A stretch of 58,546 nucleotides of DNA, the filler included, from Basidiobolus ranarum (Eukaryota): assembly GCA_040143965.1 (NCBI GenBank). It is 8 parts of 8 records of this genome, joined end to end, with 100 filler letters (N's around TTAATTAATTAA, not from the genome) between each part and the next. Parts side by side here need not be neighbours in the genome. Positions count along the whole stretch, not along the records: positions 29,366 to 36,596 come from JASJQH010001160.1; 7 more parts are not named here. One strand, given 5' to 3'. The notes beneath the pieces are model-generated. The model did no database searches. It was not told the DNA's origin and saw only the letters and a program-made list of their open reading frames with translations. Of this stretch, positions 1 through 58,546 are shown in pieces. The position numbers and the translations under genes are program-made. Numbering within the stretch: the stretch's first letter is position 1; each line of letters starts with the position of its first letter.

Positions 1-155
1 TAGAGATCAATACTTCTTAAATAGGTAAGAACCTTACCAACATCACACGCTGATAACGTAGATGCATAACTAACCTTATCTTGTAATTAATAGGTTTCTA
101 GCATATTTTACAACATGTCTCAATCAATCCACAACATGAATTTACTACAACGGAA

Positions 156-900
156 TTGGAACTCTCACATCTCGATACTCTTTTCAACATGCCCATCTTT
201 CTTTGCCGCCAGAACGATTGCCATGAACTCACTTCTTTGGCTCCAAATTTTAATGTTCAACCGGTTGACAGTATCAAAGCCCGAGAGAGCCTTGATGCTA
301 ATACTGATTTTACTGAACTCGAATCACTGAATTTTAGCAGTCACGATACCGCAAACGAAGTGGCTATTCTGTTACTCACCTCTGGCTCTACAAGAAATTC
401 AAAAGCTGTCGAACATAATAATGCAAATGTGATTATTGCAGCCAAGTACAAAGTTGATGATTATCAGCTGGAATCCACAGACACCATATTGAATTGAGTC
501 AGATGCGACCATGTGACTGGGCTAATTGAGAATCTCATTGTAGCAGGAGCAAATCAAGTTCAAGTAGCGGCATCAGTGATCACCTTCGAGCCATTGACAC
601 TTTTAGACATTGCTGAAGTATTCGAAGTAGGCTATACTTTTGTTCCCAACTTTTTATTAGCCAACATCGAGAAAGATCTTAGAACCAAGCTTCAGGTGAC
701 TTCTTCACAAGCACCACTCTATAATTTATCTAAGCTGAAGCGCATCAACTCTGGAGGAGAGGCCAATTTGGTAGATTTGGGGAATCAACTCTTACTCACA
801 TTGAAAGAAGTAAATCATAGCGCCAGGATTTGGAATGACAGAGACTTGCGCTGGCTGTATCTATAACAAACAGTTTCTATTTAGTGATGCTGGGAAGTAA
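156..900 (+). pseudogene. Disrupted adenylation domain of an NRPS-like (A-T-TE, AtrA/TdiA/MicA-type) synthetase
   Basis: A3-like motif LLLTSGSTRNSKAV; ILN*VRCDHV (TGA at 495-497 where the family has LNW..DHV); YTFVPNFLLA; SGGEAN; after a frameshift near 813, IIAPGFGMTETCAGCIYN. The frame ends at TAA 898-900 with no T/TE domain following. Confidence 0.85.
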
Positions 901-2315
901 TTTGGTTTACTTAATATGTTGAAAAGTCACAAGTCATATTTTTAATCACACTGGCTACGCTTCAAGTCTGGGGATTCGAGTTCTTCTGGTTCTTCTAACG
1001 AAGGCGGCTGTTCTGCTTCAGTAGGCTGGTATAACTTTACCCAGCATTTGAGTGGTGGCTGAAAGGATTTCACTACTGTAAAGATATTGGAAACATCTAG
1101 GATAGTAAGAAGTGGATGAGAATATGTGAGATTCTTTTCAACGTAAAATCAAACTATATGTTTACTTTAATTGTAGTATATGAGTTTATGTGTAAATTGG
1201 TCATTCTGTAGCAACCTTCTATCGTATTAAATGTATGGTAGTAAACTTACACCTAATGTCACAGAAAGCACTCTATCAGATGACCATTCGAGGCTGATAT
1301 ATGGAGCAATTCGATAGGAGCGTAATCAAAGATTCAGAATTACCCTCGAGTAAGAATCTAATATTTGAGAGATTAAGTGTGAGACTTCTATTGTTATATT
1401 AAGAAAGAGCCAACGTCACAAAGCTCTCTCCTTTGGCCTTTACGTTTCCCAATACTGATAGCATTGTTCTTTACATCAAATAATAGAATTTTCGAAGATA
1501 TGACAAACCATATGGCTCCTGAAGAAGTATGCATAAATATATTGTCTACTGGAGGATAACACTTATCAGCACACCTATGAAAGAACTTCGTGGTACCACT
1601 AGACGTCACTCTATAACAAGCTTATGCTGAATAAAGAAAATATCTCGAGTGGTGTTCTCCACATTGACCATAGACTCCCACCAGTTTAGTCTATATAATA
1701 GTATACTGACACTAATACTAGATGTTCTAGGGCATGGGTTCCTCCATAGGGTAGATGAAAAGAGACATATGGTTAAGTTATAGAATACTTCAATGTTAAC
1801 CAAGATAATGACATTAATGCAAGGGTGTAATAGTGTCATGGTCAGTATATAATATATTCCCTAATATAGCAACGGAATCTTTCAAATACACTCAACCAAT
1901 CGGAGATATATCTCATTCTCGTGGCATATTTGATGATGTTCAATCTTAATTGTTTCTTCATTAAAATATCTCATATTAATTATACAGCGCGGTTCTAGGG
2001 CACTTGTACACTGGGTTACTTGGTACAAAAGAAATTATGAGGGGAAATCCTCTTAGGGACACCGATTTGGAAGGAGATTTCCAAAGATCGCTTATGGAAT
2101 ATTTCCACTGGTACCACCTGAAAGGTTTCTTGGTAATAAAGGGACAAACAAATGACTATTCAGTAAGGCGCTTTATGACTTCATAGAAGTAACTAGATAG
2201 GATAAGAAGATTTGCATAAAAGATCCTTTTTCGAACCAAGAGATCGATATTCTTACTTGAAAAGACTTCTCTAGAAGAGAATTATCTTTACTTTCACACC
2301 ATCTGATCATTTGAA

Positions 2316-3121
2316 ATGATTAACATTCGAATCTTGTCCGTAGCTTTGACTGCTCTCCTTGTCTTTGTCTCTTTAAGTGAAGCTCATTCGTGGGTGGATT
2401 GTTTGGACTGGCGTTTCAAGAATTCAAAGAATAAAAGCTACAATGATAATGCCGGTGAATGTCGCGGATATGCTCGTAGATTCCCAGTTAAATATGGGAA
2501 GAATGGTAGCGTTACCCCCAAGAAGCCCTTTGGAACATTAGATAGTGATTGGCCTAGCCGTCATTATAAGCAATCAGAGGCACATCCTGGTAAGAAATCC
2601 GTAGTAATATATATATATATATATATGTTGTCCAATATTCTAAATACCCTTTTGTTTGCTCAGATAACTGGCCCGCATGTTCTACCGGCAAACGTTATAA
2701 GAATGGAGAGAATGAAGAAGTCGGATCGGATGAGACTCGAGCAAATCCTGCTAGCAAAGCCTATGGACAGAACAAGTGGGGTCGCATGGCAATAAAGAAA
2801 CCTGGTCAACAATTATGTGTCCGCTGGCCTGCCAAGACTCATCAACATGAACCGAATAATATTGTTTACATCAACATGCCACCCAAGCCAACATCCAAGG
2901 ATCCAAGCCAAAAGGAAATGAACAAATGGACAATTGCCAAATTAAACTACGGTAATTGCTTCTCAGGTGGTTCCGACAAGGCACGCTGTGGCGGTTGCTT
3001 CAAGATTCCTAAGGATCGTAAGCCTGGAGAGTATCTCATTCAATGGAGGTGGAAGTTGAATGGCAGTGATGGCAAGCCTGAGTGGTACACTTCATGTGCC
3101 GACGTTAAAGTCAAGAATTGA
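2316..3121 (+). CDS. Secreted N-terminal-histidine (His-brace/LPMO-like) protein, 243 aa, 2 exons (2316-2589, 2664-3121)
   Basis: GT-AG intron 2590-2663 (contains an (AT)n tract) joins the two ORF-track pieces in frame. Signal peptide ends ...SEA/HSWVD. Later motifs WPAKTH, PGEYLIQWRW and EWYTSCADVKV resemble LPMO beta-sandwich motifs. Confidence 0.8.
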
Positions 3122-3619
3122 TTGAATTTGATGACAAACCCGAGTGGTACACTTCAAGTGTCGATAGTCAGAGATTTTTTGAATTTGATAATGCTAAGAA
3201 ATAAATCACTGATAACTTTAGCAACATTTCTATTTAATGCAATATATATGTAGTATAGAATTAATAAGTTGATTTAGTATTAATTATATGAATGGGATTC
3301 TTTGACCTCCAAGTTTTTTGCTATGCTAGTTACCAAATCTATTTCACTTGGTTGTGGTAATGCTATTTTCAATACTGAGTTGACTTTGGTGGGGTATGTA
3401 TCATATTTTGGGTTCCCATTCACCTATGATGACAACTAAGACTTTAACAAACCGAACCAAAGCTAAGAGTAAGCTAAGTGTTCTTAACATAGGTGTGATG
3501 TACTTACATATGTATGTTTATGAGTATATATATATGTATGTATACACAGTTACAACAAGCTCAGTTAGCGATAACCTGATTCATTTATCTACCAAGTATT
3601 TGGGTGAGTGTTCTTACGG

Positions 3620-3808
3620 TTAAGCATTTAGAACAATTGCTGCACCAGCATCAGCTGTCTTGACACAATCAGGTGTGTACGCATTAAGATCAGCTGGCTC
3701 CAAGAATTCGACAGGATTCTGCACCTTCAGAATCTGTTGATTACCAAGGCGTTGACTTATAGATGCGGCCGAGACAAGTGAGGCAAAGAGGAGGATTATA
3801 TACTTCAT
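3620..3808 (-). CDS. Small secreted protein, 62 aa (MKYIILLFASLVSAASISQR...)
   Basis: Signal-peptide-like N-terminus from the internal ATG at 3808, intact frame to the stop; no recognised family. Confidence 0.5.
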   Translation of the reverse strand: MKYIILLFASLVSAASISQRLGNQQILKVQNPVEFLEPADLNAYTPDCVKTADAGAAIVLNA

Positions 3809-5866
3809 TGTTGGTAGATAGGAAGATTTCCAAGCACGGTTATCGATATCGATATAGATGGATATGATCAGCATTGCTGATATACAAACAAATCTGAACC
3901 ATATTGTATTTATGAGGACCACCTGTAGATATAGTTTTGCGTTACTGCTCAAAGAAACAATTCATTACTAATAGTGTGGTGGTGACTTTGGTTATTGAGA
4001 ATGCGTGTCATGTAGATAATGTGACTCGATCCTCTAACTAATATTATTATCAATTGGCCACTGACTCTCACAACAACACCAACTTAATGGTATGGTTGGA
4101 TTGGCGCAAAACCCACCGGGGCATCAACAATTGTAATTTGATGTAGATATATACAGCTGTTGTAATGGCATGAAGATTATCAATCTGTGCGTAGTTCTAA
4201 CATGTGGAGCCTTGATTTGTGAAAATAGACTTTACTAGTAGTAACAAATTAGACCTGCGGCCTACTCTCCGGCAGTTACCAGTATTTACTTCTCAGAAAG
4301 ATGGTGAACATACTCAATAACTTCATAATGTTTGTTACGAAAACATTAATGACAACTAACTTGGTCTAACGATCTAAAGCTCATTACATATTCTGGAAAT
4401 AGCACATTGTGAGTAAATTGGAACATTGAGTAAAATAATTTGAAACAAATCAATTTGGCATGCAATGCACTACCCCAAAACTGGTGTTGTAACCTAGTCT
4501 TTAGTACTGGTTGAAAACTTCATTTTCTTTGCAAACAATGACTTGTGCATGCTTAACTTCATCTGGAGTCAATAAATTTTTATGGAAAGTATTAGATACG
4601 ATTAAATCTAAACTATTGAAAAGCTTCAAATCTCTTGAAATATGTAATCCAGCTAAGATTTAGCTTTCTGATACTAAAAACCCATAGCTAAGTGAATTAG
4701 AACTTGACCGTGACTGGAAGAAGCCTTATCCTACTTTGAATGACTGATAAAGCATTACCAATAATGGTATCAAGTATTTGTGCGATGGCCACTCAAAAAA
4801 CTGCTACATCAAAGCTAACGCATCTAAGGGACTAATAGTAGAACCTAGCTGTTAACCGTGGACTAGAAAATGCTAAGATAATGATGCAGATGGTGGTAAC
4901 ATTGGTGATTCATTAGAAAGCATTGTACTTGAGAAACTTGGCCTATACTTGGGTAACTGCGTTAAACCAGAGATAAATAGTTACCTGAAGGTGTTGACCC
5001 ATTTGTTGAAAGGCTAGTACACCAATACTAAGGCTGAGAGTAAAAATACCATGGAATTATTTAAAGACTCTTCCGAAGAACCAAGTAACTAGGCTAATCT
5101 ATTTATCAAGCTCTTTTTCTGTCAGGACGAGAGCATGATCGACGGAATTAAATATTGATCATTATTGGAATTCACTTGGCACGAATTGAGAAGCGAGATA
5201 TGATATATGGACCAAAAGTTGCAATGGTGGATCTATTTGTTAATAATAATAACAATCACCAGAGTATTCTTTGTTACTGTCATGACTGCCACCATATTTT
5301 GAGAAATGACTAGTAGCAGTATATACAGCCTCTACTTATGAATTAAACTTGAGGTAGTATTTGTACTTTCACCAACAACCTTGATTGTCTATTTCAGTAA
5401 TGAGTTTTAACTGCAAATCCTAAATATGACTTGATGTGCTTCTATTGTGACTCTTTAAACTATCTCTGCTATTGTTAAAGAGTCAAGCTAGACCTCTAAT
5501 AGTAAGAAATTCATTTTAAAAACACATGTAAATAAAGGACAAAGTGAAAATTGATACACATCAACAATTTGCTTTCTTAGCACGAACATGATTTTGAATT
5601 AAGATTTACTTGATAAAGGTCAAGTGCCAAGAGGATTAAACTAATTAAAGAATACTAGTCACACTATCCAATTTGAGCGATCTAAGCTAGTCTCTGCATA
5701 TAATTGACATTGGAATATTACCTAACCTTAGTTTACCGTATATAGACATGATAAAATGCAATATTATGTGGTGATACTATGAAGGGTCTAAATTCTTTAT
5801 AGATGTTATTGAAAGCAAAATTATCATAAAATTTCGCGTGAGCCCGATAGACATCTTCATATACAC

Positions 5867-6517
5867 TCACTTACAAGGAAATTCAAAGGCTGAGGCACCT
5901 GGATCACCAACTTTGATGTTGAAGAATCGGGTAGTGGTGAATGTTCTACGGTTGGGGGTCCAGAAATCGTAACGAACGAAAGTATTGTTGTGGTCGAGAA
6001 ATATAGACACTGGGATATTACCATGGAGAATATTCCATACTTGTACTTGGCCATGGATAGGGTCATCAGCAAGTCCAGCATATACACCATTACTACTAAT
6101 TAAAACATCAGTAGGGAATAGAGGAACCGAAGGCTCCACATAATAATCCATGCAAGTAGGATCTTTGGCGAGATTTTCATTGTAGGAAAACATTTTATTC
6201 GATACCAGTCCCTCTTTGGTTTGATTATTGTAATTAAACAAAGAGGATGAGAAGGACTTCTCATTAGCCAAATCCACTCTAACTTTCTTCTGAACAAAAG
6301 ACACATAGAAAGCTCCACTAGAGATATGACTAAGCTCCTTGTCCCATTTATGCTGCATATAGTTTGCAAAAAAATTGGCCTCTAACACTGGCGGATCAGG
6401 CTGCTTAAAAGTAGGTGAATAAGGTAGCATCGAGCTACTGTAAGTACCAGATGTTGAGCTTAAAAAGCTAGCAATTGAAAGTGCAGCACCGAGAAAAACT
6501 GAATTGGAATACTTCAT
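5867..6517 (-). CDS. Secreted hypothetical protein, 216 aa, possibly ependymin-related/LolA-like fold
   Basis: Intronless ORF with signal peptide. Pattern PP...F...G..Y......KVRVD ... FFNIKVG.P....F..PC recalls ependymin-like proteins. TATA-like TATAAAA upstream (~6570). Confidence 0.75.
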   Translation of the reverse strand: MKYSNSVFLGAALSIASFLSSTSGTYSSSMLPYSPTFKQPDPPVLEANFFANYMQHKWDKELSHISSGAFYVSFVQKKVRVDLANEKSFSSSLFNYNNQTKEGLVSNKMFSYNENLAKDPTCMDYYVEPSVPLFPTDVLISSNGVYAGLADDPIHGQVQVWNILHGNIPVSIFLDHNNTFVRYDFWTPNRRTFTTTRFFNIKVGDPGASAFEFPCK

Positions 6518-7250
6518 GGCAAGAGTAAGAATGAAAATGATCTGGTATGTTTAGTCACCAAAAACCCATTTTATAGAAGCCTATGATTACTGGTGCCAAG
6601 AAAGCAGCAAAAGAATAAAAATAGCCTTGCCTGAACTTAGTCGCCAAGATTTCAACACCATCTCGTTGGATCATAATAGTTAAAAAGCTATGTTATTTAA
6701 AAATAACCACAGTGGTTATTGTTACACATTGATTTGTAATGCATGTTGAATATCAACAATAGATCTTGGCATATGCAAAATTGGGAGAAATTCACCTTTT
6801 CAGAGTGATGATAGACTTGCATTGATTCAATATTCTTATAAATGTTCTTCAAAAACCAATAATACAGTAAATACCCCAATACTCTCATTTATCTCAATGC
6901 TTAATTTCCACGAGTAAAGTATATAACTAGTCCAAACATTAGGCTAGTAATATCCCACACGAACTATACCTCCGAAGTTTGTAAACATAGCTAGATCGGA
7001 ACTTTCATTTTAAGAGTCCACAATACTTCCCAGATCCAAACGAAGCTTAAGGGAGTACTGGGTTTTTTAGCTCAACAAGTGATGCTACCAATAAATTTGT
7101 AATCGATATCTTTTAAATTATTTAATTATGAGAGGAGGCAGGAGGCGGCGCATAGCGCTCACCTCCCACAAACAAAAATTTAACAGTCGAGACACCCCTA
7201 AGGATGTTCGCGTCAAGGACCCTGAGACGCTGTGCAATGCTCAATTTCCA

Positions 7251-7350
7251 NNNNNNNNNNNNNNNNNNNNNNNNNNNNNNNNNNNNNNNNNNNNTTAATT
7301 AATTAANNNNNNNNNNNNNNNNNNNNNNNNNNNNNNNNNNNNNNNNNNNN
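7251..7350. other. Artificial assembly spacer N44-TTAATTAATTAA-N44 (also 14597-14696, 21932-22031, 29266-29365, 36597-36696, 43922-44021, 51244-51343)
   Basis: Seven identical 100-nt spacers containing a six-frame stop linker; the flanking segments decrease monotonically in length. Confidence 0.97.
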
Positions 7351-7768
7351 TAGTCTGTCAATGTATGGTACTTTTGCATATCAGCTATACAAGCAACTGA
7401 TTGGCCTTAGACTTTGTGTTCAGATGCAGTCACCATACTCCATATTTTCCTCTTTGGGAATGACTGCTTGTACCACAAGTCACCAGACTTTCAACAAAGC
7501 CAACCTGTAAAATATTTTCAGAAAGGTCCCAGAAATATGTGCACAAGAGTTAGGATCTCTCAGACAGGTCTAAGAAAATCATAAAATCTTCAAACTTCCA
7601 AGTAGGTCTCAATACTTCAGGAATATTTCTAGTGAAGATATTGAATAATGACATAGTGATAAATAGGTGGCTAACTATATTACTATAGTGATGCTTGAGC
7701 TACATCATTTCCAACAATATTAGCAGTGCAGATCCAGACCAACATGTGTCTCAGAATTGCAAAGATTT

Positions 7769-8113
7769 AGTTGAAATTAGCATTGCCTAAGCAACTATAT
7801 AGTCATATATAACTTAGTACTTGGTTGTTTTAAATATAACTAAGATATCACCCACTATTCTCAATTGGATTTTACTTAGAATATTGACACCAACTTGGAA
7901 GTTCTCAGATATACAGATTTTCAAAATTATGCTAGAAGCCCCAAACCTGGCACACATGCTCCTAAGACCGTTATTACCACATTCTACACATTTTTAGCTT
8001 ACATCTTGACGAAACTATAAAAGTCAACTTTCTACTCATTAAATCAATGTGAAAACCACCAATTTCTCTGGTTCTCCAAACCACTTCCAACAGGCTCCCA
8101 AAATACTTTAGCA
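7769..8113 (+). mobile_element. Solo-type LTR of the ~350-bp copia LTR family
   Basis: Matches TGTTGAAATTAGCATTGCC...CCAAACCACTTCCAACAGGCTCCCAAATACTTTAACA family, with degenerate termini; no TSD seen. Confidence 0.85.
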
Positions 8114-9029
8114 TATACAACTTTAAATATAGACGCACAAACATCTCTACATATTTGATCCCAAAAAGCCCCAGTACCCTATGTGGAATGAATTGCTATG
8201 CTAGTGGAATACCAGCAGAAGTTACAAGTTGAAGGTCAGAATACCATTAGAGTATCAGCTCATATGAAATTGAATCAATTAGCTGAAAGCCCTGTGCAAA
8301 ATAGTCATAAGGCCAGCTGGAAAATGTATGAAAATGCCGGAACTACAAACATTCCAGTCTTTCACAGGGGTAACTATATTTTTAAGTATTTCCCAACAAG
8401 TTCATCAATCACGGTTATACTAATTCTTACAATGTTCAATCGTTATTGGCTATCTTGTGTGCTTAGGATATAGTTTCCTGTGAAACATGAGCATTGTGCG
8501 CCTGATTATTGATAAGAATATTTAGCAAATCCGATATTTACTTGTAGAAAAGAATCACCCTAGTTCCAACATCTGATATTTCTCAGAGATGTTGAGTGCA
8601 GACAAATCATTCTTTTTTGGATTTCTTAACACTCCTGAAATACGTGGTGTTCACTTTAATTATATGTACGTTGACATATTCTCAGCACAATAAATGCAAC
8701 TCAAAAGTTTTTTGCGAACTGAGACTGGGTTAATTCTATTTTCACAACGTATTTTAAACTATGAATATATATATAATATGCCATCAAAAATTAAGCATTC
8801 ATCAAGATAAAAAAGCTAACCCCCAGTATTGGTAACTCGATGACAGATTTTATTTCTATAGTTTAGTTGGATTTGCTAACCGAAGATCAGCAGAGGTGAT
8901 TGGTTGCTAGCTGATATTTCCTCGATTCCAATATCATCTTGTCAACAAAATTCCTGACTGGTTTTTGCATATCCTTTCAAAGGCTACTTTAGTAACTCTC
9001 GCTACAAACTCTGCTACTTTACATCGACA

Positions 9030-10397
9030 ATGGATTCTTTGCTCACTTTCAAACAAAAGGTCAACCCATGGACCACAAAAGTGTCCCAAAGCTTCGGTCA
9101 GGCTAGACAAGTATGCTTCTAAATTCAAATCAACCTAAACCTCAAATTGAAACATAATCATTCTGAAACACCTTTTAGATAGCTCAAGAGAAACTCGGCA
9201 ATGCTGAAATTACCCAACTCCCTCTCGAGTACATCGAATTAGAAAAGGTTCCACTATTTTATTTTGCTCCATCTTATTACTTCTCACAAGTATAGTTAAA
9301 CATCTTATTTCATCAAATAGAAAGTTGATGCCATCCGTAATCTTCACCTTAGTATGCTCAAGATCACTAAGGTCTATAGCACCGAAAATTACGATTTCCC
9401 TACCCAATTCCAAGATTCGGTAGCTGATTTCTCCCGAACTGTTGTTCAACGTGTCAATAGTATGAGAACTGGTGAACCAATTGTGGTTGGAAATGACGAG
9501 TCTCATTCACCTAAAACTTTGGCACATGGTTTATCTCGTGCTGCTGCTGATGGTGCTGAAGAAATCGGTATTGAAGAACCACTTGGTAAGTAAAGTGAAG
9601 CGGTGAATATTTTTTTTAAAAATCAAGAACTTATATTTATTGATATTCGAATGGATTAGGTTCTGCCTTGTTCAAGTATGCCACTATTCAAGAGAAGATC
9701 GGGGATGCTAGGAAAACAATGGTATTTTATCATATCGTAGATGGTATTTGGCTAAGTGTACACTACTAAACTTTTCGTTTAATAGGACTCTCAAATCACC
9801 AGAAAATTCTACGAACCTTTCAACACCACTCTTAATTCTACCATTCAATTTGCTTTGGTTTGTTATGTTCTGTATCTGTTAAGTATCTATCAGTCAAAGT
9901 ATTCAACTCGCACATTTCATATTCTTGTTGGTGGTAGAACGCCCGTCGACAGGTTCAAACGGCCAGAGTGAATCTAGATGCTAGTAAGAATGCACTTAAA
10001 ACAGCTAAACCCGACAGGATCAATCAGGTAACAAACAATTCCCTAGCAATGGTTTTCTTCGTTTAGTTAGTAATCTTAGTATCTGGAATAGATGAAGTGC
10101 GAGGTAGAACATGCGGAAGACCAGTTTGTTGCTTCCGTTGAAGAGGCCATAGAACTCATGAAGGCAGTGGTGGAAAGTGTGAGTATTTTCAATGTAAGAT
10201 ATTTCCTAGTATAATGATGATTGACAAACTCTTGATTTTACACATAGCCTGAGCCACTTCGTAACCTTGCGGACTTTGTAGCCTCGCAATTGACATTCTA
10301 CAAAGAAGCTTCAGAGCTATTATCCGATGTTGCACCTGATATAAATGATATTCAGATGACTCAAGAAGCAATCTTCAGGAATAGTAGGGATGAATAA
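9030..10397 (+). CDS. GVP36: Gvp36-like BAR-domain protein (multi-exon)
   Basis: Spliced peptides MDSLLTFKQKVNPW..., AQEKLGNAEITQLPLEYIELEK, KVDAIRNLHLSMLKITKVYSTENYDFP, PKTLAHGLSRAA, EVEHAEDQFVASVEEA, PEPLRNLADFVASQLTFYKEASELL; stop TAA 10395-10397. Confidence 0.88.
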
Positions 10398-11275
10398 GTT
10401 AGCCTGAATATCCCTAAATCCCCACCCGTTCATTTATCTAAAGATAGAACATCATCCCATTGTGAAAGACGAGAATTTGTACGATTTGAGTATTTTCTCT
10501 ATGTATTAATGCAATTGTGACAAATGTCGATGATTACTTCGAACTGTGATTTTTTTCATAAATTCTCTTTTTAGCCCACTTTTATTCGATATTGGAAGCG
10601 GGAAATAGGAGTATTGAATTACCCACGTGGGCAATCCACTTGGACCGAGGAATAGAATGTAGATCCATACAGATCGGAATAATTACTAAAGATATCGTTA
10701 ACAGTTTTTGGAGTATCATTAGAAATTCATTTTCACATTCCGATGTGAGTTCAGTTGCATTGAATTGAATTGGACACCGCTTTGTTTTCATTTCAATTTC
10801 GAGGAATTTTCACCCAACCACTCGCCAGATTGAAAGCAAAGATGGGAAAGATGAAAACAAAAGTACCTGATTTCACGTAGTACATATGTATTCCATATGC
10901 ATTCATGTGACCCTTTCTGTAACAACTACCATCACACAACCTTCACTGAAAAAGATTAATGAAAAGCAGGATACAGTTGGTACTATAATTGGCGTGAGTC
11001 GACCCTTTATCCAGATTAAAGTAAATACACTGGCTATGAGTATTAGAAAGGGAGCTAAATGGGGGGACAGACCCATGCACCAACCTGAAACCAGTAACGC
11101 ATTTCGAATATTAATGCAACCTCCCCATGACCCTAATTACCCCCATCCTGTTTGCATGGCTTGAGAGGCAACCGTATATAAAAGCAGAAGAATTGCCGAT
11201 TACAACATCAAAGGAAAATTGACTTGAACGGCTCACACATCAACAAAATCAACTGGTTTCCCACTCCGCCTCAAA

Positions 11276-11587
11276 ATGTCCCAGATTAGCACGAATTTTT
11301 TAGAAGATGCCCATCGTTACTACGAAATCTTATCTTCTCGTGAAGGTCAACTACCCAAGCCAGGAAACTCAACCCACAGACGACTACGTACACAGCGTAG
11401 CATTGAAGAAGCAAAAGCCTTCTGTTTAAAGAGTGAGTATCGTCGACCACTAACCTCCACCTCCAATGGGAAACCTCAAAAACGGGCCGCACCCAATGTC
11501 CGGGAATTAAGCACTCGTTTGGAGCAATATTTAAAATTAACTGTGGTACGCAATGTGGTTCCGTCTAGGGACCTATTGATAGTGTAG
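11276..11587 (+). CDS. Small basic hypothetical protein, 103 aa
   Basis: Good start context AAAATGTC, TATATAAAAG box ~100 nt upstream (11176), intact ORF; no domain recognised. Confidence 0.6.
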   Translation: MSQISTNFLEDAHRYYEILSSREGQLPKPGNSTHRRLRTQRSIEEAKAFCLKSEYRRPLTSTSNGKPQKRAAPNVRELSTRLEQYLKLTVVRNVVPSRDLLIV

Positions 11588-11943
11588 GTGTAGGATGTCG
11601 ACATCCCATTTCCTACTGTATTTCTGGTGTATCTATATAGGGTTTAACTGGTATTTTCCCTATATTGATTCCAATAATTGGATTCAGGTTTAATCCAATT
11701 TTCAGCCTTTCAACGGTACATGTAAATAATTTTCTTCGCTTGAAATATCAATTTTCACTGCGGCAGATTTTCTGGACTAATTTTAATTTGGTGAATGTAT
11801 ATCAAATAAATTCTTTCTGTTGACAGAATCTGATGTCTATTTGTATCTATATGTACGGGTCATCATTATTCCGGGTTAGTAAGGACATGTGGTTGGAGGA
11901 TAAGGGGGAGAACCTGATAATTTATCCAAGGCAACTGCCTATC

Positions 11944-13761
11944 TTAAAAAAAAGAACTGTTGGTGCGATGCGGTTGGGGTGAACCAACCACCGTGAGTTT
12001 CGTGTATTGAGGATGGTGATGGGGATAGAGGTGGTGCTGTTCTTGTAGATACTGTTGCTGACGTTGATAATAGTGGATTATGGAGTCATGGCCAAGCTTG
12101 GGTTGTGTGGATGGTACCGGAATGTGTTCGGGTGAGGGATTGTATCTAGTATTCGCTGCGAAAGAAAGGTACTTATTTCTACCACTTAAAGTCGTTAAAT
12201 CGTCAACCGAAGCAGGACGAGGAACTTGAATCTTTGAATGATTGAATATCAGCATGGGTACTTTGTATTGTCACGATGACCGAGTAAACTTACCAACCTT
12301 TTCTTTTGTTGTACGAGCCAACACATCTCGATAACTATTCATAAATTCCGGCTCTACAGTGAAGCTATGGATCCCATAGCTTTGAAGTATTTCTTGAATT
12401 TTACGTTCTATCGGAGAATAAGATGTTGCGTTGACCACTTTAACTCGTATCGATGCGGCAGTGGTAGCATCTCCCGGCTGCCAAAGATGAAATTCCTGAA
12501 CTGCTAGGATTCCCGGTATCTATGATGAAGAAATGTGAGTTTGCTTGATTATGACATGGCTTACATCTATTTGACTTACCTCATTGATGGAATCCCGAAT
12601 TAGATCAAATGGAATGGCATTGGGTAAGCCTTGCATAAGCATACGGGCCGCTTTGATAACTATTTGTAATGGTAAATGATCTGTGGGCTAGGGAATTCTG
12701 CAACTTCAATACATACCTAAAGGGATGGATGCTACGAGGTGCACCAATGCTATGACTAAACTGTTGAAATGGTTGACGTTAGTACACATGGCATGGGAGA
12801 AGAGGAAGTGAATGCTATACACAGTACCCGCCTATTAGATCGGCAAGAAATCTCCACTGAGACAGGGTACTCCAAGTTATTCCCGAAGTAATCAGAAGTA
12901 CCACGCTTCCGAAAGTAGAGCTAAGTAAGTGGTAAGAGTACCACATTAAATCCCTTTTTCCATAGCTCGTTTGATCCATGCTATTACCGGTTGTAAATGA
13001 AGTTGATTGCTTTGATCGGTCAAACTGAGGTAGAAGCAATGGTGCAGTTTCATCAAATTGACAACTTGGTTGATTAGGCGAGGAAAAGGCAGTGGGGGCT
13101 ATCGAGGAATGTGATTTATCCCGTAGAATACGTCGGAGGTAGAGATATGTACTTTCTATAAAATATATGATGCTTACTTTAGTTGGTCAATTCCCTCTAG
13201 TGGTTAGTTTATGGACTTACCTCGAAATAATAACATCGTTACGATATTGACTAGTAAACTGAGAGCACCAGTTGCGAAAACCAATTGGGGTATCTCCATT
13301 TCTATTCAAAAACCCAGAGAACAAGGTTAGTGATATTCATCTAAGCAAATAAACAAATTCAAATTACCTTTGGAATGAAAGCAACGTTGAATGACATTAA
13401 GGACGACGGCGAAACTTAGAGCAGTCAAAATTATACCATTTAAGAGGGTACCCAAGATCTCTGCACGTTGCCAGCCGTAAGTATATTGAGAAGAATGTTC
13501 ATTTTGCTCGGCAAGCTTATTGAAAAGTAAATTGTCAGCAAAACGCTTCGCTTGTGGTGGTAGTTTTTCCGAAGACATGGGAATGATGGAGCTTACCTTA
13601 CTAGAGTACAGAGTAACATACAAACAAATGGATACACTCAATGAGTGAAAGGACTCAGCAACCAGCGCCAGAGATCCTGAAGCACAGCCTAACAGCACTT
13701 GACCAGAAAAGAAGATCAAGGTAAAAATAAATAACACCTGCAAACAACCTGTGCGTGACAT
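11944..13761 (-). CDS. Cation diffusion facilitator (Zrc1/Cot1/ZnT1-like) with non-canonical metal site, multi-exon
   Basis: SGSLALVAESFH, YTYGWQRAEILGTLLNG, C-terminal domain LMQGLP...IPGILAVQEFHLWQ...YGIHSFTVEPEF. The last exon choice (to 11944) depends on a GTTGGT donor and is uncertain. Confidence 0.85.
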
Positions 13762-14143
13762 TCTATATTAACGGGAGAAAGAGACTTTCCCTTGTGGTAC
13801 CGGTATGTATTTTATTGGATATTGAGTACGAGAACAAAGATAAAATAAATAATGAGAGCGAGGTACTAAATTCATTGCACCTAACTTAGAGTAGACTGGA
13901 TTTAAATTGAGAAAAAAAGAGAATTAATTTATTATCAAAAAGAACGGTCCTAAAATGGGAAATTTAAGTCACATCCTGTCCAAACCTGGTTAATATGCAG
14001 CTTTTATTTTCTGGAATAATTCGATTCGAATAATTATGACTCATAGGAACTCATCTTAGATGCAACTAGCTCCTATACGGAATAGATTGGAGACAGAAAG
14101 GGAATAATACAACAAAAATGGGTGCGATGAATTCAAACTAAAT

Positions 14144-14596
14144 TTACATGGTAATGGGACAGTCAAACGAGATGTTGTTAGTGATTGTAGGCCTGATACC
14201 CAGCCATGAGATTAGTGCTATGTCCAATTCAGCCTTGTAGCTCATGCTCAGAGGTTGACGTGCTCCACCCAATATCCCGCATCTGCTTATTAAATCTTTA
14301 AGAGCTGCTTGACTGTCAGGGTCACTTGCTGTATACAGAAGGTGGAAGGGTAACGGAAAGGTGAGGTCCCCAGTGGCCGGAAATGTCACGGTTTGATTTA
14401 ATGCACCTTTCCCAACGTTTACGCTCTTTCCATTTATGTTGTAGAATCCCTAAACAGTGGAAATAGAAATTCTACTTGGTAACATGTCTTACTAAGGCAA
14501 GAAGAGAACATGACTTACCGTGGCCGTGATGTTGCTTAACTTGATACTGATAAGATTGGGGTTGTGCACCTTAAGTATGAGATCGATGTCTATAAC
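14144..14596 (-). CDS. 3' part of a LEA_2 (NDR1/HIN1-like) domain protein; 5' end lies beyond the segment edge
   Basis: LKVHNPNLISIKLSNITAT / intron / GFY...VGKG...TFP...FPLPFHLLY...RCG...SFDCP pattern. Confidence 0.65.
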
Positions 14597-15713
14597 NNNN
14601 NNNNNNNNNNNNNNNNNNNNNNNNNNNNNNNNNNNNNNNNTTAATTAATTAANNNNNNNNNNNNNNNNNNNNNNNNNNNNNNNNNNNNNNNNNNNNGTAT
14701 TCATTGCAATCGGTGAGTTAGTTTCAAGGTCAGCATATTTTTTGTGTGATAATTATATATTGTTTGTTCTATTTATAAATACTAGATTCTATAAGACACA
14801 AGCTATTGAAAACATGATTGTACTCATTAGATCATCAAAACGCTATTTTTATCCTAAACCTCAATATCTAAGACTATTATTTAGGCTCTGATTAAGGTGT
14901 ACTAAATTATGAAGGAAAACAATTCGGCGAGTGCGGAAATATTTTCATTTCAAACCTGCCCATAAAAAGAGTGAAGCAGTTTTGTTGCTAGTGTGTATTA
15001 GCTGGCAAATGTCACTGAATCTGTGTCCACTATTACACTCTACTACTGAAATGGGTACAGAGTGGGCGCTAAAGGTATTTCAGAAAGAATTAGAGATGTC
15101 TAGAAGAGCAGGATGCAGAGTGGGTTTTGGATAATTTTGCGTTTTCGATTATTTCTCAACATTCCCAAGAAATAAATATTGGAATATTCCTGGTATATAA
15201 TAATACACATTACATATAAAAAATATAACTGATTTATATTTGATTCTCAATTTTCATGTTCAGACAGTTAAATATCTATGCTGAAATAATTTTGGGAATA
15301 AAATCAAACTTCGCATTCAAAATATTGATAAAATACTGGCTTCAATATTCAGAGCCACAATATAGAGATTTTCACTGATTAGGAATGAGGACACTTGCAG
15401 TAACTGAAACTTAATCGAAAGATGTTTCTTCAAGTGGCCTACTCCTGCTAGCAATTGTGGTGGGTGCTGGCTATCAGTAATACAGCTCAATTGCAGTAAC
15501 TGTTCCGCAGGTGATACTGAAATATAACATATACGTGTTGAATTAAGTTCAGTCATAATTATTGACATATAATATATCAGCAATGCTATGCAGAGTGACA
15601 TATTGCTGGAAAACTTTTGAAGAGATATGGTGAGTACCCTACGTGGATAACCCCAATGACTTTATTACGTTTCATATCCATTGTGCTATTAGCAGTTGGA
15701 AAATAGATACCAA

Positions 15714-16946
15714 TTACAAATTGCTTTGATGCTTCACTTTAGTCTCCGCAAAGTGTTGGCGAATCGCCTTACGGATATCAAGAGCGCAGCCGTACGAAAG
15801 ACTGTAGCGAGAGTATCCGTGACCATAGTTATGGAAAACATTTTTACTGTCATCATCACGACCAACTCTTGGATACTTACGACTCTTCTGGGCCCCAATA
15901 TGGAAGTCACTTTCAAGAAGTTCGGCATCTTGCATCTCCGGATAAAGACGATTGCATTTTGTTCGTACTTGCTGAGTGATCTCAGAGACACTGTGCGCCT
16001 CATCGCCATCGTTGCTGTCTGTTTCAGAGTTACCTCCTACCACCACCACTTTATCATTGCGGGGAACGATAAACATATGACGATCGTCACCGCATTTACT
16101 AGTTCCATTCATATACTTGTAGATGGATATACAACTCTTAATCATCGGGAATTTCGCACCGTCGTTTTTAGCATGTACCAGAACGCTACTAGTAGGAACA
16201 ATATTGTTATCATGGCATAGATCTCTGGATGCTAATCCAGCACAATTGACAATAACATCGGCACTAAACATATCAAGTAGATTCTCCTCTTCATCCAAGA
16301 TGCTTCCCACCACTTCGAACTTCAGGAGTCGGACGCCAAGTTTTGCAACGTCTTTCTTTAGCCATTTGAGATATGACTTGGGATCGATTACGTAAGAAAA
16401 GTATTCGTAACCGTCTAAGAGCTTGTAAGATTCCTCTCCATTGGTATTAATACGATACTTCTCGACTAGATGCTCTACGCCGCGGTAAAAACCATCACAA
16501 TGTTCTTTAATTTCCAACATCTTCAGCTTGGCCGATTCATCAATATTCTCAATCTTTTTATCAAATAAAAAGCAGGACATACGTGAGCGGACACCGGTGA
16601 CATCTGCACCGTACTTTGCGTGCAGTTCCTCAAATTTTACATAAGATGGCTGACACCAACGCTTATAGTTTTCATATTCACTTTGATGGGATTTACTAGA
16701 TCCGTAGACAGAGGGTGCCCATTCCCATAAACCACCGGCCATTTCGGAAACAATCTTTTCTTTACCAGGCTTAGTGGGGGCAAACTGCTTAGCGATGACA
16801 GTTACTTTACATCCCGCTTCTCGTAAAGCCCAGGCAGTAGTAAGGCCAGACACGCCCCCTCCAATGACAAGGACATGTGGTATCTTGCCATCTGAACGTA
16901 CAATCTTCTCTTTGCAGTAAAGGTCTCCTGGATTCATTTGAGGCAT
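15714..16946 (-). CDS. FAD-dependent oxidoreductase, D-amino-acid oxidase family, divergent paralog (410 aa, intronless)
   Basis: VLVIGGGVSG dinucleotide-binding motif, AGGLWEW, IVNCAGL, FIVPR, HNYGHG; C-terminal SNL. Confidence 0.92.
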   Translation of the reverse strand: MPQMNPGDLYCKEKIVRSDGKIPHVLVIGGGVSGLTTAWALREAGCKVTVIAKQFAPTKPGKEKIVSEMAGGLWEWAPSVYGSSKSHQSEYENYKRWCQPSYVKFEELHAKYGADVTGVRSRMSCFLFDKKIENIDESAKLKMLEIKEHCDGFYRGVEHLVEKYRINTNGEESYKLLDGYEYFSYVIDPKSYLKWLKKDVAKLGVRLLKFEVVGSILDEEENLLDMFSADVIVNCAGLASRDLCHDNNIVPTSSVLVHAKNDGAKFPMIKSCISIYKYMNGTSKCGDDRHMFIVPRNDKVVVVGGNSETDSNDGDEAHSVSEITQQVRTKCNRLYPEMQDAELLESDFHIGAQKSRKYPRVGRDDDSKNVFHNYGHGYSRYSLSYGCALDIRKAIRQHFAETKVKHQSNL

Positions 16947-17484
16947 TTTGGTAGTGAAGGAATATTCGGTGAGCTTTGAAGCTTGAGTATATTAACTGCA
17001 TTCAGTACCGACACTCTTATATATTGCTAAATTGGACGTCTATCTCGCTAATAATCTAACCCTGAGTATAATAACGTAGCACAGCACTTTCTCCTCAAAC
17101 AGCAACCGGCAGGCAGCCTGTTTAGAGTTGCTAACTGTATGATCATTATTCTAATTGAAGCAAGAATTGATCGTGGATGGCTTAGCTTAGTATTTGATAT
17201 CTATATATGATATGTATAGCTATAGAATATAGCACAACGAATCGTTGCACTTTCATGGTTGATCTACCACCAAATTGCTTAGTGTTTAGTATTATAAATT
17301 TAGCAGATTTTCTGTCTTATCGCACGGGACTTTTTTAATAATATTTGATAACAGTTTAGGTTTGTAAACGCCAGTGATACTGAATTTAATATGCATGGTT
17401 TTTTCTTATAACATAAATTGCGCTTATAACATCAGTTAAGCTTACAATACCAATTAAGTTAAAGTAAAAATAGCAATCCATTGT

Positions 17485-18732
17485 TTACAAATTACTATGA
17501 GGTCTGAATTCTCCTTCAAAGTACTTCTTGACAATCTTACGAATATCTAATGAACATCCATACGATAGAGTATAGCCAGATCCTCCGTGACCATAATTGT
17601 GGAATATTCTAGGATCTTTCTCATCCTGACCAACACGAGGTTCATCACGGAAGGGACGAATGCCAACACGGTGGTAGTAATCGGTAAACTCTGCCTTTGC
17701 TAACTCTGGATAAAGGTTCACACAGCCATCTTTCATTTTCTTGAGATAGTTGTGCTTCTTCTCATTCCAATGGTGCTTTTCTTTGCCCATTTGGGCATAG
17801 CCTCCAAGAATAAGGATATCATCATTTCTCGGGACGATAAACTCAAATCTTCCTTCTTCTGCCTTTTCTTTCTCTTCAGCACTAGCATTCAAGTCGGCAT
17901 CGCGCTGAGCGATGGAAATACAGCTTTCGATCTTCTTAAATTTCTTTCCATCATTCTTGGCATGAATAAGAATTCCACGTAGTGGCTGCATTTTCTTGTC
18001 ACCGCATAATTCTCTAGCACTCATCCCGGTGCAGTTAATGAGAATGTCAGCCTTATAGCGCTGCAATAGGTAAGGTGTTTCTTTATGAATAGAGTCCTCT
18101 AACACGCCGTGGAGAAGTGCCACATTCTTCTTCTCAACTAATGCTTTTAACCAGTGAAGATACTGCTCAGGATCGACGACATAAGATAGATGTTCGTAAG
18201 CGTCCACAATATTAAAGCCCTTTCTGTCGATATTTGCGTTTAAGTTGTATTTTTTAATCAAACCTGGTACATCGTTGTTAAATCCATCGCAAATCTTGGC
18301 GATTTCTTGCTTCTTCTTCAATCCTTGGCCAGTTAGTTCCCGTTCGAATAAAAAGCATGACATCCGTTTGCGTATTCCAGTCTTATTAGCACCATGCTTA
18401 TCGGCTAGATCTTTAAATTGTATGTAGGATATTTGGCACCATCTTTTTAAATTTTTTAACTGCTCATCGGTATCCTTTCCATGAGAACCGCACACGGCTG
18501 GTGGCCATTCCCATAAAGCTCCAGCAATCTCCGAGACGATTTCATTATCCTGAGGTCCAAGCTCTGTATATTGCTCAGCAACTACGGTGACTTTACACCC
18601 GGCATTGCGTAAAGTCCAAGCAGTAGTTAGCCCTGATACTCCTCCGCCAATGATAAGAACATGCGGTTTGGTACCATCGGAGCGAGTGATTGTCTCTTTC
18701 TTGTAGAGATCCCCAGAATTCATAGATTGCAT
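17485..18732 (-). CDS. D-amino-acid oxidase family flavoprotein (415 aa, intronless)
   Basis: IIGGGVSG, AGALWEWPPAVCG, INCTG, PLRG, FIVPR, VGIRPFR, HNYGHGGSGYTLSYGC; C-terminal SNL (PTS1-like). Confidence 0.95.
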   Translation of the reverse strand: MQSMNSGDLYKKETITRSDGTKPHVLIIGGGVSGLTTAWTLRNAGCKVTVVAEQYTELGPQDNEIVSEIAGALWEWPPAVCGSHGKDTDEQLKNLKRWCQISYIQFKDLADKHGANKTGIRKRMSCFLFERELTGQGLKKKQEIAKICDGFNNDVPGLIKKYNLNANIDRKGFNIVDAYEHLSYVVDPEQYLHWLKALVEKKNVALLHGVLEDSIHKETPYLLQRYKADILINCTGMSARELCGDKKMQPLRGILIHAKNDGKKFKKIESCISIAQRDADLNASAEEKEKAEEGRFEFIVPRNDDILILGGYAQMGKEKHHWNEKKHNYLKKMKDGCVNLYPELAKAEFTDYYHRVGIRPFRDEPRVGQDEKDPRIFHNYGHGGSGYTLSYGCSLDIRKIVKKYFEGEFRPHSNL

Positions 18733-20342
18733 CTTGCGGTGTCAAGTCGAGTACTATATAAACTTGGAGGGAATATAGTGGTTCTTCATCATTATATACG
18801 TCAGATAACGTCTTCCCCCCGTTGCATTCATACCTTTTTTGAGAATACCCCTTAAATGATGACAAGTTAAATTACCAGTTATTTGTTTGTGCTCTTTGCA
18901 CGGATCACACTGCTCCGAGCAATAGGTGATTGATGGCTTAGCAAGTGGTGGTAAGGTTAGTGGATCTGATCAAGATAGATGCAATGTGAGTTAGGATTTA
19001 CCAAGTACTACTCAATATGTTGAATTATTACTTCCAGTAGAATCTACAAAATCTATCCTAACACGTTATAACCAGCTATGTAGAGTGAATGTTCCATTTC
19101 TCATTTCGGGTGTTAATAGCCAATAAACATAATTATTAAGTAAGTTTGGGACATTAATAAAGGATCACTTTTTGCTTTCTGACTATAAGCTCTCTAATTA
19201 CCCCAAAATAGATTCTCTGTATCAGTACTATTATACCATTTTGAGTGGTTCTAAATTTTCTCTCACTTTTTCAATTACGAATTGCTGCTTGTATAAATAT
19301 CTCAGTTATCAGCATGAGGTTGGAAATAGTACTGACTGTTCACGTACCCTCAAAGAGGAAGACGTTTCAGGTTACGATGCAAGTCTATCCATTACTAGAT
19401 TGGTGGTATGGGTAAGGGTACTACACGCAATCACGATCAGGTTAAAGTCTCGGTAAACATTAATTATGCACTATCGGCCGCATTTTCTGCTAATGATACT
19501 GAGTAATGAAGTTTTCTCTTGATCTCTAGTAAAACTCGTGGTACCCACATCATAGAACTCCAATGGCTATTTGTAATATAGTGATAATTATGACGTTGAA
19601 GAAAGATTGAAAAGATCCTGTTGGAATATAGTTCCATCCCTTTTCCTGGCTTTCAAGGATCCTTGAACATCTGATAGCGAGCCAGCAAATATCCAAAAAC
19701 GATGATTCTCGAAAAACAACTCGATTGTGTGGTGAGTGATGCTTTGTGCAAGGGCTTGATTTCTGAGCAATATCCTGCACGGATCAGAAAATTAGAATGA
19801 CAATAGTATACTTCGTTAAACAAATATATGCCCAGATACACCCTTATACTCTGACTCAACCACTGGCTCTTGAAGCACTTTTTGGCTTGTAGGATTGCTT
19901 GAATGTCGCCTGAGGATATTTGATACATATTTACTTCATTTTACCTTAGGGGGATGAAAAGCACCAGAAGGTGTAATCTTTATTTATCTCAAGTCATACA
20001 ACACAAATAAATAAAGAAGCCAAGATGAAAGCAAAAGTCAAAGGTTAATCTAATTAATACTTGTTTAGTGCAGCTTCCCAAACCTCATCGTATAAGATAA
20101 AAGTTTGGGGATGAAGAACCTTAGCTTGGGAAATATAGAAGTCTCTCATAAATTTTGTAATAAGCGGAGAGGGGGAATTTCTTCAAAGTGAAGTAAATCT
20201 TTCAAACTGAGTGTCCTTTAGAGAAAAAGGAGCATAAAGTGATGTACCAGCATTTTCTTTGAAGTGATGATCAATTGGCTCCCAATCAAACCTATCATGT
20301 ACTTCCTCAGAGAATTCTGAGACAATACTCTTTTCAAGTATA

Positions 20343-20691
20343 TGTTAAAGTATTTGGGAGCCTGTTGGAAGTGGTTTGGAGAATTAGAGGAATTGATGTT
20401 TTTCACTTATTGATTTTTTGAGTAAAAAGTTGACTTTTATAGTTTTGTCAAGATGTAAGCAAAGTAACATGTAGATTGTGTCAATGAAGGTCCCAGGAAT
20501 ATGTGTGCCAAGTTTGAGGCTTATAGCACAAGTTTGAAAAAATCTATATAACTGAGAACTTTTAAGTGGGTAAAAATATTCAAACTAAATTCCAATTGAG
20601 AATAGTGGATAATATTATAGTGAATTATCAGATAACTAAGTACCAAGTAATATATGACTATATAGATGTTCAGGCAATGCTAATTTCAACA
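20343..20691 (-). mobile_element. 3' LTR of a Ty1/copia element (TG...CA), preceded by polypurine tract AAGGGAGAG (20692-20700)
   Basis: TGTTGAAATTAG...TTTAACA lies directly after the PPT and the RNase H stop; this anchors the ~350-bp repeat family as a copia LTR. Confidence 0.92.
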
Positions 20692-20702
20692 CTCTCCCTT
20701 AA

Positions 20703-21362
20703 CTAAATAGTCATATAAACTAATCCTAATAAAGTTCTAAATTTCTCAAATTTCTGTCTAGCTAATGGTAAGGTTAATATATCAGCAATCATGTCTTCCG
20801 TAGAACAATAAGTTAAGTCAATAAATTTATTCTCTATAGTCTCTCTAGTGAAGTGATGCTTAATATCTATATGTTTGGTTCTATTATGAAATGTGTGATT
20901 TTGAGCTAATTTGATACAATTTTGATTATCTTGAAATATTGTAGTTGGTGGATTTTGTGAATAACCTAAATCTGTTAGGTGTTTCCTTAACCATATTACT
21001 TCTTTTGTTGCTATACATGCAACCATGTATTCTGATTCTGTTGTTCAAAGTGCTATGGTAGGTCGTTTCTCTGAATTCCAAGAAATAGCTCCATTATAGC
21101 AAAGAAATAAGTATCCTGTTATAGATCTCTTGTCTTCAATATCTCTTCCCCAATTTGCATCTGAATATCCCAACATATCAAAATTTGATCCAGAATTTAT
21201 GTATTTTAAGCACAGACCCACAGTAAATTTCAAATATCCAACAATTGGCTTAATGTCTATGTTTTGATCATATCCACAATTTTGAAGATATTGGTACATA
21301 ACTCCCACAGAATATACAATATCTGGCCATGTTCTAACCATGATATACATCAAACAACTAAC
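20703..21362 (-). mobile_element. Ty1/copia RT C-terminus and RNase H relic
   Basis: LMYIMVRTWPDI, GYSDANWG.D..DKRSITGY, GAISWNS, TIAL*, IFQDNQ, FHNRTKHIDIKHHF, MIADILT; contains a stop. Confidence 0.95.
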
Positions 21363-22031
21363 TGTTGAGTCCAAGAGAAAAGCAGATGAAAAGTCTTGAA
21401 CTTTAATGAACCAAAGAAACAATTAAGTACAGAATCTTAGAACTGTTTAAGAAGGATATATTAACAAAGCAGATCTAACTAATATATGTCTTGGGAATAG
21501 CAGTGGGTTGCTATGTTACAGTAGAGAGTAGGTTTGCTAGGCAGCTTGGCTTGGTGTTCTGTAGATGTTAGTGGATACTATTGAAGTTTATTGTCCTTAT
21601 CATATTTGTGTTGAAGTTTATTGTCTTTATCATAATTGTTATCTCTATCTTTATACACCTAACTATTTCATATATCACATATAAGTTAGTTAACATTACT
21701 TAGTCAAATATCACTTAGCTGAAAATCGGAACACATATTATATATATATATGTGAATAATGTGAAAATTAGCAATTACATATTGGAAATTTCAAACTCAT
21801 TCAAATTGCCCCAAAGATAGACCATTTTACTCCCACAGATGTTCTGAACACAACCCCAGTGTTAGTTTTCTGTATTTCCACCAAAAAGTAAAAATGCTTT
21901 ATTTCTGGACAATAAACAATAATCTCACAAANNNNNNNNNNNNNNNNNNNNNNNNNNNNNNNNNNNNNNNNNNNNTTAATTAATTAANNNNNNNNNNNNN
22001 NNNNNNNNNNNNNNNNNNNNNNNNNNNNNNN

Positions 22032-22792
22032 TCTTGATCAAGTACTAAAGCTTCTTTGATCAAAAACAACTGTAAACTCAACCAGTAGTGTCTTGACAAG
22101 GATGCACTTAAAGCAATTATCCAAAGGTGGAAGGTACCTTTGCCTTAGCAGGGAAGCTTGGGAAAGATGGGGAATAAGAAGGAAGCCAACCTTGGGGGGT
22201 TTCAAGGTTGGAGAACAGGGATGGAGGGAAGTCTACAGGCAAGTATAAGTAGTCTGATCAAACTGTCACAATAAGGAACTGGACAAGGACTGGGAACAAT
22301 GACAAGAGGCTAGAAGGCAGGAGAGTACTTGGGTGTAGACCACAAGACAAGACAAGACTGGACAAGGAAGATACTTTGGCAAGAATCTTTATTGATAACT
22401 GGCATTGATCAAACTGAGGTCTGATCAAGGAATACATGGGGCTAATATAGATATTGCAAGGTGAAACATAATATACTTAATAGGGAATAAACTGTGGCAA
22501 GTTCAACAGTCGGGGTGTTGGGGACTACAAGGACCAATACAAAGAGGGATGAAGTAAGGATGATCAGGTGACCTTCCATGGAAGGTCTTGGCAGAAATAC
22601 ACTATGTGTCGGATGACATGATTGGTTAGGTTTCATGGAATGTTCCAAACAACATGATTTCCATATAAGGTTATCTGGATGAACTGACACTAGATTGCCA
22701 AGAAGGGATGGCCCAGCAGATATGATGTCATAATCTAATAATACAGAAGTTCTATTGGAGTGGATTGGTATGCCAAGATCAGAATCATGACA
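22032..22792 (-). mobile_element. Ty3/gypsy 5' LTR (22264-22792, TGTCA...TGACA) plus leader, inserted into a copia gag
   Basis: Homologous to 25430-26105, which precedes a gypsy gag; interrupts the copia gag reading frame at 22792. Confidence 0.8.
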
Positions 22793-23345
22793 AGTGTTTC
22801 CTCACCATTTTGGATGATTTTGACTGATTGTATGTGTCTCAATTGAGAGTCTCTGGGATGTAGACAAAGTGTTGAGAAAGCTTTCCTTTGCTTCTTGTGA
22901 AAGGCAAGGATAGCTTCTGGTGGTCCCTTTGGCTTTATTTCTTCTCCTGAAACAAATCCGCAAAGGCCCTTATCTGTGAGCACCATTTGCATCTTGAACT
23001 TCCAAAGATGAAAGTCTTTACCATCAGACTTCTCTGTAGAGGCAAAGACTTTCATAATAGTACTTGCAGTCACTCCTTAAATGGATAGCTTGGGGCTCAT
23101 AACCTGATAATTTTTTAGGGGACTTGGAAGTGTTTTGAATAAGATTTGGATTTGTGAATAAGACACTTGTGTTTTATTAAATTGAGTATTTCATTTGTAT
23201 AGTTTACAATGAAAGAGGACTATTGGACATGCTTAGATCACAACAAACCTGCCTGTGAAGCATGGGTGAAAATTTGAGATGATTTGGAGAGGTTTTGAGA
23301 AAATAATGAAAATTGGTAAAAGTAATCTAATTGATATTTCTAACA
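22793..23345 (-). mobile_element. Ty1/copia 5' end: LTR (23105-23345), PBS GGTTATGAGCCCC (23092-23104), gag N-terminus
   Basis: LTR TGTTAG...TTATCA abuts a copia-type PBS; gag EKSDGKDFHLWKFKMQMVLTDKGL.GFVSG. Confidence 0.88.
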
Positions 23346-24162
23346 ATGAGAGCAATAAACACATTTTTTTGAATGGCAGAAATGAGTGCTAAATAATCAG
23401 AATATAAGTAAACTAACTACTAAGTAATGTGATGCTATTTACCTAATTTCTACATAAAATTTCCAGTTTATCTAACACCTGGCACCTCTCAACAAAGCCA
23501 AAACACCAGCAAGTAAAACTCTTGGCTCTCCAGCCTCAACTGGTATTATAAAGATTTTAGAATTAGCCCCAAACTTACAGGCCGGCACAAAGCTGAACAA
23601 ACACCACAAAGCACCCTCAGTAGTATTACATTACAAGGATGTACAAACATAGTCAAAGTGCCTGGGGAGTTTTTTCAAAAGTATGATGGGAAAAATATAG
23701 TGCAAGTAAGCAGAAAGTGGCTGTATAGGAAGAACATTTGACTTGACAATTGGTCTGGTGTTGACTGTGCAGATATCTGGGAAGAACTTAATACAGAGTG
23801 GCACAGTATCAGAGGGTATCCACCAGATAGCTGGAATAATGTTGATTCAGGAATGCTAATATAATGGTGTGCTTTGCTGGAGATAGTGATACAAGCTTTT
23901 GTTAGTTATGAGCTTAACCTCGGGTATGAAGAACTCTTTATAAGTATTCAGGACAATATATCAAAGAAACTAAGAATTTCAAAGGTGACAAATTAGCCTT
24001 TAGGTGGCAAATGTGTAAAATTTGAGTTACACTTTTTGCATATGTGTTGATCCATAATTCTCTGAGATTGTAGCCAATCATGGGTGTCCTGGTTTGATTC
24101 TGACAAGATTGCAAGCACTGCTTGAGTCAATCTTTGTAAATATCTTGGCTGCAGCAAGCTGA

Positions 24163-24410
24163 TCCAAGAATTTATAGATGGATGGAAAAGGGTTTAGGAT
24201 TGAGTAATCTGGGGTTACAGAAATTAGTTAGGGAGAGAAGAGAGGAAAGATCTCAAATCAAGAATCCCAGAATTTATAGATGGATGGACAAGGGTTCAGG
24301 ATTGATTAATCCAGGGTTAGAGAAATTAGATAGGGAGAGAAGAGAGTAAAGATCTGAAATTAAGAATCTCAGAGATTATAGATGGATGGACAAGGGTTTA
24401 GGGTTAGGGT
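24163..24410. repeat. Degenerate ~102-bp tandem repeat, about 2.4 copies
   Basis: AGAATTTATAGATGGATGGA(A/C)AAGGGTT recurs at ~24167, ~24269 and ~24371. Confidence 0.8.
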
Positions 24411-24719
24411 GATGGAGGGTTCCATCCTTATTCTTGACAGTTTCTGGCTCTATGTTCAGATGCTCCAAAATAGAGGCATAGGTTCTCTTGTTGGTGTTTA
24501 TGTTTCTCCCCAGGGCTAAGCTTTCTGAATTGAGTTCCATCAATTTGCATTGGGTCATCTGCTTAAGCTGTATTTCATGTTTGATGGGAAAAAGATCTGA
24601 AAGTAGGTGAGAAAGGAGAGTAGAAAGAAGCCATATTTCTTTATTGTTGTCTTTCAAGCAATGTGTTGTCACAATTAACTGCCTGATGGATGACATTAGT
24701 TCAGGTCACTGGATCAGCC

Positions 24720-26105
24720 ATAGCAAATAAAAGATCCTTAATATTTTCCCAAAGTCTATATTGAACTGGTTGATTGGGGCAGATTCTTCCCAATTGAGAT
24801 TGCAGGCAAGAAGGTGGAATTCTGCAGCATAAGTGGATTCACGCTTTTACCCTTGTTTAAGTGATAGTTCTTGGTAGCTGAGGTTCATTCCTTATCTACA
24901 TTTCCCAATATAGCTTCCAGTTCAGCAAGGAAGGCAAAGAAGATTGAAGGACGTGGAGATTAACTTTCCATCAATGGAGCAAACCAAGACAGAGCAGTTC
25001 CTGATAATAGTGTCACCACTAGGCCTGCTTCTGTTAGGTCAGAGGTGTAGTAATGGTGATGTAACTGAATGATGAGTTTTACTTAGTTGATAAAACCATG
25101 ATAGTTTTGGTGAGTGCCATCAAACCTATTTGATAAGGAGATCTTGGGTTCAGGAGTTGGGTTTGCAGGATAGTTGGATGGAGCTGGAATTGGTACTTGA
25201 GCAAGACAAGAACAAAGTTCTTGACTTTCTTGCTGAAGCTGAGTAAGGGCCTGCATGACATCTTCCATTATGGGGGCTGGTGTAGACATAATACTCACTA
25301 TGTTGAGAGGGGGAAGTCTTAAAAGCACATGTTACTCTAAGAACGCCAATTGCAATGCAATGTCCTATTCTCTGCTGAAGAAAGGAATGGCACCTTGACA
25401 AGAGAATATGCTGGTATCAATGTCCCTTAATCTTGAACAAGTACTAAAGCTTCATTGATCTAAAACAACTATAAACTCAGCCATTAACATCTTGACATGG
25501 ATGCACTTAAGGCAATTATCCTAAATTGGAAGGTACCTTTGCCTGAGCAGGGAAGCTTGGGAGAGGTGGGTAACAAGAGGGACACCAACCTTGAGGGGTT
25601 TCAAAGTAAGAGTACAGAGATACAGAGAGGTCTACAGTCAAGTGTGAGTAGTCCAATCATACTGTCACAATAGGGAACTGGACAAGGACTGGAAACAAGG
25701 ACAAGAGGCTAGAAGGCAGGAGAGTATGTGTAGACCACAAGGCAAGACAAGGAAGATATTTGGGTAAGAAACTTTATTCACAATTGGCACCAATCAGACT
25801 GAGATCTGATCAAGGAAACAACAAGCTTATGTAGATATTGCAGGGTTAAAATAATACACTGAATAGGGCAATTATTGTGGCAAGTTCAAGTGTTGGGGTG
25901 TTGGTGGAAATATATTATTTGTGGGATGACATGAGTGGTTTAGTTTCATGAAATGTACCTAACAACATGACTGCTATATAAGGTACCTGGAAATATTAGC
26001 ATATGATTGTCAAGAAAGAATGGCACAGCTGATGTGATGCCATAATCTAATAATAGAAGTGTTCCATTTGCAGTGGATGAGTATGCCAAGATCAGAATCA
26101 TGACA
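24720..26105 (-). mobile_element. Ty3/gypsy element 5' half: LTR (25663-26105), leader, degraded gag
   Basis: gag PEPKISLSNRFDG...GFIN*, LLSGTALSWFAPL, YAAEFHLLACNLNWEES..INQF; LTR TGTCA...TGACA. Confidence 0.88.
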
Positions 26106-26857
26106 GGAAGTGAGCTCTTGAGAGGTGGAATGTGATTGTCTGTGACAATATACATTTAGGCAATTTACACCCCAATTTAATTCTGTAATGTCTCTAATTT
26201 TCAAGAATAAAACAAGCTAATTTGTATCTTATTGGTAAGTTTTTGTCACACAATGTGTTGTACTCTGCTCTTCAAGTTTTGGAAGCTGCTATAAATGGCT
26301 TTAGCTAAGTTTACATGTTGACAATACAGTTATTGATTTTGAGTGTGCACAAGCTTTAGGTTTCAGGCCTGGCAGCTAATTTACAGCTATTCTGATCTGT
26401 TGTAGTGCCACCAGCCTTGAGCAGTTGCACTATTTACTGATTACAGACATTGACTACATTTGGAACATAGAGCATATCATTCAATGATGCAGATAAGAGT
26501 AGCTGGATTTTAGTCTAAACTTAGAACAACTGTGCCTATATAAACCACATCTGATGACCCTGAGTGAATACTGAGCAAAATGCACCTACTATAACAGCCA
26601 GAATCTGTACATTTAATAAGGATACTTTTGACTGATAACAAGGATGATTTCTACTTCACAGATTGTGCCAGTTTTTAATTCAGCAAGAAATTAAAAAACA
26701 AACAGTAGAACCTTATATTCCTCAAGAAAAAGAAGGTGTTCAGAGCTCTAATAGCACAATGTTGTGAATGGCAAAATTGTGTCACAAGATCAGAAAGTTA
26801 CAATAACAATATTCATGAAAACATGTCTCCACTGCACTGTTGGTAAAAATCAATGCC

Positions 26858-27040
26858 TTACAAAATGGCATCTTTTGTTGCTTCAATTACTGCCATTGCT
26901 GCTACTTCAATAGTTGACAAAGCTACTGTTGGTTGCTTCTTCTTTTTCCAGGTAACAATCCATTCTCCTCTAATACAGATATATGTAGTTGTTGCTTTTC
27001 TTTTATCCAAGTCTCCAGCCCAATAAGAGATATCATATTC
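26858..27040 (-). mobile_element. Second Ty1/copia RNase H fragment
   Basis: WAGDLDKRKATT.Y...VTWKKKKQPTVALSTIE...ATKDAI. Confidence 0.85.
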
Positions 27041-27779
27041 TAACAATAATTCCATCATTAGAGAGCTCACTAATGAAAAATATAAGCAAAGATAATTGTG
27101 TTTCATGTGCCATATGAAGGGATATTGCATTATTAATGTCCATAGTGAAAGCCAAAAGAAGGTAAGAGGCGCTTGAATATTTTTGATACTATGAGTTGTA
27201 CTACAACAAGAAAGAAGAAGCTGAGACAACTTTGCAACAGTCTGCTGAATAACTTTGCAATGTGAATGAGTATGCAAGAAGAATAATATATCTTATTGGG
27301 TAGAAACATGACTGCTGCAAAATCATTCTTTATTAGCTACTTAAAAACTGTAACATTAGTAGCAGTACAACCTTTCTTCTACTCTGGAGAAGACTCTTTC
27401 CCTTCTCTGAAACACCTAAATAGAGATCAAACATACAACAGATTGTTACCTGCCAGTCTAAACTTCTGCAGCTTTTGAGCTAGAAACTGCAAGGAATTGC
27501 TAATTCTAACCAGAAACTATTAGGTTCAACCATGTCAAAAAGTACTTTGAGCATCAGAGTTGACTTGCAGCATTGTAACTTTGATGAAAATCTTAGAATT
27601 TAGATTTTGCATCTGGAGCATCATCTATGGGAGAACTACCACTAATCACTGCTTGGTTACAGTTTATCCAACAGATTCAACATACCCCTGAACCATCACA
27701 TCTGCAGCATCTACTTAGAAGAAAATCAGTACAGTTGAAGCAAGCAAAGACTGTGAACAAGTTTATTTATAGTGCTATA

Positions 27780-28120
27780 GATGCTTAATGGGCCAGATCA
27801 ATAATATGCATCAGGTAGACCAAGTGAAACACACTGTCAAAGGACTGAATGGAAAACTAAGATGAAAGTGAACCACCAAGGCCCAGACATCTTAGAACAG
27901 GCAATCCATGATACAACTAACTATGTCATCATCATGTATGTTGAAGCAAGAACATATGCTATGGAGGATAGACAGCACCTAAGTTAGCTCAGGAGACCAA
28001 TAGAAGGAATTCCATGGAGATTGATATCATGAACAGAGAGCTCACTACTGAGGAAAGTGAGCTAAGACAATTATTATTCACATGCCATAAGAAGGAATGT
28101 TATGCTAGATATCGAGTTAT
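27780..28120 (+). mobile_element. Ty3/gypsy gag C-terminal relic (PMEID plus degenerate zinc knuckle)
   Basis: MEID..RELTTEE..R...FTCHKKECYAR resembles PMEID...CF.C.K.GH.AR. Confidence 0.55.
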
Positions 28121-28829
28121 AAATGTAACTACTGCAAGAGTAATGATTGCTCAGGTGCATCAGATGAGCACGTATCATTCCAATTTGCCAACAAAGCAGG
28201 AATCTACTCAGAACCTACTCTGACAGCCTAAGTTCCTTCTGCAGATGGAACAACACACTTTGTATGTCTTTTACTGAAGGAACTGATATTTGAGAACTCA
28301 GTATAATACTAATATACTGTTAGTGCTGATGTACTGATAATTCTGAAGATGGCACAAATTAACTAATATTCAAGATGCTACAATTAGTGAATCATTTTAC
28401 TTGTGCTGACCAAGAATGAGATGGCTCTCTTGAGTCTTTCTTCTTGGAGTCCCAATATTTGGTTATTGGATTGACTTCTTGAAGCCTGGCAACTTTGAGT
28501 CTGTCACAATAGCCTAAATCTTTTATAGTACTCCTTGTTTATTCACTGGCTGATTTATATGGAATCAGCATTCTCTGATGACTTTGTTACATTCTGTCCA
28601 AAGAGGCTTAAGTATCTATGTTACTTCTTAACAGCACAGAGGCTCCAAGAGCAATTGGTTATGAGCTTACAGCATTGTCAAAAAAAGTATTCATTTTTGA
28701 GATACTGACTTCAGCTCTTGCTTTTGCCTCATTTATATGCTGAGTAGAATTCTCCTTGGCTGAGTTCATCTTCCAATATGTTGGTAAGTTTTGATGGCAA
28801 TAACTCCTGAAATCACAGGGTGGCCTCCT

Positions 28830-29265
28830 TTGACTGAGTTGAAAGAAGACTTTGGAGTTTTACTGTGATATAGCAGGCAAATAAGGCTTGACCAATGTAC
28901 TCATCCCACTTGTGTGTTGCTCCATTTGCACACTTACTCAGCAACTTACTGAAAAGTCCATTAAATCTCTAAGTAACTCCATTGCTTCTATAGAGGTCTA
29001 TAAGTCCTTGATACTTTGAAGTTTCAAATAGGCTCTCAATGTCTTCGTCATAGAGTCAGCTCTGCTGTCTAGTAGAATCCTAACAAGGCATCCACAATGG
29101 CCAGGTACTAGAAGGTTGTAACATCTTCTTCACCAGAAATTGGTATTGCTTCGGAAAGTATTTAAGTGGTTGCATTGTAAATGGCAATAAGAATTGCTTG
29201 GTTGCTTCTTCTAGTAGTAGGTTATCCTTGTATAAAATCAATTCCCCAGCTTTCAAAGATTTCAA
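28830..29265 (-). mobile_element. Ty3/gypsy integrase core relic
   Basis: Manual translation gives FESWGIDFIQG*PTT..SN.AILIAI.NAT and SNGVT*RFNGLF..LLSK.....KWDEYI.QALFA. Confidence 0.85.
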
Positions 29266-29365
29266 NNNNNNNNNNNNNNNNNNNNNNNNNNNNNNNNNNN
29301 NNNNNNNNNTTAATTAATTAANNNNNNNNNNNNNNNNNNNNNNNNNNNNNNNNNNNNNNNNNNNN

Positions 29366-29730
29366 TCCATTTGGCCTTGATCTGGAGTGGATTCATCATC
29401 TGTTGGTTGCTCTGCACCTTGAGTATCTTCAGCTGGAGCTTGTTCCATCTGACCTTGATCAGAAGTGGACTCCTCTTCTGCTGGTTGCTCTTCACTCTGC
29501 TGGTACACTGGCATCACTGGTGGTTGAGCATAACTATACTCCATTGTTTGAGGGGCTGCCTGATATTGAGGCTGTACATCGCAAGAGCCAACCTGTTCTC
29601 CGCACGAATTATCTTTGTAAGTGGTGTGTGCAACAGCGTTGGCAAAACCTGGTAGGTTATGAAGTGGAGCTGCTAATGCTCCTTGAACCAAGACACAAGA
29701 AGAGATCAAAAAAGCTAGAGCAGTTTGCAT
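29366..29730 (-). CDS. Secreted Gln/Glu-rich precursor, family member 1 (3' end cut by the segment edge)
   Basis: Signal peptide MQTALAFLISSCVLVQGALA; near-colinear paralog of 30530-31234. Confidence 0.85.
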
Positions 29731-30529
29731 GATTGTTGAAGTGTCGATGGTAATGATCCAAGTGTAGAATGATTAGCAATCCACGAGGGGAACCACACTT
29801 TATACTTCTATTACTTGAAAGTGTCATATAGTATACATTTTCAATGCCATTAACTTTTCCCCTAGATTCTAGTTTAGTTTTGATCAGATCAAAATGAATA
29901 ACTAATTGTCGCAAGAACTCTTCGAACTTTATTCCATTCAAGCAGTAACAATACCACGAAATGTCATTATTTGTCCATTTGTGTCGAATTATTTCTTCTA
30001 GAGATTCGGTTAGAAGTAATTAAATAACGTTTATTCTCTAGTACCTCATAGATTACTCTGTTATTTGGTCTATATGAGAGTTGTATTGCATTTCAAACTT
30101 CAGTTGTGGCATTCCCGAGATGCCTATACATTCGTAATAATTGACTGCTCAAGTGCGATGTGCTGGCGCTGGAATAAAAAAAGTATTCTCATGGCTTTGA
30201 AAGGTATGTGTGTATATATTTGTCTTCATACTATTCCGAAAATCTTATCGATAGAGTCCACAATAGCATAGGCTCACCTCCTTTGCACTGAAGAGCTAAA
30301 CATGTATAGGTTAAACAGTTTAAATCTACCAAGCTTCTGCTATTTCTATATATATTGAAGTAAACTCTGCGAATTATATAACAGTTGAATAGTGGCCTTA
30401 GTACGGGGTTCTCAATAAAGCACAAGAGTAGTCACATTCTACCTATATTCTTAGGCTAACATTTATTCATGTAGAATATTATAGTTACTGTTATAGATAA
30501 CTAAGAAAGATAGTAATCAATGAAGAGAG

Positions 30530-31234
30530 TTAATGTCTGTTTCCGCTGAAATATCTAATCTTGAAGGAACGATGAGCAAATTTCTTGTATTTCTTGTAAG
30601 CTCTTTTGGGTCGGTGCATTGGCCACTGAGGAATGATGATCGTAGGTTGAGGTGGCTGAGCTGGTTGGTATATAGTCTGGTCAACCAACTGGGCTTGATC
30701 GAATTGATTCGAATTGGACAGTGCTTGACTACCTTGAGATGCGTGGCCTTTCACTTCGTCCAGTAATGCTTGTTTGGGCTGTAGTTGGCTCAGATCAACG
30801 TTCCATGCGGAAGGAGTGCCTCGAATTTGGTCCTCAGATTGAGACTGGTCATCTTCAACGGGTGCTTGTTCCATTTGACCTTGATCAGAAGTAGGTTCTT
30901 CATCTGTTGGTTGCTCTGCATCTTGAGTATCTTCAGCAGGAGCCTGTTCCATTTGACCTTGATCTTGGGTGGACTCCTCCTCTGCTGGTTGCTCTTGACT
31001 CTTTTGGTACACTGGCATCACCTGTGGTTGCATATAACTGTACTCAGTTGCTTGAGGTGCAGGTTGATATTGAGGCTGTGTAAAGCAAGACCCAGCCTGT
31101 TCTCCGCAAGATCTATCTTTGTAAGTAGTCTGCGCCACTGCATTTGCAGATCCTGGTTGGTTACGGAGGGGAGCTGCTAATGTTCCTTGAGCCAATATAG
31201 AAGCAGAGATCAAAAAAGCTAGAGTAGTTTGCAT
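30530..31234 (-). CDS. Secreted Gln/Glu-rich precursor with cationic C-terminal peptide, member 2 (234 aa)
   Basis: Signal peptide, acidic internal repeat DQGQMEQAP x2, conserved module, RPKR then AYKKYKKFAHRSFKIRYFSGNRH; TATATAAG box ~31301. Confidence 0.9.
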   Translation of the reverse strand: MQTTLAFLISASILAQGTLAAPLRNQPGSANAVAQTTYKDRSCGEQAGSCFTQPQYQPAPQATEYSYMQPQVMPVYQKSQEQPAEEESTQDQGQMEQAPAEDTQDAEQPTDEEPTSDQGQMEQAPVEDDQSQSEDQIRGTPSAWNVDLSQLQPKQALLDEVKGHASQGSQALSNSNQFDQAQLVDQTIYQPAQPPQPTIIIPQWPMHRPKRAYKKYKKFAHRSFKIRYFSGNRH

Positions 31235-31970
31235 GATTGTTGAGGTGTCAATGGCAATGATTCAAGTACAGAATGATTAACAAGAAACGAAAGAACCGCT
31301 CTTATATAAAGAAAGAACCATATAGTATACAATCTCGCCAACTCTTCCTCTGGGTTTCTACATAAACTAAATCGAAAAGTAACCTTATTTGATGGTAGCA
31401 TCAGGGTCACTATGGTACACTCAAATTCTAGCTAATAGATTACTTCTATTATCAGTAATCTGAAGCCTATTCTATCATTATCTATATTAACTTTTGTCTT
31501 TCCGTGTTGATTATACACTGAAATCGAAACAAAGTGGATATATACACATAATAAGTATGAAAACGAGAGAGAAGGTTTTGATTTACCAAACTTCGAGGCC
31601 GAAGATTCTTAATTATTGAGCCTCACTCACTTAATGATTTTTCCAATTATAGAGCATACCTGGGCAAAATCGTAACTGGGACTACACATTAGCGCTAAAG
31701 TATTCTTAGTACAATTGGAAAAGCACACTGGAGTTATATTACGTCATTTCTAAGAGCAATTACCAGGTCAGTGCTGCTCTATCATCGATATAGATTCTAG
31801 ATTCTTGAATAAGCCAGTAAATCTGAATTAAACAAATTTAGGTGGACATTGGTAGAAGTAGAGTGCTGATAGCTAGCTGCTCCTATCCTACCAAATTAGC
31901 ACTGATGAACTAATTGGAATTTAGTATCTGATTTTGGGCCATATTTTTTGTACCTCTTACAGGTTCTGTT

Positions 31971-32185
31971 GGGCCAGTGAGAGTTGCGGTGGCTGAACTG
32001 TTTGGTATACAAGCCAACCAACTGAGTTTAAGCGAATTGGACAGAGCTTGACTACTTAGGGATATATGGCTCTTTACTTTATCCAGTAATACTCAGATTG
32101 GGATAATTCTTCCTTAGCTGGAGCTTGTTCCACTTGATCTTGATCAGAAGTGGACTCTGAACTCATCTTCACTCTTGGTATATTG
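31971..32185 (-). pseudogene. Deleted and frameshifted copy of the same secreted family (member 3)
   Basis: Fragments ESTSDQDQVEQAPA, LLDKVKSH..SSQALSNS and YQTVQPPQ in shifting frames. Confidence 0.8.
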
Positions 32186-32493
32186 TAATGATTTGTGATT
32201 AGATATAGCTACATCCTGTGATCTGGAGAGTTGTAGCAATGAGTTGAAAATAAGAAATCACCACCTGTAATACTCATATATCTGCCATTGTCATTTGATC
32301 TATATACAATTCGAGTCTGGCAACTTTATGTCTCGTTGGATAGTATATTCATTGTACAGTATAGAATAGATTGTATATTTGGCCTTTATTTTTTCAACAG
32401 TGTTTAGCAGGGGCTGGCTAGAACAGTGAATCCCATTTTAACAGGTACAGAATATAACTCCATTCAGGATATTGAAGACTAAACCTTGAAAAT

Positions 32494-32979
32494 CTAGTGT
32501 CTTCTGTTGCCACTGAAGTATCTGATCTTGAAGGCACTGTGGCCATATTTCTTGTACTTCTTGTAAGCTCTTCTGGGTCGGTGCAAAGCCCATTGGGGAA
32601 TGATAATTGGTGGTTGAGGTTGCTGAGCTGGTTGGTATATAGTTTGGTCGACCAACTGAGCTTGATCAAATTGGTTCGAATTGGACAGTGCTTGACTACC
32701 TTGGGAAGCGTGGCCTTTCACTTCTTCCAATAATGCCTGCTTGGGCTGGAGGTGAGATAAGTCCACGTTCAATCTAGCTGGGGTCGCTTCATGACGCTCG
32801 TAGATTTCGGGGGTCTCTTCACGGACTTCTGGCTCACTCACTGTGGTTTCTGGGACAGCTTCTTGGCTGATGGTACCATGCTCCATGGGCGCAATGGCTT
32901 CATAGCTTTGGACAGGAACTCCCAACACTGTATGGATCAGGATGCAAGAGGATACAAGAAGAGCGAAGACTGATTGCAT
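32494..32979 (-). CDS. Secreted precursor with cationic C-terminal peptide, member 4 (161 aa from ATG 32979)
   Basis: MQSVFALLVSSCILIHTVLG signal; distinct acidic spacer; shared ~90-aa C-terminal module ending RPRR/AYKKYKKYGHSAFKIRYFSGNRRH; TATATAAG ~33040. Confidence 0.9.
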   Translation of the reverse strand: MQSVFALLVSSCILIHTVLGVPVQSYEAIAPMEHGTISQEAVPETTVSEPEVREETPEIYERHEATPARLNVDLSHLQPKQALLEEVKGHASQGSQALSNSNQFDQAQLVDQTIYQPAQQPQPPIIIPQWALHRPRRAYKKYKKYGHSAFKIRYFSGNRRH

Positions 32980-33394
32980 GGTTGAAGAGCTATCAATGTC
33001 GATATTGAACTGGATAGCAAACAAGAGTGCTAAGAGCTGCTTATATAACTCTAGATCACGAGTAAGGAGTTTACTTGATTACTTCAATCTCTCACACTTT
33101 GAATGGTAAGGTAAATAAAGTAAGTTTGGGGAGTTTATTAAGTAAATTGGAAGTTGGAAGATCTCCTTACTGGCTTATTGGAATATATGGTGTTGACTCC
33201 ACGAAGCATGTTTCCACACAATCTGTCCTCGAAACCATAAATCTCTCAGTCACCACAAATCATTTAACAATCAGTAAATCCAGGGCTCTTAACCCGAAAT
33301 CTCTTTTGATAGAGTAAATATTTTCAATTCAAATCTTAAGTTTATCTGAAAAATGCTTAATTAATATCTGTCATTCCAACTGGTAACTCCAAAA

Positions 33395-35888
33395 ATGTCT
33401 CGACGTAAACCCAAACAATTCAGTTTGAAGCCGAAACAAACTTTCCAAGAAAGAAATCGTAGAAGTAAAGAACAAGAGATTTCTAACGAGAGTATGTTTC
33501 GTGTTTGGAATAGAATCTCCTCGTACCAAAGATAATAACTCTTTGTTTTTCGTTTTCTAAAGAGTTAGAAAAGCATCATGCTCACATAGAAAAAGTTCTC
33601 GGAATAGAGAAGGGTTCAGATATGGAAAAAAAACTTCTCAACAAAATCAAATCTCAACGTCCAAAGGAACCTACCTCGAACAGGTCCTTATCTTGTTTAC
33701 TTTATACAAAATTAATATTATATTGACTTGACATTTGATGAGGAAGGCTTCGTTCAGTGTTCGAAAAAATGAGCCAAGTTCAGATCAAGATTAATAAAGA
33801 GATTTCCATGCAGCCACTTGTTAGACTTCCAAAGGTACGATCGAATGGACTCTTGCAACATTATACTTAATATTGATACTCTGCTTTAGGAGGAGTTGGA
33901 GGTATCCTTAGAAAAAACTTACCCCACAATTCTCGATTTCCCTAAAAGACCAACCTGGAGCCATGAAATGTCTAAAGAGGCTTTGGAGGTTCATGAAAAC
34001 GAATATTTTGAGCAATGGTTAAATAAGATATATTCGGAATTTCCAGTCGAGCAACTCAGCTTCTTTGAACATAACTTGGAAGTGTGGCGACAACTGTAAG
34101 TTCCTACTAATCTTGGATGGGAGAATAGTCGATCTAATTCATGTTTTCTAGCTGGCGAGTGATTGAAATCAGCGATATTATCCTTATTGTAGTTGATGCA
34201 CGACATCCAGTTCTTCATTTTCCTCCGGCGCTTTATCGTTACGTAGTAGATGAGCTTAAGCGTAGTTTAGTACTCGTATTTAATAAGGTAATTGAGAGTG
34301 TATCTCTTTCGACCGGTAGCGACTCAACTGATCTTCCATGCTCATAGGTCGACTTAGTCAATGATACCACACTAGAAGCTTGGAAGCAATACTTTCAGCA
34401 GCAATTCCCTGATCTTCATATAGCCTCATTCAGTAGTTACGAGCATCTAGGAGACCTTGATGATGTTAACCAAAGTAGCGTGCTTGTTTGATTATTAACC
34501 TTGGTCCAATTCACTCAGTCTACTTTCTGTTAGAGACCAAAGGGCAAAGATCAGTGAGACGGAAATATCGCGCCCTTGGTATCAAAGATGTACTCAAAGC
34601 CTGCCGCACAGTTAGTATTACCAAGAAGAACGTGGAGATAGACTGGGACGAGGTTATTGGCCAGCTTAAGGAAGAGACTCTTGAGGAGGAGTTTGATAGT
34701 GATGAAAGCGACGACAGTGATGAAAATGACTCCAAACACATCGATGAACTGGGTATATCAGCAATCAAAACCTCTCATACAATAATACCCTTACTAAGCA
34801 CCTACCTTTAGCTGGAAATCTGGAGAATGTCACACTAGATGAGCAGGAGACATCTCCAAGCAGTGATTATATTACACTTGGACTAGTTGGTAATTTGGTT
34901 CAAGTAATCTGTTTACAGCAGCTTTTCTGATGCATTCTTTGCATAGGACATCCTAATGTGGGAAAGAGTACTCTTATCAACGGAATCATGGGACGTACTG
35001 TTGTAAGCACTAGTAGAACACCAGGTGATGGTTGACCAAAGCTATATTGTTTAGAAATTGAATCTAACACTCTACTGTCTAACAGGCCATACAAAGCACT
35101 TCCAGACAATTCATTTGACAAAAAACATCCGATTGTGTGATTGCCCTGGTCTTGTATTTCCTAGTCTGCTACCAAAACCATTGCAGGTATACAACAGAGT
35201 CTATTTTCATTTAGGGCCACAACTAAGGCAACCTACTTGACATTTGTGTAGATTCTAAGTGGAATGTATCATATAGCTCAGGTTCAAGAGCCTTATACCG
35301 CCATTAAGTTCTTGGTAAGTGTGTAAACAGCTAAATTCGTGAGTCATAGCGTAATAGTTCTTTTCACCAGGCCGAACGAGTCCCCATCGAGGATATACTT
35401 GTACTGAAGCACCCAGAGAATAAAGACTCATGGTCAGCTTGGGATATATGCGAAGGTACGGCTTCTTCTCGTTTCACTGTTAATTCTCTAGAAACTTACA
35501 GCTAGCGAATATAGCCTTTGCTTTGCAGCGGAGCTTTTTGACGGCCAAGGCGGCCCGACCAGATGTCTACAGAGCTGGTAAATTTAGTGAGATTAAATGT
35601 AACTGATAACATCTCTCTCTAATCTTTGCTACCTTGATAGCCAATACACTGCTACGCTTCGCCAACGATGGTAGAATTATTCTATCATTTAAGCCGCCTG
35701 GTTTCTTTCAATCAGATATGTACATTGCTTCGAAGGCTATTCAGCCAAGTAAGCAACAAGCATATATTAAGAAACAGGAATCCGAAAGCTTGACGAGTGA
35801 GGAAGAGGAGGAGGAAGAGACGATGGCGGCACCGAAGTTCACAGTGGGTGGCCAATTCGGGCTATTAGATCAGTTAGGTGGGGAATAA
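33395..35888 (+). CDS. GNL1: Circularly permuted GTPase, GNL1/HSR1-like (multi-exon)
   Basis: LDFPKRP.W, FEHNLEVWRQLWRV.EISD, LHFPPALY, NKVDL (G4), GHPNVGKS (G1), SRTPGHTKHFQT, LCDCPGLVFPS (G3). Confidence 0.92.
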
Positions 35889-36275
35889 TTGTATCTACAT
35901 TACTGCACCTTATTTAAATAAATTATGATGTTCCAAGAATTGTCTAAGTAATGGATTCGGAAATTGGGCTGTGAAAGATATACACTAGCGCGCACAACTG
36001 ATGCACTCTTTGGCATACATTGTTTCAAATGTCAACATCGCCTCATTTCCCCAATGTATTAAGTTGATATTTGTCGCACTGCGCAAGCAGAGCCTAAATG
36101 GCAGTCTTTCATGTTTTGAGAAATAATACTTTTGGAGTCACTTTCAGTGCATTGATTACTGTATATATGTAGTTACAATAGTTGTCAATATGAAAAAATT
36201 TAAAATATTGAACCTTTGCCATTTTGGTAGACTCCTATTTAATATTTATCAATTGAGAAGAGTTTGATTGGTACT

Positions 36276-36596
36276 TGTTGAAATTAGCATTGCCTAAACA
36301 CCTATATAGTCTAATATAGCTTAGTACTTAGTTATCTTATAACTCACTAAGATATTATCCATTATTCTCATAAAGAATTTACTTAGAAGTTCTCAGATAT
36401 ATAGATTTTGATAAGTTGTGCTAGAAACCCCAAACTTTGCACACATGTTTCTGGGACCTTTCTTAACACATTCCACATGTTAGTCTGCTTACATCTTGAC
36501 AAAACTATAAATGTCAACTTTCTACTCAATAAATCAATAAGTGAAAACCACCAATTCCTCTAATTCTCCAAACCACTTCCAACAGGCTCCCAAATA
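36276..36596 (+). mobile_element. ~350-bp copia LTR copy running into the segment edge
   Basis: TGTTGAAATTAGCATTGCC...CAGGCTCCCAAATA. Confidence 0.9.
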
Positions 36597-36939
36597 NNNN
36601 NNNNNNNNNNNNNNNNNNNNNNNNNNNNNNNNNNNNNNNNTTAATTAATTAANNNNNNNNNNNNNNNNNNNNNNNNNNNNNNNNNNNNNNNNNNNNAAAT
36701 GTTACACACAAACAAATAAAGTAAATACCCCCACTTTAGGTACCCTCGTCATTGCGCTAAATAAATACAGGTAATCTTCCCATTGTCCTTCGTGCTCTCA
36801 TTGTATCCTTCCTTTGTGTCAATAGATCACAACTTCGCCACTTCAGCTTCTTGAAATCTTAATCTTTCTGGCAATATTCCAAGATGTAAGCCTAGTTAAA
36901 TTAGCACCGAATAGGAGCCGTTGAAATGCCAAAAAAACT

Positions 36940-38230
36940 AACCTTCTTTGAAGAGCTCTCCCAATGATTTTGTCCCTAGTTTCTGGAACCCAAAAGGTAG
37001 ACACTAAGAATCCAATGAACATAATATCGGCGAAAAACCCATGTGTTTAAGGAGGAAAGGTATGATCCCCATTTTTACTTCACAAGTTGGTTGAGTCCAA
37101 TTGTGGTGATGATGGCCCCCGATCTACCTTTAAAAATTAGTAGCTGAGATACCCAGGGTGGTGAAACAAAAGGATGTAGATGTATCTCGAAATTTGTAGA
37201 ACCCAGCTGAAAGTATCATGAAGATGATCATGCTTTTGAGGAAGGCGAAGCCCATCAACTGAATCTTGATGTGATCCATGCGTTCAATGAGAAATACGGT
37301 GAACCAATAGTCTGCAATGGTGCCCATCAGTGAGATGATTGGACTCTCTATTGCTTCAGTCCATATATGAGAGGAATACCCAATAACCCGGAATATATAC
37401 AGTTGGTTGAGGGAAACCACATGAAAAGTAATGTCAAGGATATCCAAGAGGGCGAGGTGTCCAAAGAGACTTGAAATTCCCCTCTAATCAAAAGTCAATT
37501 GTGGTATACTACTGGCCTTTTCAACGGTGAATTGAACCTGGACAGCATCTTTCTCATCCTACTACTGCTTTTTCGGCATTTCTGTTTATTTACTAAGTAT
37601 TCTGTGGCGATTCAGGTATGGTCTAACGAAAGTGAGTAGCCCAACTATTGGACATCTAAACCCAGGCAGTCTCCACAAATTGTCAATTTGATTCAATCCG
37701 CACGAATGACTTTGGAGGATAGCCAGTATTATGACAGTAAATGGTCTTTCTACCGATATACCAGTTCTCAGTAAAGCGAGTACAGTAGCTACCATCGTAT
37801 CTCGTCGCTTCGTAGAAGAAAACTCAGCTGGAATGACGGCAGATACTGGATGGTTACCACCAATTCCAATACCGAGGATTAACTGTTAAAAACTCGGTGG
37901 CAATCATTACATTTACTCCTTTAACTCACGAGCCAGCAATTGCGTGACAAATAGCAGCAAAGATGATGATTATCAATTCCAACTTGCACATCTAAATTCC
38001 AGTTTTGAACTAAAATTTCGCAACACACAAATCACAGGAATAGTTTGTACTCTTTCTGGTCACTTTCACAAGGCCACGATTGAATTCCACCAATAAAGGA
38101 TCATCTTTTTTGCATGCCAGAGTACCGGCTGGATATTATCCCTTAATTAAGGATGATTGATTGTAGTTGAAGATTACCTTTTGGGATAAATGATATTATA
38201 ATCATGTGCCTTACTTGGTATTACATTGAT
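36940..38230 (-). pseudogene. PHO84-type MFS phosphate:H+ symporter pseudogene
   Basis: GIGIGGNHPVSAVIPAEFSSTKRR, LWRL, LDITFH..SLN, GTI..YWFTVFLI...IQLMGF, GISA, PET; multiple stops, frameshifts and deletions. Confidence 0.85.
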
Positions 38231-39221
38231 TAGATAGAGTTAGATATGGTAATATACCGTATTGTGTGTAGGCTTTGGTAACAAAGACAGTATTTAACTC
38301 AACTATGTACTATACTCATCTATTCTCTCACTTTTATGGAGTCATGCTACCATGCCCATAGTCACTACATACAAATAAGTGTGCGACTCTAGACTAGAAA
38401 TGTTCCGGATGGCATTTCTGTAGCAAATTGACATTAAAAACCATATATACACAGCAGATAGCAGGTGACCACCAGCTTTAATGCCAGGAAAAGTAACAAA
38501 AAAATTTTAATATTTATTCGTCAAGATGGTTGTGAGGGAGTGGTGGCATTTTTCAAGTATCCAATTACTGACATACGTGGCGTTTTAAACGAGGAGAAAA
38601 ATGTACTCAAAGTTATCGGTGAATACAACGGTGAACAGTCCCTTCACGGATCAAGCACAAAATAGCAGACTGCCATCTCATTACCAGTTATAGCGTTCAA
38701 ACTCCGGTACTCAATATTGGTACAAAAACGTGTATTTTGAGATAGTACTAACCAGTGTACTTTTGTTGTATTCAATTGTTGCTATTTAAACTTATTCTTG
38801 GATTCAATACTTAATAAAAAAGAGGATTTGTTCCAAATAAAAGCATTAAAATAAAAATATCTACAGCCAACACCTTTCCAAATATCAATAGATTTGTAAT
38901 TAACGTTGTTAATACCATCACACTAAATACACGCCAAGGATCCTTTCACTTGTGTGTCTATTAATTGGTACTCTAATATCCTCACATAATATTATATCCT
39001 TCCTTTTGCCAAGCCGAAGTGGTTTTTATTCTTCTCATACTATTGTGTTTTCTATTATCTATTGAATATATAACTGTGAAATTTAAATTTGTATGCAAAA
39101 AATATAGCGAGATTGAATATCTGTGAATGTTTAGAACCTATTAGTGTGATACTCCAAAGATATAACAATTCTGAATAGACTCATTTCACTAAGTAACACA
39201 GAGAATTCCCTTCTTTTACAA

Positions 39222-39520
39222 GATGTACTGACTATATACCAACAACATGGTGGTAGGCCACCGAAACTCGATAGCTATTAGGCACAAGCAACCTAGGAAC
39301 ATACTGACTATCAAGTTCGTGTTAACGAAATGGCTCATATTGAGCCTGGAAGGCCCTTTGAGTACCCGTGCCACCAAATCAAGGAGAAAATGTAGTTGTG
39401 GACTATGTTTGTATTGATATCGTTATGGAAGGTTCGATGAGCACTGCCGGACATCAACAAAACATTTGTAGTCCTCAGTAGACCTTCTTTGGCTCTGGAT
39501 ATATTTGTAATGGCAAATAA
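39222..39520 (+). pseudogene. CAP/SCP (YkwD-like) domain pseudogene
   Basis: GRPPKLD...*EHTDYQ....MAH.EPG, then after a frameshift GENVVVDY....VMEGSMSTAGHQQNICSPQ*TFFGSG, matching GENVA.GY...VM.GWM.S.GHR.NIL...YT.FG.G. Confidence 0.65.
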
Positions 39521-40928
39521 TAGTGTTTGATATTTGAAATTGATGTTATTTTTGCACCGTATAGTCGATTTAGTGAATGAGCAATCTCATAACATGTAAG
39601 CTTAAAAATAAAGTAAATTGAAGGTAGTCTATCAGAATATTGTAGAAATAAACCAAATGGGAACAGTTTTCTTGATAATACTATAGATTGAAATAAAAAT
39701 GCTCGACAACCAGGCTGGATTTAAAGAATAGTCAGGAACATAAAGTAAGCACTGAATAAGGGTGAAATTACTAGTTTGTCCCATTTCCAAGGTATATACG
39801 AGCCAATAATTCTGAGCTGAACATGCTTCTGAAATAAACAACTAGTCATACACATATATATATAAGCATTCTATATTCAATTATTTGAATTAACAGAATT
39901 ACCTGTATATAGTGGTTAAACAAGTTTTGTTGATAACTAATCAGTAGGAATATATGTCTATCATCCAGGGATTCTACATAAGTACTCTGTTTCAAGTTCA
40001 TTTCCAACGCTACTCATCAAAAACAACTACTGTATCCCTTAATAAAGTTGAATATGCTGTGTCGTGAGTGTTAGAGCTAAGCACTGTTAGTTCAATCAAT
40101 AACACTGATTTATGTACGATATAACAAATTAATATATAGACTAAACAATGATACAGAAGATGATCTATTTATTAAGTTGCGATCATTATCCGTACATTTG
40201 TCATATATTATTAGAACACCTGGTGACGGAATATCTCACACTTATTACATGAGCAGGTAAAAAACTGGGAATGAACTTTGTTCACAACGATATGAAAGAT
40301 CTCATATGGATTGGATTTAACTGTTTAACTACTTGGCGCAACAATAGATAAACAATTGGAAGCCTAAAATAAGGGCTTTATGCCAAGCGGTGTTGCACGA
40401 ATCCACTGGCTAGTTGGTCTTCTGACAGAAAACTATACTCTTCTACGGAGTTACTATATATGCAATAGACCTGATATTTTGAATTTTAGAGTCGTTATTC
40501 ATATTCATAGATTATCATATAATTCAAAACTCCGAGTACGAATCATATTATATATTACTACTGATTACCCGTTTTCTGTACATGGGGCTGTAGCTGGGCA
40601 ATATAGAACGAATAACTATTTCAAATACAAATTCGCGTCTGAGGAGTAGAACAAGTATCGTACTAGCTTAGTTGCCGGTTGAAAAATAGTTCTACTAGAA
40701 GCACAGATGAATGTTGCACCACACTGGATACAAACTTGTAATACCAATGTGAAATTAGTTGTGTACGATTTGAATAGACACTGGTAGAGCAACGTTACTC
40801 ATAAAGACTTTATTAAGAGCTCCACTATGTGTGATGAGTGAAAAAGGGAGATAACCTTTCGAAAAAGTGGTAAACAGAACTACTAATCGTCTAGAATAAA
40901 TAAGAAATTCGATATCTATAGCTATTTC

Positions 40929-41859
40929 TCAGAAATAAAGCTTGGAGTCATCAAGACAATCGGGGACAGTGGTAATACGAAACCCTTTAGATTTAACAAG
41001 ATTCAAAATCTCTTTTGTTGACTTGATAGTCGATTCCTGAATATCATGTTGCAAAGTAATGAAACTGCTGCCGGGTGACGATTCCTTTAAGGCATCTTCG
41101 TATACAGCTATGGTTTTCCTGGGGTCCTGATGCTTCCAGTCGAAGGTATCCAAATTCCAGTAGATCACTTTGTAGCCCATATCATGCAACACATCAAGGG
41201 TGCCTTGATTATAGGAGCCATAGGGTGGTCGCATGTAGCGTGGTCTTTTGCCGATCGTATGAAAAATGATATCGCTAGTACGTTGCATCTCTTGGCGGAC
41301 TTTTCTCGGAGTGGCTTTGGCCAAATCAATATGATGATAGGTATGTGATGCGATATGGTGGCCATCAGCAAAGGCTCGCTTCAATGTGGCTACACCGCTG
41401 GGTGTTTCTAACACTGGAATAACCGTGGTTAGTCGAGTATTTTCAACAAGAAATATCCCAAATATACTTACTCTCACCAACGACAAAAAAGGTTACTTTT
41501 ACTCGGGCCTCTTTCAGATAGTCTAGAAGCTTGTCAGTATTGGGGCCAGGACCATCGTCAAAGGTAATCGCGAATGTTCCAGGTTTCTGGCAATTTTCAA
41601 TCACTCTGTCTGACGATGTGTTTGCCTGGCGAATTTTTAGCAAGGGGTTGGATTTCTTTTGGCATTGTGACTTGCAACTTTTCACACAATGTTCGCTGGT
41701 GGCTCCACACCAGCCATATTTCGAACAGCATTGACCGCTCTCACACCGGACATCGATTCCATTGATAAAACCGCACCTCCTGTCCTCCCATATTTGAGTG
41801 ATTCCGTGGGATAATTCTAAAAGAGCAATGAATGTCAAGAAGATAGATTTGACGTACAT
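40929..41859 (-). CDS. Secreted CBM18 (hevein-like) plus CE4 polysaccharide/chitin deacetylase; intron 41414-41471
   Basis: CG...C..GQCCSKYGWCGATSEHC; TFDDGP, HTYHH, RPPYG, DTFDW and LQHD motifs all intact. Confidence 0.95.
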
Positions 41860-43092
41860 ATGAATGAGTTTACTAAAGAAATGAGCAGAAATGAATGAGT
41901 ACATGGATGGAGGTCACTCCACTATATATGTGAACTGACGGGGAATATTACTTGACAACTATATACTACACTGTTTCATCGCACGTCAAATTGATATTCT
42001 TTCCGAAGTCAGTTTGATCGATGGGACACATATGCCCCGGCTTGACTGATACTACTCAATCTAGATTCAACCTGGCGAGTACTCCATCTTTCTATCAGAA
42101 ACACAACAGTTAGTTCCAGGATAGACTATTTTCCTTGATGCCTGTACGCTAGAAAGAGATACTATTTAGCTAGCGTATTAGGCCACCAATCACAGTGGTG
42201 TGGTTTGATTATCTCCAATGGGTGATATGTTTAGTATAGCACTATACGTAATAGTGCGTTTCCAATTAGGAGTGAGAGGAATCAAGGAGTTAGCACCGTA
42301 TTCGCTGAGCGAACCTCCTGTGCCATGTTTCTATAGAGACAAGGTATGCCACAACAAATCTGACCATGGAATCGTACTCTGGCTGGCCTAACCTCCATCG
42401 AAAACCAAATCCAGAGATGTTAGGCAAAAACCAAGATTTTGAGAGAATTTATTGTAGCCAGTTACTCTGATTTTACATTTGCAGGTGTCCAACACAGCTC
42501 TTATTGATTGTAGTTTTTATGGTTATACCATGCGCATCGATTCCCAATATACGGTATTTTCCCTCCAAGATGTTGAAATCGAGAACTGCGCTACAATGGA
42601 TTCAGAGCCATCCATCCACCGGATGAGTAGTGATTCTAGCGACAAGTAGAGGAATATGATTAGTGAAGCTACAGGCCTATGGAATTCCTGTTAGATGTAC
42701 GAGCATCTGTGGTGATCTATTCCGAATTACTAATCTAAAACTCCCAAAATCATCATGAACTCAAGATTTCCCTCTCAATATGCGATCATTTCCATACCAA
42801 GAGAGTAGATGCTGATGAAATGTGAGATTAGTCACATGAATCTCGTAGGAATACATTACAATTTGGGGACATGGTATTACACCAGAGCCGCTCTTCAGGC
42901 ACTAACAGTCACGCAGTCTGAATCCAAGATGAATTTCGATTAATCAGAATTTGATAATCTAACAAAGCAATAATCATATTTCTCTTCTCATTTGACCACT
43001 CCAACTTTATCCCCTTTAAAAGAAGTATTTACCTGAGTTCCATTGAGTTGGTTTGATTTTGGTTTTTCTTTGTACTTATTTCACAAGATATT

Positions 43093-43921
43093 ATGTCTGG
43101 CTTCGAGAATCTCATCAAAGGAGGGGCTGACTGTTCTGGAGGTAATCCTATGTCCGGTTTAATGAAACGTTTTGAAAAGGATCGTTCCATACATCAGGTA
43201 TTTATAAACTTTGAGAAGCCCGTTCTTTCGATTGTTTATTTTCAAGTGACTCTTCTAACTTTGTATTCGCACGCCACCACATAGGACCGTTTTGAGCCGG
43301 ACTTTGCTGAACAAGGAACAAGTAGATCTGTAAGTGAATTTTAACAACACAAGGTTTTCCCGACTCTATTAATAATAATAACCCCCGTTTCTAATATTAA
43401 TATAGGCGTTTCGTGGTGGCCAAGCTAATCGACCTGTACAACCAATTGAGCAAGATGTAATTTAAATCCATAAAATGACTCAAATCTCTCTTACTAACTT
43501 CACTGTCTTCACTGTCCATATTCAGTTTACGAATGAATTCCTTCGGGAAGGAAAGCAAGAGAATACTTTTGATGCATATAACTTTAATCAATTGAACCAT
43601 GAGCTTGATACCATTCATGGTGGACTTAAACCTGGTCCTAGTAATGATTGGGCTGAAGACTTTATCGCTCACGGGGACAATTTTTCCCATGGAGTAGATC
43701 CACAATTTGCTGAATTTGAGAGAGTTTATGGACAACACCAACACAGAGAGCAAGGTAATGGAGAATAATTCTTCTTTAAGTAAGTCGATATTAATCCTGT
43801 AGAATTTTCATTAGGTGGTTGGGATGCTGAATTTGCTAGATACGAAGCACAAACTGGCTCTGCTCACCCCTTAACAACTGAAGACGCTGTTGCTCGGGCA
43901 GTTGAAGACGCTACACTCAGT
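43093..43921 (+). CDS. PEX5: Peroxisomal PTS1 receptor Pex5, N-terminal part (truncated by the segment edge)
   Basis: N-terminal conserved Cys motif GGADCSGGNPMSGLMK.F..DRS.HQDR; WxxxF motifs WAEDF and WDAEF. Confidence 0.85.
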
Positions 43922-44021
43922 NNNNNNNNNNNNNNNNNNNNNNNNNNNNNNNNNNNNNNNNNNNNTTAATTAATTAANNNNNNNNNNNNNNNNNNNNNNN
44001 NNNNNNNNNNNNNNNNNNNNN

Positions 44022-45145
44022 ACTCCTCACAGCGGGAGTGTGGATCTTTTGTTCCCGAGGATGGAGCAAACTTGCCGAAACCTCACTTGGCGAATTTCAC
44101 TAGTATGAGAGCTCAAACCATTCTCTAAACCGAAGCAAAAATCTAACTTCATTTAGTTGCTTAGTACCTATAGCTATTGTAGCGACATATACGTCATTTG
44201 GACTAGTATCTTTTAGTAACCCAGGAATCATTACGGCTGAAAATCTACACATTGCTCGAAAAAACCACGAATACGATTATGTTATATACGAGCCGAAAGA
44301 GTGTAGAACCTGCCATTTTCAAAGGTTCAATACAAATTCTTCATGTAGCTCTGTAATCTACGTGAACTTACGTCAAACTTTATATTAGACCTGCACGCTC
44401 CAAGCACTGTTCAAGATGCAATGTGTGTGTGGAACTCTTTGATCATCACTGTACGTGCTTCATAACTTTGAATGATATATAGGTGCATACTCTAGAACTG
44501 ACGACTTCAAAACTTAGGTATCTGGGTAAACAACTGTATTGGCCAACATAACCATCATTATTTCATGCTGTTTCTAGGGACAACCATGTTCATATCTTGG
44601 TACGCCACATACGTTATCACCGTCATTCTTTGGGAACTCGGATTCCCTGAGTCTTGGTATAGTGATATCGACCAACTTGCCGAGTTAGACTGGCTAGAAT
44701 ATCTTGTGGTAGATAACACATTGGTACATCTGATTTTTGATGACATACTAACTGTAGTTGCTAGCTTGTGATCGATGATAATCCTATGCTCTTTTCACTA
44801 GGGTTTTTTGCATGTTCAGTAGGAATGATACTTGTATTCTTTACCGGAATGCATATATATACCGTCTCTTCTGGAACTACTACCAACGAATCTATCAAGT
44901 GGGCGCGCCTTCGAGCTGATATAGTGAGAGGAAGATGTTATATGACCAAAGCACAACTTGATCCGACCGAAGCAACGGTTATTAGTGTTCAACATGATCA
45001 TGTTAGACAACGTAAGGTTGTGAGAGATGACCAATTGGTAGCTGATAACGCTGATTTGATTAAAGTCCGGAATGTCAACCAGATACGCAACATCTATGAT
45101 AAAGGCGTACGGAGAAATATTCTGGATATATTAATGCCCCTATAA
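44022..45145 (+). CDS. SWF1: DHHC palmitoyltransferase, Swf1/ZDHHC4-like (5' truncated)
   Basis: NPGIIT.EN...YD..IY...[45 protein letters not shown]. Confidence 0.88.
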
Positions 45146-45823
45146 ATTAGTATTCAGTGTATTTAATAAATTAATCCAACTTATTTTCAATTAGACGAAC
45201 ACCTTAGAAAAGTCTTGGTAGCAACCATAATGTGCCCGATTAGATAAGTTGCAAGGCTTATATCAAACAGAAGATAAGACGGATTGAATTTCTCTGCGAT
45301 TTGGTAGCAATTATAGCACGAATTCTACATACCTCGTGAATATATTTACTGCCGTTTACAGGCAAAGATATTTTTCGACTATTAGCGTGATTGAATAACG
45401 CCAATTAGGTTCAATTTATGTTTCATTACCCCGATATATGTACTACAGTAGATTTGCAACTGCTCACTGAAGTCAAATCAAATCGAGTCTTCACATATAA
45501 TAATACATGTGCATTGGCGGTAGTTTATATCTATTGGATATGTTACATTATGTAGTAAGTGCAACCAAACGACGGAAGTATTTCATTGTGAGCATTTATT
45601 TATACAAGAGATACTCAAAACCAGCAGATGAGGAGTAAATACGATATTGCATTATTCTTTCTTAAAAAATGCTCTCTAATGCATACGTTATCCAGTTTAC
45701 AAATTCCAAAATCAGTGTGAACATACTGTTTACCTGTCCTACAAGAGTACTTTTAACATTAACACGAATATATATTGTCTAAACGAAAATATACAGCAAC
45801 AGGAGCTATGAGCAGATATACTA

Positions 45824-48354
45824 TTAACCTTGCGGAGACTTGGCTATTTCTACATTGTCACTTTCAAGATATAACTGAGCATGATGTGATTGACGCGTCG
45901 ATGATAATGGCAGTGTTTCCGCTTGAGACAAGCTTGATGAAAGAGCAACTGATGCAGTAGATGCCATTAGTGTTGTAAACCGAATACGTTCTCGCTCTCG
46001 TGCTTCCTGATCCTTATACAATTCACGTTCAAATGCTGCCATAACCCAAGCTTGGTGAGTGAAATCAAAGCAATGTTTCTATATGGCAGGATTGTCAATA
46101 TGTAATGATAAGTTGTGTATCTCAATGTGAAATCTTACGGCATCAATGTATTGTTGTGACCTGGCTTCTTGTCTCTTATGATTGCATTCTACTTGAAAAA
46201 ATATAGGCTGCTCCTCCAGTTGATATCTCTCAGCTCTATCATATCCAGTTTGGATTTATTCAGCCGAAAATCAAGCTTTGAAAGAAAGATTACCTTATTG
46301 TTTCTTCTCCTCTCTGTTCTGCGAATTTCTTATCTTTTTCGTAGCTGATGCTTACTTGCTCCCATTTGGTCTTTGCATCTGAGCTGGGTTTCGCCCATAT
46401 GAGATCAATGGCTTTATTTCCAGTTTGTGTCTCGTTTGGCTCTGCGTCTTTAATCAAAGCAACCCATTGATCAGCATTTTGGGTATTCACCTAAATGGAA
46501 GAGTATATTTATGAATTAATAAACAAAATGGATTGTTAGGGAATACTCAACTCACTGCATCTGTAACTTTATGCTCGTTGGATATTTGGTTCTTCTGGTT
46601 TGGAGCTCGTGTCGCCAGCTCTAAAGTGCCAATTGGAACAGCTTCAGATGTGATCTGATTTCCGGAGGGAATTATTTGATCAGAGTATCTGGCTTTGCTA
46701 GATATTAGATGATGTTAGCTTCGTCACTGTAGTAACACTACATACCAGTCTTATTGCATATGTTCAACTCCATAAGAGAACGTGAGTAAGCCAAAGAGCT
46801 TCGCTATTATGATAATGATTTAGTCTACGATCGATAATAGACTGGCTTCATAAAAAAACCTTTCTTAACGGAACCGGACTATCTTTGGTGTCTATTTATC
46901 AAAGTGTTAACCATGACTCAATTGCAAAGTTTGAGAGTCGCTGTGATTGCTATAGTAGTTCATCTACCTGAGCTAGAGGAGCCAAGTGATGAATCAGGTC
47001 CGCCGCCACTACTCTTTGAAGATGGGGGATCTTCATAGCCCGAATATTTAGGAACAGTAATCTTTCGGAGCTTGTGAGAAGACGTTGTACCAGATCTAGA
47101 CTTGCGCAACATATCAACTTTCGTCGTCCAAGAAGATTGAAGTGTTCTATCTACTTTCTTATCTTGGATGAGATCTTTCATCGACTCAAGTTGACGAGTC
47201 ATAAACTCGCTATGACGCTGCATCGCTGCTATTTGAGAAGTTTGATTACCTTTGAATGCCAAATAGTTAACACACACTGAGTGACGGCATGTTTCCTCAT
47301 AGCGCAAACAGACTGTAATTATTAAACGAACCTTCATTGAAAGGCTTTTCTGCGCTGTTCAGTCGAGGCTTAGATGAAGTTTCTCTGAGAACAGAGGAGG
47401 ATGATAAAGGTCTTTTAGACCACATCAAATCAAATACCTTCTCTATGCTTTTACCCATGTCGTACACAGGAGTATTGACTGGGTTGTACCTGAAGCAGTT
47501 GTTAAACATCAGACGAAAGTCGGTCTCAAACTGTTCGATGCAGACATAAGACCCACTTTCAAGGTTCTTTTTAATAGTGGAGATATCCATCGGGTGCTTA
47601 ATAATGGTCGGGTAATCGAAAAGATTCATGGCTCTCCAATCCACCGGTCTCAGGAACGGATACACAGTGTTTGCGTGTCGTTTTCTGTTCAATTCTTCTA
47701 GAATAGATTCGCAGAATCGGTAATGGCCACGTGGCATGAATTTTTTGGGTCTCTTCTTTAAATCTGTTGAAGCGAGACGATTATGACATGACTTTGGTGA
47801 AATAAAAGTGCCCCAATGCGTTTGAGGTTCTACCAAGTCTTCTTTAGCTACCTATCATACGTATGGAATAAACGTACCCTTCCATTTAATTACAATTTAA
47901 AGAATACCTACCTTGGCTCGGGAATTGTAGACTGATTCCTGGGATTTGGTCGAAGAACTCGGAATCCGCTTAACATAGGGTCAAAGTAAATAATCTTGGA
48001 AGAAATTGTCATTTAAAATGTGAAAAAACTTACTCCTTGTGGTTCGATTTGATTATTAAATGCTCTCTCAAGATTTTGAGCTAATGAGCCTATGATAGAG
48101 TCCCTTCCGTGGTAAAGGTAACAATTATCAAATATTAATCGCATATCTGCTACAAACTGATCCATAGTATGGTATCTGGAATCGTTTAGTTTATTTCCTA
48201 TAGTTCCAAGGTCCATTGGATTCTTTATGATGTCTGGATAATCTGGAACTTTTAGTTTAGTAGGATTGACTGGAACTAGAAAGTGGACTGCGTTTGGGTG
48301 TCTTTTCAACGCTCTTAAAATATTACTACAGTAGCTATGTTGCTCTTGTATCAT
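45824..48354 (-). CDS. Double-bromodomain (BET/Bdf1-like) protein, multi-exon; start may lie further upstream
   Basis: BD1 FLVPV.P....PDYPDIIKNPMDLGTI; BD2 YPFLRPVDW.AMNL.DYP.IIKHPMDISTI...NCFRYNP; C-terminal DFTHQAWVMAAFERELY. Confidence 0.88.
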
Positions 48355-48825
48355 TGGAGTGAGTATGAATTGGTAGACAGGTACACATTGCCTACGTCTT
48401 ATGCTCGTAAGTAGAGAATTTAGATTAACATGATTGGATCCTTTAATGGTGTATTTGATGTAAACTGAGATCATGGATGTTTAGGTATCAATGAGCAAAG
48501 CTTCTAGCTGAATCAGATTTCTCATGTGCGGGTGATTGTGCGTAGTGAAGATAAATGAAATTCACTTGCATCCTACTTCCATCAATCATCTTATTGAGCT
48601 TCATTGCTGTAATGGTTACTGCAGAGTATTGGAAAGATTGTTCTTGTTTAGTGTTTATTCAATTGCCGCTCTAATACAACTTTGAATGCAATGAATAACG
48701 GTCATTAGATTACAATAACTCTACCAGATGCTTCGGGATTCGTGCTTTACATAGGGTGTCTCAAATTAACAACACGAAGAGATTGGTGTATAGGCAGGTT
48801 TCTAATTGGTGATTCTCATGTATGT

Positions 48826-51023
48826 TTAAATGGACAAAGGATGCTGTTGATAGTATTCAGATAAAGTGGTTTTCTCTACAGCAACAGCAGAAAGTGAAGT
48901 AGCGGTTGCAGTATGAGCGATGACTTTGACGTACTCGCCGGGTTTGACGTCCATTTCTTGGCCAGCAGGAATTTCAATAAAAACTTTGTGGTTTCCATCG
49001 TCACGTCCTTGAAGCATGTCGGCATTTCTTTTGGTGGTTCCTTCTACAAGAACTAGTTGCGGTTTCCCTACCAACTTTTGGTTCTTTTCCTTGGCATTCT
49101 TATGGAAAGTGTCGATAATTTCTTGCAGACGGCGAGATTTGATGTCGTCGGGGACATCATCGATCATTTTACGGTGAGCGTGTGTCTTCTCTCGCATACT
49201 ATTGTAATGAACAACACATTAGTTTGGTATTTTAAGTTACACGATCTCCAGACCTGAATTTACCTATAAGCGAACATATACGCCATATCGAATTTAACTT
49301 GCTCCATAAGGGTAACGGTATCTCTATGTTCCTCTTCCGTTTCATGACAAAATCCAGTAATGAAGTCACTGCTCAGGGTAACATTTGGAATGACCTCCCT
49401 AATTCTACTGACCAAATCCAAATAAGCTTCTCTGGAGTAGCCTCTACGCATTCTCTCCAGTACCTGTGTATTGCCAGATTGGGCTGGCACATGAATGTTC
49501 GAGCAAATGTTGGGTCTTTCTTTGATCAGCCATATAAGATCATCGGGGAAATCTTTAGGATGTGGGGAGGTGAACCGAATTCTCATCTAAGATCACAATG
49601 TTCTATCAGAACGGAAACAATTCACTAATTTCTCAAAATCACACCTACCTCGGGATCGATCTCGGACACTCTATCGATCAAATCGGCAAAGCGTCTTCCG
49701 CCCTCCTTTCTCTTATAGATGGTCTTGAAACCACGGCTTAAATCCTGACCTACACTAGTAGTGGTATAGATCTTACTCTCGCTGGTATCACGGTATGAAT
49801 TGACATTTTGGCCAAGAAGAATCACTGCCATCACATAGAGTTAGCAGTTGGAAGGCATAGGAAGTGCCGAAAGAATGCTGCTTACCTTCTTTGATTCCCT
49901 GTTCACTGAGTTTCTTGACTTCGTCGACAATTGAATCGATAGGACGACTACGCTCGGTACCTCGTGTAAAGGGAACAATGCAATAACTGCACATATTGTT
50001 ACAACCGCTAAGAAGTGCATAGCGTTAGTATTTCTTCAAGCAAAGCAATATGTAGAGTAGTAATACCGCATAATAGACAAATGAACACTAATGCTGTTAT
50101 CGTTTAATCTGACTGGCATGATATCCGCATAGGTTTCATCAGCAGATAAGATGACGTTGGCTACTTGTTGAATAGAAGCTTCTGCCATGCTGATGAGGTG
50201 GGGAATGGAGCGATAGGCATCTGGGCCGCACACAATATCCACCACTTTATCTTGCTCCAACAGTTTCCCTTTGAGTCTTTCTGCCATACACTGTTTTCAA
50301 GAAACATCAGTTAGTATATATCATTATCCAATGACAGTTAAATACTAAACAAACCCCGAGGACTCCTACAAGAGGCGGTCTTGTAGGTCTTTTTTTGGTT
50401 TTCAAGTGCTTGAAGTAATTAAGACGTTGCCAGATCTTTTTCTCCGCATTATCTCTAATCGAACACTACAATTGGAAAGTGCTCAGCATAAAGCACGAAT
50501 GAGATATTGACAAAGTAGAGTACGTACTGTGACCAAGAAAATAACGTCGGCATCTTCAATCTCATGAGTTCTAGAATACCCTGCTGTGTTCAGGATGCCC
50601 ATTAGAATTTCAGTGTCACTGACATTCATCTAGAAAAGATAGAGTTAACGGACGGTTTCGAGGAATACATGTGTATTATTCACTTACTTGACAACCATAT
50701 ACTTCGATAAAATACTTTGCACCTGCTCCATAATTTATCTGAGGGAGATAAGGTACAGCCTCAGGCTGTTGACCATTCTCCAGCGGCTTCAGCATGTTAT
50801 TCGAAGAAGCACGAATAAAATCTTGAAGGTTGGGCGACTTATTATCAAACACCAAGATATTCTTCTTCGGTTGCGCAGCGGTGGAATGAGTACGATAATT
50901 CACCAGAGAAGAGGTACAGACAACCTTGGAACACCGACTTGCGGACAAGGCAGTCGGATATTCATGTCGAAGGACTTGAGTGAAACTCTTAAGGCTGTGG
51001 TAACGCTTTGGTAAAAAAGTCAT
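48826..51023 (-). CDS. CDK5RAP1: Mitochondrial tRNA methylthiotransferase CDK5RAP1/MiaB (radical SAM, TRAM), multi-exon
   Basis: [45 protein letters not shown] (CxxxCxxC), [21 protein letters not shown]; presequence-like N-terminus. Confidence 0.95.
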
Positions 51024-51343
51024 AACTTTGGACTGAAGAATAACGGCCTCAAGAGTTGTTGGAGAGAAAATTTCAACAAATGCTCGAAATAAGAAAAAAT
51101 TGAACAGATTCTTTCACCCAATGAGATTCAATCCTCCCAAGAAACGGACGGCTTATTTTTTCTAAGGTAACTAGTGAATATATCAGTGGGGCTACAGATT
51201 GAAAACCCGGGTACTACTAGATGCAATTTTTCTTACAAATTAGNNNNNNNNNNNNNNNNNNNNNNNNNNNNNNNNNNNNNNNNNNNNTTAATTAATTAAN
51301 NNNNNNNNNNNNNNNNNNNNNNNNNNNNNNNNNNNNNNNNNNN

Positions 51344-51430
51344 CTTTCTACTCAATAAATCAATAAGTGAAAACCACCAATTCCTCTAATTCTCCAAACC
51401 ACTTCCAACAGGCTCCCAAATACTTTAACA
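51344..51430 (+). mobile_element. 3' end of a ~350-bp copia LTR at the segment edge
   Basis: ...CCACTTCCAACAGGCTCCCAAATACTTTAACA. Confidence 0.88.
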
Positions 51431-51510
51431 ATAGTATCATAAATATACTTGATAGATAGCACTAGAAGTATAACAAAAGTCAAGGTTTCTTGGAGAATAT
51501 ATATGCTCAT

Positions 51511-51880
51511 GCATTTGCATTGGCTCTGGATGGTTTATCACTAAACAAATATACTATTGGAAAGGTTTGCTAGCCAATAACTTTAATTAACTTAAATCTT
51601 CCTCCTTCTGAATGATATAAGAGTCATAAAACTTTGATACTATCCATCATATCTGGACCTAAATTGCCAGTGCTTATAGATAGCTTTTTGGAGCATCTAA
51701 TTGTGGAATTTGAATGGTTATCTAATGGGCTTCAGGTGGGTGAACAACTTTTTAAAGCTTATATCATTGTGTGTGTTGGTGACACTCTGGCCATCAGTAA
51801 ACTTGGAGGTTACATGGGCACATTGCACTATCTTGATGTAGATTCTGTTGGATTAATGGAGTTTACTCTACCAGGCATAT
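51511..51880 (+). mobile_element. CACTA/EnSpm-type transposase (tnp2-like) relic
   Basis: LALDG...*PI.LINLNLPP.E*YK....LSIISGP..P..IDSFL..L..E...L..G...GDT.AISKL.G..G, then CRFC after a frameshift. Confidence 0.82.
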
Positions 51881-52966
51881 ATATTACTACTATCAAAATA
51901 TGGTATTGAACTCCATGATTTTACCATCACTAGCCTGGTCAGATTTCAACATGCTCACTGATATCAATTCACTAAATACTCAGTATAGTATCAAACTTGA
52001 GATCAGCCATAAGCCTAAGATTATATTGCTGAAGGAGAGTTATCAAATGTAAATGTAGTTAGGCTTGCCACATCATATAAGAAAAAGTGACTATATTTTA
52101 GGTGTGATGTTCAAATAGGTAAAGTGACAGCCTGACCAGATAGCCAAGTAGAGTTACTGACAACCAAGTGCCTAGAGTATCATGCAGGAGTAGAGAACAA
52201 CATTAAAAGATTGAGGCCCTTTGAAGATCCCAAAGATCCATATCCCATATTAGTAAAAAGGCTTGCTCTTTTCAAAAGTTTAGATTTAGATTAAGTTTCA
52301 AGGTAATTTGGAAGTTGTTTATTTACACTAATAGTGTTTTAGAAGAATATCTATTTCAATAAATGTTTAGGTATACTTAATGGTCTAGCAAATGATAATG
52401 ATATAAGACTTTGGTTAAAATAATGATAGGCAAAATGTTTCTGCTTTCATATTATTTGCCAGTCAGGCTCCATCTAGCAAAGATATTAGATTATCAGGTA
52501 AGCGCAGATAAAAGATAACAATATTTTTATTAATGCTAATAGGGTTTTATAACCAGTCTTCATTGTCATGTCCGTGGTTATTCTCGCGGTCATTTTCCCA
52601 GCAATGATAGTAAGGAATTATAGATTTAAAACTTGTGGGGAATGTGATTTAGTAAATCTTAACTGTAAGAGCTATCGAAGTCAGCCAATGTCTAGTGATC
52701 ATTGATTCCTTACTTAAATTCACAGTAGTTCTTGCATTTAGGAGTTGAGATGTATTAAACTATAACTGCTATTTAGCTATTAAACATTTGTATTACAGTA
52801 AGGGATATACAAAGTATTAAGAGGTATTGTAATAAATAAACAAAAACAGGAACTCTAATGATCATTATCTTCTTGTTCATGGTAGTCACTATCATAAGCA
52901 GCTCCCAATGTATTAAGAGTTAAAGTAGAAAATGAATGAGATACAGTTAATCCTATGATCATTCTC

Positions 52967-53232
52967 TTAACCTTCATTGTCCTCTTCCAAGTCTTCATCA
53001 TGATCCCATTCCTCGTGTTCATCGCCATGGTCACAGAATGGTCCAGTGTGGCCCCTCTCACGACAGACAGTCTCTCCACCACACACGGTCTTCACCTAGT
53101 CGTCATTGACACAGCAGATGATGGTGCGATCATTCTCTGAGGAGCATTGACTGTCCACATGCGTACAGGCCTTCACGGTCTGACTGAAAAAGCGAGGATA
53201 GCTGAACCAAGTGAGATTCCTGGATTTTTCAT
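52967..53232 (-). pseudogene. Inverted pseudogene copy of the His/Asp-rich secreted protein
   Basis: ACTHVDS...NDRTIICCVNDD*VKTVCGGETVCRERGHTGPFCDH..EHEEWD; TAG at 53096-53098 replaces Trp, and there is a frameshift in the signal peptide. Confidence 0.88.
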
Positions 53233-53536
53233 TTCTATGAATGTAGTGCCCTGAGTAAACTTAGGGTCAGGCTATGGTTTACAGAGATCTACGTACTTTA
53301 TAGAGATCGCTTAGAATACATATTGCTTGAACCAGTCAAAATTCCTCTCCAAATACAGGGAAAAGGTGATATTTGTAGATCATTCAAAGTAGTCACACTA
53401 CAATACAGTTGAGTCGAATACCTTCAGTATATATTTTGCTTACCAATTGCTTGCTCAGTACCACCTATATCATCACAACGTGATTATAGAATTATTGCCA
53501 ACTTTAAGTTACTCACTGATGCACAATCCACATCCA

Positions 53537-53929
53537 ATGAAGTTCTATTCTGCTATCTTTGCTCTTTCTTCCTTGAGTCAAATGGTGATAGCATGTAGAC
53601 ATATGGAGAGCAAGTTCTCCTCTGGGGATGACCGTACTATTATTTGTTGCGTTAATGACGACTGGGGCAAGATCATGTGTGGTGAAGGGACTGTTTGTCG
53701 TGAGAAAGACCATACTGGAGCATTTTGTGACCATGTTAATAACCACGAGGAATGGGATGATGATAGAGATTGGGAAGGTGACCACGACAAACACAACGAC
53801 TGGGAAGGTGAACATCATGAAGATTGGGAAGATGATCATAATGCTGATCACGACGGTTGGCACCATGATGAAGACTGGGAAGGCGTTCATGATGATGGGA
53901 ATCACGATCATGAAGAGAGAGATCACTAG
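53537..53929 (+). CDS. Secreted 130-aa protein: six-Cys domain plus His/Asp/Glu/Trp repeat tail
   Basis: Signal MKFYSAIFALSSLSQMVIA; C..CC..C..C..C; tail with repeated (H/R/N/E)DWE(G/D) units; the paralog at 52967-53232 supports this frame. Confidence 0.85.
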   Translation: MKFYSAIFALSSLSQMVIACRHMESKFSSGDDRTIICCVNDDWGKIMCGEGTVCREKDHTGAFCDHVNNHEEWDDDRDWEGDHDKHNDWEGEHHEDWEDDHNADHDGWHHDEDWEGVHDDGNHDHEERDH

Positions 53930-54410
53930 AATATCTGTACTTCGTTTATTTGCTACATTAATATTTAATACATTGAAGATTTCCTGCACTTTCAAAACAA
54001 TTTGAGATTATGACTTTAAGTACATTGTTTAAACTTACCTGGCTCAGTGAAGTGCTTAGTCTCCAGTTATGGGACTTTTCTCCTAAGCATAGTTACCCGT
54101 ATCAAATTATGATCTCCTTCACTACTTACAAAATTCAATGCCACCACATCGGTTAACTTATTTTACTCTAATTCTGATTGGTGTTTACCAATACACGGAC
54201 TAACTTGACGGAAAGTATCACCTGTAGCCACTTTTTCTCAAACTAGGACTTCAGATTGTTTATAGGAGGCTGCTATTGCAGGTGAAGGGCTGCTAGAAGG
54301 GGAGTTTTTATGGAAGTATCAGTCGTAATGTATATTTTGGGTTCATAAGGTTTAGTCTTAAAGAGATTACAATGGTTAATATTAAAGATCAAAGACACCA
54401 CCAGAGTATA

Positions 54411-54465
54411 TCGATGTAGAAAAGAATACTTGAAAATTCGATGTAGAAAAGAATACTTGGAAATT
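54411..54465. repeat. 27-bp tandem duplication TCGATGTAGAAAAGAATACTTG(A/G)AAAT
   Basis: Two adjacent copies at 54411 and 54438 with one mismatch. Confidence 0.9.
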
Positions 54466-55459
54466 ATACCTTTGACACAGGTTTCAAGTTGATCAAAGGG
54501 GTAAACTGAATATCATTGTAAGCGATAGTAATATCACTGTGGTTAAGTAAAGATTCAGATTGTAAACATAAATAAGTAATAGCTGATATAGCATGACTAT
54601 TTCTTTGGTAGAACTTGGGGTCCATACTTAAATTCTCATGCGGGAGTTCACTTGACTCCAAGGTCGCGAAGAGGAAGGAAAGCTATTATATAAAAAAACC
54701 TATGATGTAGTGCTCCGAATAGTGTGATCATCTTAGCGAAAGTGTTTCAGAGGATAAGTAACACAGTCATAGTCGATCTCTCTTGCAAGTCTGATCAAGC
54801 AACTTGCCAAAATACTTTTCAATAGAATCGGCCAAACAACTAATAGCCTCACTACTACTTGCAAACTGATATTGCTAGTAGATAATTCAGCGCATGATTC
54901 TATTGCATAAAGTCATTTTTACATAGTGTGAAAATACATCTATGCACGAGTTTGATATATAATATGCGAAGATATACCATTGCATCCGTGCTTAGGAATA
55001 TGCAATTCAGTTAAATAAGGCTTTAGGGTATGTCTATCACCATGCACTGTTGTAAATTGGTCGGAAATATTCCAGTTTGAGTTCTCCGACAATCGCTCAT
55101 TTTGTGGCTATTGTCCAAGAAATCAACAGGTAAGGCAAAAGTGTTGCATGGAAGAGGACGAGTGGATATCTCTATAACTCAAAACAAGGTTTCAGCTGCC
55201 TTTAAGTATTGTTTTGACTGACTCTACATATTCTATAATCAGTAGTCTATTCATTGAATTAAGGGTTATTCGGCCAGCTCTTCATAGTAATTAACTATAG
55301 AATGGACGTTATGATTCAAAATACATCATACATGTCACAGTATAGTATAGACTGGTATGGCTAGTTAGCATATTTTATATTTAGTCAGTCTTTCTGCTTT
55401 CACGTGCTTATTGAAAACTATATAAGGCACTCATCGCTCCATTCCAAGATATAGCTAAA

Positions 55460-55663
55460 ATGGAATTTATTTACAAATTACTGATCTCCTCCATTGTACT
55501 AAGTGTACTTCATAACTTTGTTCCTTCCAAAAGCAAGGTATCTGTACTTCGCCGAATGGCCGAATGGCTATCTTCCATGGTTAGTTTAAACAACGTACCA
55601 GTGCCAAAGTGTAGGTCGCAAAGATACCGAAAAATCGGGTATAAGTATGGAGTGGGCTTTTAA
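55460..55663 (+). CDS. Possible small gene or first exon with hydrophobic N-terminus
   Basis: TATATAAG at ~55419, AAAATGG start context, hydrophobic first 20 aa; exon structure unresolved. Confidence 0.3.
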   Translation: MEFIYKLLISSIVLSVLHNFVPSKSKVSVLRRMAEWLSSMVSLNNVPVPKCRSQRYRKIGYKYGVGF

Positions 55664-56857
55664 GTGGCACATTTCAAGCTTGTACAGGTACAATGGGCTG
55701 AACGACTGGACTCTCATCTTTTTGTAACTTGTCTCATCTCTTTATAACTTGTCACATATTCTGTACCATGTAAATCTCTGATACTCTACAGTTGCACTGT
55801 ATATGTGATATAAATTCTGGTCAGTAAGTCAAATAAAAGGGAGAAATCTAACAATATTATTCATCTCAATCTCCAACATTTGATTACAATCTGATGAAAT
55901 CTTAAAACGATCAGTAACTGGCACGTCGATCATCAGTTCTATAAGTATATAGATTGTTTCGATTAAATGCTGCCACTTTAACACAAGTTAATTTAGTTTC
56001 TTATTTGGACAAATCTTACACACAACAATGCACTTGACTATGCTAATCATATATATGACGTGTTAGAATAAGATAGACGAAGCACACATTGTCATATATT
56101 CTTACATGATGAGACAAATGGCTACACTGCATGCATATGGAAACCATAGAGACCACCGATTGCCAACCATTGTCTGACCAAAGAAACACGTAGAAGTCCC
56201 TGCTACCTATTACGTAATATTCATGTTTCTACCTTGAAACCTGTACTTAGTGTGTGCATAATTCCGATACAACAGAAAAACCATATCGATTCCAGTTTTT
56301 TCTGTAACATTTGCATTTGTTAGTAAGATGTATGCGTTGCTGCTCTTTGTAATAGCTTGATGTAGGTGCGGAACTAAAGCCCCATTTGTTGAAGAGAAAA
56401 GGGCTCTTCAAATTAGTAAGTCATGTACATAAAGCTAATCACAGTGTATGCGCGTATATATTGGTAGAGTGACACGTGTTACATAAGTGGATGTAATGTA
56501 ATTTCACACTGTTATTCACGATTTAAAGCCACTGTCGGTTAGAATAATGCCATTGTCAATACTCGGGGTAATGCGTCGCTTTAAGCATAGATTGTTGATA
56601 ATTCACTAATGCTTGCTATAAAGTTAGACCGCATGATTAAGGTTAAGGCATCTTTGACATTATATCAATGTAATCGTTGATAGAAAATAAGTGATTATTG
56701 TATCCTTATCTTGCAGGTAGGTTTATGATCATATTTTATTGAAACATCTATAGGTTTCATGTTTCTTGCAATACAATACTGTGACACGGTCTTGTCAAAA
56801 GGCCAATAGCGTATTCTGAAAAATCTTTGTTGATTTTGTCCATACCACCACCATTAC

Positions 56858-57162
56858 TGTTAAAGTATTAGGGGGACTGTTGGAAGTGGTTTGGAGAATT
56901 AGAGAAATTAGTAGTTTTCACTTATTGAGTAGACAGTTATAGTTTTGTCAAGATGTAAACAAGCTAACATGTAGAATGTATTAAGGAAGGTCTCAGGAAC
57001 ATTTGTGCAAAGTTTGGTGCTTCTTTGAAAAATCTATATATCTGAGAACTTCTAAGTAAATTCTAATATCAAATAATGGGTAATATCATGGTGAGCTATA
57101 GGATAATTAAATACCAAGTTATATATGACTACATAGGTGCTGAGGCATTGCTAATTTCAACA
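56858..57162 (-). mobile_element. Solo copia LTR with near-perfect 5-bp TSD (ATTAC/ATCAC)
   Basis: TG...CA termini intact; internally shortened family member. Confidence 0.88.
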
Positions 57163-57813
57163 ATCACCAGTATATTTACTCTGAGCTAAAATTCTAATGT
57201 CACCAGAACATAACAATGATAAAAAATATGAGGCTCCTTGTGTCAGTGCAGTTGCACTAATAAAATCTAATGGCAGTAAGCATTCTGTATAGGCCATGTA
57301 GATACTTTGGGTAATCTTATTTTTGAGTGGCACAATGTTGCAGTGCTTCTGCCACATCATTGGAAGAAAAGTTCATCAGAGTAGTGGCTGTAATAGTAAC
57401 CAAACAGGAAAAGCTGTGCAGTAAATGGACTGAACTTACGATAAGAAGCATCTTATTAAGGCATCTACAAAAAGATAGCAATGAAACCATACAGTTAGAA
57501 GATTGAAAATTTAGCTCAAGCAAAGAAATGAAAAAATTTAAGCAATAATCTTGTTTCACATCTCACTCAAATATTACAGTGCGCAGAATTGTGTGATATG
57601 CAGCTCTGTTTGCTAGAAAGAGAACATTGGTAAAATGCCATAGCAAAACAACATTTTTTATTGTCAAAATCAGCTTCAGTCAAGCCAATAAATGGCTGCC
57701 AGAGAAGTGTATTTACATTTTCAGTATCTAAGCCTCAGTGAGACTACTTGATGGAATTACTTAATACAGGGGGTTACTCTGCCCATTTCTCAGCATAATA
57801 TAAGTGTGGGTAT

Positions 57814-58161
57814 TGTTAAAGTATTTGGCAGCCTGTTGGAAGTGGTTTGGAGAATTAGAGGAATTGGTGGTTTTCCCTTATTGTTTTATTGAGTAGAAAG
57901 TTGACATATATAGTTTTGTCAAGATATAAGCATAGTACTTGGTAGAACAAGCTACAAAATGTCCTGGGAACATGTATGCAAAGTTTGCAGCTTCTAGCCC
58001 AAGTATGAATAATATATATATCTAAAAACTTCCAAGTTGGTAAAGATATTCCAAGTAAATTCCAATTGAGATTAATGGGTAATTTCATAGTTCAATATAA
58101 GATAGCTAAGTACCAAGTGATATATAGCTATACAGATGTTTTGGCAATGCTAATTTTAAGT
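57814..58161 (-). mobile_element. Solo-type copia LTR (degenerate 5' terminus)
   Basis: TGTTAAAGTATTTGG...GGCAATGCTAATTT on the + strand. Confidence 0.88.
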
Positions 58162-58546
58162 AAAAATTAATTTCTCCCAAAATCTCTTGTCTAATTTAAC
58201 AATATATGAAATATTAGGTTTATGTTTCAACATTATTTAGAAGCAGAGCCTTCACTTAATGGGTCAACCAGCAGTTGCTACTAGTGTGAATAAAGCAGCT
58301 CATATACTCCCACATAGAACACCTGCTTATTTTATCTTTGTTGGATAAATAATCTTTATTCAACATCATAGTTAACTTTAGTTATGATACATATATCAGA
58401 AACAGAAAGCAATGTATTTATAGCCCCTATATTCCAAATAGGAATATCTCTATATCTACATAACAAGTATGTCTTATTACCCCCACTTATCTATTATATC
58501 TTATTACACAAACTCCTGAATATCTCAAACAATTGATTTACTTTTC

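Follow-up and report, generated by a model that had tools for sequence, protein, structure and literature searches.

What do four paralogous genes on one strand of a Basidiobolus ranarum contig encode: precursors of a cationic antimicrobial peptide, as a preliminary description of the locus proposed, or proteins that build something outside the cell? The animal-type layout of a signal, an acidic pro-piece and a cationic C-terminal peptide can indeed be read from the sequence, but a signal, acidic spacer, dibasic site and cationic tail are insufficient for calling a gene an antimicrobial precursor. Judging from sequence, we lean slightly towards high-dose secreted structural proteins of the zygospore or conidial wall or of the capilliconidial glue, which would co-assemble via charge and contacts between two conserved modules (M1 and M2), and be hardened via Tyr/Cys/His/Lys tails. 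A peptide precursor fits less well than the initial alternative, a basic-tailed structural protein, as the dibasic site is missing outside one subfamily (subfamily A) and selection shows the reverse of the pattern in amphibian precursors.

Layout of the gene copies

The window (the whole stretch of DNA analysed, 58,546 nucleotides, filler included) consists of separate contigs joined by N-linkers, and its neighbouring segments were rejected as genomic context; contig C1160 (JASJQH010001160.1), which carries the genes, starts at 29366, after a strandless linker (29266–29365) between two unrelated contigs. The four same-strand paralogs are real, all on the minus strand, and their ORFs, 5' fragment and decayed copy could be located. 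Copy 1 (29366–29730) comprises the first 121 codons, with a signal, a Cys pair (29581–29604) and acidic repeats, and ends where the contig edge at the N-linker cuts it, so that natural truncation was rejected and the copy first called truncated is not biologically so.

Copy 2 (30530–31234) is a complete, single-ORF, M2-only gene of 234 aa belonging to subfamily A. It begins with a putative signal peptide (residues 1–21, 31172–31234), signal peptides being judged here from sequence alone by a hydrophobic core and small residues before P22, followed by a C-x6-C motif (31085–31108) that also occurs in M1-only and several fused members, and by an acidic Glu/Asp/Gln spacer of approximately 26-aa repeats (30806–31000, net charge -19). 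The M2 core (30665–30781), an element common to all tailed subfamilies, precedes R-P-K-R (30602–30613), a candidate kexin site confined to subfamily A, and a 23-aa Tyr/Lys/His tail (30533–30601, net +8). Copy 3 (31920–32160) is a decayed pseudogene with frameshifts and stops, retaining remnants of spacer, M2 and tail; aligned to copy 2 (at about 31983–32157), it is 70% identical over 125 nt (E 6e-13) and 78% over 60 nt. Copy 4 (32494–32979) is a complete M2-only gene of 161 aa, with its M2 core at 32632–32748, R-P-R-R at 32569–32580 and tail at 32497–32568, and without the N-terminal Cys pair.

The features first attributed to the complete copies hold to different degrees. Their tails (23 and 24 aa) each have 5 Lys, 3 Arg and 2 His with no Asp or Glu, as described, and 3–4 Tyr; the Glu/Asp/Gln-rich spacer is found in copy 2, whereas in copy 4 the spacer is rich in Glu alone (50 aa with 11 Glu, 2 Gln and no Asp); and the C-terminal module is shared over 91 aa, but at 86% identity rather than near-invariant. 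TATA-like boxes, all on the minus strand, lie 74 nt upstream of the ATG in copies 1 (29799–29804) and 2 (31303–31308), and 68 nt upstream in copy 4 (33042–33047). Such a box is found 62–77 nt upstream in 11 of 13 M2-class genes, in line with the coat reading; upstream 7-mers compared across the three architectures of the family had none in common beyond TATA.

A secreted superfamily of Basidiobolus

The four genes were rejected as a self-contained system: they are a small part of a superfamily that numbers over 100 loci and is found only in Basidiobolus, a fungus of the amphibian gut. This genus-restricted, secreted family is undescribed, and was rightly taken at first sight for an unrecognised one; no Pfam family passes the cut-off in any of 24 members. 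The PDB sequence search with the M2 profile gave no match at E 10, the ESM Atlas search with copy 2 gave leads only (best 0.77, TM at most 0.30), and a metagenome scan gave 145 pattern matches, none confirmed. The weakest profile match, the repeat protein P0060 (E 7.5e-4), was taken as chance. A hydrophobin search gave no match, but neither did its control search, and its outcome is given no weight. Literature listings yielded no paper on this superfamily, no Basidiobolus expression study, and no paper on the make-up of the capilliconidial beak glue or zygospore wall in Basidiobolus; the orthogroup tables of PMC9391592 or the supplements of bioRxiv 2022.06.24.497490 could list an unnamed group.

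Several properties of the superfamily favour a coat. Copy 2 has 102 matches in its own genome, and the stretches fetched hold 90 M1 and 64 M2 modules, broken copies included, with 19 ORFs holding both. These modules are arranged in three architectures, M1-only, M2-only, and M1 plus M2 in one stop-free ORF, and their cores are oppositely charged (net +4.6 for M1 over 48 rows, -2.2 for M2 over 29 rows). Ends are rich in candidate cross-linking residues: among 23 M1-only proteins, 13 have 6–7 Tyr in 35 aa and 9 have 4 Cys, and fused members carry Cys/Arg tails. In B. meristosporus, models of M1 alone and of M2 alone also lie within three accession numbers of each other on 6 contigs; 8 further models, possibly mis-joined neighbours, hold both modules. 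The M2 core, not the tail, is the family-defining element of the tailed genes; M1, absent from the window genes, defines most members, and tails differ by subfamily. M1 and M2 were rejected as ancient repeats because profile comparison finds them unrelated (probability 0.3%).

Other observations speak against a coat. The window clade forms M2-only arrays in its own genome, as do its closest B. meristosporus relatives (ORX83405, 83406 and 83411), and M1/M2 adjacency belongs to another tailed clade. Two structure models are of low confidence (mean pLDDT 52 and 61; pTM 0.21 and 0.15). On the favourable side, one of these low-confidence models, that of a fused member, has only two strands, M1 69–72 and M2 201–204, and a language model places one M1-only protein nearest to cuticle, shell-matrix and casein-like proteins, with no score above 0.80 and as leads only.

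The cationic tail and its dibasic site

Is the tail released as a peptide? Of 25 close paralogs in subfamily A, 21 retain R-P-[KR]-R, with an invariant P4 Arg and a K/R exchange at P2, a good kexin-like site that counts against the coat reading, and the genome encodes kexin-like enzymes (4 P-domain loci). The site looks derived, since several site-less relatives in related clades have Pro directly after the equivalent Arg (deep branches are weakly supported). Subfamily A may thus have gained a kexin site (ancestral Arg-Pro to Arg-Ala), releasing a constant 23–24-mer that would kill or bind the gut bacteria among which the fungus lives (PMC9391592), with amplification to 25 or more copies for dose; signal, acidic region, site and cationic 23-mer are all in place.

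We nevertheless consider release of such a peptide unlikely. The same tail occurs without R-x-[KR]-R before it in all 10 more distant tailed paralogs and all 11 B. meristosporus proteins examined (of the latter, 2 carry RR three residues further upstream and 9 carry KR within the tail), so that homologs lacking the site, which the preliminary description named as grounds for refuting its proposal, are largely what is seen beyond the close paralogs. Within subfamily A, 3 of 23 segments carry Lys in place of P1 Arg and the P1' residue is variable, yet 14 tail positions are invariant. The motif alone is weak evidence because shuffles of an equally basic tail contain a KR or RR pair in 92% of cases, and R-x-[KR]-R in 23%. 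In the Kex2 substrates covered by PMC2515848, basic residues after the cut are under-represented at cleaved sites, and one third of predicted substrates are uncut. From its sequence, the chance that RP[KR]R of subfamily A is cut by kexin during maturation seems just short of even, and a kexin cut would be maturation processing and no proof of an antibiotic role.

Selection was also informative. The importance first given to the tail is borne out: it is the most constrained part (dN/dS 0.01, 96% identity among paralogs with dS >1), under strong purifying selection that would also suit a released peptide, followed by the M2 core (0.06), which a peptide precursor would carry as a conserved pro-region without stated reason. 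The signal region is the least conserved (60% identity, dN/dS 0.53), the reverse of amphibian precursors (PMC7106915), and the spacer repeats, without dibasic sites, differ in number among paralogs. Charges do not balance (-11 to -32 for the pro-region against +7 to +9 for the tail), the best 11-mer helical moment is equalled by 24% and 55% of shuffles, thus not above chance, and no tail helix appears in the low-confidence structure model. The antimicrobial reading keeps its layout, its site in subfamily A and its kexins, but not the wider conservation, selection pattern, amphipathicity or charge balance.

The constraint bears on two other proposals. The 15% Gln of M2-class proteins and their tandem amplification might suggest nitrogen storage in resting spores, with amplification for bulk, but sequence-exact constraint on tail and M2 far exceeds storage needs and makes this most improbable. 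Alternatively, the proteins might be adhesins or matrix proteins on the surface of hyphae or of cells at the gut stage, their uncut tails binding mucins, bacterial surfaces or arthropod cuticle with no hardened coat. An invariant polybasic aromatic tail, secretion, predicted disorder and a host-associated life cycle (PMC9391592) would agree with such a role, a little less likely than peptide release, but near-invariance over dozens of copies argues against host-driven diversification, and the Tyr-/Cys-rich ends and the M1/M2 split and fusion would be left unexplained.

Proposed coat or glue proteins and known systems

How would the favoured coat or glue be built? The window genes would be M2-only members of a Basidiobolus-specific secreted structural superfamily, whose products, predicted to be largely disordered as monomers, would be made in bulk from the many tandem, single-ORF, TATA-driven genes found. 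After secretion, acidic M2 would pair with basic M1, in the same chain (fused members) or in separate M1-only proteins, and the mixture would polymerise or condense into a layer whose spacing and solubility may be set by the variable-length acidic spacers. The invariant Tyr/Lys/His tail could bind polyanions or acidic spacers and, with the Tyr-rich/Cys-rich ends of other subfamilies, supply residues for oxidative cross-linking. The likeliest products would be a thick zygospore/conidial wall, or the glue of the capilliconidial beak. Zygospores with thick walls and capilliconidia that adhere are both known in this fungal family (PMC13370150), as a coat would have it. Tyrosinase domains, present on 33 contigs, would also fit, but inspection by eye found none of the listed family matches on a tyrosinase contig, and tyrosinase expansion is described as general in Entomophthoromycotina, with 48 copies on average (bioRxiv 2022.06.24.497490).

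These tyrosinases, together with a constant Tyr-rich tail after a dibasic site, recall the ustiloxin and phomopsin pathways, in which tyrosinase acts (PMC7329392), and M2 or M1 could be the recognition leader of RiPP-like precursors whose tail is modified by tyrosinase-type enzymes after kexin cleavage. This is very unlikely: each precursor has a single tail, without Kex2-separated repeats, arrays hold only paralogs where seen, the site is missing in most clades, and none of 46 family accessions is present in the published 43-entry B. meristosporus KEP list. A more specific form of the coat reading, which we regard as doubtful, is a two-component polymer with no known relative, in which basic M1 and acidic M2 would fold only on pairing, fused members would chain head to tail, and single-module members would add ends rich in Tyr, Cys or Lys to the network, as capilliconidial glue or zygospore wall; subfamily A would have gained its kexin site so that the coat, while assembling, also releases a cationic peptide of constant sequence with a possible effect on bacteria.

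If the coat reading is true, it names candidate proteins for two hallmark structures of Basidiobolus: the capilliconidial beak, whose stickiness fixes spores to arthropods, and the zygospore wall, whose resistance lets it outlast gut transit and dung. With partner modules split in some members and fused in others, at over 100 loci of one genus, the family would be a new design of extracellular protein material; it would also be a source of sequences for bio-adhesives, and possibly a genus-specific diagnostic antigen or PCR target.

Mussel foot proteins and chorion multigene families provide Tyr/Lys-rich glue and eggshell proteins in animals. The Basidiobolus genes resemble them in short basic segments where Lys sits next to Tyr, in partners of opposite charge and in large tandem arrays for bulk, a compositional analogy only, with no homology found and the fungal side known from sequence. 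Amphibian skin precursors (temporin, brevinin, palustrin) share a signal, an acidic region, a basic site and a short cationic peptide at the C-terminus, as well as multi-copy loci, but they are described as having a conserved signal, a hypervariable mature peptide and balanced charges (PMC7106915), whereas in Basidiobolus the signal is most variable and the tail least, charge balance and an amphipathic signal are lacking, a conserved 40-aa module lies inside the would-be pro-piece, and most clades lack the site; there is no homology. Fungal KEPs (Ustilago Rep1 repellents, MiSSP8, ustiloxin precursors) are likewise fungal and secreted, with dibasic sites, and Rep1 products are structural surface peptides (PMC7329392), but a KEP requires at least three repeats set off by Kex2 sites, and the Basidiobolus genes have one tail.

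The oocyst-wall precursors of Eimeria, GAM56/GAM82 (and GAM22), are secreted proteins carrying segments rich in Tyr (or in His/Pro); proteases cleave them, and cross-links between Tyr residues turn them into a resistant wall (PMC10729351). No sequence similarity to them was found, and the two-module split/fused design is particular to Basidiobolus, as far as the GAM system is described in that source. Tyr-rich segments are nevertheless common to both, subfamily A cut at RP[KR]R would resemble the Eimeria precursors cut into Tyr-rich pieces, and by analogy a cross-linked wall of the GAM56/GAM82 type is the mechanism that the Basidiobolus family most likely works like.

The array and its surroundings

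Eight separate contigs make up the window, with N-runs flanking a 12-nt linker at each junction (7251-7350, 14597-14696, 21932-22031, 29266-29365, 36597-36696, 43922-44021 and 51244-51343), so that features of different segments are not neighbours, and only contig C1160 provides the context of the four minus-strand paralogs at 29366-32979 (copies 1 to 4, with copies 2 and 4 complete). The ORFs, tails and decayed copy reported in the preliminary description agree with our re-reading of the sequence; copy 1, presented there as truncated, was instead cut by the assembly, since C1160 begins at 29366. Exons adjoining the array (34141-34811, plus strand) resemble a ribosome-biogenesis GTPase, with no Pfam match on the pieces scanned.

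On other segments, two tandem, intron-poor long stop-free ORFs (15714-18741, minus strand) encode FAD-dependent oxidoreductases of the DAO family, possibly of bacterial origin, and a minus-strand gene at 40929-41913 combines chitin-binding (PF00187) and polysaccharide deacetylase domains. Two plus-strand genes encode putatively secreted proteins: one at 2307-3121 with a possible LPMO-like fold (AA9 and DUF7492 matches weak and under cut-off), and a small one at 53393-53929 with four Cys and a repeat tail rich in His/Asp/Glu/Trp, a possible metal binder with no Pfam match. Fragments at 20703-23076 and 26858-27292 (minus strand) are what we take to be decayed copia-like retrotransposons, with no Pfam match for the single piece scanned.

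A two-module superfamily restricted to Basidiobolus

The paralogs belong to an undescribed, genus-restricted superfamily defined by two modules, unrelated to each other in profile comparison: M1 (P-L-L-K-Q-V-F-T-T-I-T-R-K-H-D-N-L-N-T-A ... K-Y-Q-x-G-P-S-x-E-A-E-G), absent from the window genes, and M2 (P-x-Q-A-L-L-D ... A-L-S-D-S-N-Q-F-D-Q-A-Q-x-I-D-Q-T-L-Y-Q), present in them. Copy 2 has 102 matches within its own genome, and all named homologs in its homolog search are from Basidiobolus (18 of 20 matches, the remaining two being the window's own). With the best 8000 candidates scored for each profile, Basidiobolus accounts for 36 of 38 M2 matches, the other two again being own sequences, and for 33 of 33 M1 matches. 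A profile search without an index, run against 1.84 billion proteins, yielded 43 matches, 40 of them Basidiobolus by name or by exact identity to own-genome loci, two resembling B. meristosporus members, and the last a repeat protein without a name (E 7.5e-4). None of the 24 members scanned passed the cut-off of any Pfam family, no PDB sequence matched M2, none of 145 pattern matches in metagenome contigs was confirmed, and no paper on the family was found; parts of PMC9391592 and PMC6339944 offer general background.

Distinct modules in the fetched stretches, which cover part of the genome, number 90 for M1 and 64 for M2 with broken copies counted, and 19 ORFs carry both. Three architectures occur: M2-only (the window type, subfamily A), M1-only, and M1-linker-M2 in a single stop-free ORF, M2 being followed by subfamily-specific tails of Tyr/Lys type, Cys/Arg type, or a short Cys pair. 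The N-termini of M1-only members have 6-7 Tyr per 35 residues in 13 of 23 and four Cys in 9 of 23. Tandem M1-only arrays of the B. ranarum genome (G000; L070-L072 on C7858, C7813 and C8066) make up most of the superfamily and include one type marked by Cys-rich ends and another by Tyr-rich N-termini. Fused members on C1873, C1240, C11825, C5722 and C9924 (L054, L042, L052, L046, L045) carry an acidic stretch, then a terminal Cys-x-x-Cys and Arg-rich tail that may serve in metal binding or disulfide bonding; another (L030:5900-6982, on C6971) has a linker with five Lys/His-rich 9-aa repeats and Met-rich repeats, and no acidic spacer.

On six contigs of B. meristosporus, accession numbers place stand-alone M1 and M2 models at most three numbers apart, and eight models with both modules are probably neighbours merged by the gene caller. 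As far as seen, the window clade sits in M2-only groups, and so do the B. meristosporus relatives closest to it (38% identity over full length), which counts against M1/M2 adjacency there.

The dibasic site and selection on the tail

The window genes had been read as precursors of a kexin-released cationic antimicrobial 23-24-mer. Conservation of the convertase site largely holds within subfamily A and fails outside it. Of 35 own-genome genes that have a Tyr/Lys tail and a complete 3' end, 25 belong to subfamily A, and 21 of these carry R-x-[KR]-R immediately before the tail (exceptions: three RPRK, one RPTR); none of the ten others has it there, nor has any of 11 B. meristosporus proteins. 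Among the latter, two have RR three residues upstream and nine have KR within the tail. Some KR or RR is to be expected in 92% of shuffles. Pro after Arg is regarded as blocking kexins, and because it follows the equivalent Arg in four distant paralogs and in the two closest B. meristosporus relatives, the site looks, from sequence comparison, to have been acquired late, within subfamily A (the tree is midpoint-rooted, with weak deep supports).

In a comparison of 14 complete subfamily A genes, the signal has a dN/dS of 0.53 and M2 one of 0.06, and the proposed comparison of tail with spacer gave 0.01 against 0.22; with dS of 0.3-1.3, these copies are old paralogs, not alleles. In 23 of 27 aligned DNA segments (four indel variants left out), no variation occurs at 14 tail positions, at P4 Arg or at P3 Pro, P1 being Lys in three and P1' changed in two. 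Release of the tail as an antibiotic peptide can draw on this well-formed site and on four kexin P-domain loci in the genome (two on C6895), but cleaved Kex2 sites have fewer basic residues than expected just after the cut and, in one study, a third of predicted substrates remained uncut, according to parts of PMC2515848. Cleavage in subfamily A has about an even chance, and an antibiotic purpose is less likely than cleavage itself.

A proposed extracellular polymer and known systems

Monomers are predicted to be disordered: pLDDT is 0.42 for copy 2, 61 for its C-terminal 91 aa, modelled with a single short helix, and 52 for a fused member, modelled with strands solely at residues 69-72 (M1) and 201-204 (M2), a weak hint that the modules may touch. 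That short segments are strongly conserved yet without a monomer fold suggests folding upon assembly. Mean core charges (M1 +4.6, M2 -2.2) and the fusion, separation and adjacency of the modules point in the same direction as the strand pair, towards M1-M2 contact. Family genes consist of one ORF each and occur in tandem, and 11 of 13 M2-class genes have a TATA-like box at a fixed distance of 62-77 nt; such a layout is that of bulk structural genes. From these clues, we propose that the proteins would be secreted, that M1 and M2 may pair into a polymer or condensate, and that this could be hardened by cross-linking through Tyr, Cys, His and Lys ends, candidate locations being the thick zygospore wall or the adhesive capilliconidial beak. 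Thick-walled zygospores and adhesive capilliconidia appear in parts of PMC13370150, the adhesive being described for the sister genus and capilliconidia being common to both. The genome has a large tyrosinase expansion (57 matches on 33 contigs), only permissive for cross-linking, since such enzymes are plentiful throughout Entomophthoromycotina (bioRxiv 2022.06.24.497490, in part).

By three tested features, the patchy convertase site described above among them, the family does not belong with animal antimicrobial precursors. In amphibians, as partly covered in PMC7106915, the signal is conserved, the mature peptide hypervariable and charges balanced, whereas here dN/dS is highest in the signal and lowest in the tail, the pro-region (-11 to -32) is unbalanced against a tail constant near +8, and tail amphipathicity is no higher than in its own shuffles. 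Kex2-processed repeat proteins (KEPs) were likewise rejected: the family has no Kex2-separated repeats, and 0 of 46 family accessions occur among the 43 B. meristosporus KEPs in rows of supplementary table S2 of PMC7329392. Eimeria wall precursors are cut into Tyr-rich pieces and then cross-linked (PMC10729351, in part); the likeness proposed would lie in the way of working, hardening via Tyr-rich parts, and the superfamily probably represents a known kind of system, the cross-linked extracellular coat or glue, in a new design.
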